DNA from: a phage
Direction: 5' to 3' (one strand)
Length of the DNA stretch: 64,000 bases
Assembly (NCBI GenBank): GCA_025830695.1
Contig: GCA_025830695.1_4111.1
Shown here: positions 1 through 64,000 of the stretch, in pieces
Layout: each line of letters opens with the position of its first letter
Position numbering within the stretch: the first letter of the stretch is position 1
Made by a program: the position numbers and the translations under genes
The notes under the pieces: model-generated
The model's input: only the letters and a program-made list of their open reading frames with translations
Told to the model about the DNA's origin: nothing
Database searches by the model: none

Positions 1-905
1 TCCGTCGAGCAGTTTTATTCATTGGTGATCGTTGTCAATTGCCTCCAGTTGAGTCAGAAGGAACAATGGGCGAGACTAAATTGTCTCCTACGTTTGATGT
101 ACCTGTTCAATATGAGTTAACTGAGGTTTTACGACAAGCATTAGATAATCCGATTCTGGCAGTTGCAACTGCTATTCGTGAGTGTATTGGAACTAGTAAA
201 AATCCATTTGATATTATGCACCAAACATATGGTTTAAGCACTATTACACCTATTGATGATGAAGATTTGTTTTTGAATGTTTATCGTGAATTCATTATGG
301 AAAACAAGGGGTCATCTAAAAAAATATTTGATTTCGTAAATGAAAATAAAATCTTAGCATATACTAACTATAGAGTTAATTTGGCTAATATCTACATTAG
401 AAGTCAACTATTTGAAGTACCAGATGAATTTACTAAAGGTGAGCCAATTGTTTTTGAAAGCATAACTGAGAATAGTCCATATGTAGTACAACAAATTATA
501 CAATGTCCTGAAGTAAAACGTGAAAGTTTCATGGGAATAGATTGTTGGCAATTCCGTTTACCTAATGGTAGTTATATTTTAGGTGTAGGACCAGAAACAA
601 GAATTGCAATGGACGAAAAACTTGATAAACTTGTTAAGGATATTGAGAAAAAAGAAATAAATCCATTGACAAAGAAACCATATATGTGGCAGGATTACTA
701 TGTAATTAAGAACAAATTACATATCATCAATTATCCTTATGCAACCACTGTTCATAAATCACAAGGAAGTACTTTTGATAACATTTGGTTTGATACTGAT
801 TTTATTGAACGTATTGGTACAAATGATACTAAGTGTAGAATTTTATACACTGCCATGACACGCCCACGCTATAGTGTTATGTTGAGGCAAAATGCACGAT
901 TCTAA
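1..905 (+). CDS. dda: Dda-like SF1 DNA helicase, C-terminal part (5' end lies outside window)
   Basis: Frame is open to window start; upstream codons read ...FIGDRCQLPPV (SF1 motif III GDxxQLPPV); C-terminal YATTVHKSQGSTFD is helicase motif VI. Confidence 0.7.
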   Translation, partial: RRAVLFIGDRCQLPPVESEGTMGETKLSPTFDVPVQYELTEVLRQALDNPILAVATAIRECIGTSKNPFDIMHQTYGLSTITPIDDEDLFLNVYREFIMENKGSSKKIFDFVNENKILAYTNYRVNLANIYIRSQLFEVPDEFTKGEPIVFESITENSPYVVQQIIQCPEVKRESFMGIDCWQFRLPNGSYILGVGPETRIAMDEKLDKLVKDIEKKEINPLTKKPYMWQDYYVIKNKLHIINYPYATTVHKSQGSTFDNIWFDTDFIERIGTNDTKCRILYTAMTRPRYSVMLRQNARF

Positions 906-988
906 AAGACTAAATGTTATACGTAAATATTTTTGATTTTTAATAATAAATAATCAAAAGTGTTTTGTATTATGGAGAAGAATATACA

Positions 989-1555
989 ATGAACAATTTA
1001 CTACAAGTATTTAAAATTGAAGTTGCAGGGACGAACCTAGATAATATCCCATATTATATGTATGGTGATTATGATTCATCTTCCCCAACAACCGCACCGA
1101 CTGACCAGCAAACTATTGATAAGTCAATTGCACTTTTGCGTTACCTACAACTTTCTCGTTTGCTTTCAACTTATTCAGTACCAGTTTATAGCAATGTTGA
1201 ATTTGCTACACCAGGAACTGCAAAAACGATTCCAACTGGTGCAACAATCACCGTTGGATATATTAGTTATCAACCTTTTCTTAGTACTTTGAGTGTTGAA
1301 GAACAAGCAGCACTAACTACTGAAGATATGAAAACAGCAAAAGCTGCTGAGATTATCCAAACACTAATCAATGATTCATTGAAAGGTAATGGCACTAATG
1401 CACTAGAAAATGAAGAAATTACTGTACAAAAAACCATACAACGTATCAAGAATGCTCTTACTACGAGTACTGTTGATTTCATTGAGTATGAGAACGTGTA
1501 TCTTAATGTTCCTTCTGTTTCTGATGCATCTGTAGTATCTTACGTTAAATTATAA
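989..1555 (+). CDS. hypothetical protein
   Basis: ORF-track ORF trimmed to first ATG preceded by GGAG. Confidence 0.5.
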   Translation: MNNLLQVFKIEVAGTNLDNIPYYMYGDYDSSSPTTAPTDQQTIDKSIALLRYLQLSRLLSTYSVPVYSNVEFATPGTAKTIPTGATITVGYISYQPFLSTLSVEEQAALTTEDMKTAKAAEIIQTLINDSLKGNGTNALENEEITVQKTIQRIKNALTTSTVDFIEYENVYLNVPSVSDASVVSYVKL

Positions 1556-1578
1556 TTTTATAACATGGAGTTCTTGAC

Positions 1579-1773
1579 ATGACTGACAAAACATTTTATG
1601 ATCGTATTATTGAAGACAAGGGAGTTTTTGATAAGGTAGTTTATGACCTAGAACTTATGATCAAAGACGCACCGAACCCCCGTGTGCGAACCCAAGCAGA
1701 ATTTGCAAAAACTTATCTTGTTCAAGTTCAAGCAATCTGTGAAGCAATTAAAAAACACAATGATAGTGCTTGA
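1579..1773 (+). CDS. hypothetical small protein
   Basis: 64-aa ORF with GGAG upstream of ATG. Confidence 0.45.
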   Translation: MTDKTFYDRIIEDKGVFDKVVYDLELMIKDAPNPRVRTQAEFAKTYLVQVQAICEAIKKHNDSA

Positions 1774-1798
1774 CAGAACTAATGTTCTATCCTATAAT
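1770..1798 (+). promoter_or_regulatory. sigma70-type promoter (TTGACA-N17-TATAAT)
   Basis: TTGACA at 1770-1775, TATAAT at 1793-1798, 17-nt spacer, upstream of IF3-like gene. Confidence 0.6.
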
Positions 1799-1842
1799 TA
1801 CTATCGAACAAAACATTAAAATCATATTGGAGCTTTTATTAC

Positions 1843-2905
<1,063 letters not shown>

Positions 2906-2918
2906 AATATAGACTTAA

Positions 2919-5082
<2,164 letters not shown>

Positions 5083-5083
<1 letters not shown>

Positions 5084-5874
5084 TGCCAAGTAAGAGTAAA
5101 AGTCAGGCTAAATTCTTCGCAGCCGCCGCACACAATCCAGAATTTGCAAAGAAAGCTGGAATTTCACAAAGTGCTGCTAAAGAATGGAATGCCGCTGATG
5201 AAAAGGAAGGAAATCTTAAAAAAAGTTCTAAACTTCCTAATAAAGTAAAAGAAGCAAGTATGCGTAGTTTAGTCGATATTGTACAAGATGCAGAATTAGC
5301 TGATACAGACGACAGAACTTGTGATATAATGGATTCATGTGAAGACGACAAAGATAAGTTGGATGAAATGCCACAACGTTTCGATAGTTTTCAAGGTCAA
5401 GACCGAGACGAGTTTGTCGATAAAACTGCCGAAATGACAGGTAAGCACAACATGGTTAAGTTCGCAGAACATAAAGACTATGATGTATATATGAACAAAA
5501 ACGGTACTGGATTTATCGCTTACGATAAGTCTGGTAAACAGCTTGCTATAGTTAGTGGGCATTTATCCAATGATGCAGTACTTGGTGTTCAAAACGTTTT
5601 TGAAATTGCCGCAACTGCTTCTAAAACTGGAACTAAAGGTATAATTTATAATATCTTTATGGATATGATATCACATGGTATTAAAGTTCTGAGTGATAGT
5701 CTGCATACTGATGATGCGATTAAATTCTGGACCCGTTTAATTGGTTCCCATCAAGTTTATATTGTTGGTGGCGGTGAAGTACTTGCAAAGGCGAGTCCAG
5801 ATAAGGTTCATAAGTACTGGAGTGATGATGAATCAAGTCCAAGTGCCGAACTTCAACTTATGTTAGTAAAATAA
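5083..5874 (+). CDS. hypothetical protein
   Basis: 263-aa ORF, start overlaps upstream stop (TAATG). Confidence 0.55.
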
Positions 5875-5876
5875 TA

Positions 5877-5913
5877 ATATATCGGGACAAATCGTTCCGA
5901 TATTTTTTTTTTT
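5877..5913 (+). terminator. intrinsic terminator
   Basis: Hairpin ATATCGGGAC/GTTCCGATAT followed by an 11-T run. Confidence 0.7.
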
Positions 5914-5941
5914 GAGACAAACAAAACATTGGTGATACAAT
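5912..5941 (+). promoter_or_regulatory. possible sigma70-type promoter
   Basis: TTGAGA-N18-TACAAT upstream of topoisomerase gene. Confidence 0.35.
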
Positions 5942-5975
5942 GTTTTATGACAAAGAGACATGATAAGGAATTCAA

Positions 5976-7940
5976 ATGGCTAAGAAAGAAAGTGCTGTTC
6001 TACAGGAACATGATGTTCAACGACTAAATGATTATCAACATGCTCGTTTGCGTACCGAGATGTATCTTGGTTCTCGTTCAGTGCATGAAAGTCAAGTACT
6101 GATTTTTGGCGAATCAGGTTATGAGGTTAAGAACGTAGAATGGGTTCCTGCAATTCTTACTGCTACACGTGAAATTATTGATAACAGCTTAGATGAATTT
6201 AAAAAAGCTGGAACCAAAGAACCTGTTTTGAAAGTTGATTTCAATGAAGAAGAACTATCATTTGAAATTAGTGACAATGGACGTGGTATTCCAATTGATT
6301 ATGTTCCAGAGTATCAGAAAAACTTGTGTACTATGGTAATGACTGAAACAAAAACAGGCCGTAACTTTGACGATTCAAAACGTGATGAAACGATTGGTCA
6401 GAATGGTTTAGGTGGTTCTGTTGCAATGATTGTCAGTTCTAAGGCAGAGTTAGAAATTCATCGCCAAGGTCGTCCGTATAAAACACAAAGTAGTAATGAT
6501 GGTTATGATGGGTTTTATAAGTTCAATCAGAAGTTTGAGGAAGGAACTATTATGTTCCCTGAGCTTCATGTACACGAACCTACTATTAGAAAGGTACAAA
6601 CCGATAAAACTGGAACAACAATTCGTTTTACTTTGAGTAAAGAAGTTTTTCCAAACAGAAAACTACCAACCGAATTACTTTATAGTATTCTTAAAGAAAT
6701 GGCAGCAGCTAACCCAACTTATAAAATCTTTCTGAACGGGAAACGTATTGCTATTAAAGGAAACACTGAAAAAGCACTCTTCAATGCATCTAAATTAATG
6801 CAGTTGAATGTTAAAGATGATTCATTCAATTTTAACAGTACTTTTTATATTGTTCCTAATGCAGTAGCTGGCATGAACACGAATTTCCATATGCATGGGT
6901 TGGTTAACAATGCTCCTGCATTTGATGGTGGTACACATCTTGATACATTCAAGAAATTCTTCTCACTCGGTGTAGGAACTGCACTAGAGAAAGAATCTAA
7001 GAAACGTAGGATGAAACCTAATCGTTCTGATATTGAAGAAGGTTTGTTGATTTATAATGTCACAACTATGAAAGCACCTTCATTCAACTCACAGATTAAA
7101 TCTAAACTAACTAATGAAAACGTAATCCGTCCAATTCAACAAGCTATGAATACCGAATGGTTTGATGAATTAGTTAAGAAGAACAAAGAATGGGTTGATG
7201 AAATCTTCGAACGTTGTGCTGCCCGTACAAATAAGAAAGATGCAGAAGAAGATCGTCGCCTAGCAAAGAAACTTCTAAAAGGTAAAGTTGCAAAACTATT
7301 GGATAGTACTGGAACAGACCGTTCACAGTGTATTCTATTGATTGCAGAAGGTGACTCTGCAATTTCCAACATGGCTAGTGCTCGTATACCAAGTATTCAT
7401 GGTATTCTACCATTGCGTGGGAAAATTATGAACGTCAGTGGTACTGAGAAAACCAAAGAATTAATGGATTCAATGGCTTTACATGATATAATGGCTAGTA
7501 TCAACTTAGTTCCAGGTGTTAAAGCAGAACGTTCTGAACTAAACTATGGCAAGCTTTACATCTGTGCTGATGAAGATGAAGATGGGAAGAACATTGGTGC
7601 TCTAGTGTGTAACTTCTTATTTAAATTCTGGCCTGAATTGTTTCAAGACCCAGAAAATCCATTTGTGTATGTATTCAAAACACCATTTATCATTCTTGAG
7701 AAAGGTAAAGAATCAAAATACTACTATGGTCATAATGTGCATGAATATAACCCAGATGATTGGAAAGGCTGGAAAGCAACGCGTGCAAAAGGTTTAGGAA
7801 CTTTAGAAAAAGCAAACTTCCGTGATGCATTCACTAATAGTGTTGCAGTAGCGATCACCGATGATGGCCGTCTTGGTGAAACTCTTGATTTGATTTTCAA
7901 CAAGAAACGTGCAGATGATCGTAAGAACTGGATGGAATAA
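5976..7940 (+). CDS. 39: DNA topoisomerase II large subunit (gp39/gp60-type, ATPase + Toprim)
   Basis: 654 aa; Toprim motif LLIAEGDSA; contiguous with no split; RBS AAGGAA. Confidence 0.85.
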   Translation: MAKKESAVLQEHDVQRLNDYQHARLRTEMYLGSRSVHESQVLIFGESGYEVKNVEWVPAILTATREIIDNSLDEFKKAGTKEPVLKVDFNEEELSFEISDNGRGIPIDYVPEYQKNLCTMVMTETKTGRNFDDSKRDETIGQNGLGGSVAMIVSSKAELEIHRQGRPYKTQSSNDGYDGFYKFNQKFEEGTIMFPELHVHEPTIRKVQTDKTGTTIRFTLSKEVFPNRKLPTELLYSILKEMAAANPTYKIFLNGKRIAIKGNTEKALFNASKLMQLNVKDDSFNFNSTFYIVPNAVAGMNTNFHMHGLVNNAPAFDGGTHLDTFKKFFSLGVGTALEKESKKRRMKPNRSDIEEGLLIYNVTTMKAPSFNSQIKSKLTNENVIRPIQQAMNTEWFDELVKKNKEWVDEIFERCAARTNKKDAEEDRRLAKKLLKGKVAKLLDSTGTDRSQCILLIAEGDSAISNMASARIPSIHGILPLRGKIMNVSGTEKTKELMDSMALHDIMASINLVPGVKAERSELNYGKLYICADEDEDGKNIGALVCNFLFKFWPELFQDPENPFVYVFKTPFIILEKGKESKYYYGHNVHEYNPDDWKGWKATRAKGLGTLEKANFRDAFTNSVAVAITDDGRLGETLDLIFNKKRADDRKNWME

Positions 7941-7951
7941 TATAGACTAAT

Positions 7952-7974
7952 GGGGAACATGGTGTTCCCCTTTT
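7952..7974 (+). terminator. intrinsic terminator (likely partial readthrough)
   Basis: GGGGAACA-TGG-TGTTCCCC followed by TTTT. Confidence 0.6.
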
Positions 7975-7990
7975 ACCAAGAGACAATGGA

Positions 7991-9403
7991 ATGGCTAAAA
8001 GTAAAAAAACAGAAAATCATAATATCGATAACCAAACACTAACTCTACTAGATTATAACAGTTCTGATTATGTGAATACAACATCACTAGAATATTCGAT
8101 GTATACACTAGACCGTGCTATTCCTGGAATTGATGGTCTAAAGAGTTCACAACGTAAAGCAATCTTCACATTATCTAAAATTAGTGGGGAAATTAAAACA
8201 GTATCATGTGCTGGAAAAATGATTAGTGATGGTATCTATCTTCATGGGGACACGTCAGCATCGGGAACACTTCAAAATCTAGCATCTCCAGTAGCTAACA
8301 ACTATCCTCTTATTGGAAAACGTGGTGGTTTTGGTACACAAGTAAACAGTACACCAGCATCTGCTCGTTACACTTATGTTAAAAAGAATAAGAGTACTGA
8401 GATGCTTGTTTTGCGTGATGCTGATATTATACCAATGAAAGAGAACTATGACGGGACAACATATGAACCTGTTCATTTCTTGCCTATTATTCCATTATCA
8501 TTGTTTGGTAATGATAGTATGTCAGTTGGTTATAAGAGTACAATTCTACCACATAAAATTGAAGATATTATTGATAATTGCATTCGTGCTATTGATAAAA
8601 AACCACTAAAAGAAATGACCCCATATTATGTTTCATGTGGTGCAAGTGATGTTGTGACTAAGCTTGATGAAAATAAGTATGAATTCTATGGTAAAGCTGA
8701 GGTTATTGATGCAAGCACTGTTAAAGTAACAGGCTTACCACCTAATTACAGTATTGAGAAATTCATCGAAAAACTAATCAAAATGAGTGATGATGGTGAG
8801 ATTCGTGATTATGACAATGATAGTACTGATGTAATTGATATTACCATTAAACTTCCACGTGGAACGTCAGCTAAATGGACAGAGATGGATGTTATTGAGT
8901 ATTTTGGCATTAACAAAAAAATGACTCAACATTTAACTGTTCTAGGTGAAAATGGCAAAGTGAAAGTTTACGATACTACGATGGATTTGATTAAAGACTT
9001 CGTTGATTTCCGTTTCAAATATTACATCAAGCGTTATGAAAAGAAACTTGATGATTGTGCTGCTGAAGTTCGTTATAAAATTCTAATTAAAGAATGTTTC
9101 GATAATGATATGATTGCTAAGGTAAAAGGATTTGCAAACCGTGCTGAAATGGTTGAATTCGTTAAATCGTTAAATACCGAAATTGAAGCGACGGAAGAGA
9201 ATATTCAAAGCATTGTAAACTTCCCTTCATATCGCTGGACGCAAGATAATTATCAATCAGTACTACAAGATATTCAAGATAATCTTGATTTGATGGATAA
9301 GTACAATGAACTGTTATCTAATCATGACTTAATTTGGGACATTTATAAATCTGAACTAAAAGAACTAAGAAAGATTGACTTTACTCCTAAATCAGACAAT
9401 TGA
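7991..9403 (+). CDS. 52: DNA topoisomerase II medium subunit (gp52-type, GyrA-like cleavage domain)
   Basis: 470 aa; N-terminal YTLDRAIPGIDGLKSSQRKAIF resembles GyrA/ParC N-terminus. Confidence 0.85.
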   Translation: MAKSKKTENHNIDNQTLTLLDYNSSDYVNTTSLEYSMYTLDRAIPGIDGLKSSQRKAIFTLSKISGEIKTVSCAGKMISDGIYLHGDTSASGTLQNLASPVANNYPLIGKRGGFGTQVNSTPASARYTYVKKNKSTEMLVLRDADIIPMKENYDGTTYEPVHFLPIIPLSLFGNDSMSVGYKSTILPHKIEDIIDNCIRAIDKKPLKEMTPYYVSCGASDVVTKLDENKYEFYGKAEVIDASTVKVTGLPPNYSIEKFIEKLIKMSDDGEIRDYDNDSTDVIDITIKLPRGTSAKWTEMDVIEYFGINKKMTQHLTVLGENGKVKVYDTTMDLIKDFVDFRFKYYIKRYEKKLDDCAAEVRYKILIKECFDNDMIAKVKGFANRAEMVEFVKSLNTEIEATEENIQSIVNFPSYRWTQDNYQSVLQDIQDNLDLMDKYNELLSNHDLIWDIYKSELKELRKIDFTPKSDN

Positions 9404-9413
9404 TATATTTAAT

Positions 9414-9444
9414 GGAAGACCTTATGGGTCTTCCTTGTCCTTTA
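9414..9444 (+). terminator. intrinsic terminator (weak U tract)
   Basis: GGAAGACC-TTAT-GGGTCTTCC hairpin followed by TTGTCCTTTAT. Confidence 0.5.
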
Positions 9445-9452
9445 TATAAATA
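9445..9452 (+). promoter_or_regulatory. T4-type late promoter motif TATAAATA
   Basis: Exact TATAAATA about 40 nt upstream of ATG 9491. Confidence 0.45.
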
Positions 9453-9490
9453 ATCTATAGATAATGGCAGCTTGGCTATGGAGAATTATA

Positions 9491-11884
9491 ATGACAACTT
9501 TTACCCCACGATGGGATATAAAAGCCGATGCTCGATATATACAAGAAGGACAAGACATTCTTGTGCGTTTGAGTATCAATAAAGAAAGCACAACGGATGA
9601 TAGCTATGTATTAAATGAAGATGAATACTTAGAAATGATTCTTAACATACAATGCTTGGATAGTTCAGGTGCTGTATTTGATCCAGAACCACATTATACT
9701 TTTTATGTTGGTAATGACGAAAATACTTTTGTTCCTATTTCAGATGGTACAACTGGTAATAAATTAGTAAATGGTAAGCATAAGTGTAAAATCAGCAAAA
9801 ATGAATTTAACTTATCTGCAAGTACTAATAGTGAAGATGTTTATTTTATAAAAATTCATTGTAAAAATGATGGAACCTATAATAATACAGAAATTATAAA
9901 TTTTTATTTACAAGCAGTAAATGTTATGTATTTTGGAAATATTTCACCAAGTGGTGTTCTAGGATTAACTGATACATCAATAACATATGATAGTCAAGAA
10001 GTTTGGGTTACACCCGGAGTTGAGATTGGTGATGACAAAAAGCTTTATTGTATTGGTGATGTTGAGTATGGCTCCAACAGTACATTGTTCGTTCAAGGAT
10101 TTGGAAGAAGACGACCTTTCATTTTGGGTACTGACATGACTACTGATATTACACCTCGTGTCTTTTTTCCAGCATATCGTTTGATTGACATGGATATTTC
10201 TGAAGTTCCAGATAAACATATTACGAATGATTTCGCAGTATTCAAGCCAGCACAATCAACATGGCCTATTTCTGGTATAAACAAAGAAGTAAAAGTTAAT
10301 ATTCAAAATAGAAATGGTAATTTAATTGACACTGGAATGGTGTTCAACCCAAATGGGCAATTATTGCAAACATTTTTATATGACTCAGATGCTTGTGATG
10401 CATATTTTAAAGTTGAGATTGTTGATATATTAAGTACATACACCGAAGAAAGTGAAAGGTTTGCTATCAATCAACGATATAAAGCATATCAAATGTGGGT
10501 TTGTCCTGAAGACATAGATACTATATATTCTATTTCAGAAAAACCACTACCCAATCATTTATATCAATTAAAAGATAATGTTGTGTATCCATACGTAATT
10601 AGTGGTGAATACGATAATGGAACAATTAAGCCCGTTTATGATAGTAGTGATTGGATTGATTTAGGATATTATGACTCTACTCTTGGTGATAATATCATTG
10701 GTATGCAAAAAATGTTCAGGGTTTTGATAAACGCAGAAGAAGGTAATAATATAAACTTTATTACTGATAGTGATTTAGGAACCATACATGTTGGTGAATA
10801 TTTTGGAGACAGTATATATCCTAAAATTGAAACTGATAGCTCTAATCAAGTTTCGTATGTTTTAGATGGTGGTGATGACATTAGAAAGTATGGGATAGAT
10901 TTGACACCAGATGGATATCTTGTAGGAACTGCATATGCCAAAAGTATTGATTTTAGTGAAAATGATGATATTAAATTATCGTTTTATGTTAAAGCATTTA
11001 GTACTGAAGGTGGTGAAGCAAGAAAAATATTTAACCTTAAGATTGTAAGAGGATTCGGACAGAATTATTTGAGTGCACATGTATTACCTTCGGTTGCATT
11101 TGAGAGAGAATGGTTTAAATGTATAAGTACTTCATCATTCACTAATCAACTATTTTTCCGACAATCTGACAATAGATATGGTCTTCAGAAAATACCGAAG
11201 ATGTTATTGAAAGAAAACTTCCTAAGTCAAACGTATCCATATACTAACCTTTCTGATATCAAGAAAGTATTGAGAAATAGTATAATTAACCCAAATGGAA
11301 CTACTATTCCAAATGGAAAATTTAAAATGGTAATGGGTAATTATAAAATAATATCAGCACTTGACAATCAAGGTAACTTACAATATGATCTATTATATAG
11401 AGAGGTTTTACCTGAAGGTTCTTTAGTATCTGTATCCAAAAATCCACGTCAATATACTCAAATCGACAACGGTCAGCTTGGTGAATTATTTGGTTTACGA
11501 CAAAATATTTTTCAGGCTATTGGTGAAGACACAACCAACTTAGTAAAAGACCCAACCGATTTACAAAATCGTGGTCTATACGTTGATGCGATACCAAGTA
11601 TCAGTGATGAAATGCTTGATACGGTTCCAAGATTTATGAATCACCCATACATTGAAGATGGTATACAGAAAAAATTCATGCCTATCATTCCAGTTGCATA
11701 TTGTCAACCAGGCAAAGGTGAAGCATTTTTCAACACTTTACTTCAGAACAATGAACATGGTACAATGGTAGGTGTAGAGTTCGAAATCACATCGGTTGAA
11801 TTCGGATACTTTTCGCATGAATCAGTGAATTATGTTTCAGATACATTTTTGATTACATTGCAAAACAATAACATAGGAGGTTAA
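9491..11884 (+). CDS. large hypothetical protein, possibly a virion structural protein
   Basis: Long ORF; start set at ATG 9491 after GGAG; late-promoter motif upstream; no catalytic motif recognised. Confidence 0.55.
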   Translation: MTTFTPRWDIKADARYIQEGQDILVRLSINKESTTDDSYVLNEDEYLEMILNIQCLDSSGAVFDPEPHYTFYVGNDENTFVPISDGTTGNKLVNGKHKCKISKNEFNLSASTNSEDVYFIKIHCKNDGTYNNTEIINFYLQAVNVMYFGNISPSGVLGLTDTSITYDSQEVWVTPGVEIGDDKKLYCIGDVEYGSNSTLFVQGFGRRRPFILGTDMTTDITPRVFFPAYRLIDMDISEVPDKHITNDFAVFKPAQSTWPISGINKEVKVNIQNRNGNLIDTGMVFNPNGQLLQTFLYDSDACDAYFKVEIVDILSTYTEESERFAINQRYKAYQMWVCPEDIDTIYSISEKPLPNHLYQLKDNVVYPYVISGEYDNGTIKPVYDSSDWIDLGYYDSTLGDNIIGMQKMFRVLINAEEGNNINFITDSDLGTIHVGEYFGDSIYPKIETDSSNQVSYVLDGGDDIRKYGIDLTPDGYLVGTAYAKSIDFSENDDIKLSFYVKAFSTEGGEARKIFNLKIVRGFGQNYLSAHVLPSVAFEREWFKCISTSSFTNQLFFRQSDNRYGLQKIPKMLLKENFLSQTYPYTNLSDIKKVLRNSIINPNGTTIPNGKFKMVMGNYKIISALDNQGNLQYDLLYREVLPEGSLVSVSKNPRQYTQIDNGQLGELFGLRQNIFQAIGEDTTNLVKDPTDLQNRGLYVDAIPSISDEMLDTVPRFMNHPYIEDGIQKKFMPIIPVAYCQPGKGEAFFNTLLQNNEHGTMVGVEFEITSVEFGYFSHESVNYVSDTFLITLQNNNIGG

Positions 11885-11885
11885 T

Positions 11886-12197
11886 ATGTTTAATCCGTTT
11901 TTTGACCCGTCTGGAATGACGGAAAAAGAACTACAGTTAAAAATTAATGAACAGTCAATGCGTTTAACTTCTGCTCGTGCTGCTGGCCTAAGCGACATGA
12001 TTATTGGTAATATGCAAACTGTCTTAAATCAATGTTATGCTGAACTAGAACTTCGCCAAGGACAAAAAGAAAAAACTGTTTATGACGAAGAAGACCCATG
12101 TATCTTCGATATGGATTCATATCTAACTGACAACGAAGAGGCCCAGAAGAAGAAAAATGAAAGTACAAGGAAACAGATTTATAAGTCCCAATGGTGA
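11886..12197 (+). CDS. hypothetical protein
   Basis: 103-aa ORF, strong RBS GGAGG. Confidence 0.55.
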   Translation: MFNPFFDPSGMTEKELQLKINEQSMRLTSARAAGLSDMIIGNMQTVLNQCYAELELRQGQKEKTVYDEEDPCIFDMDSYLTDNEEAQKKKNESTRKQIYKSQW

Positions 12198-12675
12198 TGT
12201 GAAATGTAATCTTAACGCAGTTGTTTATGCAATCAATTGCGGTGCAGATATCCAGTACTTACAATTGCAGGAAATTGATGAACCTGAAAGGTTGAAATTC
12301 AATGATAACTGTAAAAAATTTGGCTTAGAACAACGTATGCTGGATTATACAATTGAGCATGATAAAAATCATGAACTGTGGCGATATGATCCAGTATACG
12401 ACAATATAAATCTGCGTGACTTTTTCTTACAAAAATGCACATCCGATGAAGCACGAAAACGTGTTGAGTATGAACTTGATTTATATGAATATTATAATAT
12501 GACAAAGCTACTAAGATGTATGATATGGCTTGTTGATTATATGGAAGAAAATGAGATCTTTTGGGGTCTAGGTCGTGGAAGCTCTGTTGCATCATACTGT
12601 TTGTTTTTGATTGGACTACATATGGTAGATTCATTGAAGTACGAACTTGATGTTAACGAATTTTTGAAATGGTAG
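12157..12675 (+). CDS. DnaE (Pol III alpha)-like palm-region fragment protein
   Basis: C-terminal GLGRGSSVASY...VDSLKYELDVNEFL matches DnaE GPGRGSGAGSLVAY...DLDPLEFDLLFERFL; ORF stops before the catalytic Asp motif; start uncertain. Confidence 0.45.
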   Translation: MKVQGNRFISPNGDVKCNLNAVVYAINCGADIQYLQLQEIDEPERLKFNDNCKKFGLEQRMLDYTIEHDKNHELWRYDPVYDNINLRDFFLQKCTSDEARKRVEYELDLYEYYNMTKLLRCMIWLVDYMEENEIFWGLGRGSSVASYCLFLIGLHMVDSLKYELDVNEFLKW

Positions 12676-12693
12676 AAAAACATGTGATATAAT
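12664..12693 (+). promoter_or_regulatory. sigma70-type promoter with extended -10
   Basis: TTGAAA-N18-TGaTATAATGTTT. Confidence 0.5.
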
Positions 12694-12716
12694 GTTTATT
12701 GTAGGCTTATATCACA
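12683..12716 (+). repeat. perfect 10-bp inverted repeat TGTGATATAA-N14-TTATATCACA over the -10 region
   Basis: Read directly from sequence. Confidence 0.7.
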
Positions 12717-12738
12717 CATACAATAAAAGGATTTTGAT

Positions 12739-13083
12739 ATGTCTAAACATACAACTTATCGTGGTACAACAATTGACATGGATATGCTCAAGTACCAAAA
12801 TCAACATCAGGTAGCATTAGGTAATGCTAATTTAAACGCACGTGGTGATAAAATCGGTTCAGGTGGAACAATTATTAAAACTCGTGAAGAGTTGATTCAA
12901 GAAAAAGAACGAGAAATGCAAATTCCTGATTATATCCCTGAACATCAACTTCATAGTACTGAACATGGTACGGATGAAGTATGGGATGATGAGAGTTTTG
13001 AAGTTAAGCCCGAAGAACAAGAAGCTGAGGTTTCTGAAGAGAAGAAAGCACCACGTCGAGCTAGAACCAAAGATCAGGAGTAA
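12739..13083 (+). CDS. hypothetical acidic protein
   Basis: 114-aa ORF downstream of promoter. Confidence 0.5.
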   Translation: MSKHTTYRGTTIDMDMLKYQNQHQVALGNANLNARGDKIGSGGTIIKTREELIQEKEREMQIPDYIPEHQLHSTEHGTDEVWDDESFEVKPEEQEAEVSEEKKAPRRARTKDQE

Positions 13084-13091
13084 TATATTAA

Positions 13092-13418
13092 ATGACTAAT
13101 AAAGTAATGACTGCATGTAAAGGTAAAGTACTGGTAACTGAACTGGAACATGGTGAACGCAAAACAGCAGGTGGTATCGTTTTAACAAACGATGACGGTA
13201 AAATTAGAGGTATTCGTTCTCGCTGGGCAAAAGTTTATTCTGTAGGCGAAGACATTACTGATATTAAAGAAGGTCAATGGATTTTAATTGATCATGGTCG
13301 ATGGTCAAGAACTATTGAAGTTGATGGTATTGAATTAAACTTGGTTGATTATCCAGCCGCAGTTAGTTTAGTTTCAGATGAAGATCCACGAACTAAAATG
13401 CTAACCTTTGGTCGTTAA
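13092..13418 (+). CDS. co-chaperonin GroES/gp31-like (Cpn10)
   Basis: 108 aa; mobile-loop-like KTAGGIVLT and overall GroES-like pattern. Confidence 0.65.
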   Translation: MTNKVMTACKGKVLVTELEHGERKTAGGIVLTNDDGKIRGIRSRWAKVYSVGEDITDIKEGQWILIDHGRWSRTIEVDGIELNLVDYPAAVSLVSDEDPRTKMLTFGR

Positions 13419-13432
13419 TAAAATATAATTAA

Positions 13433-13463
13433 AGCTCGGATGAATATCTGGGCTTTTTATTTG
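13433..13463 (+). terminator. intrinsic terminator
   Basis: AGCTCGGAT-GAAT-ATCTGGGCT (two G-U pairs) followed by TTTTTATTT. Confidence 0.6.
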
Positions 13464-13471
13464 GACAGATT

Positions 13472-13744
13472 TTGATGATAACTGATGATGGAAAATTTAG
13501 TTTCAAGGATGTAACATTAGTATCTAAAAACGGAAGATTCATGTTTGAAGATAGAAAAAATACCAAATATGTATATGAAGTTTCACATGATATGTTTAAA
13601 GTTTTATTAGTTGCATCAGCCCAAGCTGAAAGTACTGGGATTAAAAATAAGGCAAATTCTTTTAATTTTTTATTAAATCAATTGGAAATGACAGAAGAAC
13701 TTTTCACGGCTTTATTATATAATTCAGCCGATTGGATTCTATAA
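13472..13744 (+). CDS. hypothetical protein
   Basis: 90-aa ORF. Confidence 0.4.
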   Translation: MMITDDGKFSFKDVTLVSKNGRFMFEDRKNTKYVYEVSHDMFKVLLVASAQAESTGIKNKANSFNFLLNQLEMTEELFTALLYNSADWIL

Positions 13745-13767
13745 CACGTACACATAAGGAAATACAA

Positions 13768-14721
13768 ATGACCACACTATGGACTGAAAAATATCGCCCA
13801 CAATCAATGGAAGATTATGTATCAAAAAACGATGCACTACGCCAGAAAATGGAAGAATGGATTAAGACTGGTGACATTCCACATATTGGGTTTTTTGGCC
13901 CAGCAGGAACTGGTAAAACATCTGCGATCAAAGTACTAATTAATGGACTAGTTCAAAATGGACACCTTGATCCAAGTGATGTGACCACGCTTAACATGTC
14001 CGATGAAGGCATTGATGCTGTTCGTGACAAAATCGATGCCGCAGCAAAGCTATCATGTTTTGGTAGATATCGTATTTTTGTTCTTGAAGAAATGGAGCAG
14101 ATGAACCACAAAGCACAAGGTAGTTTGAAACGTGTAATGGAAGACTATCATGAAAATGCTCGCTTTATTTTAACAAGTAACGAACCACATAAAATTCAAA
14201 AACCTATCATTTCTCGTGTTCAAGTTATTACAATCGAAAAGCATGATATGGAACAATTCATGACTCGAATTTATAATATTCTTCTAGCAGAAGGTGTTGA
14301 TTTGAGTAGTGATGATAGTGTTGAACAAGTTCAAAAGTACATCAATGCTTCCTATCCTGATTTCCGTAAAACACTAAACGTATTGCAAAGTTCAGTTGTT
14401 GATGGTAAGCTAGTAAAACTTGAAGATAGTATTGAAAATTCAGCAGGGTATCGTACTGCAATTGTTGAAGCATTAAAGGCAGGCAACATTCGCCAAATGC
14501 GTGAACAAATTGTACAAAATATCCCTGATGATGAGATGGATGCATTTTTCTCTTACTTGTACAGAAATGCTGAAATGTTCAGTACTGATGAAATCACACT
14601 GATGAAGATTAAAGTTAAAATTCGTGATGCAGTTGTTAAGCAAGCAACAGTATCAGACCGTGAAATGAATCTTAGTGCTTTACTGTGTGAGATTGACCTA
14701 ATTTGTTCGGGGAACATGTAA
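13768..14721 (+). CDS. 44: sliding-clamp loader subunit (gp44/RFC-like AAA+)
   Basis: RFC box LWTEKYRP, Walker A GPAGTGKTS, SRV sensor; start at ATG 13768 after AAGGAAA. Confidence 0.85.
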   Translation: MTTLWTEKYRPQSMEDYVSKNDALRQKMEEWIKTGDIPHIGFFGPAGTGKTSAIKVLINGLVQNGHLDPSDVTTLNMSDEGIDAVRDKIDAAAKLSCFGRYRIFVLEEMEQMNHKAQGSLKRVMEDYHENARFILTSNEPHKIQKPIISRVQVITIEKHDMEQFMTRIYNILLAEGVDLSSDDSVEQVQKYINASYPDFRKTLNVLQSSVVDGKLVKLEDSIENSAGYRTAIVEALKAGNIRQMREQIVQNIPDDEMDAFFSYLYRNAEMFSTDEITLMKIKVKIRDAVVKQATVSDREMNLSALLCEIDLICSGNM

Positions 14722-15347
14722 TGAAACCACGTTGTATAGTTTTTGATTGTGATGAAGTTCTATTGGACCATATGGGTATGCTTTCTGAGTTTGTAAAACA
14801 AACTTATAATATCACACCATCAACACCATACCCATTAGAATATGATTTATCAGACTGGTTGGGTGTTCCTCAACCTGAAGTTAAAAAGATTCTTGAACAG
14901 TTCAACCAACAATCATATTTGTTTGGGTTGTTAAAGCCAGTCGAACCAAATACAGTTGATATTGTACAAGAGCTACGTGATCGTTTTCATAAAGAAAAAT
15001 TCGTAGTACTCACAAAATGTGGTAAAAAAGGCTATGGTGAAGTTTTACGAAATGTAAATCTAATGCGTGAATTTGGTGAAAACTGCTTTGATGAGATTAT
15101 TATCATAGAAATGAATGAATCAAAGAAAGAAGCATTAGAGGATTTACAAACACGATATGATGTAAAACTAATGATTGATGATTATATCAATAATATTGAA
15201 ACTGCTATGGGTCTTGGTATTCCATCAGTTATGATGGGATGTTCTCATAATACTATGTATAAGAATCATAGTGGTTTTGAATATATCGAAAACTGGACAG
15301 AACTTAGACTGAAAATTTATTCAGTACTAGGTAAATATTACAAATAA
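14721..15347 (+). CDS. HAD-superfamily hydrolase (putative nucleotidase/phosphatase)
   Basis: HAD motif I FDCDEVL, motif II VVLTK, motif IV MIDDY; start overlaps upstream stop (TAATG). Confidence 0.5.
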   Translation: MKPRCIVFDCDEVLLDHMGMLSEFVKQTYNITPSTPYPLEYDLSDWLGVPQPEVKKILEQFNQQSYLFGLLKPVEPNTVDIVQELRDRFHKEKFVVLTKCGKKGYGEVLRNVNLMREFGENCFDEIIIIEMNESKKEALEDLQTRYDVKLMIDDYINNIETAMGLGIPSVMMGCSHNTMYKNHSGFEYIENWTELRLKIYSVLGKYYK

Positions 15348-15359
15348 AACTTTTAAATT

Positions 15360-15385
15360 GGGGTTTGATTCAAACCCCTTTTGTT
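15360..15385 (+). terminator. intrinsic terminator
   Basis: GGGGTTTG-ATT-CAAACCCC followed by TTTTGTTG. Confidence 0.7.
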
Positions 15386-15443
15386 GTATTTTAAAAGTAG
15401 TAAATAGTATTATATGTGCTAGTTTTTAAGGATAATATAAAAT

Positions 15444-16007
15444 ATGGACGATTTAGATTATACAGATAATGCTATTCAGCAGTTGTATGATAACAGTGGT
15501 ATGTTAGATATACTTCTTGCTGTAGAGAAATATTTCGATGATAATGATTTATATGCGTATAAAGGAATTATTGAGGGTGAGTTGGTAGAGGGGCCAATTG
15601 TAAGTAAGTATTGGTGTACTGTTACATTTAAATACTATCGTGAAAATTTTCCCGATCCTACCGCATTCTCTATTTTAGAGAAACATGGAACTAAAGTATA
15701 TGTTAAAGCTGATTATGAAATAACTCCTATTAAAGAACCAAATCGTCAAGCTGACATGAAAAGTGTAGCGACACAATCTGGCTCTGTACGTATACCAAAA
15801 AATGAAAGAATCCCAGTACTATTGGTTAGAGTGCAGATTCCACGAAACTTGATTAATCCAGAAAGTTTTGATGAATATAAACTAATGGCAGCAGAATTCA
15901 ATAGTAATCCAATGAATTCTCCTGAGAATATTGAAGAACCTGTAACTGGTGATGATGTGGATTTGGATGTAGAAGTAACGGATGAGACACAAGAAGGTGG
16001 AATGTAA
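15444..16007 (+). CDS. hypothetical protein
   Basis: 187-aa ORF, acidic C-terminus. Confidence 0.55.
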   Translation: MDDLDYTDNAIQQLYDNSGMLDILLAVEKYFDDNDLYAYKGIIEGELVEGPIVSKYWCTVTFKYYRENFPDPTAFSILEKHGTKVYVKADYEITPIKEPNRQADMKSVATQSGSVRIPKNERIPVLLVRVQIPRNLINPESFDEYKLMAAEFNSNPMNSPENIEEPVTGDDVDLDVEVTDETQEGGM

Positions 16008-16687
16008 TGAAAAAGAAATTAAATGAACAAGGCTTACGTCCGCAAGTTCTCAAAGATTTGATTCATCCTATCATTAGTGTTGATGAATATACTCCTAAAA
16101 TTGAAGATAGTAATATTGTTATTATGTTTCAGGTACTTAACAACTTTGATGCAGCATATGATTTATCTTCTTTTATTGAAAAATCACCTATTGACGTAGT
16201 TGATACTGAAGCAGCAGAAACACCAAATCTAGATGGTCGTTATCAAGTTTATGTAGAAATGGAACGAAATGCTGAATTCCCAGAAAAACTATTACGTTTA
16301 ATTAAAACAATTGAAAATATTTGCCCAGACCCTGGTTGGAAAATCCAACTATATGGTGTTAATGATCCAATCGATGTTGATTTTGAAGAAATACAGCAGA
16401 GAATTGATTTGGGTATTCCTAGTTCAATTAGTGAGTTTCTTGATTACGCTGGTGTTTCAGTAATCAAAGAAGGAAACATGTTGACATTAAAAACAGCATA
16501 TGGTAAATTACATTACAGTACTGGAAGCGGTTTTGTTTCAGAAACATATGTGAAAAAGTTATTAAAGAATGATACACAATTAGACACTTCGCGTCTTAGT
16601 TCCATACTAGGGGAAAGCTATACAGTACTACGAAGTGGTGATCAATATGTAATTGGAAGAAACGGGAAATATTTGGTGTTGCGATGA
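16007..16687 (+). CDS. hypothetical protein
   Basis: 226-aa ORF, start overlaps upstream stop. Confidence 0.55.
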   Translation: MKKKLNEQGLRPQVLKDLIHPIISVDEYTPKIEDSNIVIMFQVLNNFDAAYDLSSFIEKSPIDVVDTEAAETPNLDGRYQVYVEMERNAEFPEKLLRLIKTIENICPDPGWKIQLYGVNDPIDVDFEEIQQRIDLGIPSSISEFLDYAGVSVIKEGNMLTLKTAYGKLHYSTGSGFVSETYVKKLLKNDTQLDTSRLSSILGESYTVLRSGDQYVIGRNGKYLVLR

Positions 16688-17502
16688 GAATTTTAAATAT
16701 GCTTAAATCTCTTCACGAAACAACCAAATTACATCAGGATGAAAAGTATCGTCGCAGCCTTACTAAAGATTTAGCATGTCGTATGTATATGCGTAGATTT
16801 GAAATTTCAAGAATTGGTAAAGGCTGGGATGATGTAAATCGTGAAGACATTGATCCAGATGCAATTTTTAAAGCATACATGGCTAGAAAAGTTTTCATAA
16901 ATGAAAAAACTTTTTATATTGATAGTGATAGAGAATTAGAAAATAAATTTACAAAAGGTTTATGGAAGATATGGTGTGTTGAAGTATTCGGTGAAGTATT
17001 ACCTGAGCCACCTGTTCCAGAAACTTATAAAGATTTAAAAAGTATTTTTGATAATGAACATATACATTCAAATTTCTCATTATATGATACTGTGTCAGAA
17101 GCTGTATTTTATGGTGAGTTACATGGTCATAACAAATACTTTGATAGTATGGTTAGTTTTGATTTGTTTTGTCACTTGCCTGGTGTATCAAGTTGGACAT
17201 GTGACCAACACAGAGCAAGTAAGATTGATAAGCGAAAATTCTCGGCCCAAAGATTTATGCAAGTTGCTATGAGTATGTATAAACTTGATTATCTTGGTTG
17301 TCCAGAACCATATAAACATTTTTGGAAAGAAAGAGCACAAAAATGTTTAAACTATTGTATAATCCGTTTAATGGACACATACATTCTTAAGTTTAGAAAT
17401 GCAACTGTATACGACATGCCTGAACCACCAAAGAATGAAAAATATCCACCTGTCAAGACATTTGTATGGTACAAGGATAAAAGTAACAAAAGGATGCACT
17501 AA
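16684..17502 (+). CDS. hypothetical protein
   Basis: 272-aa ORF, ATGA overlap. Confidence 0.55.
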   Translation: MRILNMLKSLHETTKLHQDEKYRRSLTKDLACRMYMRRFEISRIGKGWDDVNREDIDPDAIFKAYMARKVFINEKTFYIDSDRELENKFTKGLWKIWCVEVFGEVLPEPPVPETYKDLKSIFDNEHIHSNFSLYDTVSEAVFYGELHGHNKYFDSMVSFDLFCHLPGVSSWTCDQHRASKIDKRKFSAQRFMQVAMSMYKLDYLGCPEPYKHFWKERAQKCLNYCIIRLMDTYILKFRNATVYDMPEPPKNEKYPPVKTFVWYKDKSNKRMH

Positions 17503-17520
17503 GGTGCGTCCTTTTTTCTT
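17491..17520 (+). terminator. intrinsic terminator overlapping stop codon
   Basis: AGGATGCAC-TAAG-GTGCGTCCT followed by TTTTTTCTTTT. Confidence 0.65.
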
Positions 17521-17528
17521 TTCAGGTG

Positions 17529-17557
17529 TTGACATGTGTAGTCGAAGTATGTACAAT
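17529..17557 (+). promoter_or_regulatory. sigma70-type promoter
   Basis: TTGACA-N17-TACAAT. Confidence 0.55.
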
Positions 17558-17598
17558 ATCACCATAGCGTAAATTTTAATTGATTATGAGGTTTTATA

Positions 17599-18726
17599 AT
17601 GAAAGGTAAATATTTTTTCATTGAAAATGGCAAAGAAGTTGAGATTCAAGAATTTAACTATAATTATGTACTGAACTCTTTATTGAAACAATATGACCGT
17701 TCATCAAACAAAAAATACATTTACAATGTAATTGTACGTCGCACCTATGACTCGCTGGGTAATCCGTTATTTGATGTAAAAACTCTGTCATTAGATGAAA
17801 TCTATTTTGATAATAAACGTCTGAAAGTTCTTGATTTAATGAAGGATAAAATTCATTTTAGTAATATTAGAATTGATCCTAACATGCCAGTACCGCCATT
17901 AGAGCGTGAATATCGTGAATGGAAAGAAGGTCGTGCCAAACCACGTTTAGACTTGGTACAAACATCACCAGATGTACCTGCACCTATTGTTCTTAAGAAA
18001 AAACCTATCAACCCAGACGATAGCAGAATTGATGACATTGAAAGATGGGTTGAATTCCCTAGTACTATTGAAAAGAATTCAGTAAAAGTACTAGACTGGT
18101 TTGTAAACTTACCAGTTTGTGCACAAGAAATTGGAACTAAGATTCAACAAATTTCAGAACGTCAATTGGATCTTAACTCAGCATTACAACAGCATAGTGA
18201 TTATATTAGAATGCTTATGAATAACCTTACTGTTGCGTTGGAAACGTTGTTCCCATTGAAGCCGACCTTTACACAGAAATTGTTTGGTAAAACTGATATC
18301 AAAGTGCAACCATCAGATTTGCCAAAAGTGATGAAAGCACTAAATGAAGCAGTTAAGTATGACACTAATAAGTTTAGTGGTCTTAGTACGATGTTTTCAG
18401 AACTTAGAAACGAAGTTAATGAAATCAAAAATGAACTTGAATATGGTAAGTTGGGTTGTGAATACGCACTACGTTGTGTGGATGATGCGTTTGAATATGA
18501 ATTAACATTAGAACGTATTATGAAAATGGGAATCACCACCTCCATGACTGAAACGAGCATTATTGCAACAAGTAAGCAATATCAAGTTGATATGAATCGT
18601 ATGGTAGATATTCAAACTATTACTATTCCTTTGATTATCAATCGTTTACAATCACAGACAGGTAAAGCTGTGGATGAGAGTACTGTAGAAATTATTCGTA
18701 ATCTGGCATATGGTAACAAAGAGTAA
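17599..18726 (+). CDS. hypothetical protein
   Basis: 375-aa ORF, RBS GAGG. Confidence 0.55.
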   Translation: MKGKYFFIENGKEVEIQEFNYNYVLNSLLKQYDRSSNKKYIYNVIVRRTYDSLGNPLFDVKTLSLDEIYFDNKRLKVLDLMKDKIHFSNIRIDPNMPVPPLEREYREWKEGRAKPRLDLVQTSPDVPAPIVLKKKPINPDDSRIDDIERWVEFPSTIEKNSVKVLDWFVNLPVCAQEIGTKIQQISERQLDLNSALQQHSDYIRMLMNNLTVALETLFPLKPTFTQKLFGKTDIKVQPSDLPKVMKALNEAVKYDTNKFSGLSTMFSELRNEVNEIKNELEYGKLGCEYALRCVDDAFEYELTLERIMKMGITTSMTETSIIATSKQYQVDMNRMVDIQTITIPLIINRLQSQTGKAVDESTVEIIRNLAYGNKE

Positions 18727-18735
18727 AAAAAATAC

Positions 18736-18764
18736 TTGACTATCATACGTGCTGCCCGTATAAT
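18736..18764 (+). promoter_or_regulatory. sigma70-type promoter
   Basis: TTGACT-N17-TATAATGTTTAT. Confidence 0.6.
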
Positions 18765-18812
18765 GTTTATCACAGAGCAGCACATCATATTAAATTAAAC
18801 GAGGAATACTAA

Positions 18813-19949
18813 ATGTCCGAGAAAGAAATCAATCCTAAAAAAGCATCCACCGCAGCTAAATCAGCAAAACGCACTACTAAAACTGCGTCTAAAGGTCATA
18901 CAATTGATGCAAGTGATATTTTTAACCAAACTACAAAATCACTACCAGTACTGAAAGATGTTAAGGGAAATACTATGTCTCTAACAGTTCAAAACATCAA
19001 TACTGTTGGTACAACTGCTGGTGCTGCTGTTGGGCGTTTGGCTGATGAAATTATGTCTAAAGTTAATGTAACGGATGACAATACCGAGTTTGGTAAATCA
19101 ATCACCACAATTCTTACGTTGACTCGTGCAGTTGATATTGATAGTCTTCAAGAAGATAAATCAATTGTTGGTCGTATTAAGAAATTCTTTGTTAATGCTC
19201 AACAGAAAGTAGGTGATCAGTACAAAAACAGTAAAGAGCAAATTGACGAAATTATGAAAACTCTTCAAACTGGTATTAATCGCCAGCACGGAGAATGTGA
19301 ATGGCTTGATAAAGCATATAATGAAAACAAAGAATATTTGTTTGAATTACGTGATACATTAGTTGGTTTAGAAGAAGTAACTAAAACACAAGATGCATTA
19401 TTATTAGAAATGCAAGCAGACAAAAATGTAGACTCTTTTGCTATTCAAGAGCAAAAGATGATTTGTGAAGCACTTTCTAAACAAGAAGATAAGATTCGTC
19501 GTCTTATCATGATGTGCGAGCTAAGTGGTCCACGTTTGATGAGTATGAAAAAAGTAAACTTGAACACTGTTTCTAAGTTTGAAGATTTAAAATCTGTTGT
19601 TATTCCAGCATGGAAGTCTCAATTGGCTGAACAGTTAATTTCCGAGCGTCAACGTAAGGATAATGAACTAGGCAATCTAATTGATAATGAGACAAACCGT
19701 CTTTTGGAAACTAACTCTAAAATGGTTGCAGCAAATATGTTGGACGCAGCAAAGGCAAACAACCGTGGTATTGTGGATATTAAAACCTTGCGTAATGTAC
19801 ATAAAACGATGATTGACAGTATTGAAGCAGTTATTGAAGAAGAGAAAAAAGGTAAATTGGAACGTGAACGTGCTAAACAGGAAATTGCCCAACTTTCCTA
19901 TGAACTGGAAGACACTCTTCGTGAAATTGCCGAAAAAGCTAACAAGTAA
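18813..19949 (+). CDS. hypothetical alpha-helical/coiled-coil protein
   Basis: 378-aa ORF, RBS GAGGA. Confidence 0.55.
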   Translation: MSEKEINPKKASTAAKSAKRTTKTASKGHTIDASDIFNQTTKSLPVLKDVKGNTMSLTVQNINTVGTTAGAAVGRLADEIMSKVNVTDDNTEFGKSITTILTLTRAVDIDSLQEDKSIVGRIKKFFVNAQQKVGDQYKNSKEQIDEIMKTLQTGINRQHGECEWLDKAYNENKEYLFELRDTLVGLEEVTKTQDALLLEMQADKNVDSFAIQEQKMICEALSKQEDKIRRLIMMCELSGPRLMSMKKVNLNTVSKFEDLKSVVIPAWKSQLAEQLISERQRKDNELGNLIDNETNRLLETNSKMVAANMLDAAKANNRGIVDIKTLRNVHKTMIDSIEAVIEEEKKGKLERERAKQEIAQLSYELEDTLREIAEKANK

Positions 19950-19952
19950 TAG

Positions 19953-19981
19953 TTGACATATGAGTGCGTTTTTAATATAAT
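19953..19981 (+). promoter_or_regulatory. sigma70-type promoter
   Basis: TTGACA-N17-TATAAT. Confidence 0.55.
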
Positions 19982-20004
19982 CTTATTGAAAACGCACTCT
20001 TTTT
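19962..20004 (+). terminator. intrinsic terminator whose loop contains the -10 of the adjacent promoter
   Basis: GAGTGCGTTTT/AAAACGCACTC stem, 16-nt loop, followed by TTTTT. Confidence 0.55.
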
Positions 20005-20028
20005 AATGTACAGATAAGGAACTAACTT

Positions 20029-20718
20029 ATGAAACGTCGTCATATTAGTGTTGATATTGAAGCTCTTGGAACACCTGAACTTTCCGGTTATGATATTATT
20101 ATCCCAAATTACGCAGCAGTAGTAGTTCCAAGTAAACCTGAAAATGACATTCGTCAGTTCTTATATATTAAATTACCATACCAGGATCAAGTTGCTGCTG
20201 GTTTAAAATCAGACGCAGGTGCAATGGATTTTTGGATGAATACATGTCAGAAAGAATACCCTAATGCATATTCTGAAGTTGCCAGTACTATGAAACTCAA
20301 AGCACCTGAACTGTATGGACCGAATGGTCAATCACGACGATTTTTTGCATACAGTAGTATTGTTGATTTCTGGAAAGAATTACGTTACAATGATTATGGT
20401 GAAGAAGTTCCTCATTCAGTCTGGGGCAACGGATGTAACTTCGATTGTAGTATTTTACAAGCAAACCATTTAAAACTAATGAACGCTGGTGAGTTGTGGA
20501 AGTATGATGCACCTGAAAATGCACGCACATTGAAACGTTTATTGAATGAAGAAGCTCGTATTGAAATGGATGAAATCGTTTCGGTACAGTTGGATAAATT
20601 TATCAGATATGCAAATACGTGTGGGATTAATGGGTTGGAGTTACATCACCCACTGTTTGATGCAGCACGTGAAGCAATCCAGATTTCATTCTGTCTAAAC
20701 AAGCTTAAAATGGATTAA
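20029..20718 (+). CDS. DnaQ-like 3'-5' exonuclease (DEDDh), DexA-like
   Basis: Exo I SVDIEALG, Exo II GNGCNFD, Exo III HHPLFDAARE. Confidence 0.65.
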   Translation: MKRRHISVDIEALGTPELSGYDIIIPNYAAVVVPSKPENDIRQFLYIKLPYQDQVAAGLKSDAGAMDFWMNTCQKEYPNAYSEVASTMKLKAPELYGPNGQSRRFFAYSSIVDFWKELRYNDYGEEVPHSVWGNGCNFDCSILQANHLKLMNAGELWKYDAPENARTLKRLLNEEARIEMDEIVSVQLDKFIRYANTCGINGLELHHPLFDAAREAIQISFCLNKLKMD

Positions 20719-20721
20719 TAC

Positions 20722-21816
20722 ATGAATTTCATTATTCTGTTAATACCTGCTCTTATCGTTGTATTCGTTATGAAATACATGTACGATAAGCATATCAGTA
20801 CTAAAGAACTATTGATTCATATTGGTTGTTGTCTGGTTGGTGCGGCTCTTGTTCTTGGTATTTCATACGCAATCAACTATAGCCAGCTTTATGATGTTGA
20901 GATTCTGAATGGTCAAGTAACTTCAAAATACAGCCACAAAGAATATTGCACACAATCTAGTTCATGTAAGCACTATACATGGCATGAGAAGTGCCATACG
21001 CGATATGATAGTAAAGGTAAATCACATCGTGAGTGTGAATCATATAAGGTTTTTGATTACTCATATGAAGTTGATTGGTATGTGAAAAGTACAGTAGGTG
21101 AGTTTGAGATTGAACGTGTGAACCGTCAAGGTACAATGACACCACCACGTTGGCAGCAAGTTATGATTGGTGACTATGCCGCCGCAGAGAGTTCATATAT
21201 CAACTATCTATTTGCTGATAAGAACTCATTGTTTAGTCCTGAAGAACTACACAACATGTATGATGAAAAGTATCTTAGTACTATTCCAGAATACCCAAGT
21301 GTAGTTGATTATTACAAAACACATCACGTAATTAACACTACAAATTACAACGTTGATGGTTACGATGAATACCTTCGTAATGAGCTAAAAACGATGGGTG
21401 CACGAAAGCAGGTAAACATCCAAGTACTAGTTTATGATTACAAAGATGTGGATTTTGTTGATGCTACCCTTGCATCGTGGCGTGGTGGTAAGAAGAATGA
21501 TGTTATTATGTTCTTTGGTATTGACAATGATGGTAACGTTGTCAAATTTTACAGTACATCATTTGCACAAGGAATGAAGAATGAAGAGTTACATGCAAAG
21601 ATGCGTATTGATGCATTAAATGAAAAATTAACTCTTGACTTACTAGTTAAAGAAGTACATAATATTGACACACAGTTTGAGAGACTCTCTAATAAAGAGT
21701 TTGAGTACTTGTCAGTAAAAATGGAACCTAGAAAAGATGTTCTTATCGGTGCTTCCATTGTTTTGTTGATTCTGTCTATTTTCATTGGCCTTTATATGAG
21801 GGATAACGATTTATGA
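20722..21816 (+). CDS. membrane protein (N- and C-terminal TM helices)
   Basis: Hydrophobic N-terminus and C-terminus; Cys/His-rich central part. Confidence 0.55.
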   Translation: MNFIILLIPALIVVFVMKYMYDKHISTKELLIHIGCCLVGAALVLGISYAINYSQLYDVEILNGQVTSKYSHKEYCTQSSSCKHYTWHEKCHTRYDSKGKSHRECESYKVFDYSYEVDWYVKSTVGEFEIERVNRQGTMTPPRWQQVMIGDYAAAESSYINYLFADKNSLFSPEELHNMYDEKYLSTIPEYPSVVDYYKTHHVINTTNYNVDGYDEYLRNELKTMGARKQVNIQVLVYDYKDVDFVDATLASWRGGKKNDVIMFFGIDNDGNVVKFYSTSFAQGMKNEELHAKMRIDALNEKLTLDLLVKEVHNIDTQFERLSNKEFEYLSVKMEPRKDVLIGASIVLLILSIFIGLYMRDNDL

Positions 21817-22367
21817 ATGGTAAACTCCTTGCGTTAATTGGTATTTTGGTAGTTATTGTACTAATGGTGTTTGGTTCTATTAGTATGTATGTTGGTGCAC
21901 ATGATCGTGCAGTTGAGTTTGAAGGAAACATTAAAAAGTACTATGATGCATCTGAAAGTCAACTTAGCAATTATACTCTTACTATTCAAGATAAGGTTCA
22001 AGTAGCAGATAAGTACAAAAATGCGTTGAAAGAAACGATTGAGTCATACTTTAAAGGGCGTGAAGGTGTTGACCAGAAGTTTGTAATGTCACAGATTCAA
22101 CAACAGGTTCCAAATCTTGATCCTAAAATTTATCAGGAATTGATGGTGACAATTGAAGCAGGACGTACAAAGTTCAACAATCTTCAGAAAATGAAAATTG
22201 ACCAGTGTACTGATTATGCTAAGTTCCGCAAAGGCTTCTGGAATTCCAAAATTCTTGATTCGAATACGTTTCCAAGTGAAAATATTGAACACCTTTGTAC
22301 AGTAGTATCTGATACACGTACCAAGAAAGCAATGGATACTGGTATTCAAGAATCAATTAAACTATAA
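21813..22367 (+). CDS. N-terminally membrane-anchored protein (weak LemA-like resemblance)
   Basis: N-terminal TM helix then about 160 aa helical domain; ATGA overlap with upstream gene. Confidence 0.5.
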   Translation: MNGKLLALIGILVVIVLMVFGSISMYVGAHDRAVEFEGNIKKYYDASESQLSNYTLTIQDKVQVADKYKNALKETIESYFKGREGVDQKFVMSQIQQQVPNLDPKIYQELMVTIEAGRTKFNNLQKMKIDQCTDYAKFRKGFWNSKILDSNTFPSENIEHLCTVVSDTRTKKAMDTGIQESIKL

Positions 22368-22376
22368 TTAAATGTT

Positions 22377-22401
22377 GGGAGTACTTTGTACTCCCCTTTT
22401 C
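22377..22401 (+). terminator. intrinsic terminator
   Basis: GGGAGTAC-TTT-GTACTCCC followed by CTTTT. Confidence 0.65.
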
Positions 22402-22414
22402 TATGGGGTGTACT

Positions 22415-23002
22415 ATGTTTTTAAAAAATACTTATGAATTAATTAAAATGCTTCAAAATATGAATTCCGGTGGCTTGTTTCCCTATTACTCTGAGGATGA
22501 AACTCATCGTTTAGTCCTTAAATTGGATGAAACTGGACGTATTATATCACTAAGAACAACAGTCCCCAGTGTAGAACCAGTAATTACCAAATCAACTCAA
22601 AATTCAGGAACTGCTGTTAAAACACCACAAACATACAACTCTAATTACCAACAACCACAAATGTACACGATTAGCACTCCACCTATTAAACGAGTTGCTT
22701 GTATTGTGAATATAAAAGTATCTAAGGACTATCGCGACTTAATATCAGTTGAATGGTCAGAACTAACATCATCATTAGCAACAAATGGATTTGTAGTAAC
22801 AAATACAGGTCTAGCACAAAATGTGAAAGAAGGACAACAGATCATGAGTGCATTGTATCTTAGTAATGGTTGTGTTATCATCAATGGTAAGTTGTATAGC
22901 GATGCCGACCCCACTGCATTCACTGAAGATTTGATTGGTGATAAAGAATACAGCATTCTAGAAATTATGAATTTGAAAAAGGTATATGAAAACCATGACT
23001 AG
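22415..23002 (+). CDS. hypothetical protein
   Basis: ORF-track ORF trimmed to ATG 22415. Confidence 0.5.
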   Translation: MFLKNTYELIKMLQNMNSGGLFPYYSEDETHRLVLKLDETGRIISLRTTVPSVEPVITKSTQNSGTAVKTPQTYNSNYQQPQMYTISTPPIKRVACIVNIKVSKDYRDLISVEWSELTSSLATNGFVVTNTGLAQNVKEGQQIMSALYLSNGCVIINGKLYSDADPTAFTEDLIGDKEYSILEIMNLKKVYENHD

Positions 23003-23567
23003 ATTTCATCAGGATGATTTGCCATTTATCCAAGAACTAGAAGAACTGGTGATAAGTATTATGGATGAAATTAGTACTTGGGATATAACAGTTTTTCGAA
23101 ATGTATATGATAAAGTTGTGAATTTTAAAAATGTTAATATTGAAGTAAAACATAATAATTTTTACTTAACAAAACAATTCATTCTAACTCGACCAGGATC
23201 AAAGCCAGTTAAACGTAATTTATCATTCGGACACCTGATTGGTGCAGAAAATGTACATGATGAATGGGTTGATTCAATCTATTCGTATACAAAAGAACTT
23301 ATTCCTGATATTGAGAAAAAATATTATCTTAGTATCACATTAGATGAACAAGGAAAACTAAATGCGTATTCCATAAATTCATCAGCACACGTTCCATTAC
23401 ATTCAACGTCAATTGGTGATAAACAATTACTAATCGATTCATCAACATGGCACAATAGGGAAAGTTTCTCCGCTGAAACTTTTCAGTACTCGGTATCTGA
23501 ACCAAAGTCTCCATTTGATTTTGTGTTTGTTAATAACATCCTTTTACGTTTTGGTGTAGGAGTCTAA
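22986..23567 (+). CDS. hypothetical protein
   Basis: 193-aa ORF. Confidence 0.5.
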   Translation: MKTMTRFHQDDLPFIQELEELVISIMDEISTWDITVFRNVYDKVVNFKNVNIEVKHNNFYLTKQFILTRPGSKPVKRNLSFGHLIGAENVHDEWVDSIYSYTKELIPDIEKKYYLSITLDEQGKLNAYSINSSAHVPLHSTSIGDKQLLIDSSTWHNRESFSAETFQYSVSEPKSPFDFVFVNNILLRFGVGV

Positions 23568-23569
23568 TT

Positions 23570-23923
23570 ATGCTAATTTATTTGAGTGTTCTTGTTATTT
23601 CATTACTGGTATCATTAGCAGTACTGAAAGCTGTTGCCATCGGTCGTAGTAAAATTGACAGTACTGAAACGAGTTCCGTTCTAGATTTGATTATGGATCA
23701 TCCTAAAGTCTGTGGTATTATTGTATTGTTTGTTATTCTGATTAATACGTATATTGTCAGGGATCATTTATATAATATGTATGATTGTAGTGTTAGATCT
23801 ATATCACAAGGTGTTGAAACTGACTATAGCTGGTACTATGAGAAATGTAGATTTAAAAATCAGCATGGTATTTGGGTTGATTTTGACAAACTACGTGGAA
23901 CTCCTTCAGGAGAAGAAGAATAA
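23570..23923 (+). CDS. small membrane protein
   Basis: Two hydrophobic segments. Confidence 0.5.
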   Translation: MLIYLSVLVISLLVSLAVLKAVAIGRSKIDSTETSSVLDLIMDHPKVCGIIVLFVILINTYIVRDHLYNMYDCSVRSISQGVETDYSWYYEKCRFKNQHGIWVDFDKLRGTPSGEEE

Positions 23924-23925
23924 TT

Positions 23926-24417
23926 ATGTTTGAGTTCCCAGAAGAGTCATTTGACTTTATTGACCCTACTGATGATGGATACCGACACATTAACATTTAT
24001 AGTAAAGCTAGAACTAAGTTAGGTAGAGATCTATCTAACTTTTCTTCACATAGCTTCACACTTGAGCCATATGGTTGGTTCCCTTCAGTTGAAACATTTT
24101 ACTTTTGGTTTTTAACTGGGCAAAAACATGATGACCTTAGAAAAGTATCTGGTGCAGCAGCAAAAGCAGCCGCTAACAAATATATGCATGATCGAATTGA
24201 AATGACGGATGATTGTATTTCTATTATTCAAGATGCTATTTGTGCTAAGATAATTCAAAATCCAGAGTTAGCCGAAAGATTAAGAAAAAGCAAGTTACCT
24301 TTTTACCATTACTATGTATATGGTGGTAAAGTTGTAGATGTATCCGACGAACATGATTGGTTTGTTAAAACATTCGAATATATAAGAACGGTGTTAAAGG
24401 AAAACTATAATGGGTAA
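23926..24417 (+). CDS. hypothetical protein
   Basis: 163-aa ORF. Confidence 0.5.
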   Translation: MFEFPEESFDFIDPTDDGYRHINIYSKARTKLGRDLSNFSSHSFTLEPYGWFPSVETFYFWFLTGQKHDDLRKVSGAAAKAAANKYMHDRIEMTDDCISIIQDAICAKIIQNPELAERLRKSKLPFYHYYVYGGKVVDVSDEHDWFVKTFEYIRTVLKENYNG

Positions 24418-24688
24418 ATGTTGGGTATGCTTCAAGGTGTTTGATGAAGAATATGAAATAATATTAGATGTATTGCCACAGCAGTACATGGTGTGTAATG
24501 AAAAATACAAATTGGACACCTACCCGACCCCCAAGTACATGGGAATATGTCCTTTGTGTGATGCAAATGGCGTGTCCAATAGTGAGATTTCATTCACTAA
24601 CCAAGCCACAACTAACTGTGTATCTGGGTATATAAGAGAGAATCGAGAATATTTTATTAGGAGATTATATGAACGACAAAATCTTTGA
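24410..24688 (+). CDS. small Zn-ribbon-like protein
   Basis: CWVC...CPLC cysteine pairs. Confidence 0.45.
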   Translation: MGKCWVCFKVFDEEYEIILDVLPQQYMVCNEKYKLDTYPTPKYMGICPLCDANGVSNSEISFTNQATTNCVSGYIRENREYFIRRLYERQNL

Positions 24689-24899
24689 TACATATGACAT
24701 CGATACTTTACTAACACCATCTGATAACAGTACTGTTAAAATGGACATGTACTGGATTGTCGTTGATAAAAAAGTATTTAGACATAAAATTACTAAAGTT
24801 TGGCAATGTAATAAAAACAAATCTATTGTTGAAGGATTGGCACAATGCATTCCTAATGCAGAGGTTTTATTTTTACCATATGCATATACAAAGGAATAA
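24669..24899 (+). CDS. hypothetical protein
   Basis: 76-aa ORF, RBS GGAG. Confidence 0.5.
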   Translation: MNDKIFDTYDIDTLLTPSDNSTVKMDMYWIVVDKKVFRHKITKVWQCNKNKSIVEGLAQCIPNAEVLFLPYAYTKE

Positions 24900-24900
24900 A

Positions 24901-25062
24901 ATGAAAAAAACTTGGAAAATATTCACAATACCTGCTATAATGTTGTTATTGGCACTTTTCACACCGCAGAGTCATGTATTGTCTCTTAACATTGTGGAAA
25001 TAATTCTTCTTGTAATTCACTGTGTCGTGTGTTATAATTATGTAAAAGGTGATAAAGAATGA
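24901..25062 (+). CDS. small membrane protein
   Basis: Start at ATG 24901 after AAGGAA; two hydrophobic helices. Confidence 0.45.
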   Translation: MKKTWKIFTIPAIMLLLALFTPQSHVLSLNIVEIILLVIHCVVCYNYVKGDKE

Positions 25063-25481
25063 AGTTCTTTAAAATTCGAATTGGTGTAAGTTCTGGTTTA
25101 TCTCATTGGGTATTTTATGATTTACCTGATAGTTATACTATTGATGATGTAATTGATTTATATACCGAAGATCAACAATGGGTGTTAGATACCGAAACAC
25201 ATAGAATTGATTGTCAAGAGATTAGTGAAGAAGATTACAAACACGGAAAGCAAGCCATGAAGTATTTTGAAACAAATATCAAAATGCTGACTGAAAACGT
25301 ATTTCCAGTAAAAGAATGGGCAATTTTACTTGCTAATCCTAAAAAACCTGTTAGAATTGGTTATCCAAATTTTCATATGGTGTATCGTATGAATGATAAG
25401 CGAGAGCTTAACTATCAATACGATTACGATTCATCTAAGTTTGGAGTTCTTAAACAATTTTTAAAGGCTTATCCAGTATGA
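25059..25481 (+). CDS. hypothetical protein
   Basis: 140-aa ORF, ATGA overlap. Confidence 0.5.
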   Translation: MKFFKIRIGVSSGLSHWVFYDLPDSYTIDDVIDLYTEDQQWVLDTETHRIDCQEISEEDYKHGKQAMKYFETNIKMLTENVFPVKEWAILLANPKKPVRIGYPNFHMVYRMNDKRELNYQYDYDSSKFGVLKQFLKAYPV

Positions 25482-25813
25482 GTGAAGATAGTAAAGAGTA
25501 TATTTTACGTTGTTCTTGTGGCGATAAAATGGAGCATTGCGTTCACATTGCACAATTTGACTTGACAGAGGAATATGGAGATGATAAACTTGGTCAATGT
25601 CTGATAAGTATGCGTTTAAATCCTTTTTTAAAATGGTATAACCGTGTATGGGTTGCAGTAAAGTATGTTTTTGGTGTAAACGACTATCAATATGTAGAAG
25701 CAACAATTGATGTTGACATTCTAAAAGAAGTTGTGTTACAATTAGAAGATACTAGAACTGATGAGGTTAAAAAAGAACAAAGAGAAAAACGTACTGATGT
25801 GAAGGTTTTATGA
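25478..25813 (+). CDS. hypothetical protein
   Basis: 111-aa ORF, overlapping start/stop. Confidence 0.5.
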   Translation: MSEDSKEYILRCSCGDKMEHCVHIAQFDLTEEYGDDKLGQCLISMRLNPFLKWYNRVWVAVKYVFGVNDYQYVEATIDVDILKEVVLQLEDTRTDEVKKEQREKRTDVKVL

Positions 25814-26004
25814 GTACTGAACTTTATGAAAAAAAGTACTGTACAAATTGCTCAACTGAGTATACAATACAAGGTATGTTGATTTGTACAATATGTCAGT
25901 CAAAGAAATCAGCAACTTTCATCGTTGATGATAGATTTGGTGATTTGAAACAGTTTAAAGCAAACCGCAATCTTCGTATTTTTAGCAATCTAAATAAGGA
26001 ATAA
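25810..26004 (+). CDS. small Zn-ribbon-like protein
   Basis: CTNC...CTIC cysteine pairs. Confidence 0.45.
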   Translation: MSTELYEKKYCTNCSTEYTIQGMLICTICQSKKSATFIVDDRFGDLKQFKANRNLRIFSNLNKE

Positions 26005-26007
26005 TAT

Positions 26008-26436
26008 ATGAATATCGAACAAACTATCCGTGAACATTCTTTCTTCGCTCCAGAAACTGGTCGTGTTATTGAGAGCGTCAAAATCGAAGAACTAATGGTC
26101 AATGTTAAATACAAAGAACCAAATGATGAGATTAGCAGTACTTTTTGTGCTCTACGTGCACCATTCCGTAATGAAAAAGCTAAGAAACCAGCATATGTTC
26201 TTGCCATTGCACTGGGTTGTGTTGTAAAACTTGCAGTTGATGAAAATCTTCTGAATATTAAAGTTGCACCAAGCAATGACGATGAAAACATTGATTTGAA
26301 CTTTGATGGTTCTCTTGATGAAGATGTATTTTTCCAACAGTCACTTGTTTACGACTTCCGTACAGTGACACATTCTCACATCAAGTTCATTAATGAAATG
26401 GTTGAGATTGTTGCTGAATACGAAGAATCTCTCTAA
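26008..26436 (+). CDS. EExFFQxS-motif family protein (member 1)
   Basis: C-terminal DEDVFFQQSLVYD. Confidence 0.6.
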   Translation: MNIEQTIREHSFFAPETGRVIESVKIEELMVNVKYKEPNDEISSTFCALRAPFRNEKAKKPAYVLAIALGCVVKLAVDENLLNIKVAPSNDDENIDLNFDGSLDEDVFFQQSLVYDFRTVTHSHIKFINEMVEIVAEYEESL

Positions 26437-26445
26437 GTAAATACA

Positions 26446-26470
26446 AAAGCCTCCATTATGGAGGCTTTTA
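26446..26470 (+). terminator. intrinsic terminator
   Basis: AAGCCTCCA-TTA-TGGAGGCTT followed by TTATC. Confidence 0.6.
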
Positions 26471-26489
26471 TCACATAAGGAAATGAAAT

Positions 26490-27041
26490 ATGATAGACCA
26501 AATTAAAATCCTTACAAAGCAAATCACTGATTTTCTTTCTGATAAAGATGGATTTAATACAGAAGTAAAAATGCACGGTGTTAGTGTTGATGTAATTGCA
26601 CCAAATGGTAATGTAACAAGTTACGACATGTATGAATTACTTCTTTATACTCTAGCAGTACGTAAACTAGGTAGTGATATTGAACTCAATATCAATACTG
26701 ATGAAAGTGGGAATAAAATTTTTGCAATCAACACCAGTGCTAAATTCGATATCAGTACTGAAATTAAAAAAATAAATGAAAGTTTTATTGGCTTTAAGCA
26801 TGAATCAATTCAAAGTGTTTTTATTGGAAAGCAAACTTCTAATAGTGAATGCCCATATTGTGTAATGACTTTATATAAAGATGGAAACTGGATGCGTCAA
26901 GATTTAGTATTTGCTGAACTTCTGTATGCATTTACACATGAACTTAAAATCGAATTGGACGATAGTGTTTATTGCTTTAAGAAAATTCGAAATATAACTA
27001 AAGATATACAAACCCAACTTAAAGAATTAAATGATAAATAA
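26490..27041 (+). CDS. hypothetical protein
   Basis: 183-aa ORF, RBS AAGGAAA. Confidence 0.55.
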   Translation: MIDQIKILTKQITDFLSDKDGFNTEVKMHGVSVDVIAPNGNVTSYDMYELLLYTLAVRKLGSDIELNINTDESGNKIFAINTSAKFDISTEIKKINESFIGFKHESIQSVFIGKQTSNSECPYCVMTLYKDGNWMRQDLVFAELLYAFTHELKIELDDSVYCFKKIRNITKDIQTQLKELNDK

Positions 27042-27147
27042 ATATACCAGAAATGGTTAACATATCATGTTACTTTCCTCCCTTACATAATAATGATGCG
27101 TTATTATATTTTCATTTTGTTCTTATTCCCCTTTTGGTACAAAATCA

Positions 27148-27170
27148 TTTTAGTACTGCCCCGATCTTCG
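27148..27170 (+). terminator. intrinsic terminator
   Basis: GCCCCGA-TCT-TCGGGGC followed by ATTTTT. Confidence 0.65.
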
Positions 27171-27201
27171 GGGCATTTTTCTTATCTAAAATTGAGGATA
27201 T

Positions 27202-27597
27202 ATGAAGAACAATATTGGAACTTCAATAATTAAACCACTTTCTTATTACCTTGAAAAATTTAGAAGCACAAATGGTAATAAATTTAATAATATATTTCAG
27301 TTCTCTCATAAAGAATATATTACAATTGATCATTTTTCAAAGAAACTAATGTATGTAAATGATAATAGTCATATTATTAAATTATCATTCGATATTGAGT
27401 TAGATAAATTAACATTTACGGAATACATTAATCAAAAAACTTCTTTTTTATGTCAATACAATAGGAAAGTATATAGTAATATTTCTATGTATCTAAATGA
27501 TGAATATCACTTTCAACAATCTACAATAGAAGAAGTATTGTTCAGTACTGAAGAATTAAAAGAACTATATTACTGGTATAATTATTTCACATCTTGA
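27202..27597 (+). CDS. EExFFQxS-motif family protein (member 2)
   Basis: C-terminal NDEYHFQQSTIEE. Confidence 0.6.
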   Translation: MKNNIGTSIIKPLSYYLEKFRSTNGNKFNNIFQFSHKEYITIDHFSKKLMYVNDNSHIIKLSFDIELDKLTFTEYINQKTSFLCQYNRKVYSNISMYLNDEYHFQQSTIEEVLFSTEELKELYYWYNYFTS

Positions 27598-27652
27598 CAT
27601 TATTGTGGGTTTATCCTACAATACATGATGATGCTGCATTGAGGATAAATTT

Positions 27653-28063
27653 ATGAGTTTAGATTTACACAATGAACTAAAATATTTTTTAGATTTGGAC
27701 ATATCAGAATTGAACCACCACGTCAATCATATGACTAGTACTGTATGGTGGTCTAATGATCAAGACGACCCAATTATCCAACTAAGTGATGAATCGTCAA
27801 TTATGCGATTTTATAAGATTAATTATAAAAAGAACATCAAGATCACATATGTACCATACAAAAACATACTACTAGTCGAAACACTTAATCCAAGTTCTTT
27901 ATTAAAAATCACAGATTTAGATACATTACAAACAAGTGAATCTTTATTCCAACGTTCATTAGTTGATGATCTTGGTGGTATTACTTTTGAAGATATATTA
28001 CAATTGAAGAATATGTATAGTGAATTGTTGGAGATTAAAAACACTTTAGTAATGGGGAATTGA
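27653..28063 (+). CDS. EExFFQxS-motif family protein (member 3)
   Basis: C-terminal SESLFQRSLVDDLGGITFED. Confidence 0.6.
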   Translation: MSLDLHNELKYFLDLDISELNHHVNHMTSTVWWSNDQDDPIIQLSDESSIMRFYKINYKKNIKITYVPYKNILLVETLNPSSLLKITDLDTLQTSESLFQRSLVDDLGGITFEDILQLKNMYSELLEIKNTLVMGN

Positions 28064-28064
28064 T

Positions 28065-28469
28065 ATGGTAAGTTTACTAGATATTGATAATACCAGTTTA
28101 GTGCTGGTGAAAAAAGGTTTAATTCCCAATTCTACAAAAATTGATTATGCTGTTATTGAAACAAATATTGGAAATATCTGGTACGACTCTGAAAGGGATA
28201 TTGTGTTTAGCTGTGTAGACAGTGATCGATCTGAATGTTGTAGAGTCGGTCATGACGGACAATTTGTTTTTGAATTTCGTTATTGGAAGGACGCAAAATT
28301 TCACCAAGAACTGGTTGCTTTGTCAAATGAACTATATACAGAAGAATCGTTCTTCATGGCTAGTACTATTAATGATTTTGGTTCAGTTACATTTGAGTAC
28401 TATAAAAAGATATACGCACTATCCAGAGAAGTTATGAAAATTATCAGAACTGCTGAAGGTAAAGAATAA
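28065..28469 (+). CDS. EExFFQxS-motif family protein (member 4)
   Basis: C-terminal TEESFFMASTINDFGSVTFE. Confidence 0.6.
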   Translation: MVSLLDIDNTSLVLVKKGLIPNSTKIDYAVIETNIGNIWYDSERDIVFSCVDSDRSECCRVGHDGQFVFEFRYWKDAKFHQELVALSNELYTEESFFMASTINDFGSVTFEYYKKIYALSREVMKIIRTAEGKE

Positions 28470-28470
28470 C

Positions 28471-28848
28471 ATGACTACTATATATGATATTTTGGGTGTT
28501 CTGAGTAGAAATATAGATGATGATTTTGTTATTGTTCAAGATACTAGAAATACATTTCAACTACCAATAGGTTCACCAGATAGGTTAATTTTTAATAGAT
28601 ACTCAAATGAACTAACTTACATCCATGATGGGATTGCAATTGTATCAGTTTCTATAAACGACTATACAATACGATATGTATATGACTTCAACGATTATTG
28701 TACAAGAATCCACAGTATTGATATTTCCGAAGAGGAACTATTCCAATTGTCATTGATTGAGAAAAATGTAATAGGAATTACAGAAATTGGTATTATTAAA
28801 AAAGCATTAAACTATACAAATATAAGAATTAATGGTGGGTGCAGATGA
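28471..28848 (+). CDS. EExFFQxS-motif family protein (member 5)
   Basis: C-terminal SEEELFQLSLIE. Confidence 0.6.
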   Translation: MTTIYDILGVLSRNIDDDFVIVQDTRNTFQLPIGSPDRLIFNRYSNELTYIHDGIAIVSVSINDYTIRYVYDFNDYCTRIHSIDISEEELFQLSLIEKNVIGITEIGIIKKALNYTNIRINGGCR

Positions 28849-29300
28849 ATGTTGACGAAATAAAAAATCATTTTGAAATTGCAATGTCATGTGAATTTGA
28901 CACACAACGTGTTCATGACCCGAAAGAACATATACGCATTTGTTGTGAATTGTCAGATGATTGTAATATTTTTATTGGAAAAACCTATGACATGATCGAT
29001 CTTTCATGTATAGATCCATTGGAAAGAAAAACAAAATATTTATATCTGTACAACACAACATCAGATACGATTGCAATACAACTAATATCAACCACAACAT
29101 CCCAAAGTTATTATAACATAACTGAGGTTAGTAGTTTAACGTTAACCGAAGAAGGATTCTTTCAACAATCGCTTATTCGTGAAATTGGTGTTAGTTATGA
29201 TGAGTTAAATGTATTAGTAGATTGTTTCGAAAAATTGAGTACTTTTGTATTATCCCTTTTTAATATACAGTCGCAAAATCCAATGGTGGTGAAATGCTAA
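28839..29300 (+). CDS. EExFFQxS-motif family protein (member 6)
   Basis: C-terminal TEEGFFQQSLIREIGVSYDE. Confidence 0.6.
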   Translation: MQMNVDEIKNHFEIAMSCEFDTQRVHDPKEHIRICCELSDDCNIFIGKTYDMIDLSCIDPLERKTKYLYLYNTTSDTIAIQLISTTTSQSYYNITEVSSLTLTEEGFFQQSLIREIGVSYDELNVLVDCFEKLSTFVLSLFNIQSQNPMVVKC

Positions 29301-29734
29301 ATCCAAGTAAATTTCTCCACTTACTTTCGATAACATCAATACCGGATCTTACCAGTGAAACTAATGAATATCGTGAAGCTGGGGTGGTGTCTATGGAACT
29401 CGATACATTTGACCACAAATGCTATGTGACATATGACCCACCGCGTTATGGTAAAGAACATTCTTCTTTTATTTTTGTATTCGTATACACTGTATATGAT
29501 AATACAACACTTGATGATGTTTGTATTGACACTTACGAAATTTGTGATAATATCATAACTGATGACAACAATAACTCATTTGATATGTCACTATATAACA
29601 CAGAAGAATCGTTGTTTCAACTTAGTACTGTTATTGATGCACCATCATTAGAAGATATAAAACAATTTCAAGAACATCTTGACGCAGTTCGTGAGATGTT
29701 CTATAATCATTATCCAGAAGTAGAGTTCAATTAA
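29294..29734 (+). CDS. EExFFQxS-motif family protein (member 7)
   Basis: C-terminal TEESLFQLSTVID. Confidence 0.6.
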   Translation: MLNPSKFLHLLSITSIPDLTSETNEYREAGVVSMELDTFDHKCYVTYDPPRYGKEHSSFIFVFVYTVYDNTTLDDVCIDTYEICDNIITDDNNNSFDMSLYNTEESLFQLSTVIDAPSLEDIKQFQEHLDAVREMFYNHYPEVEFN

Positions 29735-29748
29735 CTAAAGGTAATAAG

Positions 29749-30009
29749 ATGACTAAAGTAGTTCGTAAACGCCACATGATGAACATGGATGAATTTCGCA
29801 CATTTGACAAATATCGTACTATGTTTCGTATGCTTTCACAGGGCCGTCCAATCGTCATTGTAACAGAGAATTACATGTCACCTGAGATTATGTTTGGTAA
29901 TTATGAAAAGGTCTTCATGTTGTACGTGAAGCGTGGATTACTTACAATCAAGACATTAGCTGAAGCAACTGATGAAGATATGGATGGTGATAATACCTTT
30001 ACCATGTGA
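29749..30009 (+). CDS. hypothetical protein
   Basis: 86-aa ORF, RBS AAAGG. Confidence 0.5.
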   Translation: MTKVVRKRHMMNMDEFRTFDKYRTMFRMLSQGRPIVIVTENYMSPEIMFGNYEKVFMLYVKRGLLTIKTLAEATDEDMDGDNTFTM

Positions 30010-30081
30010 GGAAATATATGTCTGAAAAGCCAAAAGAACCATTAGATCGTGATGATGATTTTTATGACGAACGATATGGAG

Positions 30082-30339
30082 ATGATGATGAGTGAACATA
30101 GTGCTGTGCTTAAAAAGATTTTAAAGGAACTTGATGGTGAGTTTAATGTCACAGAAGAAGACTATCAGCATTGGAAGAAAGGTTTTGAACAACTAACCGA
30201 GTATGATAAAGTGTTCAATATGATTGGCGTAATTAGCCAGTACTTACTCGGTGGAGGACGTGCAAGTGCTTCAATTCTGGCATCTGCAATCATCTGTACA
30301 TCACGATGGTGTGATGAAAAAAGTTTGGAAGATTTCTAA
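30082..30339 (+). CDS. hypothetical protein
   Basis: ORF-track ORF; start among clustered ATGs after GGAG; exact start uncertain. Confidence 0.4.
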   Translation: MMMSEHSAVLKKILKELDGEFNVTEEDYQHWKKGFEQLTEYDKVFNMIGVISQYLLGGGRASASILASAIICTSRWCDEKSLEDF

Positions 30340-30391
30340 ATAAGATGCTATAATATATTATAGTACCTTAACAATATAAAAAGGATTTTAT

Positions 30392-31252
30392 ATGAAACCT
30401 ATCCGAGTACTTTCTCTTTTTAATGGAATGAGTGTGGGATATATGGCATTGCAAGATGCTGGTATCCCAGTTGAAAAATATTATTCATCCGAAATTGATA
30501 AGTACGCAATAGCTGAATCTCAATCTAACTTTCCTGATATTATCCAATTGGGTGATGTAACTAAGTGGAGAGAATGGGATATTGAGTGGGACAAAATAGA
30601 TTTATTAATGGGTGGTTTCCCATGCCAAGCCTGGTCAGTTGCAGGTAAACAGGGTGGTTTAAATGATATACGTGGGCAGTTATTTTTAGTAATGGTTGAA
30701 ATTTTTGATCATATCAAAAGTCTCAATCCTAACTTGAAATTTCTGTTTGAAAATGTTAAAATGAAGGAAGATTTCAAAGAATACATTAATAGTATTTTAG
30801 GAATCACGCCAGTACTGATAAACTCCCAGCATTATACGCCTCACTTCAGGCAGAGATATTACTGGTACAGTACTGATAAGCTTTTTATACCACCTGCATT
30901 ATCCAATGCACCTAAACTTCAAGATATTATTGAAGATGGTTGGTACACTGACAGAACCGCTTCGTACTGTATAGATGCTAACTATTTTAAAGGTGGTGAT
31001 TGTAACCAGTACTTTAATAAATCCAGACGACAATTGGTGTTTCGTGACCCAGTGATCAGTCGTCAATATCTATTAGAGAATGGCAAAAGAAATATTGACT
31101 ATAGACACTTAAGTGTAGTAGAATGTTGTAAATTACAGGGTGTTCCTGAAGATTTCTTTAAAGTGTCTAGTAAGACACAAGCATACAAAATGCTTGGGAA
31201 TGGATGGACTATGCCAGTTATATCACATTTACTAAGAGAGATATTCTTTTGA
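30392..31252 (+). CDS. DNA (cytosine-5)-methyltransferase
   Basis: Motif I-like LFNGMSVG, motif IV GFPCQAWSVAG, motif VI FENVK, motif X MLGNGWTMPV; preceded by TGcTATAAT. Confidence 0.75.
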   Translation: MKPIRVLSLFNGMSVGYMALQDAGIPVEKYYSSEIDKYAIAESQSNFPDIIQLGDVTKWREWDIEWDKIDLLMGGFPCQAWSVAGKQGGLNDIRGQLFLVMVEIFDHIKSLNPNLKFLFENVKMKEDFKEYINSILGITPVLINSQHYTPHFRQRYYWYSTDKLFIPPALSNAPKLQDIIEDGWYTDRTASYCIDANYFKGGDCNQYFNKSRRQLVFRDPVISRQYLLENGKRNIDYRHLSVVECCKLQGVPEDFFKVSSKTQAYKMLGNGWTMPVISHLLREIFF

Positions 31253-31734
31253 ACATAAACAAATACCAAACTTATATAAAACGTACAGAAAGTTTCAAAC
31301 GGCTGGCTGTAAAATCTGAATTAGAATTTAATTTGTATTATCCTAATATTGGTGATGAGGTATTTTATTGCTCTCATTCAAAGAATGGAACTTTACTTAA
31401 ATCGGGTAAAGGAACTATTGTTGATATGACCGCAAATTTCAGAGGTAAACTTAATGTAATGTACAAAGTACAAGATTCAAGTACTGAGTGTATTCATGAA
31501 GTGATGCATAACATACCTGCATATCCAAAAGATTTTGTTCAGCTAATATCTCGAAGGGAGAAACCTATGTTTTATTGTGGTTACGATAAATTAACCAAAC
31601 AAATTATTCCTAATACTATGGGAAAATTTAAAAGTGATGTGAAATCTGAACTTGAAAAGAAATTTGGCACGTCATGGGAAACTGAAAACGAGTTTATCGA
31701 AATTCGTTTAATTGAAATTACTATACTTGAATAA
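31249..31734 (+). CDS. hypothetical protein
   Basis: ORF-track frame; possible TTG start overlapping MTase stop; start uncertain. Confidence 0.4.
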   Translation: MNINKYQTYIKRTESFKRLAVKSELEFNLYYPNIGDEVFYCSHSKNGTLLKSGKGTIVDMTANFRGKLNVMYKVQDSSTECIHEVMHNIPAYPKDFVQLISRREKPMFYCGYDKLTKQIIPNTMGKFKSDVKSELEKKFGTSWETENEFIEIRLIEITILE

Positions 31735-31740
31735 TTACAA

Positions 31741-31765
31741 ATCCACGCATTGCGTGGATTTTTCA
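31741..31765 (+). terminator. intrinsic terminator
   Basis: ATCCACGCA/TGCGTGGAT palindromic hairpin followed by TTTTTC. Confidence 0.6.
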
Positions 31766-31776
31766 TAGGTGCATAT

Positions 31777-32292
31777 ATGCCAATTCCTTATGTTAAAATT
31801 ATTAATAATATTCTCGATTCATGGGAAGATGTTATTACTGGTAAAAAGAAACCATCACCAGTACATGCTTTATCTGGGAAACTTCAATTCAGAATGTCAA
31901 ACCAAACTGAAACATTTAATAATCATGATATTTGCATTACATTAAAAACACCTGTTAGTATTGTAATTAAAAAAAATAAAGATGATGAATTGACATTATC
32001 TATTGGTCGTGATAAAATCATTTTAAGTAATTTGTCTGAAGAAGAATTCTTTCAAAGAAGTACTATTATCGATATGAAAGATTTCACATATGAATCATTG
32101 GTTGAACTCAATACACGTTTTAACGATATTCAGGAACGATTGCGACCAATTCTTCGTATCGAAGAAGAAGCCTGGATTGAAAGTATTAGGAAGATGCAAG
32201 AAATGTTGAAAGAAAATATTAACAATCTGGGTAAAGCTACAATGGAATTTGGTAAAACTTTTAAACTGAACTTTTCAAAGGATCGTAAATGA
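31777..32292 (+). CDS. EExFFQxS-motif family protein (member 8)
   Basis: SEEEFFQRSTIID; start trimmed to ATG 31777 downstream of terminator. Confidence 0.55.
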   Translation: MPIPYVKIINNILDSWEDVITGKKKPSPVHALSGKLQFRMSNQTETFNNHDICITLKTPVSIVIKKNKDDELTLSIGRDKIILSNLSEEEFFQRSTIIDMKDFTYESLVELNTRFNDIQERLRPILRIEEEAWIESIRKMQEMLKENINNLGKATMEFGKTFKLNFSKDRK

Positions 32293-32744
32293 AAATTGAT
32301 AATTTGATTCATGTTTTAGGATCTTTACATAAAATATTATCACATCTACATGAGATAAAGAAACTGGGATTTAACATCTCAAATTCAATTGAAACTACAT
32401 TTAAATATCAATCAATTACTGGTGATGGTTATTACATAATCGAATATACTTATGAAACCGATCCAGACTTCTATCCTCTTACGTTGAGAATTTATCCAAC
32501 AAATCCGAGAGGAATTCACGACATATCATCAATTTCACTTGATCCAGATGGTGAAACGAGTATTGAATACAATAATGATTCAAAACCAGAATTTTACATT
32601 GATGATATTAAAATGATGTTCAACGATGAATATGTTTTCCAACAAAGTACTGTGCATGATGTTGGAAGTACTAATGGACAATTTTGGAATACATGTTATT
32701 ATCATATGATTGAAATTTGTAAATTACTAAAAGGTGATGAATAA
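32289..32744 (+). CDS. EExFFQxS-motif family protein (member 9)
   Basis: NDEYVFQQSTVHD. Confidence 0.6.
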   Translation: MKIDNLIHVLGSLHKILSHLHEIKKLGFNISNSIETTFKYQSITGDGYYIIEYTYETDPDFYPLTLRIYPTNPRGIHDISSISLDPDGETSIEYNNDSKPEFYIDDIKMMFNDEYVFQQSTVHDVGSTNGQFWNTCYYHMIEICKLLKGDE

Positions 32745-33127
32745 TGAAATACTGCATTGAAGTACATTACACTACAGGGGACACTGAAACTGAAGATTCA
32801 GTTACCAATACATTGGATGTTCAATGGGAATCAAAGGATGAGGCAGTTGTAGCATTACAGTCTTTGAAAGAGCATTGGGTATTCTTTAAGAAACTCGATG
32901 ATGCATATAGTAACGAACGTGCTACAATAATCGATGAAGCCAAACATAAAGAATGGTTTGATCCAATGTCATGTGAATTCTCTTTCTTTGTAAAAATTGG
33001 AGATGAAAAAATCCCAGTACGTACACCGTGGAACGGCTACTTTGAAACTCTTCATAATGCACGAGTTGTCGCTGTTGATAATCCTGAACAAATCGATTTC
33101 GATTCATTGGACTGGAAAAAACTATGA
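32744..33127 (+). CDS. hypothetical protein
   Basis: 127-aa ORF, overlapping start/stop. Confidence 0.5.
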   Translation: MKYCIEVHYTTGDTETEDSVTNTLDVQWESKDEAVVALQSLKEHWVFFKKLDDAYSNERATIIDEAKHKEWFDPMSCEFSFFVKIGDEKIPVRTPWNGYFETLHNARVVAVDNPEQIDFDSLDWKKL

Positions 33128-33567
33128 CAGTACTGCACCAATTGAAGAAGGTTAAGCATCCAGTTGTATATGAGGACTGGAAACGTCAGAAGCTGATGGG
33201 TGATTTTTATTTCCCAAAATCTAAAGTACTAGCAACGTCAAAAGCTATATACTTGAAATATAAGGATGAAGATTGTTTGTGTATTCAAATGGGATTCCAT
33301 CCTAAAGTTGGTTTGTTTACAACAAATCAAACATTTTATAAATTTAGAATTCAAAAAGATACATTTAGTATTCATATCGAAAAACATGATGTACAAGATA
33401 CAATTTATCGTGTGGAAAGTGAGCCTTTGAATCTTGTTGAGATCCCGTACAATAATTTAGAAGAAATGTACTTTCAGCAGTTGACAATACAAGAAGACTT
33501 TGGTATGATAGGACTTCAAGAGTTAGAGATGATTAAACAAATTCGTGATATCTACTTTAAGGAGTAA
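33124..33567 (+). CDS. EExFFQxS-motif family protein (member 10, divergent)
   Basis: LEEMYFQQLTIQEDFG. Confidence 0.55.
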   Translation: MTVLHQLKKVKHPVVYEDWKRQKLMGDFYFPKSKVLATSKAIYLKYKDEDCLCIQMGFHPKVGLFTTNQTFYKFRIQKDTFSIHIEKHDVQDTIYRVESEPLNLVEIPYNNLEEMYFQQLTIQEDFGMIGLQELEMIKQIRDIYFKE

Positions 33568-33569
33568 CT

Positions 33570-33713
33570 ATGCCAGTACGTAACAGTACTTCACGCTTTA
33601 CGCTTCAACAGAAAGCAGATCTTTTGAATATGGCAAACAAAGATTCTAATTTTCACTATCTAGTGCTCGGTGGGTCAGTAGAAAAGATTGACCTACGTGA
33701 GTGTATGAAATAA
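33570..33713 (+). CDS. small hypothetical protein (47 aa)
   Basis: Not in ORF track (under 60 aa); strong RBS AAGGAG before ATG. Confidence 0.4.
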   Translation: MPVRNSTSRFTLQQKADLLNMANKDSNFHYLVLGGSVEKIDLRECMK

Positions 33714-33727
33714 CAAAAGGGGCTAAA

Positions 33728-33898
33728 ATGAGTCTACGTGAATCATGGGAACAATTTAAAGAAGAGATTGGTTATCGTGGTGTTAAGATTGAACCAATCA
33801 ATCGTACTGAAAGCATCAAAGCTAGTACTAATGGTACTACCTATGATCGTTATGATGAAAAGTATGGTTTACATTCTAAACCAAAGGATACTGAGTAA
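33728..33898 (+). CDS. small hypothetical protein
   Basis: ORF-track ORF trimmed to ATG after AAAGGGG. Confidence 0.4.
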   Translation: MSLRESWEQFKEEIGYRGVKIEPINRTESIKASTNGTTYDRYDEKYGLHSKPKDTE

Positions 33899-34037
33899 TG
33901 GTGTATACTAATATTTTTACTGGTATTATGCGTAAATTTATTAATGGTACTGGATACGTATCTAATGATAACGGTAGTACATGGGTAAAAAATAATACGT
34001 CTGAATCTTTAGTAAAAAGTCTTCCGTATTATAAAGC

Positions 34038-34066
34038 TTGACACATGAAAATGGAGTATATATAAT
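34038..34066 (+). promoter_or_regulatory. sigma70-type promoter
   Basis: TTGACA-N17-TATAAT. Confidence 0.55.
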
Positions 34067-34098
34067 ACTCCTATATTAATTAAACGAGGATATACGAA

Positions 34099-34671
34099 AT
34101 GGCTGGTGTTGATAAAATTTGTGAATTCAGTTCAGATTATGAAGGTTACGAGATGTACAAGTCCAAGCGTAATCACATTCAAGTACTGTCAAAGTACCGT
34201 AAAGAATTCAGAGGCCACAAAGCAACATTGTATGTTTTTGAGAATGGATATTCTGAAGTTTTTACAAGTGGTGGGTACAGTACAGCTAACATGGCACATA
34301 TCAACCCAAACCCAACTGAAGATGATTGGAATAGTGGTAACGCTTTTCGTATTTCAATTTTGAATAAAATGAATCGTTACGACCGTTATTGTACATTCTT
34401 TGAAAATATTTCAGAATACAAGCAAGCATTAAAGAAATATAATCAACGCTTACTAATGAATTATGATTACATTCTTCATGTGCCAACTGTTCCAGGTCAG
34501 GTTAATGGTCTGTATACGAATAGTACACATGATTTAACTGCGGTGAAGCGTCGCCTCAAACGTATGTTGGGTTGTCGTAATTTAACAATCAAGGTTGTGC
34601 GTAATGAATCAATGTATAACTTTTTAGATGTACTACACTACACATTGAAGGATAATAATGGAAACGATTAA
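34099..34671 (+). CDS. hypothetical protein
   Basis: 190-aa ORF, RBS GAGGA. Confidence 0.55.
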   Translation: MAGVDKICEFSSDYEGYEMYKSKRNHIQVLSKYRKEFRGHKATLYVFENGYSEVFTSGGYSTANMAHINPNPTEDDWNSGNAFRISILNKMNRYDRYCTFFENISEYKQALKKYNQRLLMNYDYILHVPTVPGQVNGLYTNSTHDLTAVKRRLKRMLGCRNLTIKVVRNESMYNFLDVLHYTLKDNNGND

Positions 34672-34855
34672 GTTTATGTTTGAGGTGTTTGTTGCATTCA
34701 TCTTATGTGCTGTGTCTATTACTATTGCTTTAATCCCAGTAATCGTTTACCAAGTTAATGGTGGGACAGATCCAACAATTGATATTTTACTTCGTTGTTT
34801 CGGGTTTTTTATATGGTTGGCGATGTTTATGTACTACATGCATCTTGAGGATTGA
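34658..34855 (+). CDS. small membrane protein
   Basis: 65 aa with two hydrophobic helices. Confidence 0.45.
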   Translation: METIKFMFEVFVAFILCAVSITIALIPVIVYQVNGGTDPTIDILLRCFGFFIWLAMFMYYMHLED

Positions 34856-35688
34856 TTATGTCATTAGAAAAAATAATCATTTCTGAATTCCGAAAGTATA
34901 TCATGGATTGTGATAGAGATGTACAGCGTAAGTTCAATGAGTACCTTGACAAATATCCGTATTTGATGTTTAATCCGTTTGAAACTGATGATGATTTATA
35001 TCTTGGTTTTTACATAGGATTTACTCAACGAATTCTTCATAAAGATGAAATGAAACAATCTGAGATTTGGGTAGAAACTGACTCATCCGAGTCTAATGTT
35101 TTTTATCTTTATACATATTATGCCGAAATTGTTAGAGATACGACACCTGATGGTTGTCTATTTGTACAATCTTCTGATATTGAAAGAATATATATCGAAC
35201 CTGTATCTTTAGATATGGTTGCACAGCTTCCAACTATCCAACAGTTAGGTGCAGACGAATTAACTTATTCTGTATTTGAATATCTAGGTAGAGATGATTT
35301 GACTCAAGAAATTGATAAAATGGTTTCTAAATATACTTCATCACTTATTTCGAATGGTAAACTTAAATTAGAATTAATTTTTGAAGATACTAGTATTAAT
35401 CCAGTAAGAGGGGTTACAATTGGAAAAGTTACCATACGTGTTGTTTACGATAATGAAGTACTAGGATATATTTCAAAACGTGGACATGATTTATGTATAA
35501 TTAGTACATTCGTTATTTCTCGTAAAAAATGGAATGATTTAATGCAAAAAATCGTGGACGGCAGTAAAATTCGTGATATAATATGTAATGACATGGTAAT
35601 TATGAATCCTGATGTTGACTGTGATGTATATTTTCCAGTTCCTGGATTTACACGAGAAAACTTTAGTAAATTGAAGGATACGAAATGA
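34852..35688 (+). CDS. hypothetical protein
   Basis: 278-aa ORF, ATGA overlap. Confidence 0.55.
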   Translation: MIMSLEKIIISEFRKYIMDCDRDVQRKFNEYLDKYPYLMFNPFETDDDLYLGFYIGFTQRILHKDEMKQSEIWVETDSSESNVFYLYTYYAEIVRDTTPDGCLFVQSSDIERIYIEPVSLDMVAQLPTIQQLGADELTYSVFEYLGRDDLTQEIDKMVSKYTSSLISNGKLKLELIFEDTSINPVRGVTIGKVTIRVVYDNEVLGYISKRGHDLCIISTFVISRKKWNDLMQKIVDGSKIRDIICNDMVIMNPDVDCDVYFPVPGFTRENFSKLKDTK

Positions 35689-35975
35689 AAATTTTAGAAG
35701 TCTTGCTAGAAAAAGATGCATCTGGTACTCTTTATGTTGGTAATGAGTTCAGTCCAGATCCAATTGATATGTTACAGAGAATCCAAACACTGACTCAAAA
35801 CATCTCGGTTAAAAAACCGTTTCAGAAAGAATTGGAAATCTTTTGTGATAAAGATATTGAACAGCATGATAATGTGATTTCAGATATTAAAAGTCTATTG
35901 ACAAAAAATGGTTATGTAGAGTATAATCCTCCTATCGTAATCGTTATTCCAGACTTCATGAAAGGAACAATCTAA
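35685..35975 (+). CDS. hypothetical protein
   Basis: 96-aa ORF. Confidence 0.5.
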   Translation: MKILEVLLEKDASGTLYVGNEFSPDPIDMLQRIQTLTQNISVKKPFQKELEIFCDKDIEQHDNVISDIKSLLTKNGYVEYNPPIVIVIPDFMKGTI

Positions 35976-36244
35976 TGACTAAAGACGAAATGAAATCTCG
36001 CTTAAGCGAACTGAAGAAAGAACGTAAACTAGTACGTTTAGACTGGGATATCCTTAACAGGAAAGATGAGCAATCATATGCTAACTGGAGTTCTGATAAA
36101 GTACGAAATGACCGTTCTAAAGAAGATGCAAAGCAATTCATGGCATTATCGAAGCGACTATCATCTTTGAACAGTGAAATTACTGGCCTTCAGAAAGAGA
36201 TCATTTCCATTCTTAAAGCGGAGATTGAATCACTCTATGAATAA
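35975..36244 (+). CDS. hypothetical protein
   Basis: 89-aa ORF. Confidence 0.5.
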   Translation: MTKDEMKSRLSELKKERKLVRLDWDILNRKDEQSYANWSSDKVRNDRSKEDAKQFMALSKRLSSLNSEITGLQKEIISILKAEIESLYE

Positions 36245-36533
36245 ACATGAAGTAATTCATTTTGATGATAAGATCTATATTCCAAATATTGATAGTACTG
36301 AAACATATTACCTAATCAATAAGATTATGGCTGAAACAAATACGTGTTGTCGTCAACAGCCAGGAAAATATGAGTTCAGTCAGACTATTGGTTATTACCG
36401 ATATGATATGTTAGAATCATTTACAATTGATAAGTCTAAAGTTATTGACATTCTTGTACAGAATGGATATAATGAACAACGTGTAAATGATACAGATTTA
36501 CCAGTTTCAAAAATTGTTCTTTCTAATAATTAA
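36237..36533 (+). CDS. hypothetical protein
   Basis: ORF-track ORF trimmed to ATG 36237. Confidence 0.45.
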   Translation: MNKHEVIHFDDKIYIPNIDSTETYYLINKIMAETNTCCRQQPGKYEFSQTIGYYRYDMLESFTIDKSKVIDILVQNGYNEQRVNDTDLPVSKIVLSNN

Positions 36534-36536
36534 AAA

Positions 36537-36565
36537 TTGGACAAGAACAGATATTGTGATATAAT
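36537..36565 (+). promoter_or_regulatory. sigma70-type promoter with extended -10
   Basis: TTGGAC-N17-TGaTATAATGTTT. Confidence 0.55.
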
Positions 36566-36648
36566 GTTTGTTATCGGCAGATATTAAAATGCAAACCATT
36601 CCTCAATGATGAGGGTTTTTCATAAAAAAGAAATAAAAGGGTATTAAA

Positions 36649-36858
36649 ATGGCTAAAGAAACTAACGCACAAGTACTAGATATCACCGACTTCGACCGCA
36701 CTGTGAACTACATTCAATTCCAGATTCATCAAGCAGAAGAAGCTCTAGCAGTATTCCACGGTACTGGTGCAAGGCCAATCCGTTTTGCTCACTTGATTGC
36801 ATGGAAGAAAAGTCTTCAAGAAGAACTATCTGAACTGCGTAAAGCAAATCGTAAGTAA
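36649..36858 (+). CDS. hypothetical protein
   Basis: 69-aa ORF, RBS AAAGGG. Confidence 0.5.
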   Translation: MAKETNAQVLDITDFDRTVNYIQFQIHQAEEALAVFHGTGARPIRFAHLIAWKKSLQEELSELRKANRK

Positions 36859-36869
36859 TTTATCTTACC

Positions 36870-36897
36870 GCCTCATCATTTTTGATGGGGCATTTTA
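36870..36897 (+). terminator. intrinsic terminator
   Basis: GCCTCATCA-TTTT-TGATGGGGC followed by ATTTT. Confidence 0.6.
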
Positions 36898-36923
36898 ATC
36901 ATATAAAGTAAGAGGATTTATAA

Positions 36924-37430
36924 ATGAGTGTTGAATATTGGTTTTTATTTGTGTGTATTGGTACACTTGCATTAATCACCATTGGATTGATTTTCAATAC
37001 CATGATTAGTGGAAGTAAGTACTTTAAGACATTCCAACTTTTAATGTCTGCTATGCCATATAGTGCTGATGCCGAAAAAACAATTTCTCTAATTTTAGAT
37101 AAGTTCGATGCAAATCTTTTGGTGGCTAAAATTTCAGCATGTGATACAAATATTTCATTCTACTCGGTAGACACGGATCTAGATGGAATTGATACACAAT
37201 ACTCAAATCCAGTAGTTGCTGAAATTTTCATTGGTTCAAAATATTATGCATATGGATATGTAAGAAAATATTATTCAGAAGCAAAAGCTGAGTTGACGAA
37301 GAAGCGACCATCAATAAAAACTTTAAAACGCATCATTGCGTTGGAAAAATCACTTCGTGGTCAAACAAGCGTTAATGAGCCACCATCAGTGATTAAATCC
37401 AAAAAAAGTAATGTTGTGGAGTTGGAGTAA
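36924..37430 (+). CDS. membrane-anchored protein
   Basis: N-terminal TM helix; RBS AAGAGGA. Confidence 0.5.
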   Translation: MSVEYWFLFVCIGTLALITIGLIFNTMISGSKYFKTFQLLMSAMPYSADAEKTISLILDKFDANLLVAKISACDTNISFYSVDTDLDGIDTQYSNPVVAEIFIGSKYYAYGYVRKYYSEAKAELTKKRPSIKTLKRIIALEKSLRGQTSVNEPPSVIKSKKSNVVELE

Positions 37431-37720
37431 TGGAACCAGAAAAATCAAGAAAAATTCTTATTGATGTCCAAACTAAATTACTAGATATTATGGAAATCAT
37501 CAATGAGTTACCACAGGGTTATCAGTACAAAGTTCGTGAAATGTTATCTTGTGCCGAAACCGTTGTTTCTATGTACGATGATATTCAACATGGTATTATC
37601 CCTGATATTCTCAAAGATGACGTAAATATTAACACTGAGGTAAAAGAAACTAAATTAGAATCAGAAACAGTATCTAATAAAAAAGTTCTAGACCTTAGTG
37701 GTATAAAAATTAATATCTAA
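37430..37720 (+). CDS. hypothetical protein
   Basis: 96-aa ORF, overlapping start/stop. Confidence 0.5.
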   Translation: MEPEKSRKILIDVQTKLLDIMEIINELPQGYQYKVREMLSCAETVVSMYDDIQHGIIPDILKDDVNINTEVKETKLESETVSNKKVLDLSGIKINI

Positions 37721-37742
37721 AAAACATCCAATAGGAGAAGTA

Positions 37743-37892
37743 ATGAGTAATCAAAAAATCGACTTAGTAGTAAAACTTCAAGAGATTCAAGCACTAGCTA
37801 AAGACCTTGATAACACACGTGCATCAGTAGTTGATTCACTATGTGCAACAATCCTGACTGTTTTTACAGATTACGAAAAGAAATCTGATTAA
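37743..37892 (+). CDS. small hypothetical protein (49 aa)
   Basis: Not in ORF track; RBS AGGAGAAG before ATG; followed by terminator. Confidence 0.4.
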   Translation: MSNQKIDLVVKLQEIQALAKDLDNTRASVVDSLCATILTVFTDYEKKSD

Positions 37893-37905
37893 ACGTTACT
37901 TTGTA

Positions 37906-37937
37906 AATACCCAGTCAAGTACTGGGTATTTTTTTAA
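37906..37937 (+). terminator. intrinsic terminator
   Basis: AATACCCAGT-CAAGT-ACTGGGTATT followed by TTTTTT. Confidence 0.7.
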
Positions 37938-37946
37938 GGAAATAAA

Positions 37947-38339
37947 ATGACTGAATCAGAACTACACGAAATGATAGATTTCATTTATGAAATGGTACAA
38001 GATAAAAATAACATCAATACAATTGCATCAGGCCCAAGACAAATTGGTAACCAAATAACATATTCTTTGTCCTTATGGTTACACCCGTGCATTAAGGTTG
38101 ATTGTTTGTATTTCCGTCCTGATATTGATGCTTATTATTTTGTCAATCATGATGCATTAATGAAACCACATAATCGTCCAGTTGATGATACCTTTGTGAC
38201 ACACCCATTTTACCTGGCTGATTCCGAAGAAGATGAGTTTCAAAAGAACACAACGTTAAGCCCAGGTGAAATTTGCATCCCTTACGTACTTAAAGATAAA
38301 ATGAATCACATCACAGAAGTTATGAAAACATGCTGGTAG
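37947..38339 (+). CDS. EExFFQxS-motif family protein (member 11, EEDEFQK subtype)
   Basis: SEEDEFQKNTT. Confidence 0.5.
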   Translation: MTESELHEMIDFIYEMVQDKNNINTIASGPRQIGNQITYSLSLWLHPCIKVDCLYFRPDIDAYYFVNHDALMKPHNRPVDDTFVTHPFYLADSEEDEFQKNTTLSPGEICIPYVLKDKMNHITEVMKTCW

Positions 38340-38387
38340 ATGCAATGAAACTCTGATATAATACAAATAATGATAATAGGAGGATAT

Positions 38388-38606
38388 ATGAAATTTATTG
38401 ATTTTGATATTTCTAAGGCCAAAGAATTATTTGTAAGAAATGAAGTTTATGATATCATGTTACATAACGGCACTGTACAAGAAGATGTTGTGTTGTTTTC
38501 GTTTGATGGTGAAAATCTCGAAACTATATATAAATTCAGCAACTTAGATGGTGACTTTTGGGAAACCAGTGCTGTTAAAATGTATAGAATTAAAAAGGAG
38601 CATTAA
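38388..38606 (+). CDS. hypothetical protein
   Basis: Trimmed to ATG after AGGAGGA. Confidence 0.5.
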   Translation: MKFIDFDISKAKELFVRNEVYDIMLHNGTVQEDVVLFSFDGENLETIYKFSNLDGDFWETSAVKMYRIKKEH

Positions 38607-38607
38607 C

Positions 38608-39096
38608 ATGCCAATTCGTGGTGTACCAGAACCATTAATGGAAGTTATTAAGCATGTTCGCATTGGAGATCGAGAAGTTAATCTTCGCCGTAATAACATT
38701 TATTACTTTAAAACTTCAGAAATGAGTTCTGTACAGATTGTCATTGGTACATCTATTAAGATTACTCGTGTACTTGATGGTAGTACTGACTTCGTTGAAT
38801 ATAATGTACTTACTAATAAAGTAACGCATATATATAAATGGAGTGGGTATAAAACTATTAAGTATGAATTTGACTTAGCTAGAACTGAAGAAGAACGATT
38901 TATGCTGAGTACTATCAATCCAGCAAACTATCCCGATCTTGATGCATTTTTGCTAATTTTAAAATTGTATAATGAAGCAAATCAGAAAGCTAAAGAGTAT
39001 GATAGAATCATGTATGAACGCCGAAAAGAACGTGCACAAAAAAGTTATGATCTGTATGATAGCCCATACGTGAAATATAGTAAGGGGTCGAAATGA
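38608..39096 (+). CDS. EExFFQxS-motif family protein (member 12)
   Basis: TEEERFMLSTINP; start at ATG after AAGGAG. Confidence 0.55.
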   Translation: MPIRGVPEPLMEVIKHVRIGDREVNLRRNNIYYFKTSEMSSVQIVIGTSIKITRVLDGSTDFVEYNVLTNKVTHIYKWSGYKTIKYEFDLARTEEERFMLSTINPANYPDLDAFLLILKLYNEANQKAKEYDRIMYERRKERAQKSYDLYDSPYVKYSKGSK

Positions 39097-39497
39097 ATAA
39101 AGAAGTTCAAATTATCATAACTCCACCTATACAAAGTCTGGATGTATCCATTAGTGATTTTTTGGAAAAATACTATGAATGGTTTAATGAAGATTCAGTA
39201 ATTTATAACCATTCATTACCAGATGGTTTCGTGGAGCTTATCGAATTAAATTCAAAATCACTATACTTCTGTGTTGAATACAATGATTATATGACAGATG
39301 AAGCTTATCGCTTTCGTTGTACATTGTATCCGAATTATTTTTCAATAGGTTATAAAGATTACCAGTACTGTACCACTAACTATAGTGTTGAGGAAGAATT
39401 TCAGTACAATTTACTTTATCCTGATTTAGATTATACGATTGCAGTACTGTTGACTAAAATCATGGATTTTTATAAAGATAAATATAATGCAGCCTAA
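39093..39497 (+). CDS. EExFFQxS-motif family protein (member 13, divergent)
   Basis: VEEEFQYNLLYPD. Confidence 0.5.
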   Translation: MNKEVQIIITPPIQSLDVSISDFLEKYYEWFNEDSVIYNHSLPDGFVELIELNSKSLYFCVEYNDYMTDEAYRFRCTLYPNYFSIGYKDYQYCTTNYSVEEEFQYNLLYPDLDYTIAVLLTKIMDFYKDKYNAA

Positions 39498-39672
39498 GAC
39501 ATTTGATGAGTGGTTTAATCTACACTATAATATAAATGCAGCAGATATATACTATTTTAAGCTTGAATTGTATATATCATTGCGTAACCCAATTGAGTAC
39601 TATAACAACATTATCAATTGTGATGATTTTGGTACATATTTTAGTATAGCCGTTATGGATATTAAGAGATGA
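39487..39672 (+). CDS. hypothetical protein
   Basis: 61-aa ORF. Confidence 0.4.
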   Translation: MQPKTFDEWFNLHYNINAADIYYFKLELYISLRNPIEYYNNIINCDDFGTYFSIAVMDIKR

Positions 39673-39848
39673 CACATGAAGAATGGATGGCAATGATGAA
39701 AAAACGTTATGACCAGTTTGGAAATGGATTTATTGATGGTCATTTCGATATTTTACGAGACAAATATAAGTTCGAATCATATGTACTAGATGAGAATGGA
39801 AATCGTTGGTTCATCTATGAGCTTGCGGTTAGAGACAAAAAAATATAA
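39669..39848 (+). CDS. MTHEEW-family small protein (member 1)
   Basis: Not in ORF track; ATGA overlap; MTHEEWMAMMKKRYDQFGNGFIDGHFDILRD... Confidence 0.5.
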   Translation: MTHEEWMAMMKKRYDQFGNGFIDGHFDILRDKYKFESYVLDENGNRWFIYELAVRDKKI

Positions 39849-39865
39849 TAACCTTTTCCATTGTC

Positions 39866-39926
39866 CATTGCAATGCTTTCTTTACAGAAGAATAAATGAA
39901 ACACTTAATTGAACTGGATACATAAA
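39866..39926 (+). pseudogene. decayed remnant of the 3' end of a paralog of gene 40229-40444
   Basis: Near-identical DNA to 40386-40444 but with an in-frame stop. Confidence 0.4.
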
Positions 39927-40103
39927 ATGACACATGAAGAATGGATAGAGTCACTAAAATATAAACATGATCATTTTGGATTTGGTATACGCCAAGGCCA
40001 TTATGATGTTTTGAACGATAAAAAAACGTTCGAATCATTGGTTTTGGACGAAGATTCCAACCACTGGTTCATCTACGAGCTTGCTATTAGAGATAAAAAA
40101 TAG
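39927..40103 (+). CDS. MTHEEW-family small protein (member 2)
   Basis: MTHEEWIESLKYKHDHFGFGIRQGHYDVLND... Confidence 0.55.
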   Translation: MTHEEWIESLKYKHDHFGFGIRQGHYDVLNDKKTFESLVLDEDSNHWFIYELAIRDKK

Positions 40104-40108
40104 TAAGA

Positions 40109-40444
<336 letters not shown>

Positions 40445-40445
40445 A

Positions 40446-40628
40446 ATGACACACGAAGAATGGATGTCCAAACAGCATAAAGAACATGACTGCTTTGGGA
40501 ATGGCATTCGTCAGGTACATTATGATATATTAAGAGATGAAAATCTTTTCAGGTCATATGTTTTGGATACCAGAAAACCCTGGTTTATATGCGAACTGGC
40601 ATTTAGAAAGTCAAATAATCAAAACTAA
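40446..40628 (+). CDS. MTHEEW-family small protein (member 3)
   Basis: MTHEEWMSKQHKEHDCFGNGIRQVHYDILRD... Confidence 0.55.
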   Translation: MTHEEWMSKQHKEHDCFGNGIRQVHYDILRDENLFRSYVLDTRKPWFICELAFRKSNNQN

Positions 40629-40644
40629 ACAAGGAATACAAAAA

Positions 40645-40863
40645 ATGGAAACAACTTTATTTGAAGTTATTCAATCATTAAAACCTGAAGATGAGGTTCA
40701 AGTACTACTACATGGTTATCGTGTAAAAGGTACTGTGGTTTTAGTCAATGATACAACATTGGTTATTACAGAAACAAACCCATATGATAGTAATCAACTT
40801 GCCAATATCCATATCGATATCACTGGAATTATTGGTGTCGGTGTATCTAAAACACTTGCATAA
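40645..40863 (+). CDS. hypothetical protein
   Basis: Trimmed to ATG after AAGGAA. Confidence 0.5.
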   Translation: METTLFEVIQSLKPEDEVQVLLHGYRVKGTVVLVNDTTLVITETNPYDSNQLANIHIDITGIIGVGVSKTLA

Positions 40864-40916
40864 ATCATTAATTCATTATATAATGATTATCACTGGTTCT
40901 AGATGAGGATAATATT

Positions 40917-41189
40917 ATGCATTTTGAAAAATTCAACGTAAATCGTAACACACGCATTGAAGTTCTTTATGAAACTCAAGACACCATTAGTATTCGTACA
41001 AGTAGTGGGGATGTATATCATGACTGTACGATTGGCTGGGAACAGGGAAGGACGCGTAGTGCAGTATTTGATAATTATCGCTTTTATCAAGGAGACACTA
41101 CGATTTGGCCTGAATACGTAGAAGATATTGCGTTTGAAGATGAACATAAAGATGAATTTATCAAATTTAATCCTCAAACTGAATCATAA
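40917..41189 (+). CDS. hypothetical protein
   Basis: 90-aa ORF, RBS GAGGA. Confidence 0.5.
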   Translation: MHFEKFNVNRNTRIEVLYETQDTISIRTSSGDVYHDCTIGWEQGRTRSAVFDNYRFYQGDTTIWPEYVEDIAFEDEHKDEFIKFNPQTES

Positions 41190-41193
41190 ATAA

Positions 41194-41323
<130 letters not shown>

Positions 41324-41326
41324 AAT

Positions 41327-41427
<101 letters not shown>

Positions 41428-41429
41428 CA

Positions 41430-41590
<161 letters not shown>

Positions 41591-41594
<4 letters not shown>

Positions 41595-41751
41595 CACATG
41601 AAGAATGGATGAATGACATTAATTTTAGATATTCGGGTATCGGTAAATGGCTAAAGTATCATTGGGAATTCATTTCAGAGCCACATCTGTATGATAAACT
41701 TATCAACGATCCAGCATATGAAATGTACTTAATTGAACTACTGGTACGATT

Positions 41752-41755
<4 letters not shown>
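41591..41755 (+). CDS. MTHEEW-family small protein (member 5)
   Basis: 54 aa, about 80 percent DNA identity to member 4; ATGA overlap. Confidence 0.5.
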
Positions 41756-41917
<162 letters not shown>

Positions 41918-41925
41918 AAAAAAAG

Positions 41926-42335
<410 letters not shown>

Positions 42336-42339
<4 letters not shown>

Positions 42340-42371
42340 CTAAATAATTCAGTACTGAGGATATTAATATG
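42336..42371 (+). promoter_or_regulatory. degenerate copy of the promoter cassette
   Basis: TTGACTAAATAATTCAGTACTGA then a poor -10. Confidence 0.3.
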
Positions 42372-42396
42372 TTTAAAGATGAACGTCCAGATTTGT

Positions 42397-42444
<48 letters not shown>

Positions 42445-42449
42445 ATCAG

Positions 42450-42782
42450 ACGTATATGGTGTAAGTTACGTCGATGCAATCCAGAACAAGATCTCTGGTA
42501 CTCTAGGAAGTGGTGAATGTTAACCTAGACGGGTTTGATAATTGGACGATAGGCAATTATTACTTGACTAGCAGGTTTAAACTAGAGGTGACTATCCTTC
42601 ACCAAACTGGAAAACCGGATGGACTTTTATTTAAAAGGGTAAGGCGTGGAAATATGTTTACAGAAGTTGCTTTTAGTAGCCTGTACGCCCCACGTCAAGG
42701 TAGCCGAAAGGCAAGTTAAGACGGGTGGTTATAAAGCTGAATTAACAGCGGCGTTTAAAAGCGTCACCATCCATTTTTTTTT
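42450..42782 (+). ncRNA. candidate structured non-coding RNA
   Basis: About 330 nt without a credible ORF, visibly GC-richer than flanks, promoter upstream and T9 run at 3' end. Confidence 0.3.
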
Positions 42783-42798
42783 AATTAAAGTTGGTGAT

Positions 42799-43608
<810 letters not shown>

Positions 43609-43632
43609 ACGAAATTACAATAGGAAATTAAA

Positions 43633-43818
43633 ATGCAACTTTTAATTCTTTCAATATTGTATATTATTATAATGGTTCCGATATCAATACGTTTAATTAC
43701 ACTTGAACGATTTTTATCGAAACATGGAAATAGATCTATGATCTTAGTACCAATCGGGCTTATATTGTTTGGTATTTTTGCATTTATAATGGGAATTAAC
43801 GCTACATTCATTTCATAG
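43633..43818 (+). CDS. small membrane protein
   Basis: 61 aa, two hydrophobic helices. Confidence 0.45.
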   Translation: MQLLILSILYIIIMVPISIRLITLERFLSKHGNRSMILVPIGLILFGIFAFIMGINATFIS

Positions 43819-43827
43819 GAAACAAAT

Positions 43828-44085
<258 letters not shown>

Positions 44086-44093
44086 GAATTTAA

Positions 44094-44495
44094 ATGAAAA
44101 AGAATGACTTGATCAAAATGCTTCAAGAAATTGACGGCAATCCAGAGATTGTTATTTGGAATGGATACGTCGATGATTATATGAACATCGAAAAAGGCTT
44201 GACTAAAATCACTCTAGTCAAAGAAACCGAACAGTTTCTTCAGGGTGCATTAGAGCACGAATGGTGTGAACGTAACAATACATTCGACATTCCAGAAGAC
44301 CAACGAACCAAGATTGCAGAACGTGCTAAAGAACTGCATAAGAAACGTGAATACGATTTCCAGAACCCATATGTCACTGAAGACGAATTCAATCGCTGGT
44401 ACGGTAAAAAGAAATTGATAAAGTATGTCCTTTCACCTAAACTACGTGGTAAGACTTCACTTGGTGTATTCAACGCCGCAGACTTAAACTACTAA
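44094..44495 (+). CDS. hypothetical protein
   Basis: 133-aa ORF. Confidence 0.5.
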   Translation: MKKNDLIKMLQEIDGNPEIVIWNGYVDDYMNIEKGLTKITLVKETEQFLQGALEHEWCERNNTFDIPEDQRTKIAERAKELHKKREYDFQNPYVTEDEFNRWYGKKKLIKYVLSPKLRGKTSLGVFNAADLNY

Positions 44496-44507
44496 GAGAG
44501 TATTTAA

Positions 44508-44981
<474 letters not shown>

Positions 44982-45016
44982 CAGGGGAGGTTGTGATTCC
45001 CGATTCAGTAGCTTAT

Positions 45017-45139
<123 letters not shown>

Positions 45140-45140
45140 T

Positions 45141-45275
<135 letters not shown>

Positions 45276-45277
45276 TA

Positions 45278-45334
<57 letters not shown>

Positions 45335-45419
45335 AGTAAGAGTAAAAATGAAAGTAAGTAAAAAAACTACCAAGCAGCTTGAAGAACTTTGTAGTGCTGC
45401 ACCTATGCCGACTCTTGGC

Positions 45420-45520
<101 letters not shown>

Positions 45521-45532
45521 TATCTTACTTCT

Positions 45533-45622
<90 letters not shown>

Positions 45623-45628
45623 TACACT

Positions 45629-46054
45629 ATGAAATACAACATTGTTAAAATGGTGAACTATATATTAAAAAACAACGCATGGTCACTGCATGATGTACAA
45701 TTAGAAGATATTGGTGAAGTTAGAGTATTTTGCTATGATCCAGATTTGAATCAAACCACAGATTTGAGTAAATGTTTTAATATTTTTCTTGGTTATGAAT
45801 TCAATAATCATTTTTATTCATTTGATGTGTATTTTGAAAAAGTTATATTCAGAAGTTATGAATGTGATAATGAAGATTATGATTATGATGATGAATCAAT
45901 TGAATTGAATGTTAACGATATTGATACTGAAGAAAAATTCTTCCAGTACTGCCTCCTTAACGACACATTAGGATTAACATTTGAGGACATTAAAGCTATA
46001 CTTAAAGTTCAAAAGTTGATTCCAGAAGAGGTTCTAAATCCATTAAATGACTAG
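45629..46054 (+). CDS. EExFFQxS-motif family protein (member 16)
   Basis: TEEKFFQYCLLNDTLGLTFED. Confidence 0.55.
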   Translation: MKYNIVKMVNYILKNNAWSLHDVQLEDIGEVRVFCYDPDLNQTTDLSKCFNIFLGYEFNNHFYSFDVYFEKVIFRSYECDNEDYDYDDESIELNVNDIDTEEKFFQYCLLNDTLGLTFEDIKAILKVQKLIPEEVLNPLND

Positions 46055-46412
46055 TCTAATAGTACGTATAATGCAAGATGTTTGTAATAACCTTTATACA
46101 GGCAATTTTGACGATCCGAACATAAAAATATTATGTTATGATGGTTTTACAATGGTACATCCATCCTATTCAAATAATATCTACGTAGCATATACAGGTG
46201 AAAATCTATTATATCAATTTGATATATATAGTACAATGACAAAGATAATTTTGGATGCCTCTAAACCAGCAATCTTTATTGCTTCTCATGATTACCATTA
46301 CACTGAAGAATCACTATTTCAGTACTCAATGATTAATGACATTGGTGGGTTGACATTGGATGAGGTTAATGCTATACTAGCTGTCTCACGTTTGGTTAAA
46401 ACCCACAATTAG
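46047..46412 (+). CDS. EExFFQxS-motif family protein (member 17)
   Basis: TEESLFQYSMINDIGGLTLDE. Confidence 0.6.
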   Translation: MTSLIVRIMQDVCNNLYTGNFDDPNIKILCYDGFTMVHPSYSNNIYVAYTGENLLYQFDIYSTMTKIILDASKPAIFIASHDYHYTEESLFQYSMINDIGGLTLDEVNAILAVSRLVKTHN

Positions 46413-46421
46413 GAGATTCAT

Positions 46422-46613
46422 ATGTTCTGGAATTTATTATGCTTGTTTGGTCGTACATTGGTTCTTGCTATTATTCATACACCTGGTATTCGTAATTATG
46501 TTTCTTATGAATTTAAGAAAAATTATCACAACAATACTGAAGTTCGTACAACTAAGATGTGCAAAGACTTCAAGGTAGATGTTCCACCATTCAAGAAGTA
46601 CGAGGATGAATAA
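46422..46613 (+). CDS. small membrane-anchored protein
   Basis: 63 aa, RBS AGGAG. Confidence 0.5.
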   Translation: MFWNLLCLFGRTLVLAIIHTPGIRNYVSYEFKKNYHNNTEVRTTKMCKDFKVDVPPFKKYEDE

Positions 46614-46897
46614 TGGAATTCATTGTTGCACCTGATGAACTTAAAACATTCACGTTCAGAGATAATAACAATTATCCTTATACAAATCATTCATTGAATT
46701 CATTACATGTTATTGCAATCATTGCATCTGAATACAGGGATAATCCATGTATTGATTTTAAAACCACTGATGGCGAATATACATGGGTGATCCCAAAAGA
46801 TAAATATAGTTATCAAGGGGCAGTAGAAATTCGTGACTCGATTCTAAAACAAATCGAAGATGGAAATACTCATCCTAAACTAAACACTCAGTACTGA
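46613..46897 (+). CDS. hypothetical protein
   Basis: 94-aa ORF. Confidence 0.5.
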   Translation: MEFIVAPDELKTFTFRDNNNYPYTNHSLNSLHVIAIIASEYRDNPCIDFKTTDGEYTWVIPKDKYSYQGAVEIRDSILKQIEDGNTHPKLNTQY

Positions 46898-46910
46898 AAT
46901 CGTTTAACCC

Positions 46911-46966
46911 GATAGCTTCTAGTCAGTACTGATTCCTCCTTATGTATAGAAGCTATCACTTTTTTA
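46911..46966 (+). terminator. hairpin with large loop plus T-run (terminator-like)
   Basis: GATAGCTTCTA/TAGAAGCTATC stem, 25-nt loop, followed by TTTTTT; flanked by TCAGTACTGA copies. Confidence 0.4.
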
Positions 46967-47085
46967 CGTATAATGATATTACCCTCAAATTCATTATATT
47001 CGTTACCCTCTAACAGTATCTTTTTATTCCTCTTGGATGCTGTAATTTAGAAGTTGACTTTTTAACTTCTACTGTGTTATACTTA

Positions 47086-47114
47086 AGGCTGATTCGATGA
47101 ATCGGCCTTTTTTC
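47086..47114 (+). terminator. intrinsic terminator
   Basis: AGGCTGATTC-GAT-GAATCGGCCT followed by TTTTTTC. Confidence 0.65.
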
Positions 47115-47122
47115 TTATATAG

Positions 47123-47551
47123 GTGAATGCAATGAGTTATTTGTTTACTTTAATTGATAAGTATGTTGACATTGTATACCGTCAAGTTTGTAGTGATACG
47201 TTTGAAACAAAAAACCCAATTAGAGATGGCATTTTTGATGTTGTCGTTGGATCATTTTTGAATGGATACACCGAGACATTATACAACAGTAATAATATTT
47301 TTATTTCAGTTCAATCCAGACATACATCAGACTATGCTGTTAGCATTGATATTTGGGAAAATAATATAGAAATAGATATAACGGAACATACTAACATTCA
47401 TGTTGATGATACATTTAATCAATTAACTGAAGAAATGTACTTGCAGTTGAATTTTGTACATGATCTTACAAATATCAGTTATGATACATTAAGGAAAATA
47501 TGTTTTCTTAGTGGGGCGATCCGTAGTAATATGAGTAAGGATGGGAAGTGA
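47123..47551 (+). CDS. EExFFQxS-motif family protein (member 18, divergent)
   Basis: TEEMYLQLNFVHD. Confidence 0.5.
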   Translation: MNAMSYLFTLIDKYVDIVYRQVCSDTFETKNPIRDGIFDVVVGSFLNGYTETLYNSNNIFISVQSRHTSDYAVSIDIWENNIEIDITEHTNIHVDDTFNQLTEEMYLQLNFVHDLTNISYDTLRKICFLSGAIRSNMSKDGK

Positions 47552-47552
47552 A

Positions 47553-47969
47553 ATGTTAAAAATTCCACCTAAGTCGTTAACACATCTTATTGAATGTGGT
47601 GTAATATTTTCCGAAGGTGATACCTCATCATACACATTGGTCGATGAACCTTATAATTTTTCATACCAATCTTATAAAAATAATTCTAAAATTTCTTGTA
47701 GAGATGCTGAAAACATATTAATAGATGTTTCGTTACATAATGTTCCGAAATTTTACATTGATATCTTTGGTGATTCTTTGACAATTCGAACATATGATTA
47801 TTTTATTAATAACGACCTCTTGAGTCTTCCAATTGAACATGATACTATAGATTCAGAGATGTTCTTTCAACTATCAACAGTTTACGATTTACAGGGTTTA
47901 ACTGTTGAGCAGTTGAATGGAATATTTGAGATTTCACGAAACATACGAAGCAGGAATAAAAATGTCTAA
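47553..47969 (+). CDS. EExFFQxS-motif family protein (member 19)
   Basis: DSEMFFQLSTVYDLQGLTVEQ. Confidence 0.55.
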   Translation: MLKIPPKSLTHLIECGVIFSEGDTSSYTLVDEPYNFSYQSYKNNSKISCRDAENILIDVSLHNVPKFYIDIFGDSLTIRTYDYFINNDLLSLPIEHDTIDSEMFFQLSTVYDLQGLTVEQLNGIFEISRNIRSRNKNV

Positions 47970-48378
47970 TATTTTAAATGAAAAAACAGTTGATGTTGTT
48001 ATTGGTGTTCTTAACACCGCAACTTCATTTCAGAAGAAACACAGTACTGTATACTTCGGTGACGATTGTTGGCTGAACTATACATCTGATAATTCGTTTA
48101 TAATTCGTGTTGAGAAGGGTGATATTGGATTAACGATACATGCTTCCCACACTAAAACTGATAAGAAAATCACTGTTATTGCAAACAAGCCAAGTGTCTC
48201 AGATTTCTGGGATAGAATTGATGATTGCGACCATTTCATGTCAACATTCTATAAAACAGAAGAAGAACATTTCATGGATAGTACGGTCAAAGAATTAGCT
48301 ATTCCATTTAAACTTATGAAAGCAGTAAGAGATTTTATTTTAAAATACAAAAAAATAGGAGTTACTAATGCAATTTAA
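47962..48378 (+). CDS. EExFFQxS-motif family protein (member 20)
   Basis: TEEEHFMDSTVKE; start trimmed to ATG after AGGAA. Confidence 0.5.
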   Translation: MSNILNEKTVDVVIGVLNTATSFQKKHSTVYFGDDCWLNYTSDNSFIIRVEKGDIGLTIHASHTKTDKKITVIANKPSVSDFWDRIDDCDHFMSTFYKTEEEHFMDSTVKELAIPFKLMKAVRDFILKYKKIGVTNAI

Positions 48379-48814
48379 TGGTAAAGTTTCCAAAGTAGGT
48401 TTGGTTTTTGAAAACTGTGAATTTGTTGATATTGATGTAAAGAATGTTTTATGGATGCATATTGCTGATGAGAAGACTCTTTGTAGCCGTTTTTCAAACG
48501 GACTGACAATTAGTACTGTTATCGGTGAGTTCGGTATTGCATTACGCAGCAATACACCATCGGATTTCATGGACAACTCTACACTGTTAGACCGTTTAAA
48601 AATGCGTGACGTTACACATGTTTATCTATATGATACTAACGGTGTTGAACAGCGTTATGTAGTTGAATGGGCTAATTATAACCTTAGTGATCAATATTCA
48701 GTAAACCAGCGTGTTCAACTCACCCCTGGTGGTAATATTGTGTTTGTTAGTTCAACTGGTAAATTAATCAGTGTAGATGATAAAAACATTGACCTATTCA
48801 CCGCATATAACTAA
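48368..48814 (+). CDS. hypothetical protein
   Basis: 148-aa ORF, RBS AGGAG. Confidence 0.55.
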   Translation: MQFNGKVSKVGLVFENCEFVDIDVKNVLWMHIADEKTLCSRFSNGLTISTVIGEFGIALRSNTPSDFMDNSTLLDRLKMRDVTHVYLYDTNGVEQRYVVEWANYNLSDQYSVNQRVQLTPGGNIVFVSSTGKLISVDDKNIDLFTAYN

Positions 48815-48825
48815 TACGAGCTTCC

Positions 48826-49245
48826 ATGAAAACAATCCAAATTCATTTCAAAGACACTTGGACAGAAGTAAGTACTGGTAATATTCAGGATATTTTATAT
48901 AGTACTGAAACTATTCATGTTTATGATGAAGAGACTGCTTCCGAGCAGTTAAAAGTTTTGCATCGTAGTGTTGGTGTGCACACTGAATATGGCATTAAAC
49001 ATACTCGTGAATTACTTAATACTAATCACATTGAAACCCGTAAAGCAAACTTATCAAAAGAAGAAATGTTCGATTTCATCCTGAACCATAAAGTTCATAT
49101 TGAGCCTGATGGGTCTATATGGGAGAACACTGCTGGACAAAAAGTGCTGAAAAAATATCATGTTTCAATTGATAATGTAAAAATGTCAGGGTATGATTTG
49201 GAAGATGCAATTAATGAATATGTATCTAGGCAGAGGGCAAATTGA
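48826..49245 (+). CDS. hypothetical protein
   Basis: 139-aa ORF. Confidence 0.5.
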   Translation: MKTIQIHFKDTWTEVSTGNIQDILYSTETIHVYDEETASEQLKVLHRSVGVHTEYGIKHTRELLNTNHIETRKANLSKEEMFDFILNHKVHIEPDGSIWENTAGQKVLKKYHVSIDNVKMSGYDLEDAINEYVSRQRAN

Positions 49246-49616
49246 TGAGCTTGATAACATTTACAATTATTTGTTGCATTACTATTGTACTTTGTCGCCT
49301 GATTCATGTATACTCATATCATAAAGCGTTGCGAATCGAACAAGAGATTTACAACGAAAACCGAGAACCAGAACCAGTCAAGAAGCCACCATCACCTTAT
49401 GGGTTGAAACGTGAGATGCATTCTCAAAGTAAAAAGTGGGGTTATGCAATTACTAAAAATGGCTACATCTATACTGCAAGTAATGGTTATTTTCAAATTC
49501 ACCACGAATTAGAAGTGGCAGTTCAAATTTTGTGGGAGATGGAGGACATTGGTGGTTATGAGCGTACTAAGTTTGAATTCATATCAAATGATCCAGGAAC
49601 TTCACGAGAAACATGA
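49242..49616 (+). CDS. membrane-anchored protein
   Basis: N-terminal hydrophobic helix; ATGA overlap. Confidence 0.5.
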   Translation: MMSLITFTIICCITIVLCRLIHVYSYHKALRIEQEIYNENREPEPVKKPPSPYGLKREMHSQSKKWGYAITKNGYIYTASNGYFQIHHELEVAVQILWEMEDIGGYERTKFEFISNDPGTSRET

Positions 49617-49761
49617 TATAATTGTTGATGTGGAGAAGAAGGAAGTCGTTATGAAAAAGCAAGCATATAGAATTTTAGAAGACTTCCATCTAAAAGCATT
49701 TATAATGAAGTTCTGTACAGATGAACATCTTACCGGACGAGTAATACGTAAGGAGTTGTAA
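49558..49761 (+). CDS. hypothetical small protein (start uncertain)
   Basis: ORF-track ORF overlapping upstream gene; alternative start ATG 49651 after GGAGAAGAAGGAAG. Confidence 0.3.
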   Translation: MSVLSLNSYQMIQELHEKHDIIVDVEKKEVVMKKQAYRILEDFHLKAFIMKFCTDEHLTGRVIRKEL

Positions 49762-50103
49762 ATGAACTTAAGTTCAACAATTCAGTACTTGAGCAGTAAC
49801 TTCGAGAAAATTATTTCTCGCGGTGGGATGATTGTACACCCAGAAACAGAGGAAATGTACATCATTGGATTTGATAAAAATTCTTATGATCAAGTACTTG
49901 TAATTTCCAAGTTAGAAAGTTATAATGAAGTTGTTCAGTTTTGCTGTACCGAATTTGGTATCTATATTAAAGACGCTGAAACTAATACAATTTCGCATTA
50001 TTTTTACCACACACTGATGGGTACTAAAGACTTCGGCTTGAAGTTCGATGATTTAGTACAATGTCACTATATGTTTAAAACCTTCCCAGCTAGTGGGCAT
50101 TAA
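49762..50103 (+). CDS. hypothetical protein
   Basis: 113-aa ORF, RBS AAGGAG. Confidence 0.55.
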   Translation: MNLSSTIQYLSSNFEKIISRGGMIVHPETEEMYIIGFDKNSYDQVLVISKLESYNEVVQFCCTEFGIYIKDAETNTISHYFYHTLMGTKDFGLKFDDLVQCHYMFKTFPASGH

Positions 50104-50116
50104 GGAGTATATCAAT

Positions 50117-50905
50117 ATGAGCAACATTTTCTTCAAAACTATTTCTTTCAAAAAAGCATCTTACTCCTACGCCTACGTTGATGGTAAAGTGCTTAATATT
50201 GTACTGGATGGTGTTGACGTACCAGTTGAATTTAAAACACATGAAGAAGCAGTTGAAGGTGCTAAAGAATTGAATTCAATTCTTAATGGTGAAGTAAGTC
50301 AAAAACAACATGTAAAATCTGATTTAGATGTACTTTTGGAAAAAATCAAAACTGGTGAAGTATTAGAAATTTTAGACAACTGTAATGAAAAACTTCGTAA
50401 TGTAGTTAATAATGTTCGTGACCAGATTCAAGAAAAAGCACTAGAGCAAGCATTCAAACATGTATCCAAGAATGCTGAATCTCGTATTGACGGTATGGTT
50501 AAAAATCTTGATGATGTACTATCTCATCTCTTTACTAAAGAATACGAACAAGAAGTTGAAGAAGAACCAGTAAAAGAAACTAAAAAAGAAAAACGTAGCT
50601 TTGGCTCAGGTGATGATGTGTTTGGTTTTACGAATGTCCGAACAAGTGCAGATGAACCAAAAGAAATTAGTGAGATGCTCATTGGTGACATGACAACTAA
50701 GCAGCTTCGTAATGAAATTGACAAGTTTGTAACTAGTTGTATCAAATCAGAACGTGCACAAAGTATGTTTAAAAGCATTAGTGAGAACTTTGGTCCAGAA
50801 GCAACTGAGCAGGCACTAACTGCATTTAAAGAATTGATTTATAATGTAGCCATTAGCAATCCAGATAAAACACTTGAAGAAGTTCTACGTGACAATTTCA
50901 AATAA
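50117..50905 (+). CDS. hypothetical protein
   Basis: Trimmed to ATG after AAGGAG. Confidence 0.55.
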   Translation: MSNIFFKTISFKKASYSYAYVDGKVLNIVLDGVDVPVEFKTHEEAVEGAKELNSILNGEVSQKQHVKSDLDVLLEKIKTGEVLEILDNCNEKLRNVVNNVRDQIQEKALEQAFKHVSKNAESRIDGMVKNLDDVLSHLFTKEYEQEVEEEPVKETKKEKRSFGSGDDVFGFTNVRTSADEPKEISEMLIGDMTTKQLRNEIDKFVTSCIKSERAQSMFKSISENFGPEATEQALTAFKELIYNVAISNPDKTLEEVLRDNFK

Positions 50906-50918
50906 TTAGATAAAATTA

Positions 50919-50947
50919 AAGCCACTACAATGTAGTGGCTTTTTTTA
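50919..50947. terminator. bidirectional intrinsic terminator between convergent genes
   Basis: AGCCACTACA/TGTAGTGGCT palindromic hairpin followed by TTTTTTT on + and an A-run upstream (U-run on minus). Confidence 0.65.
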
Positions 50948-52102
50948 TTATGCGTTGTAACCAACTATTACGACTGAGCAGTCAAGCGGTTCTACTACTT
51001 TAAGAATTACATTATCATCTTCATCCACTTGTATTTCACTATGAACTACATGATTGTCTGAAGAATATAATTGAACTTGTGGTAGTGCTTTACCATGTTC
51101 AGTTACTGGAACTGAGATAGAGTACATAGAGTCTTCACCGAGAACCCACTCACTTAAAGTATATTCTTTATGGAAAGGAGTAGTATGCAGTGTTTTTCCG
51201 ATTATACTCAAAGAAACAGGTAAATTGTCAGTTTGATACACAGTAATATTACCTTCTGCGTCTACAGAAAGATCTACACCAACTTGATATAAGTCACCAC
51301 TGTATGCTTGAAGTGCTAAGTACTGTCCACGATCATGAACATCAAATGGAACAACCGCAGAAAATACACCTTCCGAAACAGGTTCAAATTGGGATAGAAG
51401 AACTGATGTAACAAAATCAATATCCTCACCACTTTCAAGAACATCAAATTCCACCACTTTAGTGTTATAATATGGAGAAGTGAGTGTAGCAGTACCTTTT
51501 CCTGATTGTGTGATAACATCAACTGGAATTGTAAATGCATCATTAACAAATTGGGTAGTAAAGTATTCTGTTCCGTCTGGTAATACGATTGTTATTACCA
51601 TACCGTTAGTATCAATTTCTGAACCAGTATTGAATAATTTACCACTAATTGAGTCATTACCAACAAATACTGGTGAAATGAGAATATTATCTATATCACG
51701 ATCTATAATACCACATTCAGGTGTATACATATGATACAAGGTTTGTGAACTACCTAAAATTGTTCTATGTAGCATGAATTTATATACAAATCCAGTATCA
51801 GTTTCTTGTGGCTCTTCAGAATATCCACGAACAAAGAAACAATTTTTATTAATTTCACTTAATAGTTGGTCATTAGTTTTATTGTAATTTAATAGATAAC
51901 CTTTATTATCTTTAGTTGTTATTTGTACTTTACGATATATTATATTAGTTCTTGGATCAACTAAATCATATAATCTATGGCTTCTTTGGCGATAGATTCT
52001 AATATTTTTTAGTCTAGTTCCATCATTGAGGATTGCACCATCAACAACATAACCACATTCACCAAACTTATAGCGTCCAGCCGCAGCAATTGACCTTGAC
52101 AT
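50948..52102 (-). CDS. hypothetical protein; only sizeable minus-strand gene in the window
   Basis: 384-aa ORF on minus strand; strong RBS GGAGGG; own promoter; no motif recognised. Confidence 0.6.
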   Translation of the reverse strand: MSRSIAAAGRYKFGECGYVVDGAILNDGTRLKNIRIYRQRSHRLYDLVDPRTNIIYRKVQITTKDNKGYLLNYNKTNDQLLSEINKNCFFVRGYSEEPQETDTGFVYKFMLHRTILGSSQTLYHMYTPECGIIDRDIDNILISPVFVGNDSISGKLFNTGSEIDTNGMVITIVLPDGTEYFTTQFVNDAFTIPVDVITQSGKGTATLTSPYYNTKVVEFDVLESGEDIDFVTSVLLSQFEPVSEGVFSAVVPFDVHDRGQYLALQAYSGDLYQVGVDLSVDAEGNITVYQTDNLPVSLSIIGKTLHTTPFHKEYTLSEWVLGEDSMYSISVPVTEHGKALPQVQLYSSDNHVVHSEIQVDEDDNVILKVVEPLDCSVVIVGYNA

Positions 52103-52124
52103 TTATCCCTCCATTGGTATAATT

Positions 52125-52153
52125 ATTATAACGTATTTATTATGCATATCCAA
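52125..52153 (-). promoter_or_regulatory. sigma70-type promoter for the minus-strand gene
   Basis: On minus strand TTGGAT-N17-TATAAT. Confidence 0.45.
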
Positions 52154-52163
52154 AAAATGAGCT

Positions 52164-52192
52164 TGACTGGTGTATGATTTGGTGTTATCATG
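52164..52192 (+). promoter_or_regulatory. sigma70-type promoter, divergent from the minus-strand promoter
   Basis: TTGACT-N17-TATCAT. Confidence 0.5.
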
Positions 52193-52218
52193 TAGTGAAT
52201 GAATAATGAGGTGTTTTT

Positions 52219-52803
52219 ATGAATGTTATTGATAATAGATTAGTACTGAAAAATGGAAAAATGACTGTTAAGTTATATAAAGATGAAGCTGATTCTTTTA
52301 TGGCAAAAGCGATTGAAAAATCAGAACGATATAAACTTTTGGCTCCAGCAAGTAAATCGCCATATGGTTTTAATCATGCACATAGTCATTTTGTTGGTAT
52401 GGTGTGTGAGCACGCATCTTTAGTACTTTTTAATGAAATTGAAAACAATACTGGTATTAAACTTAATATCGATCCAGCATTCCAAAATGAAGCACGTGAC
52501 GGTGAATGTGATATTAAGGTAAACAACCTTCGTATTGAAGTAAAAGGTATCAAGTATAAATCATGGACTGACTTTGGACCATGTGTTAGTACTCGACAGT
52601 TAAAAAATATCCAGAAAAAAGCTGACGTAATACTATGGGTATTGTATAATGAGAAAAAACAAGAGTTCACGTTTGAGGGATTCAACTATGTAAAAGATAT
52701 TAGTTCTATCCCAGTTATCCTCACTGGTGTACCAGGGCGACCAATGATTGAAAATCACCCAGTACTCGGTATTATGAAACCACTACAGGAGTTACCATTG
52801 TGA
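52219..52803 (+). CDS. hypothetical protein, possible PD-(D/E)xK-like nuclease
   Basis: Motif GECDIKVNNLRIEVKG resembles D...(D/E)xK. Confidence 0.5.
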   Translation: MNVIDNRLVLKNGKMTVKLYKDEADSFMAKAIEKSERYKLLAPASKSPYGFNHAHSHFVGMVCEHASLVLFNEIENNTGIKLNIDPAFQNEARDGECDIKVNNLRIEVKGIKYKSWTDFGPCVSTRQLKNIQKKADVILWVLYNEKKQEFTFEGFNYVKDISSIPVILTGVPGRPMIENHPVLGIMKPLQELPL

Positions 52804-53027
52804 TTACTGCAACTGTATATCAAGATATCAATGAAGAATTTCATTCTAAAATTGCGTTCTTATCATTTCCTGTACTCCCAGCAGTTGGGTCAACGTTGAA
52901 TCTTACCATTTGTGGTTTTGAGAAATATTATAAAGTACTAGATATTGAGTACTGTGCTGATGTATATTCATGTAATAGTGAAATTGCAATTCCAGTATCA
53001 ATCGATATTATTGTAAAAGAGGTTTGA
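52800..53027 (+). CDS. hypothetical protein
   Basis: 75-aa ORF. Confidence 0.45.
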   Translation: MITATVYQDINEEFHSKIAFLSFPVLPAVGSTLNLTICGFEKYYKVLDIEYCADVYSCNSEIAIPVSIDIIVKEV

Positions 53028-53485
53028 TTATGTTTAAGAATTTTATGGTTATCGTAGCAGTACTGTTTGGTACATCATGTTTCATTTCCCCAGTACACGC
53101 AGAAGAACAACGTCAAACTATTAAAACTATTGGGACTGGTAAAACTCCCCCTAAACGTACTGCTGAAGAATACATGCCTGAAATGCGTGAACGTTATCGT
53201 CAGACATACAGGGAAAAACATGCTAATGATAAACCCATCAAGAAGCATAAATGGGAAGTTGTTAAATCTCCTTCATTTTGTGCTGGATATGCTAAAGTAA
53301 AGATTGAGCAGCACAAAAACCAGTACTATAAAGATATGTATTCCTTCTATGACTCCAGAATTTCTGACACAGATATGATGGCAGGGAAGGTTGATAAAGA
53401 AGAATTTCTACAAGGCTATGATATGATGGACGATGACAAAATCATGGAATGCGTTGAAGTGTATGAAAAATACAGAGGCTTCTGA
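53024..53485 (+). CDS. secreted/periplasmic protein
   Basis: N-terminal signal-peptide-like VIVAVLFGTSCFISPVHA. Confidence 0.5.
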   Translation: MIMFKNFMVIVAVLFGTSCFISPVHAEEQRQTIKTIGTGKTPPKRTAEEYMPEMRERYRQTYREKHANDKPIKKHKWEVVKSPSFCAGYAKVKIEQHKNQYYKDMYSFYDSRISDTDMMAGKVDKEEFLQGYDMMDDDKIMECVEVYEKYRGF

Positions 53486-53961
53486 TGTTAACAATAGTGT
53501 TGTTGGTAAGTCCATTTGTGTATTTTGTGCTGTATAATATTTTTAGTAATGCTAATCATTTTAAATATGCACAAACAATTGCAAAGCATGAAGGTTTTTG
53601 GAATTTTTTCCCAGCATTACTATGCTCATATCTATACCATGAACGCTATTTCATTTTTCCTGAATATAAAAATTATGGTTATGATTCTAAAGTAAATGGT
53701 ATAATTGAGTACTGTATAAGAAATTATCTTAATAATAATGATAACGTCCAAGTAAGAATAGGAAATGGTAATATATCAAGAATAGTTTTCATACCTGATA
53801 TACAAGATCCAATATACTTATATCCATATGATTATAGTATTAGTGTAGGTTGTTCGATACATGGTAGTAAATCTATGTACGATTACTTTATCTTACCACC
53901 AACACAAATTAGATTAATAGAAAAATATTTGAGGGAAAAGTTTGACAACAAAGATTCTTAG
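53485..53961 (+). CDS. hypothetical protein
   Basis: 158-aa ORF, hydrophobic N-terminus. Confidence 0.5.
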   Translation: MLTIVLLVSPFVYFVLYNIFSNANHFKYAQTIAKHEGFWNFFPALLCSYLYHERYFIFPEYKNYGYDSKVNGIIEYCIRNYLNNNDNVQVRIGNGNISRIVFIPDIQDPIYLYPYDYSISVGCSIHGSKSMYDYFILPPTQIRLIEKYLREKFDNKDS

Positions 53962-54002
53962 TATTATAATTAACACACCAAGTAACCCAAGGGGGGTGGA
54001 AA

Positions 54003-54461
54003 ATGGATGTATTAGCTACAAATTTCAAACGTAATGTTGAAGAGCGTGAAGGTTATTTTAGTATTAGTGAAGTTGTCGATGACAATTTTAAACAATACAT
54101 TTTTAATAGTGCAATTAAATTAAAATGCACAAAAGATTCACCTGATCGTAGCTTTACTAAATGGATTGCGTATTGGGAAGATTCACCAGTTGCAATTGAA
54201 ATGACTGTGATTACAACAGTACTTGAAACTGGTTACATCAAAGCCATTATAGTTGATAAGAAAGTCCGTACTCTTGATGAAATTAATCCATATCCAGCCC
54301 GAAATTCTAAAGTTTTTGGTGTGTTGGTTGATGGTAAATTTATGATAGAAAAAGATGCAAAGGAATATGTAATTAATAAACTTCAAACTACATCAGAAAA
54401 AAAGGAAGTAGTGGACCAAAACTCTGTTGATGCAATCAAAAAAGCATGGGGACTAAAGTAA
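54003..54461 (+). CDS. hypothetical protein
   Basis: 152-aa ORF, RBS GGGGGTGG. Confidence 0.5.
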   Translation: MDVLATNFKRNVEEREGYFSISEVVDDNFKQYIFNSAIKLKCTKDSPDRSFTKWIAYWEDSPVAIEMTVITTVLETGYIKAIIVDKKVRTLDEINPYPARNSKVFGVLVDGKFMIEKDAKEYVINKLQTTSEKKEVVDQNSVDAIKKAWGLK

Positions 54462-54462
54462 T

Positions 54463-54885
54463 ATGTTCACACTAAGTAATGCAAAATATCTTTTTCTTAT
54501 TAGTATTATTGGTTGGGTTATGGCTCCAGTGCTAAATGCACTGGGGTTTTCCGATGAACATAAACTTTTAAATGTTTCAGGTTTAATTCAGGGTATTTCA
54601 TGGTATACATTAATTACATTTTCAGTGTGCATCAATACATTTGCCCGTGATTATCGACGTTTGTTATATCTGAAAGTATTTGGAACTACACGATATAGTT
54701 TTGTTTACACTTTCATTTTAGTACCGTGTATGTTATATGCATTTGTATTTGATTACTATACATATCTATGGGTATGTGGAACTATGTTTGTTATGTTGGA
54801 ATACATCAGAACTGTTCAAAACTCATATGCCGATGAGTTTCATGATCTAGAAGTTAAACGAAAATTAACGGAGCTAAACAAATGA
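54463..54885 (+). CDS. integral membrane protein
   Basis: Several hydrophobic helices. Confidence 0.5.
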   Translation: MFTLSNAKYLFLISIIGWVMAPVLNALGFSDEHKLLNVSGLIQGISWYTLITFSVCINTFARDYRRLLYLKVFGTTRYSFVYTFILVPCMLYAFVFDYYTYLWVCGTMFVMLEYIRTVQNSYADEFHDLEVKRKLTELNK

Positions 54886-55307
54886 GAGGCTATAATAAGA
54901 TTTGTATTTTTGTATTTTTAGTTTGTGCATTCAATTCGTTTGGTTACTACTGTACAGAAAATAATATTTCATATGGTTTAAATCCTTTGTGGTTTACAAT
55001 TTCCAATGTAGCACAAATTGGTATTGCTCTTATGTCTGCACTTATGTTCTGTCCAATTGTCACTATGGATACTGATCATGAAAGGCTTGGATTTCTCCGT
55101 GATACTGGAGACGAACCTTACAGTAGATTGATTGTGTTGTATCCATTTATTGTTATTTTAGGTACTAACATCCAACTTGGGTCATTATCTAATAGTGTTA
55201 CATCAGCAGCTATTGCTATATTTGCATTCACATTTTTTATGGTACACAAATCAGTACTTAATTGGTATATCACAAAAATGGCAGAAGAAGGTACTAAAAA
55301 TACTTGA
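54882..55307 (+). CDS. integral membrane protein
   Basis: Several hydrophobic helices. Confidence 0.5.
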   Translation: MRGYNKICIFVFLVCAFNSFGYYCTENNISYGLNPLWFTISNVAQIGIALMSALMFCPIVTMDTDHERLGFLRDTGDEPYSRLIVLYPFIVILGTNIQLGSLSNSVTSAAIAIFAFTFFMVHKSVLNWYITKMAEEGTKNT

Positions 55308-55332
55308 CATAATTTAGTATGTTATATATAAT
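55304..55332 (+). promoter_or_regulatory. sigma70-type promoter
   Basis: TTGACA-N17-TATAAT. Confidence 0.55.
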
Positions 55333-55366
55333 TATTTTGTTAAAAACAAATTAGAGTAAGGAACTT

Positions 55367-55618
55367 ATGAACATCGATAAGGTCAAAGAACTTAGTGCTG
55401 CACTAATTAAGAATGAAGAAGTTTGTGAAGAACTTCGCAGTACTATCAAAGTTGAGTACGCACGACTCCAAGGTATGCTTCAAGAATCAGAATGGGTAGT
55501 AACTAAATCTATCGAAGCAATCTATAAGGATATCGAATCCCTTTTCAACAAGAAAAGTAAGATTGAATCTGATTCATATAACAAACGTAAAGAGTTATCT
55601 ACTGCACTTGGTATCTAA
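55367..55618 (+). CDS. hypothetical protein
   Basis: 83-aa ORF, RBS AAGGAA. Confidence 0.5.
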   Translation: MNIDKVKELSAALIKNEEVCEELRSTIKVEYARLQGMLQESEWVVTKSIEAIYKDIESLFNKKSKIESDSYNKRKELSTALGI

Positions 55619-55624
55619 AAGTAT

Positions 55625-55653
55625 TTGACATAACAAATAATATGGAGTACAAT
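55625..55653 (+). promoter_or_regulatory. sigma70-type promoter
   Basis: TTGACA-N17-TACAAT. Confidence 0.55.
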
Positions 55654-55692
55654 GTGCTCCTAATTTAATTATCAGCTAGAAAGGAAAACATT

Positions 55693-55953
55693 ATGAAATC
55701 TATTCTCGTTGCAGTTAACTTGGTTGCTTCCCCATCTTTCAACTTCAAACAAGTTGTTGCTGATAATCTGAAGAAGATCTGTCCAAACGCTGAATTAACT
55801 TTCTGTGTGTTTGATTCAGAAAAAGTAACTAAAGTTGATCTAAACTATCTTTTGAACGAAGTAAAAAGCGTTTCTGGTGAAAGTAACTTAAAAGTTCTTC
55901 ATGATATTGCTGATGATTATGATGATACACTTGTAATTTCGGAGAAATTCTAA
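55693..55953 (+). CDS. hypothetical protein
   Basis: 86-aa ORF, RBS AAAGGAAA. Confidence 0.5.
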   Translation: MKSILVAVNLVASPSFNFKQVVADNLKKICPNAELTFCVFDSEKVTKVDLNYLLNEVKSVSGESNLKVLHDIADDYDDTLVISEKF

Positions 55954-55958
55954 ATAAA

Positions 55959-56378
55959 ATGTTTAGATTTCTTCAGTACTTAATCATTAAGTTCTTTGGT
56001 TATCATACGATTGAAGGAAAAGCTACACTTGCACATAAAATCTTTGTAGCATTATGTACGGGTGATTATGACGTATTGAATAAGTACTGTAAATCGCAAG
56101 CATGTATTGATATAATGGCACTTCGTATCTATGAGTGCCAGTTCAATAGATATAATTTTTACCAGTACAGATTTGATAAAGAAGAATTTGATAGCATCAA
56201 AATGCTAAAGAATTTATGTAACAATAAAAAGAATATGCATATATCAGAATTTGTTGCTTTGTATTTTTATTTAAAAAGTTCATTGTATATGAACACGATG
56301 CAAAGATTCGATACTAGAATTAATGTATTCACCGATAAAGAATTTTATATATACGATAAATTCTTAGATAAGGTTTAA
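55959..56378 (+). CDS. hypothetical protein
   Basis: 139-aa ORF. Confidence 0.5.
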   Translation: MFRFLQYLIIKFFGYHTIEGKATLAHKIFVALCTGDYDVLNKYCKSQACIDIMALRIYECQFNRYNFYQYRFDKEEFDSIKMLKNLCNNKKNMHISEFVALYFYLKSSLYMNTMQRFDTRINVFTDKEFYIYDKFLDKV

Positions 56379-56379
56379 T

Positions 56380-56877
56380 ATGACAACTGTTTATATTGAT
56401 AAACGATTAAATTTATTGATTACCGATTCTAGAGTTACGTCAACTATACCACGAAACTTATTTGGTTTTTTCCCACTAAGACCAAAATATCAATATGGAG
56501 TTGTTAATCAAAAAACTTTATATGTACATGACCGTTTATTCAGTGCTAGTGGGGTAGTAAGTGAAATTGATAAAGTACTGGATTGGTTAATTAATAAAGT
56601 ACCAGTTATACCTGACAGAAAGTTAAGTTGCCATTGTGTGCTTCTTTCTAAAGATTATGTTATTCATATGATTTTAACTAAAGGAAAGTTTATTAAAAAA
56701 CTTGAATATCTACATGAAGACTACACTTTCTTTATGGGAAGTGGTGGAGAATACATGCTAGATGCTGCTATTCATGAAGAACATACAACTTTATATGATA
56801 AAGTGTTTAGTACTTTCATGGATGTGCACAACCATGATTGCTTCACAGATGATAATATTAATGTATATCGATTTTGA
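56380..56877 (+). CDS. hypothetical protein
   Basis: 165-aa ORF. Confidence 0.5.
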   Translation: MTTVYIDKRLNLLITDSRVTSTIPRNLFGFFPLRPKYQYGVVNQKTLYVHDRLFSASGVVSEIDKVLDWLINKVPVIPDRKLSCHCVLLSKDYVIHMILTKGKFIKKLEYLHEDYTFFMGSGGEYMLDAAIHEEHTTLYDKVFSTFMDVHNHDCFTDDNINVYRF

Positions 56878-56898
56878 TTTCGTCATTAGGAGATGTAA

Positions 56899-57864
56899 GT
56901 GAAAAAGCTTGATTTAAATACAATTGCCGAAGAAGTTCTGGATGAATGTTTTGCTAATGAAGAAGTCAACACACTAGAAGCCTTAGATTTCGTTGAAGAT
57001 AAAGATGATAATGAAGGTAAAGTACAAAGCAGTTTCAAATATAATATTACACTTAAGCGACCACCAAATGTTTCCAATGAAGATCTAATTCGTGATATTC
57101 AAGCTGGTATCAATGTAAAGAAAAACACTGAACTGTTAGTTCGTTACAATTATGGACTGATTATTGATGTAGCAAGTAAATGTACTTGTTATATCCCATT
57201 TGAAGATAAGATTTCATATGGTGTTGAGGGGTTCATGAGAGCACTAAAAACCTTTGATCTTAATAAGAATGTTAAGTTCATTACCTATGCTTCTTCTAGT
57301 ATTTACATGACAGTCTATAACGAAAGTTCTGACGCTAACTATATGGTACACTTCCCACGTTATATGAGTGTTCATAAGATCAAAGTAAAAAGATTCTGCC
57401 AGGAATATATGCGTAAACATGGTGTTCGCCCAACACCTGAAATAATCTCAGAGGGTACTGGGATTGAGATTCAGCATGTTAATAATTGTTTATTATTTCA
57501 AAGCGAATACACTTCACTGGATGCACCATTAGACGGTGTTACAGATGGTACATTAGGTGACATTATTCATTCACCTGCTTCTGATTTTAACCTCAATGTT
57601 GATAGTATCCGTGCACCTTTACGTTATGCTATCAATGAACTAACTAACGAATTGAGTACTAAAGAACGTGAGATTATCCAGCGTGTTCATGGTCTAGGTG
57701 AATATGAACCTGAAACGCTTCGTGAGATTGCTGATAATGGTTTTGTTGATGATAATGGAAAATATGTTAAATCCCGTTCATCAATACACCGAAAGTACAG
57801 TGAAGCTATGCAAAAGCTTAAGAAGTTAGTACTTGCAAAAGGGTACGAATACGAAGATTTCTAA
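56899..57864 (+). CDS. phage sigma factor (sigma70 region-2 homolog, gp55-like but longer)
   Basis: GTG start after AGGAG; YGLIIDVASK...GVEGFMRALKTFD...KFITYASSSIYMTV matches sigma region 2 / T4 gp55 pattern. Confidence 0.55.
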   Translation: MKKLDLNTIAEEVLDECFANEEVNTLEALDFVEDKDDNEGKVQSSFKYNITLKRPPNVSNEDLIRDIQAGINVKKNTELLVRYNYGLIIDVASKCTCYIPFEDKISYGVEGFMRALKTFDLNKNVKFITYASSSIYMTVYNESSDANYMVHFPRYMSVHKIKVKRFCQEYMRKHGVRPTPEIISEGTGIEIQHVNNCLLFQSEYTSLDAPLDGVTDGTLGDIIHSPASDFNLNVDSIRAPLRYAINELTNELSTKEREIIQRVHGLGEYEPETLREIADNGFVDDNGKYVKSRSSIHRKYSEAMQKLKKLVLAKGYEYEDF

Positions 57865-57872
57865 AGAACAAG

Positions 57873-57897
57873 GGTTGGCTTATGCCAACCTTTTTTT
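57873..57897 (+). terminator. intrinsic terminator
   Basis: GGTTGGC-TTAT-GCCAACC followed by TTTTTTT. Confidence 0.75.
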
Positions 57898-57918
57898 ATG
57901 GGATGAAGTAAAAGTTTG

Positions 57919-57927
57919 TGATATAAT
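57919..57927 (+). promoter_or_regulatory. extended -10 promoter element (TGaTATAAT), weak -35
   Basis: Same TGTGATATAAT element as other promoters; lies in front of ORF-free segment. Confidence 0.4.
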
Positions 57928-57934
57928 TATCTTG

Positions 57935-58400
57935 TACAATTCTGTTGGCATGATATTCATGTACCTGATCCACTCGAAAACGTAGAGGGCAGTTGAGCAG
58001 TCCGACAGTGCGAACAGCAAAAGAAACCCGTTAGATGTGGGCATAGTTTGAACCCCTCACGGCAATGCGGCTGTATAAAGAACCACGTTAGGATAGCTGG
58101 TGGTTCCTTGATAGACATATAAGGATAACACCTTACGAATTATCTAAGGGAGAGTTATCGAATTTTGTACAGGAAAGTTGCGTCCAAAATTTGAGTACTC
58201 ACATTAAGTATTTGATTGCATAGATACTTAATGAAGATACACTATGTTTAAAAGTGTAGACCGTCATATGAAACTGAAGTAGAGAGAAACAGGATGACCC
58301 GCTTTCGCACTCGTTATGAGTAATCTTCAATGCAATAGCTCTGATACCATCAGCGTCAAATTTCCCTCCTTGTGGGGGGAAGAAAAATCCCTTCCTCAAA
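57935..58400 (+). ncRNA. candidate structured non-coding RNA
   Basis: About 470 nt with no + strand ORF, visibly GC-richer than surrounding coding DNA. Confidence 0.3.
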
Positions 58401-58421
58401 TCCCGTCAATATTAAAAGTCC

Positions 58422-58450
58422 TTGACAGTTATTAATCATTCGCGTAGAAT
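58422..58450 (+). promoter_or_regulatory. sigma70-type promoter
   Basis: TTGACA-N17-TAGAAT. Confidence 0.5.
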
Positions 58451-58514
58451 ACGTAGTATTAGAAGCGAACAGACATCTCGAAGAGATGGATGATTAACCA
58501 TTAAGGAATATCCA

Positions 58515-58724
58515 ATGAATTCAGTAATCTTTTTAGTAATAGCTTTTTCTGTTAATTCCGGTGTACAAATAACCCCAATGAATTCCATGAATCAATGTAT
58601 AGCAGTACGTGATAGTACATACGAACAAGTAAACAAAGATATTTGGATTACAGTTAATAAAGAACAAATGTGGTGTTACAATAGTAATACTAACACAAAG
58701 CTTATTGTAGGACAAACTCAATGA
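58515..58724 (+). CDS. small secreted/membrane protein
   Basis: Hydrophobic N-terminus; RBS AAGGAA. Confidence 0.5.
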   Translation: MNSVIFLVIAFSVNSGVQITPMNSMNQCIAVRDSTYEQVNKDIWITVNKEQMWCYNSNTNTKLIVGQTQ

Positions 58725-58951
58725 GTTATGGCGTTCGTTTTGAGATTCGTTCTATTGTCATCAGTGCAGAGAAACAAGTATCGTTGGATGGTGATATACG
58801 TGAAATTTATCTATCATGTATCCGTGCGAAATCTGAAGCAGATGCCTTAGTACAAATGTATAGTTTTAACTTTTCAAATGGATTCTATTTGGTACGAGTT
58901 ATTGAAGTGAAAAAAGTACTTATTGGTTGTAGCATAGAAGGATTAATGTAA
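58721..58951 (+). CDS. hypothetical protein
   Basis: 76-aa ORF, overlapping start/stop. Confidence 0.5.
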   Translation: MSYGVRFEIRSIVISAEKQVSLDGDIREIYLSCIRAKSEADALVQMYSFNFSNGFYLVRVIEVKKVLIGCSIEGLM

Positions 58952-58952
58952 A

Positions 58953-59741
58953 ATGAGCACTATAGATGAACTGATTCGACGGAATTCAAAATATTACCAA
59001 CCATCAGAAATTGTAGGTAACATTACCAAATCAGAGTTTGGTCCAAATACTCGAAAACTCATTCATGTAATGTCACGTGATGGCTTTAAATGTGATTGTT
59101 GCGGTGAATCTAATGTAGTATTCACTTTACACAAGCACAGTACTAAAGATCGTTATAAATTCAGACCTTATGTACTTAAAGGGAAACGCCTTGTACGCAT
59201 GACGTTAGACCATAATGTACTGGACTGTCTTCAGGGCGGTAATGATAAAGAGAACATGACTGCACTGTGTGAAGATTGTAACGCATTACGCCAGCATAAG
59301 TTTGCTGAATACAGTGAGTTTAAACACTGGTATCATAACGCGGATCGTTCAATCGAGCCTGACGTTAACTACTGCTTCATTGAGTACATTAAGAATGCCA
59401 AAGATACATACATTCTTAAATCAATGTCACCTATTACCGTGTTTCCTGAGAACCTATTCACTACATTAAAGAATAGTTTTATTGTGGGTGATATTGATGC
59501 ATTCAAGTATTTTGACAAAGGTGCAAAACATTTTGAAATTCAATGTCTTAGTACTGCACTATGTGAACTCATTAAAATTTACATAAAAGAGTATTTGGGT
59601 ATTGACAATGTACGTGTACCAGAGTATACTTTTTCTATTGAATTCGATTGTGAATCAATCAAAGAGTTTGGAATTCTTTTCAATAAACAAATAGAACTTG
59701 CAATTCAAAACGAAATCAAGTACTATACTACTAACATTTAA
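58953..59741 (+). CDS. HNH-family endonuclease
   Basis: FKCDCCGES...LDHNVLDCLQGGNDKENMTALCEDCN (Cys pairs, His-Asn-Asn pattern). Confidence 0.55.
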   Translation: MSTIDELIRRNSKYYQPSEIVGNITKSEFGPNTRKLIHVMSRDGFKCDCCGESNVVFTLHKHSTKDRYKFRPYVLKGKRLVRMTLDHNVLDCLQGGNDKENMTALCEDCNALRQHKFAEYSEFKHWYHNADRSIEPDVNYCFIEYIKNAKDTYILKSMSPITVFPENLFTTLKNSFIVGDIDAFKYFDKGAKHFEIQCLSTALCELIKIYIKEYLGIDNVRVPEYTFSIEFDCESIKEFGILFNKQIELAIQNEIKYYTTNI

Positions 59742-59756
59742 TCAGAGGAAATTATC

Positions 59757-59939
59757 ATGCAAATTATCATTCTTATCGTTGGCATCATGCTGGGTGTTTA
59801 CGGTCACTCCTGGATGAACGAGAAGTTTCCTAATACGCGTCCTGAGTATTGCAGTACTAATGTATTCCAGAATGGTGAGAAACCAAAGGAAAGCATTGGT
59901 AAAAAGCTGGATAAAGTACTTGATGTGATCAATGAATAA
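59757..59939 (+). CDS. small membrane protein
   Basis: 60 aa, hydrophobic N-terminus, RBS GAGGAAA. Confidence 0.45.
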   Translation: MQIIILIVGIMLGVYGHSWMNEKFPNTRPEYCSTNVFQNGEKPKESIGKKLDKVLDVINE

Positions 59940-59949
59940 GGGCCATAAA

Positions 59950-60150
59950 ATGTTTAAACCGAATTCCAATGTTGGTAAGAAAGTTCAATTACTTGAAGAT
60001 GTATCCACCATGAGTGGAATTTTCCCAAGAGGTCACATCATGACTATTATTGCCGAAACATCCCGTGGGTGGGATTTGGAAGATGCTGATGGTAATCGCA
60101 TCCTTGAGGCTGGATTCTATGGTCATCGTGAATATAAAATCGTTGATTAA
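59950..60150 (+). CDS. hypothetical protein
   Basis: Trimmed to second ATG. Confidence 0.45.
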   Translation: MFKPNSNVGKKVQLLEDVSTMSGIFPRGHIMTIIAETSRGWDLEDADGNRILEAGFYGHREYKIVD

Positions 60151-60246
60151 GGATACAACATGACTTTAGAGATTGTCTTTGGTATTGTTAGCTTAGTCGT
60201 CTGTGTGGGTTGGTTTGGGTATCTGATGATTTTTAGTGATTAATAC

Positions 60247-60274
60247 TTGACATAAGATATCAGTACTGTATAAT
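60247..60274 (+). promoter_or_regulatory. sigma70-type promoter
   Basis: TTGACA-N16-TATAATGTTTAT; spacer contains TCAGTACTG. Confidence 0.6.
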
Positions 60275-60319
60275 GTTTATATCAAACGAAATCCACTTTA
60301 ACAAATGATAGGAAATATT

Positions 60320-60598
60320 ATGTCTTTTTCTAAAGAAGAACGTGACCTTATTAAAAAAGCAATTTGGTTTTATGCTAATGAAGGGAAGTGCGATGAAGAA
60401 AAAGCACGTGAACTGTGTAATATCCTTGAGAAGAAACAAGAACTGAAAGTGTATCGTATCCGTGATTTGGATGAAGGGGATCGTATTGTCCTAGCTGAAA
60501 CAAAAGAAGAAGCAGAACAAATCTTCACTGATAAAAACGAAAATCCACATTGGATGGAAGAAGTCTGTGATGTTAAAAAAGGTACTTATATCGATTGA
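60320..60598 (+). CDS. hypothetical protein
   Basis: Trimmed to ATG after AGGAAA. Confidence 0.5.
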   Translation: MSFSKEERDLIKKAIWFYANEGKCDEEKARELCNILEKKQELKVYRIRDLDEGDRIVLAETKEEAEQIFTDKNENPHWMEEVCDVKKGTYID

Positions 60599-60623
60599 CA
60601 GTACTGAATAATAGCAGTATTAT
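60595..60623 (+). promoter_or_regulatory. sigma70-type promoter overlapping upstream gene end
   Basis: TTGACA-N17-TATTAT; spacer contains CAGTACTGAA. Confidence 0.5.
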
Positions 60624-60636
60624 GTTTTATATAAAA

Positions 60637-60697
60637 GGGAATGCAGTGAAAGGAAAGACAGCATAATCGTACTCGTCACTGCGTTCCCGCCCTTTTA
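60637..60697 (+). other. long hairpin (13-bp stem, 26-nt loop) followed by GCCCTTTT
   Basis: GGGAATGCAGTGA pairs with TCACTGCGTTCCC (one G-U). Confidence 0.5.
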
Positions 60698-60717
60698 AAT
60701 TAAATGAGGAATTAACT

Positions 60718-61026
60718 ATGTTTCAAACTAACACTCAAGGTTTTGTAATCATCGATTTGAATCAAAACAGCGGTCATTGGATGAAACCTACTGACGCATG
60801 TATGCAGTTTGATTTCTTAGGTTACAAAATTAGTGTAAGTACTGGTGCTTCTGTACTGAGAGGTGGTTGTATCGTTGAACATCTGGTAACTGATCCAGAA
60901 GGTCGTGAGTATGAAATCGCAGGTTCAGTACAAGATGCCATTATGTTTGTATGTCAGCGTGAAATGAATGGTTCGAATTCAAATGCACTGACTCATGCTC
61001 TTTCTCAAGAAGTGGAGGTTCGTTAA
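60718..61026 (+). CDS. hypothetical protein
   Basis: 102-aa ORF, RBS GAGGAA. Confidence 0.5.
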   Translation: MFQTNTQGFVIIDLNQNSGHWMKPTDACMQFDFLGYKISVSTGASVLRGGCIVEHLVTDPEGREYEIAGSVQDAIMFVCQREMNGSNSNALTHALSQEVEVR

Positions 61027-61271
61027 TGAAATACATTGTAGCAGTACTCGTCGCATTTCTACTCACTGCATGTGATGCTTCTACCAAAGAACGTACAAGT
61101 GATTTTGTTCTACCTGCTGAATTAAAAGAAGCAGGGTGTAAGATTTATCGTATGCAACAAGATGGTGCTGGTGCGACTTTATACACTGTGTACTGTCCTA
61201 ATGCAAACACTTCTACGTCGCATACGAGTGGGAAAATTCGTATGAATACATCAGTGGTTCATGGAGAATAA
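61026..61271 (+). CDS. putative lipoprotein
   Basis: Signal peptide ending in lipobox-like LTAC. Confidence 0.5.
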   Translation: MKYIVAVLVAFLLTACDASTKERTSDFVLPAELKEAGCKIYRMQQDGAGATLYTVYCPNANTSTSHTSGKIRMNTSVVHGE

Positions 61272-61273
61272 CA

Positions 61274-61642
61274 ATGAGTCTTGATACAACTCGTGCAGCA
61301 AATATCTTAGAACGTTTGAATGATGAAGAATATCTTGCTAATGCAAAATATCAGCTTGAAAAACTCATTCGAAATGTAAAATATGTTGATATCACTACAC
61401 AGCTTCCACTAGATGAATATCACAAGCTAAACGAAAATATTGTATATCACCCAAATGAAATTTGGATTGAGTGGGAATCATGGACCCATTCGGTTCTCCG
61501 TATCGAGGGCTATTGTGTGAAATATGAAAGTTCACCAGGTGATTTTACAAAAAAACTGTCGATATTGTGCACTGACACACATGAAATAGTTGAGGTGAAT
61601 TTGAATCATATGAAGGGTTGCCGTTGGGGAGATCTTAAATGA
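61274..61642 (+). CDS. hypothetical protein
   Basis: 122-aa ORF. Confidence 0.5.
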   Translation: MSLDTTRAANILERLNDEEYLANAKYQLEKLIRNVKYVDITTQLPLDEYHKLNENIVYHPNEIWIEWESWTHSVLRIEGYCVKYESSPGDFTKKLSILCTDTHEIVEVNLNHMKGCRWGDLK

Positions 61643-61914
61643 TTAAAAAACTATTGACTGTGTTTGTTGTATTCTGTACAATGTTTCTTACAGCATGTAA
61701 TGATGACGGCAGGTTTAGTGCAAAAGACTTAGTTCGTCAGGATTGTACATTCACAGGCAAGTCTTTTATTAACGAGTATGAAATATGTACACAATCAGGT
61801 CGTATCTGTGGTGGTTGGGAAAAACGTCAGGAGCGATTGTATGTATATGAATGCCCTGGACATCACAACAAAGTACTAAGCACACACAAACTTGTTTATG
61901 ATAAGGTTGAATAA
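61639..61914 (+). CDS. putative lipoprotein
   Basis: Signal peptide ending in lipobox-like LTAC. Confidence 0.5.
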   Translation: MIKKLLTVFVVFCTMFLTACNDDGRFSAKDLVRQDCTFTGKSFINEYEICTQSGRICGGWEKRQERLYVYECPGHHNKVLSTHKLVYDKVE

Positions 61915-62129
61915 TGACTACCAATGAAATGATGCAGGTTATTTGGGATAAAGGTTGTGATATTAAAATCACTAGTACTGATGTTCGTGTATTCAAAACT
62001 GAATATATGGAGTACTTGGATCTTGATACTTATAATAATATTGTATCAATCGAACACAAAGGTGCAGTACTGGAAACGATTGATGTAGTACTCAAGAAAG
62101 CTACCGACCTATTAGGAGTGGCAGTGTGA
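61914..62129 (+). CDS. hypothetical protein
   Basis: 71-aa ORF. Confidence 0.45.
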   Translation: MTTNEMMQVIWDKGCDIKITSTDVRVFKTEYMEYLDLDTYNNIVSIEHKGAVLETIDVVLKKATDLLGVAV

Positions 62130-62283
62130 ATAACAAAGAGTGGGAAGATTACCGCAAGAAGTGCCGAGAGTTTGATAAAGAACTCACAGGTGCAGTGAAC
62201 GCGGTAATGTGGGTATCTGCAATTATTGCAGTACTTGGTTTGGGTGCTATTATTATTATTAATAAATTATTGTAAGGACTAAT

Positions 62284-62484
62284 ATGTTTACTTTATATCT
62301 TGCAGTAGTACTAACTAATGGTGAAATCACTCGCACCGTTGGTGAAGGTGTATATAAAACACCTGAGCAGTGTTACTCTGCAACTCATTGGCCTCGTGAT
62401 GCTGGTGATGAATCTCGCACTGAATACAAATGTATGAAGGTTAAAGGTGATTTTGTAAATCTAAAGGTTATTGAGACTAAGTAA
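62284..62484 (+). CDS. hypothetical protein
   Basis: 66-aa ORF, RBS AAGGA. Confidence 0.5.
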   Translation: MFTLYLAVVLTNGEITRTVGEGVYKTPEQCYSATHWPRDAGDESRTEYKCMKVKGDFVNLKVIETK

Positions 62485-63002
62485 TGGATATTAATGAGTT
62501 GTTGAAATTAGTGTTTAATCGTGAACGCCGCGATACAAGACCAATTGAATATCAAGATGTGATACGCATTGAAACTGATTTCTGTTATGGTAAAACAACT
62601 CATGACCTTTTGAATCTCTCTGGAAAACGCTATGCTGATGTTTGTTTTTCAGAGAGAAGTGATGGTTCAGAAATAACGAGTACTGATATTGTTTGTTACG
62701 CACGCAGTGCTGATAAATCTTATGAAATAGAACTTATATATTCCCCTAGTTCTAAAACAAATCATCACCGCCATATTTTATATGATGTTTACACACCACC
62801 TGGTATTGCTGAATATTTTGTTATTGATTATAGTACTGAAGAAAATGTGTTTCAACAAAGTTTGATTCATAACTTTGAGGTGAATGATCCATTAGTACCA
62901 AAGTTGTTCAAACTACTTGACACCATAGATGTTGATTTTGAATTTGTTATGTGCATTAGAACTTCTTTATTCAATGAATTCATGGAACTTTTTAATATAT
63001 GA
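62484..63002 (+). CDS. EExFFQxS-motif family protein (member 21)
   Basis: TEENVFQQSLIHN. Confidence 0.55.
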   Translation: MDINELLKLVFNRERRDTRPIEYQDVIRIETDFCYGKTTHDLLNLSGKRYADVCFSERSDGSEITSTDIVCYARSADKSYEIELIYSPSSKTNHHRHILYDVYTPPGIAEYFVIDYSTEENVFQQSLIHNFEVNDPLVPKLFKLLDTIDVDFEFVMCIRTSLFNEFMELFNI

Positions 63003-63220
63003 ATAGATACTATGTTGTGTATGAACACGTCTCTGAATTTAATAACATACGCGGGTTTTCCAGAGTAGTCACCAAGATGGATGTATTCATTCGTGCTCTT
63101 AGTGAAGTAGATGCACTGTTTAAATTGTTTGATGAAATTACAAAGTATAACACACCTAAAACACACCGCTATGTGGAAACTGTACATAGCATTATGCTAA
63201 CTGAAAGTGATGAGGAATGA
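62999..63220 (+). CDS. hypothetical protein
   Basis: 73-aa ORF. Confidence 0.45.
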   Translation: MNRYYVVYEHVSEFNNIRGFSRVVTKMDVFIRALSEVDALFKLFDEITKYNTPKTHRYVETVHSIMLTESDEE

Positions 63221-63223
63221 TAA

Positions 63224-63442
63224 ATGAATTTATATCTAGTTGAAGGTTTAGTACAAGTCTATAAACCAGAAGGTGAAGGTCAACGTTTTTCACACGTAGA
63301 AGAATTTAAGTACGTTGTACAGGCTGATGGTCAGTACGATGCGGAAATTCAAGTAGATGAATCATTACGTAAGAAAAATGAAATTGGTAAATTTCAATAC
63401 CAGAACTTACAATATAAAGTATGGCCTAGTATAAATGACTAA
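63224..63442 (+). CDS. hypothetical protein
   Basis: 72-aa ORF. Confidence 0.45.
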   Translation: MNLYLVEGLVQVYKPEGEGQRFSHVEEFKYVVQADGQYDAEIQVDESLRKKNEIGKFQYQNLQYKVWPSIND

Positions 63443-63650
63443 GATGTGGTGGTGTCATGGTGTATATAACGTGTATGTAAATGGTAGATATAAAATGTCT
63501 AGTACCTATGCAAGACGTGTTAATGCGAACAACCAAGTTGATGCTGCTTGTGAGATCATTGAGTGGTATGCTGAGTTCAATGCACCTGACTATATGTACG
63601 AAATAGTTACAATAAATGTTGTACAAATCGATACATCTTTGATACAATAA
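63435..63650 (+). CDS. hypothetical protein
   Basis: 71-aa ORF. Confidence 0.45.
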   Translation: MTKMWWCHGVYNVYVNGRYKMSSTYARRVNANNQVDAACEIIEWYAEFNAPDYMYEIVTINVVQIDTSLIQ

Positions 63651-63682
63651 CCACATCAAAAAAATTGCATCTGAGGATACTT

Positions 63683-64000
63683 ATGTTAGTTAATCTTAAT
63701 TTCATCACTTCACCTGACTGGGCATTACGTGGAGTTTCTTTAAACTTCAAGGAAACTATGTTTGACTACATTGGTGAGTGTACATTGGTAAATGCAACTT
63801 TTGATCCAAATCATCCGTTTTGGGCTGAAATTCATGATCCAAATGTAAACAACAATACATCTGTTATGACTATTGTCCAGACTAAACATGCAGGTATCCT
63901 TGCAGGTTATCGACCTGCACATGCAATTGAACACTTCACTGATTACGATGTCGTGGATGAATACCCAATGATCCATGAAGATGGAAGTCTATACACATCT
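63683..64000 (+). CDS. hypothetical protein (3' end outside window)
   Basis: ATG 63683 after GAGGA; frame open to window end (MLVNLNFITSPDW...). Confidence 0.4.
   Translation, partial: MLVNLNFITSPDWALRGVSLNFKETMFDYIGECTLVNATFDPNHPFWAEIHDPNVNNNTSVMTIVQTKHAGILAGYRPAHAIEHFTDYDVVDEYPMIHEDGSLYTS

Follow-up and report, generated by a model that had tools for sequence, protein, structure and literature searches.

The window analysed here, a stretch of 64,000 nucleotides of phage DNA (GCA_025830695.1, contig GCA_025830695.1_4111.1), has a G+C content of ~33% and carries nearly all of its genes on the + strand. Between 37947 and 39497 it holds three genes, named here by their first positions 37947, 38608 and 39093, which encode small proteins with variants of one short motif. 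All three open reading frames, and the variant motifs that the earlier note had read in them, are present on the + strand (Table 1). As far as their sequence goes, these are expressed-looking genes, with ribosome-binding sites, packed against or coupled to their neighbours and kept in ~35 related genomes; the start of 39093 overlaps the preceding stop by 4 nt. The mechanical ORF of gene 38608 begins at 38548, at an ATG without a ribosome-binding site. For the start at 38608 there is an AAGGAG Shine-Dalgarno sequence, and this start coincides with the beginning of the phrog_22160 match (residue 21 of the long ORF) and agrees with the PBECO4 annotation. For 42799, a further gene of the family, the phrog_38341 profile begins at that start, residue 52 of the long ORF, again as annotated in PBECO4. 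We thus take 38608 and 42799 to be real starts. The 38608 protein has a C-terminal tail rich in Lys and Arg and an ortholog in RaK2 at 30% identity. The ORF between 37947 and 38608 does not belong to the family; it looks, from its match, like a truncated form of the phrog_34426 gene, which in PBECO4 (gp396) and A4 has its full length of 189 aa.

Positions 37000-43500 share 97-98% DNA identity with BAU.Micro_ELP-22, PBECO4 and SP27 and 94% with 121Q; by DNA identity, the source phage is an Asteriusvirus (PBECO4/121Q-like) jumbo phage of E. coli. Six tRNA genes lie in the window, between 40131 and 45612. Near-consensus sigma-70 promoters number 31 on the + strand and two on the - strand (expected, 3.1±1.7 per strand), together with a single T4-late-type TATAAATA on the + strand. 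This enrichment is limited to near-perfect sites and strongly strand-biased; promoter-like sites of all grades, as found by a consensus scanner, are not enriched (66 found vs 77 expected). The CBB paper presumes the equivalent region there, where short ORFs and RpoD promoters are found, to be early (PMC5259590), and we infer from sequence that the family genes, too, are early. A literature search found no transcriptome for the RaK2-like clade. RNA-seq data exist for PA5oct; no Pseudomonas phage was matched by our motif query.

Table 1. Family genes of the window, with one intervening ORF and the nearest upstream promoters
Position	Strand	Feature	Details
26008-26436	+	Member	Iterated HMM, leave-one-out, PHROG scan
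27202-27597	+	Member	Iterated HMM, leave-one-out, PHROG scan
27653-28063	+	Member	Iterated HMM; 11/12 promoter at 27594-27622
28065-28469	+	Typical member, source of the confident structure model	Iterated HMM, AlphaFold
28471-28848	+	Member	Iterated HMM
28845-29300	+	Member	Iterated HMM
29294-29734	+	Member	Iterated HMM
31777-32292	+	Member with C-terminal extension	Iterated HMM
32289-32744	+	Member	Iterated HMM
33124-33567	+	Member	Iterated HMM
36445-36473, 36538-36565	+	Near-consensus sigma-70 promoters (12/12 and 11/12)	Nearest strong + strand ones upstream of 37947-39497
37947-38339	+	Family member, EEDEFQK type	130 aa, pI 4.8; SEEDEFQKNTT at 38223-38255; phrog_32367
38370-38606	+	Non-member ORF	78 aa; matches only positions 1-64 of phrog_34426 (189)
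38608-39096	+	Clear family member	162 aa, basic, pI 9.2; TEEERFMLSTI at 38884-38916; phrog_22160
39093-39497	+	Most divergent member	134 aa, pI 4.2; S-VEEEFQYNLL at 39387-39416; phrog_33143
41986-42339	+	Member	117 aa, TEEEYFQMSTV; iterated HMM; 11/12 sigma-70 promoter at 41927-41954
42799-43176	+	Second EEDEFQK-type member	125 aa; DEEDEFQKRTV at 43057-43089; phrog_38341
45629-46054	+	Member	phrog_17453; iterated HMM
46047-46412	+	Member, closest paralog of 45629	phrog_17453; profile-profile comparison
47123-47551	+	Member	Iterated HMM
47541-47969	+	Member	PBECO4 counterpart without RefSeq annotation; iterated HMM
47923-48378	+	Member	Iterated HMM
62484-63002	+	Outlying member	Iterated HMM, leave-one-out

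Membership, distribution and age of the family

An iterated HMM, seeded with ten motif-bearing ORFs and run on all + strand ORFs of the window, converges on 21 of them (E≤1e-16; next ORF, E=0.15), reproducing exactly the number of members counted in the earlier note. None of the other window ORFs of 80-260 aa rises above 20% hhalign probability. Since members fit their own model by construction, each was also scored against a profile of the remaining 20, which recovered 18 of the 21 at E≤6.5e-5 (38608 at 3.7e-6) and left 42799 (0.004), 37947 (0.013) and 39093 (0.43) as the weakest. With a broader profile of 145 sequences, from which the orthogroup under test was left out, these three scored 2e-6, 0.0019 and 4.9e-5, respectively, and the best non-member 0.22-0.24; 39093 has an hhalign probability of 28%. 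These comparisons show, at the level of sequence, that all three genes of the block are in the family, 38608 solidly so. The earlier description of a second block of members is hence right, with 37947 and 39093 as peripheral members given their weak E-values against the 20-member profile. The members of this block are the most divergent of the 21, 39093 above all.

Family members of the window are 117-172 aa long and have N-termini that are not conserved. The motif [ST]-E-E-x-h-F-Q-x-S-[TL]-[VIL] lies ~35-45 residues before the C-terminus and occurs in all three block members with deviations, reading S-E-E-D-E-F-Q-K-N-T-T in 37947, T-E-E-E-R-F-M-L-S-T-I in 38608 and S-V-E-E-E-F-Q-Y-N-L-L in 39093. 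Twenty members scanned against PHROGs match 18 different ones, phrog_32367, 22160, 33143, 38341, 34619, 17453, 24510, 24941 and 23322 among them, at E-values of 1e-57 to 1e-118, the exception being 47541 with phrog_17453 as its best match at 1.9e-11. The genes are thus already catalogued as hypothetical phage proteins. Weak cross-matches link the 18 PHROGs, none of which has an assigned function or a unifying description. Pfam and NCBIfam were scanned with up to 145 members and show no match common to the family, one scanned member matching Pfam RecQ-1-like_HTH at 3.7e-12; PADLOC models gave 0 matches at E≤0.1 for ten members, and the family profile found nothing significant among PDB sequences.

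Searched exhaustively with the family profile, 1.84 billion cluster representatives yielded 153 sequences (50%-identity clusters) at E≤1e-3, all with the same C-terminal motif. The breadth of the family is visible only by such exhaustive searching, word-indexed homolog searches returning close orthologs only. Using a 40-aa consensus of the motif region, tblastn matched 71 of 50,697 phage records, all of them jumbo phages, with Escherichia, Klebsiella, Salmonella, Erwinia, Yersinia, Pectobacterium, Serratia, Cronobacter and Xanthomonas as hosts. These searches find the family nowhere but in RaK2-like jumbo phages of ~310-390 kb, a group in which most genes lack a known function (83% by the phAPEC6 paper). 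With the family HMM, 20-23 members were counted per homologous 34-40 kb in PBECO4, JNE01, A4 and EJP2; Klebsiella phage RaK2 has 12 in 40 kb, and a metagenomic contig 17 in 20 kb. Taken together, the identity of the phage and the definition of the family can be stated with high confidence.

Asteriusvirus and RaK2 share the order of the orthogroups at identities of 28-48%, and the paralogs are thus old. Furthermore, the family genes are shown by sequence comparison to diverge faster than neighbouring genes: median identities of family and neighbours are 43% vs 73% in A4 (p = 0.02), 39% vs 57% in JNE01 (p = 0.01) and 30% vs 47% in RaK2 (p = 0.008), all from best matches, some of which may be paralogs rather than orthologs. 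We found no paper describing the EExxFQxS family, and the report that ~10% of RaK2 proteins are paralogs does not name it (PMC3622015). A ~35-copy zinc-ribbon family of Bacillus phage G (PMC7824862) is alike in being a clade-restricted set of many-copy small proteins in a giant phage, yet differs in fold, motif and phage clade, and that paper likewise does not name the EExxFQxS family. The family is an undescribed case of a familiar kind of phage gene expansion.

Predicted fold and the EEDEFQK type

The AlphaFold model of 28065, built on a 149-sequence alignment, has a pLDDT of 87.5 and a pTM of 0.80. Its one domain starts with a short helix, continues with seven strands in a row (13-18, 28-32, 37-41, 45-52, 55-63, 67-75 and 78-86), which in this prediction resemble a hairpin meander, and ends in two helices (93-102, containing the motif, and 110-130). 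A model of a RaK2 paralog superposes on it at a TM of 0.83, and Foldseek searches of viral models retrieved only uncharacterised family members from RaK2, GAP32, PBECO4 and UB. The 37947 model (AF2, moderate pLDDT of 76.6) has longer N-terminal helices, 5-6 strands, disorder at 70-82 and the same two C-terminal helices. It is thus likely, if the models are taken at face value, that each family protein is a single domain of one helix, seven strands and two helices. In the 28065 model the motif [ST]-E-E-x-[FYL]-F-Q-x-S opens the first C-terminal helix of this one domain; hence what the earlier note called the C-terminal module would be a helical cap, part of a single predicted domain and no separable unit.

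Judging from general helix-capping rules, we take h-[ST]-E-E-x-[FYL]-F to be a capping box followed by a hydrophobic staple. In the model, the full motif h-[ST]-E-E-x-[FYL]-F-Q-x-S-[TL]-[VIL] would accordingly supply the capping box, the staple and the buried face of the first C-terminal helix; it would thus be the keystone of the fold, with the sheet and loops varying between paralogs. Among 162 representatives that are otherwise ~7-17% identical, the Glu-Glu, Phe, Gln and Ser positions are conserved at 88-99% (both Glu at ~95%, Gln and Ser at ~90%). This strictness of Glu, Gln and Ser goes beyond the usual needs of helix capping and may, on sequence grounds, point to a shared functional site.

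The EEDEFQK variant of 37947 does recur in 42799, as had been noticed before (Table 1). When the profiles of the 21 orthogroups are compared with one another, 37947 and 42799 each have the other as best partner (score 40, probability 89%, 34 C-terminal columns), the next best partner of each scoring 27, and the 39093 orthogroup has no partner. Asteriusvirus phages of E. coli and Salmonella are the only ones with orthologs of the two, and [SD][ED][AE]DEFQK is kept in all of these orthologs, nine and seven in the two groups, down to 41% and 61% identity. Immediately before the invariant Phe, the 162 other representatives have F, Y, L, H, V, R, A or M and in no case an acidic residue (0/162); at two positions before this Phe, Asp is found in 3.7% of them, and Lys at two positions after it likewise in 3.7%. 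Between 37947 and 42799, synonymous differences affect three of the seven motif codons, which rules out that the EEDEFQK they have in common stems from recent gene conversion. By this conservation in all orthologs, the absence from the 162 others, the reciprocal profiles and the synonymous codon differences, EEDEFQK is a real, old and shared derived signature.

Phylogeny was the check that the earlier note had suggested for its proposal of at least two subfamilies. In neighbour-joining trees with 500 bootstraps, 37947 and 42799 group in 43% of replicates on C-terminal columns, 47% on all columns and 8% on N-terminal columns. Strong monophyly of the pair was not found, and the family tree is star-like, with no bipartition reaching 70%. 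At full length, 45629/46047 and other pairs are closer to each other than 37947 and 42799. Gene 39093 (S-V-E-E-E-F-Q), which has the unusual Glu, joins the pair in 38% of bootstraps on C-terminal columns. Of the subfamily proposal, the EEDEFQK signature thus stands, on the strength of the reciprocal profiles, the orthologs and the 0/162 count; a well-resolved clade and a bipartite family do not. From its sequences, the family does not fall into two subfamilies but has the shape of a star, made up of ~20 orthogroups that are old and syntenic, and on the sub-type the motif is more informative than the tree.

These low bootstrap values, and in particular the 8% on N-terminal columns, also favour an explanation without any real sub-family, in which EEDEFQK arose by convergence or through a short ancient conversion tract and 37947 and 42799 are not sisters. 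Indeed, a direct BLASTP of the two aligns 15 residues only, and even the profile alignment is confined to its 34 columns. We nevertheless consider this explanation doubtful, as the pair are reciprocal best profiles well above their next partners and have three rare states in common, one of them unseen in the 162 others; besides the signature kept in all orthologs, both also carry an [IF]-P-[YH]-x-L turn after the motif, read from the sequences. In the EEDEFQK type (37947, 42799 and probably 39093), the staple residue would have become Glu, and in 37947 and 42799 this Glu would pair with the Lys three residues on, so that one face of the helix would be re-modelled.

Possible roles of the family

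We propose that the members are cytoplasmic early proteins that would bind host or phage macromolecules, each old paralog with a target of its own, and that would serve host takeover or counter-defence. Taken as a whole, with the identity of the phage, the fold and the function, this explanation comes somewhat short of an even chance; its functional part alone, early cytoplasmic binders with paralog-specific targets, is more tentative. A bolder version, which we regard as possible and yet unlikely, sees in the family an unrecognised superfamily of at least 153 clusters (50% identity) with ~20 or more copies in this region per RaK2-like genome. These would be combinatorial, early, acidic, p32-like binders, each old paralog neutralising a different host factor or defence system, and the EEDEFQK type would be a re-modelled variant with a target class of its own.

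The conservation of the motif could also be read in another way. The invariant E-E...F-Q-x-S helix might be a docking or active site for one common partner, such as a host RNA polymerase subunit, a chaperone or protease, or a phage enzyme, to which the variable sheet would bring different cargos. Conservation of 88-99% at Glu-Glu, Phe, Gln and Ser in proteins otherwise this dissimilar speaks for such an adaptor, as do polar positions kept beyond the normal needs of a structural cap. Against it, the pattern fits a capping box and hydrophobic staple as known in general, gene neighbourhood and fusions point to no partner (ten long members have no extra Pfam domain), and the EEDEFQK type alters the motif and is yet stably kept. 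We judge the adaptor rather improbable.

A further alternative, less likely again, draws on charge and topology. The pI is below 5 in 76% of the members vs 28% of other ORFs, and p32/gC1qBP/MAM33, which is also acidic, is like the 28065 model in having an N-terminal helix, seven consecutive antiparallel strands and two C-terminal helices, an order of secondary structure that matches the model (PMC8924301). Acidity and topology together make an acidic decoy or a p32/MAM33-like chaperone a candidate role: the proteins might be scaffolds that bind basic nucleic-acid-binding proteins (nucleoid proteins, nucleases), or nucleic-acid mimics. However, p32/gC1qBP/MAM33 shows no significant structural or sequence similarity to the family.

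Two other explanations are very improbable. The first makes the members packaged internal proteins or morphogenesis factors, comparable to the polymorphic loci of T4, whose internal proteins are variable and small, share an N-terminal capsid-targeting peptide and are packaged. It is suggested by the many copies, small size and fast evolution of the proteins, by the tRNA genes close to them in a phage distantly related to T4 and, as is generally known of the T4 proteins, by variable small proteins with one short conserved element. In the family, however, this element is structural and C-terminal, a core helix in place of an N-terminal targeting peptide, the promoters are of early type, no family gene is marked structural in the PBECO4 RefSeq record, and the mass-spectrometry list for virions of the close relative phAPEC6 jumps from gp078c to gp149c, leaving out family genes gp083c-gp134c, though low-abundance packaged proteins are possible. 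The second, that the members are distant, self-assembling homologs of the SAS-6/XRCC4 head domain, starts from a local likeness of the SAS-6 PISA motif (SEEDF..FQQGLLVDF vs TEExxFQxSxVxDF, in a helix-turn-helix). The likeness has an E of 0.24 against PDB sequences; pairwise, hhalign gives it a probability of 79.5% on 35 columns, where a gap of four residues falls within the motif, and none of the scores is significant after database correction. In the XRCC4 superfamily the head places a helix-turn-helix between strands 4 and 5 of a seven-stranded sandwich, followed by a coiled-coil stalk, whereas the 28065 model has all seven strands before its two helices and most members lack such a stalk. 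With no such chain among the best 60 structural matches of 28065 and no match to Pfam SAS-6_N, homology was rejected on the topology of the model and the lack of significance.

If the members are inhibitors of host factors or defences, such proteins would have a sizeable new source in this family; otherwise, it would be an ordinary lineage-specific expansion. In either case, ~20 small "hypothetical" genes of the putative early region come together as one family, with one predicted fold, one keystone motif and one phage clade. Many unknowns are thereby reduced to a single testable question, for which the family provides a scaffold for mutagenesis, together with a list of old orthogroups and the comparison of the EEDEFQK type with the standard type.

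Family members and their gene neighbours

In PBECO4 (NC_027364), an intact 142-aa member of the EExxFQxS family (HMM E 2.4e-15) lies between gp376 and gp375, is unannotated in the RefSeq record and represents the counterpart of the window gene 47541-47969. For the PBECO4 counterpart of window gene 27653, the annotated start lies 26 codons too far 3'. Two members, 38608 and 31777, carry Lys/Arg/Glu-rich C-terminal extensions reaching ~35-50 aa past the last helix (for example KAKEYDRIMYERRKERAQKSYDLYDSPYVKYSKGSK), and it is this extension that gives 38608 its basic pI of 9.2, in contrast to most members. The first family array also harbors a gene for a PTH2-type peptidyl-tRNA hydrolase in RaK2, A4 and a metagenomic contig; none is present in the PBECO4 annotation of the corresponding stretch.

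The ORF between members 37947 and 38608 matches only positions 1–64 of the 189 in phrog_34426. This gene is found at its full 189 aa in PBECO4 and A4 and in a short form in phAPEC6, and the difference between short and full length looks like a deletion polymorphism of ~350 bp.

Outside matches of the family

Among 145 aligned family representatives, one matches Pfam PF21220 (RecQ-1-like helix-turn-helix) with E 3.7e-12. It is not one of the 20 members of greatest length or with the longest extensions, which were re-scanned, and therefore the match may fall inside the family domain itself. The family motif also locally resembles the PISA region of SAS-6 (ISEEDFqslkFQQGLLVDF; PDB 6z4a_A, human SAS-6 residues 44–104); the family profile reaches E 0.24 against this chain when run over the database, and a pairwise hhalign probability of 79.5%. 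Since the topologies conflict, this likeness is probably due to chance.

tRNA genes and a second paralog family

The six tRNA genes of the window are interspersed with small ORFs, and their set and spacing vary among related phages, with Leu, two Met and two Thr in JNE01 and Arg in EJP2. JNE01 carries two additional genes that the window lacks, inserted beside its tRNA cluster: one of 1.7 kb on the minus strand and one for an HNH homing endonuclease with the annotation ‘phage intron’.

Six small ORFs (54–66 aa), interspersed with the tRNA genes, form a second paralog family unrelated to the EExxFQxS family. All share the N-terminal MTHEEWM and match phrog_10970, of unknown function (E 1e-24 to 1e-29); the PHROG alignment suggests that the true start of two of them lies 6 codons 3' of the mechanical ORF start.

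Features of the window and of the compared regions, each in its own coordinates
Feature	Sequence	Coordinates	Strand
Family member, extended	window	31777-32292	
Family member, extended	window	38608-39096	+
Unannotated family member	PBECO4 (L001)	23685-24113	
phrog_34426, partial	window	38370-38606	+
phrog_34426, gp396	PBECO4 (L001)	15388-15957	
phrog_34426, A4_138	A4 (L003)	20444-21013	
phrog_10970	window	39669-39848	+
phrog_10970	window	39909-40103	+
phrog_10970	window	40428-40628	+
phrog_10970	window	41430-41594	+
phrog_10970	window	41591-41755	+
phrog_10970	window	41752-41916	+
tRNA genes Gly-TCC, Ser-TGA, Ser-GCT, Met-CAT, Asn-GTT, Thr-TGT	window	40131-45612	
1.7-kb gene and HNH endonuclease	JNE01 (L002)	25857-28501	
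PTH2, ORF188	RaK2 (L004)	21602-22015	
PTH2, A4_114	A4 (L003)	9481-9891	
PTH2	metagenomic contig (L007)	5657-6067	

Promoters across the window

Sigma-70 promoter matches of at least 11/12 number 31 on the plus strand (11 of them perfect) and 2 on the minus strand of the whole window, against ~3 expected per strand. The T4-late-type motif TATAAATA occurs on the plus strand as a single copy, at 9445. Judged by its promoter motifs, the window appears to be an early region over its full 64 kb, transcribed by host RNA polymerase.

Follow-up and report, generated by a model that had tools for sequence, protein, structure and literature searches.

Two structured non-coding RNA genes, one of them with three pseudoknots, in a phage tRNA cluster

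Stable RNAs encoded in phage tRNA clusters have been known since the species 1 and species 2 RNAs of T4, and to our knowledge no function is known for these or for the ROOL and GOLLD RNAs. Among viral RNAs, the flavivirus-type xrRNAs have an RNA end tucked into a pseudoknot and resist processive exonucleases. ROOL and GOLLD are phage and prophage RNAs that often lie near tRNA islands and adopt complex multi-pseudoknot folds, seen as nanocages by cryo-EM; they are not known to have a protein partner (PMC12286853). They are examples of the remarkable architectures that RNAs of tRNA islands can adopt. In PA5oct, a Rak2-related jumbo phage, RNA-seq revealed ORF-free ncRNAs, two of which each make up 1-5% of phage reads; these have no primary-sequence similarity except to isolate MIJ3, and no structures are described for them (PMC7318152).

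The locus studied here lies in a 64,000-nt stretch of phage DNA (the window). By blastn it is 97-99% identical to the Rak2-like jumbo coliphages vB_Eco_slurp01, JP4, 121Q and PBECO4 of the genus Asteriusvirus, the group to which the window belongs. In the blastn match tables, the GenBank records that match the locus are unannotated or carry a ‘hypothetical protein’ there. The original prediction had read an ORF-free, GC-rich segment of this locus, with its own promoter, as a single structured RNA of about 330 nt and had likened it to the small stable RNAs of T4. It had placed the segment inside a tRNA cluster, and ARAGORN indeed finds six tRNA genes in the window, all on the + strand and spanning 40131-45612. 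The base composition is likewise as described: the GC content of 42436-42773 is 0.42, whereas 338-nt windows across the stretch average 0.333 (sd 0.030) and only 0.02% of them attain 0.42; the flanking genes have GC contents of 0.30 and 0.29. The same interval holds only a 27-aa ORF and a GTG-started 69-aa ORF, which bears out the absence of a credible reading frame; a 176-aa ORF is a mere upstream extension of the real gene that begins with ATG at 42799.

We compared the segment with 50,697 phage records by blastn, and the similarity splits it into two parts. The ~340-base ORF-free, GC-rich segment is thus not a single ~330-nt RNA but two separate non-coding RNA genes, here called RNA A and RNA B, each an independent module (Table 1).

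Table 1. Positions of the RNA genes, their structural elements and the associated promoters (window coordinates unless stated)
Feature	Position	Strand	Description
Weaker upstream promoter, same family as the strong promoter	42336-42365	+	TTGACT, 18-nt spacer, GATATT; TTCAGTACTGA palindrome in spacer
Strong sigma-70-type promoter	42406-42434	+	-35 TTGACT 42406-42411, 17-nt spacer, extended -10 TGATATAAT 42426-42434
RNA A (~190 nt, undescribed family)	42436-42625	+	19-sequence alignment, pair counts
RNA A PK3, 5' strand CCAC	42440-42443	+	pairs with GUGG 42510-42513, H3 loop
RNA A H1	42446-42474	+	
RNA A H2	42481-42498	+	
RNA A H3	42502-42529	+	
RNA A conserved 3' core	42530-42625	+	junction ACGGGUUU, H4, PK1, H6, H7, PK2
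RNA A H4	42537-42561	+	loop GACGAUA
RNA A H5	42562-42576	+	
RNA A PK1	42568-42585	+	CUAG in 5-nt H5 loop (42568-42571) with CUAG 42582-42585
RNA A H6	42587-42603	+	
RNA A PK2	42594-42624	+	H6 loop 42594-42597 with 3' tail GGAC 42621-42624; H7 in connecting loop
RNA A H7	42607-42618	+	
RNA B part 1 (B1)	42639-42719	+	long interrupted hairpin, then GCC-GAAA-GGC hairpin 42703-42712
RNA B part 2 (B2)	42723-42782	+	Y-shaped three-way-junction terminator
RaK2 promoter of B	L002 3206-3234		TTGAAC-17-TGATATAAT

The consensus promoter predicted upstream of the segment is present, although the position proposed for it (42416-42444) lies about 10 nt too far right. It is a strong promoter with a TG-n-TATAAT extended -10 (consensus score 11/12), and its 17-nt spacer holds the palindrome TTCAGTACTGA. 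The 30-mer as a whole is found at a single place in the window, where chance would give 0 occurrences. Promoters of the same family, with the spacer motif TTCAGTACTG, also precede tRNA-Ser genes at 41195-41222 and 43167-43195. This shared motif suggests that the RNA would be expressed as the tRNAs of this phage are.

Transcription from the strong promoter is predicted to start near 42441-42442. This start falls within the 5' strand of PK3 and would therefore leave the pseudoknot only 2-3 bp long if there were no contribution from the weaker upstream promoter. The latter, with a 9-codon mini-ORF just after it (42370-42399), could be the source of transcripts with a complete RNA A 5' end.

RNA A is resolved by inspection and RNAalifold into seven helices and three pseudoknots. 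An alignment of 19 distinct sequences from about five clades supports this model: 91.5% of the 986 cells of the 53 proposed pairs are paired, compared with 26-41% in slid controls (partners moved by 1-3 columns), although with only about five clades the independent compensatory events are far fewer than the pair cells. Both sides have changed in 26 pairs, against 6-8 in the slid controls, and the observed pairing values were reached by 0/500 shuffles. G-U cells outnumber A-C cells by 61 to 19, which identifies the + strand as the functional RNA strand. A covariance model, R1, scores the RNA A of the window at 219 bits.

All three pseudoknots carry compensatory changes. PK1 is an H-type pseudoknot in which the A-rich linker UUAAA separates the two strands as a third loop; its pair types include CUAG/CUAG, CUGG/CCAG, CAAG/CUUG and CAGG/CUUG, and 100% of its cells are paired. 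For PK2 we observed AUCC/GGAU, GUCC/GGAC, GCCC/GGGC, ACCC/GGGU and UCCC/GGGA (98.6% of cells paired), with one A-C mismatch in the window's own copy. PK3 covaries by clade, as CCAC/GUGG, CCUC/GAGG, AGCAC/GUGCU and GCAC/GUGC. Both ends of RNA A sit in pseudoknots, the 5' tail in PK3 and the 3' tail in PK2.

The two halves of RNA A are conserved to different degrees. Even the most distant members share 70-74% identity with the 3' core, against 36-47% for the 5' half, and 23 of the 87 unpaired columns, mostly in the 3' core, are invariant. Both MAFFT and the covariance model rely on sequence to align the 5' halves, which have diverged, and this understates the support for H1-H3 in distant clades, where H2 is misaligned. 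Folding each sequence alone recovers H1-H3 in every clade, with a matching duplex between tail and loop. H7 is not preserved in the AP1/CC2-type Aeromonas members. The single-sequence minimum free energy (MFE) of RNA A is no better than that of shuffled sequences (z = -1.0), and the corresponding structure is a different nested fold from the comparative model; we set it aside and prefer the covariation.

RNA B (~135 nt plus a U tail) is a second small RNA, the 3' part of which doubles as a terminator. In B1, a 7-bp closing stem (42643-42649 with 42690-42696) surrounds the inner stems ACAG/CUGU and GUUGC/GUAGC. B2 is closed by the 7-bp stem GGGUGGU/ACCAUCC (42723-42729 with 42766-42772), which has two 4-bp hairpins inside it; after the stem come an A and the T9 run that had been predicted at the end of the segment (U9 in the RNA, 42774-42782). 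Across six sequences, 92.4% of RNA B cells are paired, against 31-50% in slid controls, and 10 pairs show compensatory changes, against 1-4. The MFE of RNA B has a z of -2.9, and the MFE structure agrees with the comparative model.

B2 places a GC-rich stem directly before a U run, as intrinsic (Rho-independent) terminators do. Its stem is atypical in closing a three-way junction, and for this reason a simple terminator scan missed it. Three copies of the Y-shaped B2 occur in the tRNA region of RaK2, each before a U run and one directly after tRNA-Ser, and the closing stem shows compensatory changes across these copies. The Y-shaped 3' part of B is a terminator module of these phages.

We are highly confident that A and B are structured RNA genes. 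The structured-RNA reading of the original prediction is upheld by strong + strand base-pair covariation in both halves, by the lack of a conserved coding frame and by the segment's own promoter and terminator. Of the checks proposed with it, an Rfam scan returned no match for the segment, and a comparison with related phages revealed the compensatory changes in both A and B and supplied the support.

RNA A is found in several groups of phages. We identified it in T4-like Bragavirus phages of Morganella, Proteus and Shigella (vB_Mm5, PM2, Pm5461 and SdyM_006; 85-93% identity to the window), in T5-like Novosibvirus Proteus phages (84.5%) and in the Stephanstirmvirinae Klebsiella phage KP13-16 (72%). 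The Aeromonas T4-like phages 65, avDM6, ZPAH1, AP1, CC2, P19 and AS-zj match in the core only. The blastn similarity to T4-like and T5-like phages (84-93% identity) starts and stops at the borders of A.

A wider search returned the same phage groups. Three degenerate core patterns were run on IMG/VR, with one scan each of JGI/ENA metagenomes and GTDB, and 36 extra candidate loci were screened with model R1; beyond the groups named above, the pattern matches were due to chance. A search for a host origin (blastn, word size 11) gave no match among 5,426 complete E. coli genomes and 72,556 PLSDB plasmids. In these scans the RNA A family is narrow, with members in lytic phages of Enterobacterales and Aeromonas.

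In all carriers, A lies in a tRNA cluster and on the tRNA strand. Most Aeromonas carriers, and those of the T4-like, T5-like and Stephanstirmvirinae groups, have it in a tRNA slot: its neighbors on the two sides are tRNA-Gly and tRNA-Asp in SdyM006 and PM2, tRNA-Leu and tRNA-Ser in Proteus phage 1 and KP13-16, and tRNA-Pro and tRNA-Thr in Aeromonas phages. It usually begins 0-3 nt past the CCA of the upstream tRNA and ends 7-15 nt ahead of the next tRNA. In KP13-16, A is followed by a fragment resembling the 3' half of a tRNA-Leu; we rejected the idea that A is an intron or insert of tRNA-Leu, as elsewhere it lies between intact tRNAs. What follows A varies, from a protein gene in this phage to tRNA-Ser in EJP2, tRNA-Asp, -Glu, -Ser or -Thr elsewhere, and a promoter in RaK2 and in the metagenome contig L017, where the order is promoter, A, next promoter.

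No protein gene travels with A, as judged by all-against-all blastp of the flanking ORFs at 16 loci. The only flanking ORFs common to lineages are homing endonucleases and spurious ORFs over tRNAs. Homing endonuclease genes lie near A in SdyM006 (segD-like) and in RaK2, P19 and ZPAH1 (HNH), which suggests how the cassettes move. These sequence comparisons show that A has moved horizontally, and alone, among the tRNA clusters of five phage lineages.

Close relatives of the window provide natural variants of the locus. B co-occurs with A in RaK2 and K64-1, in which the ~50 nt between them hold B's own promoter. Among Asteriusvirus phages, the same promoter leads immediately into B, without A, in JNE01; EJP2 has the promoter, A and, 13 nt later, tRNA-Ser, without B; and in phAPEC6 the promoter and a 37-nt stump from the start of A run straight into the downstream gene. 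The variants in JNE01, EJP2 and phAPEC6 imply that A and B are separable and dispensable. Both are accessory genes.

The closest counterparts of A and B by context are the T4 species 1 and species 2 RNAs (rnaC and rnaD, annotated as misc_RNA in NC_000866), which are likewise non-coding, share the strand of the phage tRNA cluster that contains them and adjoin tRNA genes. The predicted analogy to the small stable RNAs of T4 therefore holds in kind, both sets being found in tRNA clusters, but it does not extend to homology: nhmmer with A and B found no match in the T4 tRNA region at E <= 10, and covariance model R1 also found none there. T4 rnaC has, by eye, a tRNA-like T-arm (GGGTTCGAATCCC), which A and B lack. 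A is also longer than rnaC and rnaD and has three pseudoknots, and the RNA described here has its own promoter and terminator.

Like ROOL and GOLLD, A is phage-borne, occurs near tRNA islands and has a multi-pseudoknot fold. ROOL (~580 nt) and GOLLD (> 800 nt) come mainly from Gram-positive and other hosts, whereas A has 190 nt, a third to a quarter of the size of those RNAs (> 500 nt), belongs to lytic Enterobacterales and Aeromonas phages and has no Rfam match to either family. The PA5oct ncRNAs, compared with A and B by description only, are a precedent for abundant ncRNAs in this group of phages. In the predicted fold, A resembles xrRNAs in that each of its ends is enclosed in a pseudoknot (PK3 and PK2); it shares no sequence or topological homology with them, and bacterial nucleases differ.

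More generally, only tRNAs pass the gathering threshold when the window is searched with Rfam 15 (4227 covariance models). Between 42300 and 42900, the top models reach 12-14 bits (E = 4-10) where their thresholds would require 33-70, and the Aeromonas and Kuravirus relatives gave no Rfam match either. An odd tRNA or tmRNA was considered and rejected: ARAGORN reports no tRNA in 41322-43202 and no tmRNA in the window. Neither RNA is described in Rfam 15 or in the full-text literature, as searched by topic and by exact sequence strings; the csRNA catalogue supplements (10,006 csRNAs, PMC10690425) lie outside this comparison, and A may be listed there. RNA A represents a new family within a known kind of RNA, the phage tRNA-island RNAs.

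We propose the following role for A. Host sigma-70 RNA polymerase would read A and B on the + strand from the strong extended -10 promoter, which is of an early/tRNA-type family, and transcription would end at the Y-shaped hairpin and U9. Because both termini are sequestered in pseudoknots, A is probably stable; its locked ends would make it compact and difficult to attack for exonucleases and for 5'-end-dependent RNase E. In phages that carry A in a tRNA slot, its position suggests that it would be released by RNase E/RNase P tRNA processing, while in this phage A would, like the tRNAs, be served by its own promoter. The A family behaves like a tRNA gene.

The possession of its own promoter and the variability of its neighbors lead us to infer that A acts in trans. 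Since five unrelated phage backbones share A without a common neighboring gene, its partner is probably a host component or a small ligand, of which a small ligand is less likely than a host macromolecule. Because many unpaired bases are invariant, A would act through a specific three-dimensional surface. The reading that we favor is that A is an abundant, stable trans-acting RNA, the invariant 3' core of which would bind a conserved host macromolecule, and that it could be the decoy or sponge of a protein involved in defense or in the metabolism of RNA or tRNA. Base-pairing and a cis-leader role are both improbable modes of action for A.

The idea of a trans-acting binder or decoy, based on anatomy and context, is offered tentatively, and we judge its chances to be somewhat short of even. 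For the explanation as a whole, which joins structured RNA genes to this mechanism, our compromise is to lean slightly towards its being correct. It is a bolder and unlikely proposition that A founds a new class of compact, triple-pseudoknotted phage RNAs with their own biochemical activity, be it that of a counter-defense RNA, which would be a decoy for a tRNA-targeting nuclease or some other RNA-binding protein of the host or a sponge for a small signaling molecule, or that of a new ribozyme. If this proposition is true, A spreads as a self-contained 190-nt cassette among the tRNA islands of unrelated lytic phages because it is useful in many hosts.

Other explanations deserve consideration. 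RNase E prefers RN|WUU, and the conserved AAUU at the 5' edge of A resembles such a site. A also adjoins tRNA 3' ends and stops 7-15 nt before tRNA 5' ends in T4-like and T5-like phages, and B2, evidently a terminator, recurs behind tRNAs in RaK2. These observations are consistent with A (and B) being cis-acting punctuation of tRNA transcription units, structured spacers that would guide RNase E/RNase P cleavage, block 3' exonucleases or terminate transcription and have no function once released. However, A occurs without an attached tRNA, under its own promoter, in this phage, in RaK2 and in contig L017; most tRNA junctions in the same clusters have spacers of 2-10 nt; and a spacer would need neither three pseudoknots nor 23 invariant unpaired bases. 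We regard a punctuation role as unlikely, though as the most credible of the rivals. The compact multi-pseudoknot fold and the many invariant unpaired nucleotides would also suit a catalytic RNA, either self-cleaving at its own 5' border, which is the 3' end of the upstream tRNA in several lineages, or acting as a ribozyme on tRNA ends; several small ribozyme classes are common in phages. Catalysis is nevertheless improbable, given that no Rfam ribozyme family matches even at E <= 10 (hammerhead, twister, pistol, hatchet, HDV-like and glmS among them), that a 2',3'-cyclic phosphate on the CCA end of a tRNA would block charging, and that the 5' end in Rak2-like phages comes from transcription initiation, for which cleavage is unneeded.

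The order of promoter, structured RNA, terminator and, 17 nt on, a gene raises the prospect of a ligand-sensing leader: A and/or B would be a riboswitch or attenuator that controls read-through of U9 into the gene at 42799-43176. The pseudoknotted, conserved core is aptamer-like, and in phAPEC6 the same promoter drives the homologous gene directly. We think this quite improbable. Riboswitches hold a constant position upstream of one class of gene, while the feature after A differs by lineage and is a tRNA in other lineages (tRNA-Ser in EJP2) rather than this gene; there is no evident alternative antiterminator pairing and no Rfam riboswitch match, and B has its own promoter in RaK2. The evident mobility of A and the homing endonuclease genes near it in several carriers might instead point to a conserved DNA-level element, such as a homing-endonuclease target, a cassette border or a replication or recombination site. 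A DNA element is very improbable, as compensatory changes keep the pairing, the excess of G-U over A-C cells fits a + strand RNA and not DNA hairpins, and A is always on the tRNA strand, downstream of promoters. Least credible, to the point of being almost discounted, is a small protein, even though several GenBank records annotate one and many have a ‘hypothetical protein’ feature that extends over part of the region. Many other records annotate nothing here. The GTG-started 69-aa ORF (42510-42719) has no PHROG or Pfam family match, and it crosses the A/B junction, which in relatives is absent or contains an extra inserted promoter. The original prediction had allowed that a real gene might emerge in a corrected frame; no frame is conserved or open across the 19 homologues of the first 190 nt, stops fall in nearly every frame of nearly every homologue, and the variable columns lack third-codon-position bias.

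What such RNAs do can be approached directly. A is a small, sharply bounded family in cultivable, genetically tractable phages of E. coli, Klebsiella, Proteus and Aeromonas, and natural knock-outs in close relatives (phAPEC6 without A and B, EJP2 without B, JNE01 without A) make the role directly testable. The combination of a multi-pseudoknot fold, many invariant unpaired bases and horizontal transfer without a partner gene has been a recurrent hallmark of ribozymes, aptamers and protein-binding RNAs.

A scan with a B1 pattern returned only 121Q and RaK2. A B1-like hairpin is present in a few Kuravirus podophages.

We identified 40 matches (at most one mismatch) to the palindrome TTCAGTACTGAA, with core TCAGTACTGA, across the window, where 1.9 would be expected. 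This strong over-representation includes the promoters of the tRNA region, in which the palindrome occupies the spacer between the -35 and -10 elements. The motif is also found alone, as perfect palindromes of 14-16 nt. The palindrome looks like a candidate operator through which a regulator encoded by the phage (or by the host) would control early/tRNA promoters.

Coordinates of features in the window and in loci from other phages
Feature	Sequence	Coordinates	Remarks
Palindrome TTCAGTACTGAA, example sites	window	42348-42358, 42418-42428, 44964-44979, 45085-45100, 27541-27552, 14578-14588	
Single tRNA genes with their own sigma-70-like promoters	window	41195-41233, 43167-43202	
Perfect consensus promoter (12/12)	window	45219-45246	TTGACA, 16-nt spacer, TATAAT
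Three tandem paralogous 54-aa ORFs	window	41430-41916	all start MTHEEWM
9-codon mini-ORF MFKDERPDL	window	42370-42399	between the two tandem promoters 5' of RNA A
RaK2 B-like paralogue	L002	2834-3000	between tRNA-Gly and element A
Kuravirus phage vB-EcoP-XT32 GC-rich stretch	L008	1227-1875	~650 nt
tRNA-Leu 3'-half-like fragment, Klebsiella phage KP13-16	L006	2632-2680	directly 3' of element A

At individually promoted tRNA genes in the window, the -10 element stops just 7-11 nt short of where the mature tRNA begins; at one such gene, the -10 element ends at 43195 and tRNA-Ser begins at 43202. This short distance suggests that some of these tRNAs may be transcribed almost without a 5' leader. 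Downstream of the perfect consensus promoter are two overlapping 37-codon ORFs (45247-45461) and a tRNA-Thr. The first ATG of the ORF pair directly adjoins the -10 hexamer, making either the start of the first ORF or the promoter itself doubtful. The tRNA region also encodes the three 54-aa ORFs, which match phrog_10970 and are arranged end-to-end with overlapping stop and start codons. The same triplication is present in the related Asteriusvirus phages phAPEC6 and JNE01.

Elements resembling RNA B, the hairpin and terminator RNA that follows RNA A, are found in other phages. In the RaK2 paralogue, a long hairpin is accompanied by one of the GAAA type and by a Y-shaped terminator copy; a third copy of this terminator lies 3' of the RaK2 tRNA-Ser (L002 4591-4648). 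The vB-EcoP-XT32 stretch contains many strong hairpins, including one (1570-1647) similar to the long B1 hairpin of RNA B, and has no credible plus-strand ORF; its sole annotation in the phage record is a minus-strand 56-aa ORF. Rfam gave no match in this stretch, which may be a large ncRNA region.

Further features lie next to element A, the structured RNA of the tRNA cluster. The KP13-16 fragment comprises a variable arm, a T arm and the acceptor 3' strand with CCA, and resembles the 3' half of the tRNA-Leu found in Felix-O1-like and Vequintavirinae phages. The KP13-16 locus has no 5' half to go with it, and the tRNA-Leu(TAG) upstream, just 78 nt in length, is without the long variable arm. 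Aeromonas T4-like phages (L007, L009 and L031) carry two more conserved hairpins 3' of element A (~90 nt) that are missing in enterobacterial versions, and the entire gap of ~275 nt from tRNA-Pro to tRNA-Thr is conserved among them.

Follow-up and report, generated by a model that had tools for sequence, protein, structure and literature searches.

A large lineage-specific family of paralogous genes on both sides of the tRNA genes in an Asteriusvirus jumbo phage

The ankyrin/PRANC families of poxviruses are lineage-specific expansions in large DNA viruses. In phage T4, small ORFs and the gene for the homing endonuclease segB stand between the tRNA genes, and to our knowledge no comparable multigene family surrounds these tRNA genes. 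The locus described here resembles that of T4 in that a tRNA cluster is interleaved with small ORFs and, in relatives, with a homing-type endonuclease; it differs from it in the multigene family. Bacillus phage G has a zinc-ribbon family of about 35 copies (PMC7824862). The phage G and poxvirus expansions are like the present family in that diverged paralogs stand in tandem in accessory regions, dozens of them, each combining a variable with a conserved part, but they differ from it in fold and motif. Among the nearest known systems we also considered the acidic mitochondrial matrix proteins MAM33/p32/gC1qBP (PDB 3qv0, 7te3, 3jv1), which form homotrimeric rings with one strongly acidic face; none of 40 family members matches Pfam PF02330 at E<=1.

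For the jumbo phage RaK2, 'nearly 10% paralogues' have been reported without description of a family (PMC3622015). In phage CBB, a region of short hypothetical ORFs with RpoD promoters was proposed to be an early host-takeover region (PMC5259590), and PA5oct relies on host RNA polymerase, with promoters of the form TTGAC/TATAATA (PMC7318152). CBB ORFs 390-546 and the tRNA region of GAP32 share with our locus the RpoD-type promoters, the short hypothetical ORFs, the tRNAs and the use of one strand, and relative to a conserved virion structural gene they lie on the same side; there, however, "early region" is a label from promoter prediction, and the family is not singled out. Papers on RaK2, CBB, phAPEC6, UE-S1, Sharanji and fEgEco12, as well as a jumbo-phage review, do not describe it, and a single family of 40-60 copies with a signature motif appears to be undescribed in the literature.

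Five family genes and their neighbourhood

The stretch of DNA analysed (the window) is 64,000 nucleotides long and comes from an Asteriusvirus, an E. coli jumbo phage of the PBECO4/121Q type, with 99.5% identity to SHEFM2K; 45 Asteriusvirus records match it. This DNA was already public, and its gene layout is typical for the virus group.

A sequence-only reading had assigned five ORFs between 45629 and 48378 to one paralogous family. The ORFs are present at these sites, on the plus strand, and BLASTP, an iterative profile and a leave-one-out test confirm the assignment. BLASTP alone joins 45629, 46047 and 47541 to two upstream copies, and an iterative profile made from window ORFs only recruits 47123 and then 47917. 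In the leave-one-out test the family profile is built without any BLAST-detectable relative of the query; all five proteins are still found with E-values of 1.6e-9 to 3.7e-11 (Table 1), compared with 0.49 to >10 for neighbouring control ORFs. The five ORFs are true protein-coding genes from a large lineage-specific paralog family of an Asteriusvirus jumbo phage.

Three of the starts had to be corrected, using the annotation of G17 and phAPEC6 and the ribosome-binding sites: 47123 becomes 47132 (ATG), 47541 becomes 47553 and 47917 becomes 47962. The 47123 start is an in-frame GTG extension of a gene that has an AGGTGA ribosome-binding site 5 nt upstream of 47132, and the start at 47962 is supported by the match to PHROG 24027, which sets in at residue 16 of the long ORF. 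The five genes have ribosome-binding sites and coupled starts; 46047 overlaps the preceding gene by 8 nt, and 47553 starts 1 nt beyond the stop codon of its neighbour.

Table 1. Features of the five-gene stretch and of the adjoining tRNA block (window coordinates; E, leave-one-out E-value)
Feature	Position	Strand	Length (aa)	pI	E	Remarks
Sigma-70-like promoter	41927-41954	+				promoter scan; before member 41986
Family member inside tRNA block	41986..42339	+	117		1.7e-9	
Consensus sigma-70-type promoter	45219..45246	+				TTGACA, 16-nt spacer, TATAAT; 12/12 matches
tRNA-Thr (anticodon tgt)	45539..45612	+				ARAGORN; Rfam 67 bits
Family member	45629..46054	+	141	4.2	2.1e-10	PHROG 17453; dN/dS 0.42 vs TH47
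Family member	46047..46412	+	121	4.7	9.9e-11	PHROG 17453; dN/dS 0.18
Non-member ORF	46422-46613	+	63			placed in transcription unit of 45629/46047
Non-member ORF	46613-46897	+	94		0.49 (control)	PHROG 30132; transcription unit of 45629/46047
Intrinsic-terminator-like hairpin	47085..47109	+				11 bp, then T run; divides the two sub-clusters
Family member	47132..47551	+	139	4.6	3.7e-11	PHROG 35192; dN/dS 0.21
Family member	47553..47969	+	138	4.7	2.5e-10	dN/dS 0.35
Family member, most divergent of the five	47962..48378	+	138	6.5	1.6e-9	dN/dS 0.37

The same genes are found in the same order in other Asteriusvirus genomes (G17_00172/171/167/166/165 and phAPEC6 gp088c/087c/084c/083c), with 93-99% DNA identity, and these orthologues and PHROGs 17453, 35192 and 24027 carry the same unknown-function labels, without material difference. 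The 45629 gene corresponds to G17_00172 and gp088c, while 47553 is annotated in G17 and unannotated in phAPEC6. All five genes are under purifying selection, with dN/dS values of 0.18-0.42 and intact orthologues at 45-83% identity; the lowest of these identities is that of 47132 to its orthologue in TH47. Positive selection was not seen in the orthologue comparison (pooled dN/dS 0.36 for the N-terminal and 0.23 for the C-terminal part), which argues against a fast arms race at the depth of this comparison.

The consensus promoter precedes tRNA-Thr and, beyond it, the first two genes of the family. The gene at 45629 begins 16 nt past the tRNA with no terminator in between, and from this we infer that tRNA-Thr and the first two family genes are on a single transcript. 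In G17, TH47 and Turkey5, too, tRNA-Thr is followed by the 45629 orthologue. An independent annotation in the G17 record likewise has a terminator where the hairpin lies (ARNold, -11.6). Ahead of the second sub-cluster there is a weak promoter-like site at 47054-47083 (10/12), which abuts the hairpin. In the window as a whole, near-consensus sigma-70 promoters number 29 on the plus strand, the one at 45219-45246 included, versus 2 on the minus strand, with about 2.3 expected per strand; genome-wide the numbers are 97 versus 11, with the arrays of the family situated where promoters are dense. The family genes are therefore probably transcribed early by host RNA polymerase. The early timing is drawn from the promoter consensus and from analogy. 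Counting against it, a search of the RNA-seq-defined early region of the distant relative PA5oct turned up no family member at E<=1.

The tRNA block and the distribution of copies

In the window, 18 members were validated: ten copies at 26008-33567, one at 38548, one at 41986, the five at 45629-48378 and one at 62484. The numbering used in the sequence-only reading had implied 20. The ORF at 49762-50103 resembles the family by eye, but it fails the leave-one-out test (E 0.88) and is never recovered by a clean profile, and it was therefore not counted; the copy counts were redone with a clean profile that lacks it. In a related 352-kb genome there are 42-62 family copies. A second array at 267-295 kb of this genome holds 21-38 of them, over half of the family, while 7/7 tRNAs lie at 31-35 kb, so that in record coordinates most copies are about 230 kb away. 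The family is thus not tied to the tRNAs.

That the family brackets the tRNA cluster is correct, with members on both sides of the tRNAs at 40131-45612 and one more among them. This arrangement had been taken as the mark of a recombination-prone accessory region, in which tRNAs and members are gained, lost and moved together and members act as recombination substrates or as cassette partners. Several observations fit such a view. Local gene content does vary among relatives: downstream of tRNA-Thr, Turkey5 has 1 + 5-6 members compared with 2 + 3 in the window, and it lacks the 46047 orthologue. Between near-identical phages the tRNA block shows mosaicism, in TH47 and Turkey5 the tRNA-Met carries a group I intron together with an HNH endonuclease, and GAP32 likewise mixes members with tRNAs (5-6 profile matches among its tRNA genes). 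However, the mosaicism is concentrated in the tRNA block, and the alignment breaks among close relatives fall at 40885-44943. The five-gene stretch lies inside one colinear block with ECO103 (44943-58693) and is unbroken at 98.3% identity. For the five genes no flanking repeats, endonuclease or ribozyme were found, so that the features of a mobile tRNA-linked cassette are present at the tRNA-Met of TH47 and Turkey5 and lacking here. The members also make poor recombination substrates. The best paralog pair, 45629 and 46047, is 31% identical in amino acids, and the longest DNA word common to any two member genes is 15 nt; judged by their sequences, the paralogs are old and have diverged by far too much to recombine with each other.

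The synteny comparison likewise speaks against joint movement of tRNA genes and family members. All relatives examined keep a colinear gene order, which is unchanged in G17, TH47 and Turkey5, and tRNA and family contents change independently of each other. Together with the second array far from any tRNA, this indicates that the tRNA block is embedded in one of two large early-type gene arrays and is uncoupled from the family. The reading of a recombination-prone region is thus supported in part, by the members around and within the tRNA block and by the varying gene content, and we consider it unlikely that members and tRNAs recombine or travel as partners.

Predicted fold, relatives and putative function

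The family proteins are about 110-190 aa long, soluble and mostly acidic. Four of the five have a pI of 4.2-4.7 and the fifth 6.5; the family maximum is 9.4, and the acidity moderately exceeds the phage background although some members are basic. At about residue 100, on the first C-terminal helix, the proteins carry the signature T-E-E-x-[FY]-F-Q-x-S-[TL]-[VI]-x-D. All five have this motif, for example as TEEKFFQYCLLND at residues 100-112 of the 45629 protein; the 47132 and 47962 proteins carry degenerate forms of it (TEEMYLQLNFVHD and TEEEHFMDSTVKE, respectively). E101, E102, F105, Q106 and S108 are each present in 174-193 of 197 family sequences. AlphaFold2 models of the 45629 protein (pLDDT 85, pTM 0.80) and the 47553 protein (pLDDT 76, pTM 0.66) predict the same architecture, with one helix at the N-terminus, then an antiparallel sheet of seven strands, then two helices at the C-terminus. 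The predicted sheet is highly variable in sequence, while the C-terminal signature is nearly invariant.

Database searches place these proteins among the uncharacterised ones. None of 40 members matches Pfam at E<=1, and none matches NCBIfam; the anti-phage defence models of PADLOC give no match at E<=0.1, and PDB sequences none at E<=10. The matches in PHROGs are solely to groups with unknown function, into several unconnected ones of which the family is split. The predicted fold appears to match no solved structure, and structural matches are limited to uncharacterised proteins of RaK2, GAP32, CBB and Yersinia fHe-Yen9-03. A search of 1.84 billion proteins, with a query alignment that was slightly contaminated as it included the ORF at 49762-50103, yielded 129 clusters, and all the named ones are hypothetical proteins. 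Chromosomal bacterial homologues were not found, the named matches being phage contigs of about 350 kb, and in these searches the family is restricted to RaK2-like enterobacterial jumbo phages. Domain fusions were sought among the longer homologues, and domains were seen in one protein only, P0159 (423 aa; M23 peptidase, LysM, FG-GAP); it was rejected as a false positive because the match to the family consists of five short stretches.

Our best guess, made with low confidence, is that the family supplies early binding proteins of the cell interior that have diversified as a set. They would act inside the infected cell to take over the host or to counter its defences. Target specificity would come from the variable sheet, and the conserved helix would serve all copies alike, for instance in oligomerisation or in docking to one partner. 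That the genes stand beside the tRNA genes probably reflects an early-gene neighbourhood that they share and have retained by descent, and signals no functional or mobile unit of tRNAs and family. The idea of binders is drawn from size, charge, the pattern of variable surface and conserved helix, and the genomic setting. The account as a whole, from family genes and early transcription by host RNA polymerase to intracellular binders and tRNA adjacency by descent, seems to us somewhat probable. A more specific form of it is speculative and rather unlikely: each of 40-60 paralogs would capture a different host protein with its sheet, for example a defence or housekeeping factor, and the TEExFFQxS helix would dock all of them onto one partner, which might be a protease, a chaperone-like ring or a phage machine. 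Such a system would be the phage counterpart of the poxvirus families that combine variable repeats with a conserved adaptor.

Immunity or exclusion factors, comparable to the 'polyimmunity' arrays of bacterial toxin systems, with each copy neutralising one toxin or blocking one competing phage, could also form tandem arrays in which small and diverged paralogs share a scaffold, and the intracellular location outside the virion would fit. But the proteins show no similarity to Pfam immunity families, no toxin-like genes were seen adjacent to them, and the absence of chromosomal bacterial homologues noted above also counts against this explanation, which we regard as improbable. A role in protecting or handling the phage tRNAs, or in countering host anticodon nucleases, is less probable again. 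The short distance from tRNA-Thr to the first gene, and the members that adjoin tRNA genes in Asteriusvirus and GAP32, suggest it; yet the acidity of most members is unfavourable for RNA binding, over half of the copies are distant from tRNAs, 40-60 copies stand against 7 tRNAs, and no RNA-binding or nuclease-related domain appeared in the domain searches.

A place in the virion, as components of the particle or as internal head proteins, is most improbable. The neighbouring genes at 50093-50905 and 50948-52102 do encode virion-associated proteins of phAPEC6, and the neighbours gp077 and gp078c are among its 62 virion proteins, but the family orthologues gp083c, gp084c, gp087c and gp088c are absent from this proteome as determined by mass spectrometry (PMC7247149, Table 1), and none of the GAP32 members is annotated as a structural protein of the virion. 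That the genes are chance ORFs or decaying, non-functional duplicates can practically be dismissed, for although a functional annotation exists nowhere and phAPEC6 leaves one orthologue unannotated, the purifying selection on intact orthologues, the motif conserved across 197 sequences, the confident structure predictions and the translation signals all contradict it.

Implications for RaK2-like jumbo phages

Taken alone, the finding of five genes is a correct but ordinary annotation in a publicly sequenced phage, and its value is that of a pointer. It leads to one uncharacterised family that makes up about 8-11% of the genes in a group of jumbo phages that are candidates for therapy. The sharp motif and the confidently predicted fold make this family a testable target for work on the 'dark' early genes of jumbo phages, and the conserved E-E/F/Q/S/D residues are ready sites for mutagenesis. 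Should variable sheets indeed capture host proteins for one common partner, a single, undescribed host-manipulation system would take up about a tenth of the genes in RaK2-like jumbo phages.

Family membership and layout of the five genes

Five members of the TEExFFQxST-signature paralog family of RaK2-like jumbo phages had been placed, by the sequence-only reading, at 45629-46412 and 47123-48378, on the far side of the tRNA cluster from other copies. All-against-all BLASTP of the window ORFs links 45629, 46047 and 47541 to copies at 27653 and 28065, and profile iteration that uses window ORFs alone expands to 18 members, picking up 47123 and, last, 47917. Because iterative profiles can drift, a leave-one-out test was run on a pool of 197 family sequences: for each query, everything detectable by BLASTP at E<1e-3 was removed, the profile was rebuilt and the query was scored. 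The five ORFs span 32-38 bits (E = 2.1e-10 for 45629, 9.9e-11 for 46047, 3.7e-11 for 47132, 2.5e-10 for 47553 and 1.6e-9 for 47962), and six adjacent non-family ORFs, used as controls, give E values from 0.49 to >10. This confirms the five as family members at their places, with three start codons corrected (47123 to 47132, 47541 to 47553, 47917 to 47962) guided by ribosome-binding sites, by how G17 and phAPEC6 are annotated, and by a PHROG match: in the long 47917 ORF it starts only at residue 16 and so favours the start at 47962. A further candidate picked by eye, ORF 49762-50103, is not counted as a member (leave-one-out E 0.88).

The first sub-cluster consists of genes 45629 and 46047, which overlap by 8 nt, and it is probable that they have one transcript in common with the preceding tRNA-Thr. 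In the second sub-cluster (47132, 47553 and 47962) the starts are tightly coupled, and the unit extends through more unrelated ORFs to a bidirectional terminator. The hairpin of this terminator lies between two convergent virion-type genes, counterparts of the virion-associated gp078c and gp077 of phAPEC6. One of the two encoded proteins, of 384 aa, is conserved at 30-40% identity across RaK2-like phages (CBB, GAP32, 7t3, and phages of Erwinia, Serratia, Yersinia and Xanthomonas), making its gene a handy synteny anchor beside their tRNA regions.

Features of the region (window positions unless a relative is named)
Feature	Position	Strand	Remark
Family members, upstream array	26008, 27202, 27653, 28065, 28471, 28839, 29294, 31750, 32289, 33124		validated
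Family members, others	38548, 41986, 45629, 46047, 47132, 47553, 47962, 62484	+ (the five genes)	validated
tRNAs	Gly 40131, Ser 41233, Ser 43202, Met 43446, Asn 43529, Thr 45539
Seventh tRNA	41327-41405	+	missed by ARAGORN; reaches Rfam tRNA threshold (32.6 bits); tRNA-Arg(tct) in G17
Sigma-70-type promoter	45219-45246	+	perfect TTGACA-16-TATAAT
tRNA-Thr	45539-45612		downstream of this promoter; gene 45629 begins 16 nt later
Two small unrelated ORFs	46422, 46613		after gene 46047
11-bp hairpin with T run	47085-47109		after these two ORFs; annotated as terminator in G17
Virion-type gene (gp078c counterpart)	50093-50905	+	convergent with next
Bidirectional terminator hairpin	50918-50942
Virion-type gene (gp077 counterpart)	50948-52102	-
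MTHEEWM ORFs	39669-39848, 39909-40103, 40428-40628, 41430-41594, 41591-41755, 41752-41916
CAGTACTG sites, examples	41941, 42350, 42420, 44968, 45089, 46889, 46924, 60261
Split tRNA-Met with intron	TH47 locus 9004-9317; Turkey5 locus 6227-6540

Copy number, distribution and predicted fold

Escherichia phage SHEFM2K is 99.5% identical to the 4-kb stretch around the five ORFs, and the 45 matching records all belong to the genus Asteriusvirus, jumbo phages of E. coli or Salmonella of the PBECO4/121Q/G17 type; the DNA is therefore public already. The window has a G+C content of ~33% and carries nearly all genes on the + strand. In the matching public records every gene considered here is labelled 'hypothetical protein', and the sole published hint of the family that was found is the remark in the RaK2 paper that 'nearly 10% of gene products are paralogues' (PMC3622015). 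The family appears new and undescribed, but of a familiar kind: presumably early accessory genes, multiplied in one lineage, in a jumbo phage whose genome had already been sequenced.

For copy counts, the whole 352-kb genome of an unannotated relative, ECO103 4-12-1, was assembled. Searching it with a profile of just the 18 window members yields 42 copies, and after convergence of the profile there are 62 (51 by an earlier estimate), with 19 at 9-50 kb, the region of the window, 3 at 199-213 kb and 38 at 260-300 kb. All seven tRNAs fall within 31-35 kb. The family thus accounts for about a tenth of the gene content, with most copies far from tRNAs, and a tRNA-related role is a less likely reading of it; in GAP32, 5-6 profile-matching ORFs are scattered among tRNA genes. 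The larger second array of ECO103 (~260-300 kb, ~230 kb from the tRNA block in record coordinates) holds 21-38 copies, often back to back, and the sub-motif PW(D/G)SEEYYFQ(Q/N)ST marks a run at 281546-283870.

An indexed search found homologues only on ~350 kb contigs from E. coli samples. Exhaustive search of 1.84 billion representatives gave 129 clusters at E<=1e-3, nearly all of 60-200 aa, in which every named member is a 'hypothetical protein'. Sequence searches of Pfam, NCBIfam, PADLOC and PDB returned no family match, PHROGs splits the family among several groups, all of unknown function, and the Foldseek matches among viral models are uncharacterised proteins of RaK2, GAP32, CBB and Yersinia phage fHe-Yen9-03.

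The proteins are ~110-190 aa long and mostly acidic (pI 4.2-4.7 in four of the five, 6.5 for 47962; median 5.3 for + strand ORFs of the window). Their N-terminal two-thirds are hardly alignable, and the C-terminal third has a sharp signature (among 197 sequences, T100 in 125, E101 in 174, E102 in 175, F105 in 193, Q106 in 176, S108 in 174 and D112 in 136). AlphaFold2 models the 45629 protein confidently from a 40-sequence alignment (pLDDT 85, pTM 0.80), with seven strands between an N-terminal helix and two further helices (101-110 and 118-128), and an independent model of the 47553 protein has the same architecture (pLDDT 76, pTM 0.66).

Variation around the tRNA block

The order of tRNA-Thr and the 45629 orthologue is retained in G17, TH47 and Turkey5. 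Turkey5 is without a 46047 orthologue, and 5-6 members that are just 28-34% identical stand in place of the window's three. The tRNA sets vary independently (one more Leu and a second Thr in Turkey5, no Gly in TH47), so tRNAs and family members are not a unit that moves together. Between window and ECO103 there are long alignment blocks at 98-99% identity, broken up only at 40885-44943, the tRNA block. ORFs 44094-44495 and 44508-44945 are absent in TH47 and replaced by ~200 nt in ECO103, and the tRNA-Ser(gct) of the window (43202-43291), TH47 and Turkey5 is a different tRNA-Ser(act) in G17 and ECO103. Phages with 98-99% identity in the rest of their sequence are mosaic in this block.

In TH47 and Turkey5 the anticodon loop of tRNA-Met(CAT) is interrupted by a 230-nt group I intron (Rfam 100.5 and 95.1 bits), and an HNH endonuclease ORF lies downstream. 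ARAGORN labels the split gene Arg(acg); once the boundary is shifted by 3 nt it reads as Met(CAT), the 5' splice site being preceded by U and the intron ending in G. The tRNA-Met of the window (43446-43524) is intron-less, and the 154-nt spacer upstream is common to window and TH47.

The family paralogs have at most 31% amino-acid identity and DNA words of at most 15 nt in common, and the sole DNA-level echo is 77 nt coding for the motif, 70% identical between 45926 and 46302. The proposal of a recombination-prone accessory region therefore holds as far as the neighbourhood is variable, but not in its cause, which is not recombination between family members, nor in any link to the tRNAs. Change comes from mobile elements in the tRNA block and from a slow gain and loss of copies.

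Six tiny ORFs of a second paralog family, unrelated to the first, lie interleaved among the tRNA genes (54-66 aa, each starting with MTHEEWM once trimmed). This family is confined to the tRNA block in ECO103, is also present in TH47 and Turkey5, is absent from the GAP32 locus, and has no Pfam, NCBIfam or PADLOC match.

Constraint, promoters and possible role

Compared with TH47, the five genes have protein identities of 45-83% and dN/dS of 0.18-0.42, with 0.05-0.25 for non-family neighbours. Family genes are thus under constraint yet evolve faster than their neighbours, and it is less likely that the five ORFs are non-genes. When genes are split at the motif, the N-terminal parts have a pooled dN/dS of 0.36 and the C-terminal parts one of 0.23, and nothing points to positive selection.

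Sigma-70 promoter matches of >=11/12 number 29 on the + (coding) strand of the window, 11 of them perfect TTGACA/TATAAT pairs, vs 2 on the - strand (~2.3 expected), and 97 vs 11 genome-wide. Judged by this strand excess, the whole window is likely host-polymerase ('early') territory. The family arrays coincide with promoter-rich zones (Spearman 0.55, p 0.018), and it is probable that the family genes are expressed early. In CBB, a region combining tRNAs and short hypothetical ORFs with RpoD-type promoters has been proposed as an early host-takeover region (PMC5259590). The more distant PA5oct relies on host RNA polymerase, with TTGAC/TATAATA promoters (PMC7318152); a search of its early region for family members found none.

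The window has 27 copies of the palindrome CAGTACTG (0.66 expected) and nine of the 10-mer TCAGTACTGA (0.05 expected). In the related 352-kb genome no other palindromic 8-mer comes near the 204 copies of CAGTACTG; palindromes of equal G+C have a median of 1 there. Paired sites flank the transcription unit of the first sub-cluster, and 11 copies lie within the spacer of sigma-70-type promoters, e.g. TTGACTaaatagttCAGTACTGtATAAT. The palindrome could be an operator or other DNA-level signal; no paper mentioning it was found.

That the proteins belong to the virion is a less likely explanation: the phAPEC6 orthologues gp083c, gp084c, gp087c and gp088c are not among its 62 virion proteins, which do include the adjacent gp077 and gp078c. 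The proteins presumably act inside the cell. Immunity or exclusion factors would be another reading of such proteins, again a less likely one. What these phages carry is a huge non-virion family under constraint, with a variable sheet and a nearly invariant helix in the predicted fold, set among host-type promoters. Tentatively, these may be diversified putative binding proteins for host takeover or counter-defence, in which the conserved helix would serve one common role.

Follow-up and report, generated by a model that had tools for sequence, protein, structure and literature searches.

A sigma-70-family factor in the early region of a 121Q-type jumbo coliphage and its candidate place in a phage transcription cascade

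Introduction

Jumbo phages of the RaK2/121Q type have no RNA polymerase of their own, and the sigma factor described here bears on how they time gene expression. The closest functional analogy to the mechanism that we propose is found in the Bacillus phage SPO1, where successive phage sigma factors replace that of the host: sigmaA gives way to gp28 and then to gp33/34 on the host core, which sets the timing of the middle and late genes. A summary of the SPO1 system is given in PMC13401047. In phage T4, the phage-encoded gp55 also redirects the host RNA polymerase; it is a late sigma factor of 185 aa that consists of region 2 only, with regions 3 and 4 missing, and it works together with gp33 and the gp45 clamp. 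Like the protein studied here, gp55 has no Trp dyad.

Among bacterial proteins, the best sequence and fold matches of the phage protein are group 1/2 sigma factors (RpoD and RpoS of E. coli, SigA and SigB of actinobacteria), with which regions 2.1–4.1 are collinear. In E. coli sigma70, the residues W433/W434, Q437, T440, H455 and E458 are known for reading or melting the −10 or extended −10 element, and the Trp433/434 dyad is important for −10 melting. The phage protein differs from this group in having neither region 1.1 nor the non-conserved region and in the altered contacts of regions 2.4 and 3.0.

The gene itself is already known: dozens of GenBank records carry an annotation for it, and the domain make-up of an orthologue has been published. 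The orthologues of the RaK2-like clade (121Q gp167, those of PBECO4, phAPEC6 and Sharanji, the last labelled “RpoD” (WNN14470.1), RaK2_00244, GAP32_490 and CBB_513) represent the same gene, with a protein identity of 99–100% within Asteriusvirus and of 31–44% over the full length in other genera. Their position in the early region is also the same, and in many cases an HNH endonuclease gene follows downstream. For phage CBB, the orthologue CBB_513, with regions 2, 3 and 4, was mapped to the part of the genome predicted to be early, and late transcription was proposed to rely on a separate gp55-like protein, CBB_244 (PMC5259590). Iyer et al. placed both “minimal” and “RpoD-like complete” sigma factors in group 2 jumbo phages (PMC7824862). 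The gene studied here does not itself differ from these relatives; the published accounts end at annotation, those on Asteriusvirus only mention the gene, and the literature searches yielded no experimental work on any orthologue.

Results

The sigma factor gene

Over 3 kb, the window, that is, the whole analysed stretch of 64,000 nucleotides, matches Escherichia phage SHEFM2K (PQ390715) with 100% identity; its identity to 121Q, PBECO4, phAPEC6 and Sharanji is about 98%. All of these phages belong to Asteriusvirus and have genomes of about 350 kb. All features given below with window coordinates lie on the plus strand. At 56899–57864, the six-frame list of open reading frames contains an ORF that starts with GTG and encodes 321 aa, as the sequence-only reading had stated, and the same 966-nt CDS is annotated at this locus in the 121Q record. 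In the records of SHEFM2K, 121Q, PBECO4, phAPEC6 and Sharanji, the CDS is labelled “RNA polymerase sigma factor” (as in SHEFM2K) or “RpoD.” The ORF is a real and already annotated gene of a jumbo coliphage of the 121Q/PBECO4 type. Its start is well defined and no longer frame is possible, since a Shine-Dalgarno sequence, AGGAG (56888–56892), lies 6 nt upstream of the GTG and an in-frame TAA directly abuts the GTG on its 5′ side. Compared with 121Q, the gene has 14 synonymous and 2 nonsynonymous differences, the latter both in the N-terminus, and this ratio indicates purifying selection.

Membership in the sigma-70 family

Based on profile, structure and fold comparisons, the protein is a member of the sigma-70 family with regions 2 and 3 and a probable region 4 of non-canonical form. 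The strongest Pfam match was Sigma70_r3 (E = 2e-9; 37.8 bits against a cut-off of 25.3; residues 162–226). The region 2 and region 4 profiles were both matched at about 1 bit or less under their curated cut-offs, namely Sigma70_r2 with E = 7e-5 and 23.0 bits against 24 (residues 80–140) and Sigma70_r4 with E = 3e-5 and 23.8 bits against 24.1 (residues 251–279, profile positions 4–28 of 50 only); these scores count against the mechanism that we propose below. Pfam Sigma70_r1_2 found no match in the protein, where a weak region-1.2-like helix is visible by alignment only. The PHROG scan returned phrog_351, “RNA polymerase sigma factor” (E = 2e-60), as the sole family matched. The NCBIfam model of the sigma-70 superfamily, TIGR02937, scored 44.7 bits and exceeded its cut-off of 42.9, and RpoD_Cterm aligned with residues 79–283 at E = 6e-25. 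The scores for all RpoD, RpoS and SigB equivalog models were far under the cut-offs, with 88 against 354 bits for RpoD_Cterm and 70 against 379 bits for RpoS.

In the PDB sequence search, RpoD, SigA, SigB and RpoS were matched with E-values of 1e-17 to 1e-11, residues 74–279 corresponding to 373–578 of E. coli sigma70. The AlphaFold2 (AF2) model has a mean pLDDT of 71, with mostly 75–90 in regions 2, 3 and 4, and its use as a Foldseek query retrieved full-length sigmaS and sigmaA structures at E of about 1e-11. The supposition of a sigma70-like region 2 core is borne out by the Pfam match, by TIGR02937 and by PDB alignments that run across regions 2.1–2.4, and significant sigma-factor matches came from Pfam, PHROG, NCBIfam, PDB and Foldseek alike. 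Two closer classifications were considered and rejected. An ECF (group 4) sigma factor is ruled out, since these factors have no region 3, which is here the strongest Pfam match and stands above its cut-off. A group 1/2 equivalog of RpoD or RpoS is likewise rejected, given the scores under the cut-offs and the changes at the Trp433/434 dyad and at Q437, T440, H455 and E458.

Domain structure

From residue 99 onward, residue n of the phage protein aligns with residue n + 300 of E. coli sigma70. The N-terminus (residues 1–49; 56899–57045) is acidic and predicted to be disordered (AF2 pLDDT < 50), the first 55 residues containing 14 Asp and Glu versus 7 Lys and Arg. It carries the motif MKKLxLxxIxxEvLdECF, which is conserved across four genera and for which the alignments with sigma70 gave no counterpart. 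The region-1.2-like helix spans residues 60–73 in the alignment with E. coli sigma70. Region 2, the part responsible for core binding and for recognition and melting of the −10 element, was delimited by Pfam and the RpoD alignments at residues 79–146 (57133–57336). In sigma70 numbering, it retains N383, D403, G408, G411, F427, T429 and Y430, and P453 is conserved as well. The Trp433/Trp434 dyad is replaced by Ser133/Ser134; these positions hold Ser, Thr or Ala in all the orthologues aligned and an aromatic residue in none, and the whole protein of 321 aa contains no Trp. Further replacements affect Q437, T440 and R441, which became M137, Y140 and Asn, and H455 and E458, which became Y155 and V158.

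Region 3 with the 3.2 linker (residues 154–226; 57358–57576), which is supported by the Pfam match and by AF2 helices at 154–199, is the best conserved part of the protein, and the motif of the 3.2 linker is kept. Region 4 (4.1 and 4.2; residues 234–314; 57598–57840) is present in the Pfam match and in the AF2 model, where its helices cover residues 234–249, 254–264, 274–279 and 293–314 with pLDDT of 84–89. In this confident four-helix model the domain is non-canonical. A 9-residue insertion (NGFVDDNGKYV, residues 280–290; 57736–57768), identified in alignments and in the model, takes the place of the two-residue turn of the helix-turn-helix (HTH) in region 4.2 and is predicted to form a beta-hairpin between its helices, with strands at 282–283 and 289–290 (pLDDT about 85–88). 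The HMM and PDB alignments end at residues ~279–283. In the recognition helix R584 is retained, and E585, R588 and Q589 are replaced by S, H and R, so that most of the residues with which sigma70 contacts the −35 element are altered. The helix also varies among genera (SRSSIHRKY, SKATLSRRY and VRGTLHYKF).

A small discrete subfamily

A less exhaustive homologue search had returned only orthologues with at least 47% identity, and the boundary of the subfamily was revealed when 1.84 billion representative proteins, clustered at 50% identity, were searched exhaustively with HMMER. Eighteen clusters scored at least 118 bits, with alignments running through the insertion, and the next scores were 88 bits or less. 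Below this break are canonical sigma factors, and their alignments as a rule stop at residue ~280. The Trp dyad is absent from every member of the top set that was inspected, and all of these have the insertion with a D-x-x-G motif except P0036 and P0041, which carry a shorter insert without the motif. Just under the break, cluster P0048 shows both signature features, and P0047 has the insertion and retains one Trp of the dyad; the hits that follow show TYATWWIRQ and VTRERIRQIE. Judged by these sequences, the sigma factor belongs to a small discrete subfamily of about 18–20 clusters among the 1.84 billion proteins.

New in the present work is this subfamily, defined by sequence and structure modelling, that is without the Trp dyad and has a predicted 9-residue beta-hairpin in the HTH of region 4.2 and an acidic, presumably disordered N-terminus. 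The missing dyad, the region 4.2 hairpin, the acidic N-terminus and the promoter assignment discussed below are absent from the keyword-searched passages of the published descriptions.

Relation to T4 gp55 and to a separate late sigma factor

The sequence-only reading had described the protein as a sigma factor homolog substantially longer than T4 gp55. The length of 185 aa that it gave for gp55 is correct, and the protein is indeed the more complete sigma factor, with a region 3 match and a modelled region 4 domain besides region 2. A view of it as a long gp55 homologue, however, is not supported. BLASTP of the protein against T4 gp55 produced nothing significant (E = 0.12 over 22 residues), so that the proposed alignment with gp55 showed no detectable similarity, and the gp55-type PHROG families phrog_234 and phrog_12791 were not matched. 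A tblastn search of the window with T4 gp55 was also without a result (best E = 9.8), and Asteriusvirus was not among the matches listed when gp55 was searched by tblastn over the phage collection. In architecture and surroundings, the 321-aa protein has region 3 and a modelled region 4, and its gene lies among small early genes without SbcCD synteny.

A true gp55-type gene is located elsewhere in the genome. M2K_0523, a “sigma factor for late transcription” of 279 aa, is annotated at 240629–241468 of the SHEFM2K record, outside the window, and adjoins homologues of SbcC/SbcD (gp46/47), as T4 gene 55 does. It matches phrog_12791 at 3e-154 and phrog_234, the family of T4 gp55 itself, at 8e-18; T4 gp55 matches phrog_12791 at 5e-7, and a tblastn search with M2K_0523 finds, at about 1e-8, cyanophage genes that are annotated as gp55. 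By these comparisons, the sigma factor in the window is not the gp55 equivalent, and the phage carries its own gp55-type late sigma factor. The presence of both agrees with the pair CBB_513/CBB_244 and with the account of Iyer et al.

Operon, early region and conservation

The sigma gene is the fourth and last of a predicted operon. Three packed co-oriented genes of 86, 139 and 165 aa (55693–56877; from the ORF list, spacing and PHROGs) precede it, with gaps of 5 and 1 nt between them and of 21 nt before the sigma gene. The nearest promoter upstream of the operon is of the sigma70 type, TTGACA-17-TACAAT (55625–55653), and matches the consensus at 11 of 12 positions. An intrinsic terminator with a 10-bp stem including 5 GC pairs, followed by T7, was found by sequence scan at 57870–57900, 6 nt after the stop codon. 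The PHROG search of the operon genes returned only families without an assigned function, apart from a weak HslV-like match of the 165-aa protein. The neighboring genes were considered as co-regulators and set aside on this basis, the remaining neighbor of note being an HNH endonuclease gene that lies farther downstream, an arrangement shared with GAP32.

Sites matching TTGACA-16..18-TATAAT at 11 or more of 12 positions occur 31 times on the plus strand, the promoter of the sigma operon among them, and twice on the minus strand of the window, with about 3 expected per strand, and on this account we regard the window as an early region. The sigma gene is thereby predicted to be expressed early from an operon driven by host sigma70. 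In tblastn searches, it was full length in 71/71 records of the RaK2-like clade, and by this distribution it is a core gene of the clade.

Promoter classes

The promoters were analysed in 264 of 348 kb, comprising the window and the SHEFM2K record at 1–100 and 184–284 kb. Two early classes are of the sigma70 type. One has the form TTGACA-17-TATAAT; the other stands before arrays of small genes and consists of an A-tract resembling an UP element, cTTGCA-17-TATAAT and then a leader hairpin. An enriched word in the stretches before genes, GTACTTGCA, which had been considered as a phage-specific class, proved to belong to this second early class. In a late class, T4-like TATAAATA motifs precede head, baseplate and tail genes.

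Our analysis also defined a middle class, tGRGACA-16-TGnTATAAT. The expression G[AG]GACA.{16}TA[TC]AAT matched 12 sites in the 264 kb against 0.5 ± 0.8 expected; all 12 are on the coding strand, and 11 of them have the extended −10 TGn. The gene for SSB is preceded by two of these sites; others stand before the genes for primase and an exonuclease, before the DNA polymerase operon and M2K_0497, before the genes for topoisomerase and tRNA-Ser, before two copies of a noncoding element and, at about 241553 of the SHEFM2K record, before the gene of the gp55-type late sigma factor. The window contains two of the 12, and a weight-matrix scan for the class gave five matches there, all on the plus strand, against 0.3 expected. 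The first of the two (GAGACA-16-TACAAT with TGa; 5914–5941), found by both scans, is a proposed target of the sigma factor and lies 35 nt upstream of type II topoisomerase genes (5976–9403, identified by Pfam). The second (GGGACA-16-TATAAT with TGa; 41195–41222), likewise a proposed target, ends 11 nt before tRNA-Ser (41233–41322). A weaker site, middle-type or hybrid (TGGACA-16-TATAAT with TGa; 36538–36565), was detected by consensus and weight-matrix scans. The weight matrix also indicated a weak middle-type promoter (GGGATG-16-TATAAT with TGa; 57900–57927) that overlaps the tail of the sigma terminator and reads into the noncoding element 3′ of the sigma gene, an element counted in 257 copies; an Rfam search of this gap gave no significant family. 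Outside these four classes, no further enriched strand-specific promoter-like motif was revealed in the 264 kb.

Comparable promoters have been published for CBB as “divergent RpoD-like,” with TG[A/G]AAC[G/A]-16-TATAAT and TGn, and they too precede the gp55-like gene (supplement of PMC5259590). The upstream element of CBB shares 2/6 positions with TTGACA. In the RaK2-group phage KP13-7, it is TGAAC[A/G] at 16–17 nt. Judging from these sequences, the −10 element and the geometry are constant and the upstream element is genus-specific, namely tGRGACA in Asteriusvirus, TGRAACG in Mimasvirus and TGAACR in the RaK2 group.

Discussion

According to the mechanism that we propose, the sigma factor would be made early from a host-sigma70 promoter, bind the core of the host RNA polymerase and direct it to the promoters of the phage instead. 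The middle promoters tGRGACA-16-TGnTATAAT, which serve replication genes, a tRNA, the multi-copy noncoding element and the gene of the gp55-type late sigma factor, would be the most likely targets of the sigma factor. The result would be a three-step cascade from host sigma70 to the sigma factor in the window and then to the gp55-type factor acting on the TATAAATA late promoters. We assign a probability of about 0.5 to this explanation as a whole. We consider it highly probable that the protein is a functional factor redirecting RNA polymerase. The analysis establishes its family membership and domain content, the early-operon setting and conservation of its gene across the clade, and the promoter classes with the genes that they precede; core binding and, in particular, the choice of promoters are inferred. 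Compared with SPO1, the second tier of the putative cascade would be an RpoD-like sigma factor and the third a gp55-type one.

The assignment of the middle class to this sigma factor is tentative, and we would put it somewhat below an even chance. The genera that differ in the upstream element also differ in the recognition helix, the sigma factor is predicted to be made early, and the 264 kb revealed no second orphan class of promoters. To our knowledge, region 4.2 of sigma70 is essentially constant among enterobacterial hosts; since the upstream element is genus-specific, a phage-encoded reader of this element is probable. The sequence-only reading had suggested that a −35-like element may be recognized as well as a −10 element. 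Such recognition would be plausible. The HTH of region 4.2 is interrupted by the hairpin, and most of the sigma70 contacts to the −35 element are changed; among the promoters, the middle class is a candidate that includes a conserved −35-like element, and we infer its tie to the sigma factor. Against the assignment stands the canonical TGnTATAAT, which suits host sigma70 better because the phage protein has none of the matching contact residues (W433/W434, Q437, T440, H455 and E458), and the upstream element could instead be read by a MotA-like activator. A one-residue code at the position of sigma70 R588, in which G at element position 4 goes with His and A goes with Ser, fitted Asteriusvirus versus CBB and then failed in KP13-7, which has His together with TGAACR; in this form the code is rejected.

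In a rather unlikely alternative, host sigma70 would read the middle promoters by way of their extended −10 element, helped by a separate phage activator or appropriator that binds the upstream element, as with MotA/AsiA in T4, and the phage sigma factor would serve another set of promoters. The combination of TGn and TATAAT is the classic extended −10 of sigma70, the phage protein lacks the residues named above, and the covariation test at the R588 position failed. A gene for an HTH regulator is also kept two genes upstream of the sigma gene in Mimasviruses, and PMC7824862 reports AsiA-like proteins for some of the group 2 jumbo phages. However, no MotA- or AsiA-like protein was seen among the neighbors of the sigma gene or in the annotation tables examined, and the lack of a further promoter-like motif in the 264 kb would leave the phage sigma factor without targets. 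It is less probable still, and in our view improbable, that the protein is a degenerate sigma factor that binds core RNA polymerase, cannot melt promoters and acts as a decoy displacing host sigma70 in host shut-off. Such a role would fit a protein with no Trp, from a subfamily in which the dyad is missing throughout, with an HTH broken by an insertion and an acidic N-terminus that recalls the inhibitory region 1.1. Yet the subfamily shows strong conservation of regions 2.3–2.4, of region 3 and of the recognition helix across 31–85% identity, which suggests specific DNA contacts; F427, T429 and Y430 are retained, and ECF and gp55-type sigma factors function without the Trp dyad.

A role as the late-gene sigma factor, functionally equivalent to T4 gp55, can be regarded as effectively excluded. 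The deposited record annotates this gene as a sigma factor, and the window contains no gp55-like gene by tblastn, but a genuine gp55 orthologue in gp55-like synteny is present elsewhere in the genome, the late genes bear the gp55-type motif TATAAATA, and the gene in the window is located in the early region and encodes a protein with no similarity to gp55.

Returning to the proposed middle-tier role, if the sigma factor reads the tGRGACA-16-TATAAT promoters, these phages would run a three-sigma cascade, and the promoter classes defined here make this hypothesis directly testable. Under the same condition, they would supply a natural case of a sigma factor that functions although the Trp dyad is missing and an insertion interrupts the HTH that reads the −35 element, which would be of interest to specialists in transcription mechanisms. 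A more speculative extension, for which the chances are nearer one in three, is that the protein, as a representative of this discrete subfamily, melts and reads promoters in a non-canonical way, recognizes the genus-specific −35-like elements of middle promoters (tGRGACA in the present phage), forms the middle tier of the cascade and also activates a structured noncoding RNA that occurs in multiple copies throughout the clade.

One published statement bears on the conservation of the gene. In PMC13070987, the sigma factor is described as “completely absent” from Ecwhy_1, which would imply that it is dispensable; this is rejected here, because tblastn finds a full-length copy in that phage.

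A Conserved Noncoding Element Downstream of the Sigma Factor Gene

The unannotated gap 3' of the sigma factor gene contains a noncoding element of ~450–500 nt (window 57930–58420, + strand), paralogues of which lie at positions 21413–21885 (within L004, a piece of this genome) and 236393–236841 (piece L007, 2094–2542) of the record of Escherichia phage SHEFM2K. The element has a very conserved core of ~200 nt and was found at 257 places in 62 records of RaK2-like phages, with four to five copies per genome; over these copies there is almost never an annotated feature. A middle-type promoter (tGRGACA-16-TGnTATAAT class) is located just upstream in all three copies examined, and the RNAalifold analysis of three copies yielded 73 pairs, with compensatory changes in 23. 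The Rfam search with the element gave no significant match. We propose the element as a candidate for a new family of phage noncoding RNAs.

The best middle-type promoter of the window precedes two adjoining genes for the subunits of a type II DNA topoisomerase (window 5976–9403), one encoding a GyrB-like ATPase/Toprim protein of 654 aa and the other a GyrA/ParC-like protein of 470 aa. Six tRNA genes (Gly, two Ser, Met, Asn, and Thr) are clustered at window 40131–45612, and promoters of this class occur among them as well: the site at 41195 is directly upstream of the tRNA-Ser at 41233, and a weaker one, of the TGGACA type, near 43167 directly precedes the tRNA-Ser at 43202.

The Sigma Factor Gene in Ecwhy_1 and Its Neighbors in the Window

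The sigma factor of Ecwhy_1 was described as completely absent in the fEgEco12 paper (PMC13070987). This is ruled out by the full-length match obtained with tblastn (MH791411.1, 1665–2630), which is 59% identical to the window protein, as is the sigma factor of fEgEco12. Because the gene is located near the start of the Ecwhy_1 record, its apparent absence probably arose as an artefact, either of annotation or of genome permutation.

In the window, the gene directly 5' of the sigma gene (56380–56877) showed a weak PHROG match to HslV-family peptidases (9e-6). The gene for an HNH endonuclease (58953–59741) lies ~1.1 kb downstream of the sigma gene; in GAP32, too, an HNH endonuclease is encoded after the sigma gene, there directly adjacent to it.

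Early and Late Promoters

The whole 64-kb window is an early region transcribed by the host polymerase. Near-consensus sigma70 promoters (at least 11 of 12 positions) number 31 on the + strand, nine of them perfect TTGACA-16..18-TATAAT sites, and two on the − strand, against ~3 expected per strand.

The T4-type late promoter word TATAAATA is strongly depleted across 264 kb (the window and pieces L004–L007), with 11 occurrences observed where a first-order Markov model predicts 52 ± 7, a deficit that selection against spurious late promoters could explain. Despite this depletion, the head, baseplate, and tail genes have the word or close variants upstream.

Outside the window, a second class of early promoters occurs ~20 times in piece L005 (SHEFM2K record ~60–79 kb), where it precedes arrays of small paralogous genes. 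Its layout comprises an A-tract, GTACTTGCA, a 17-nt spacer, and TATAAT; gttttACATC, which is conserved, comes next, and a leader hairpin rich in GC follows just 5' of the ribosome-binding site.
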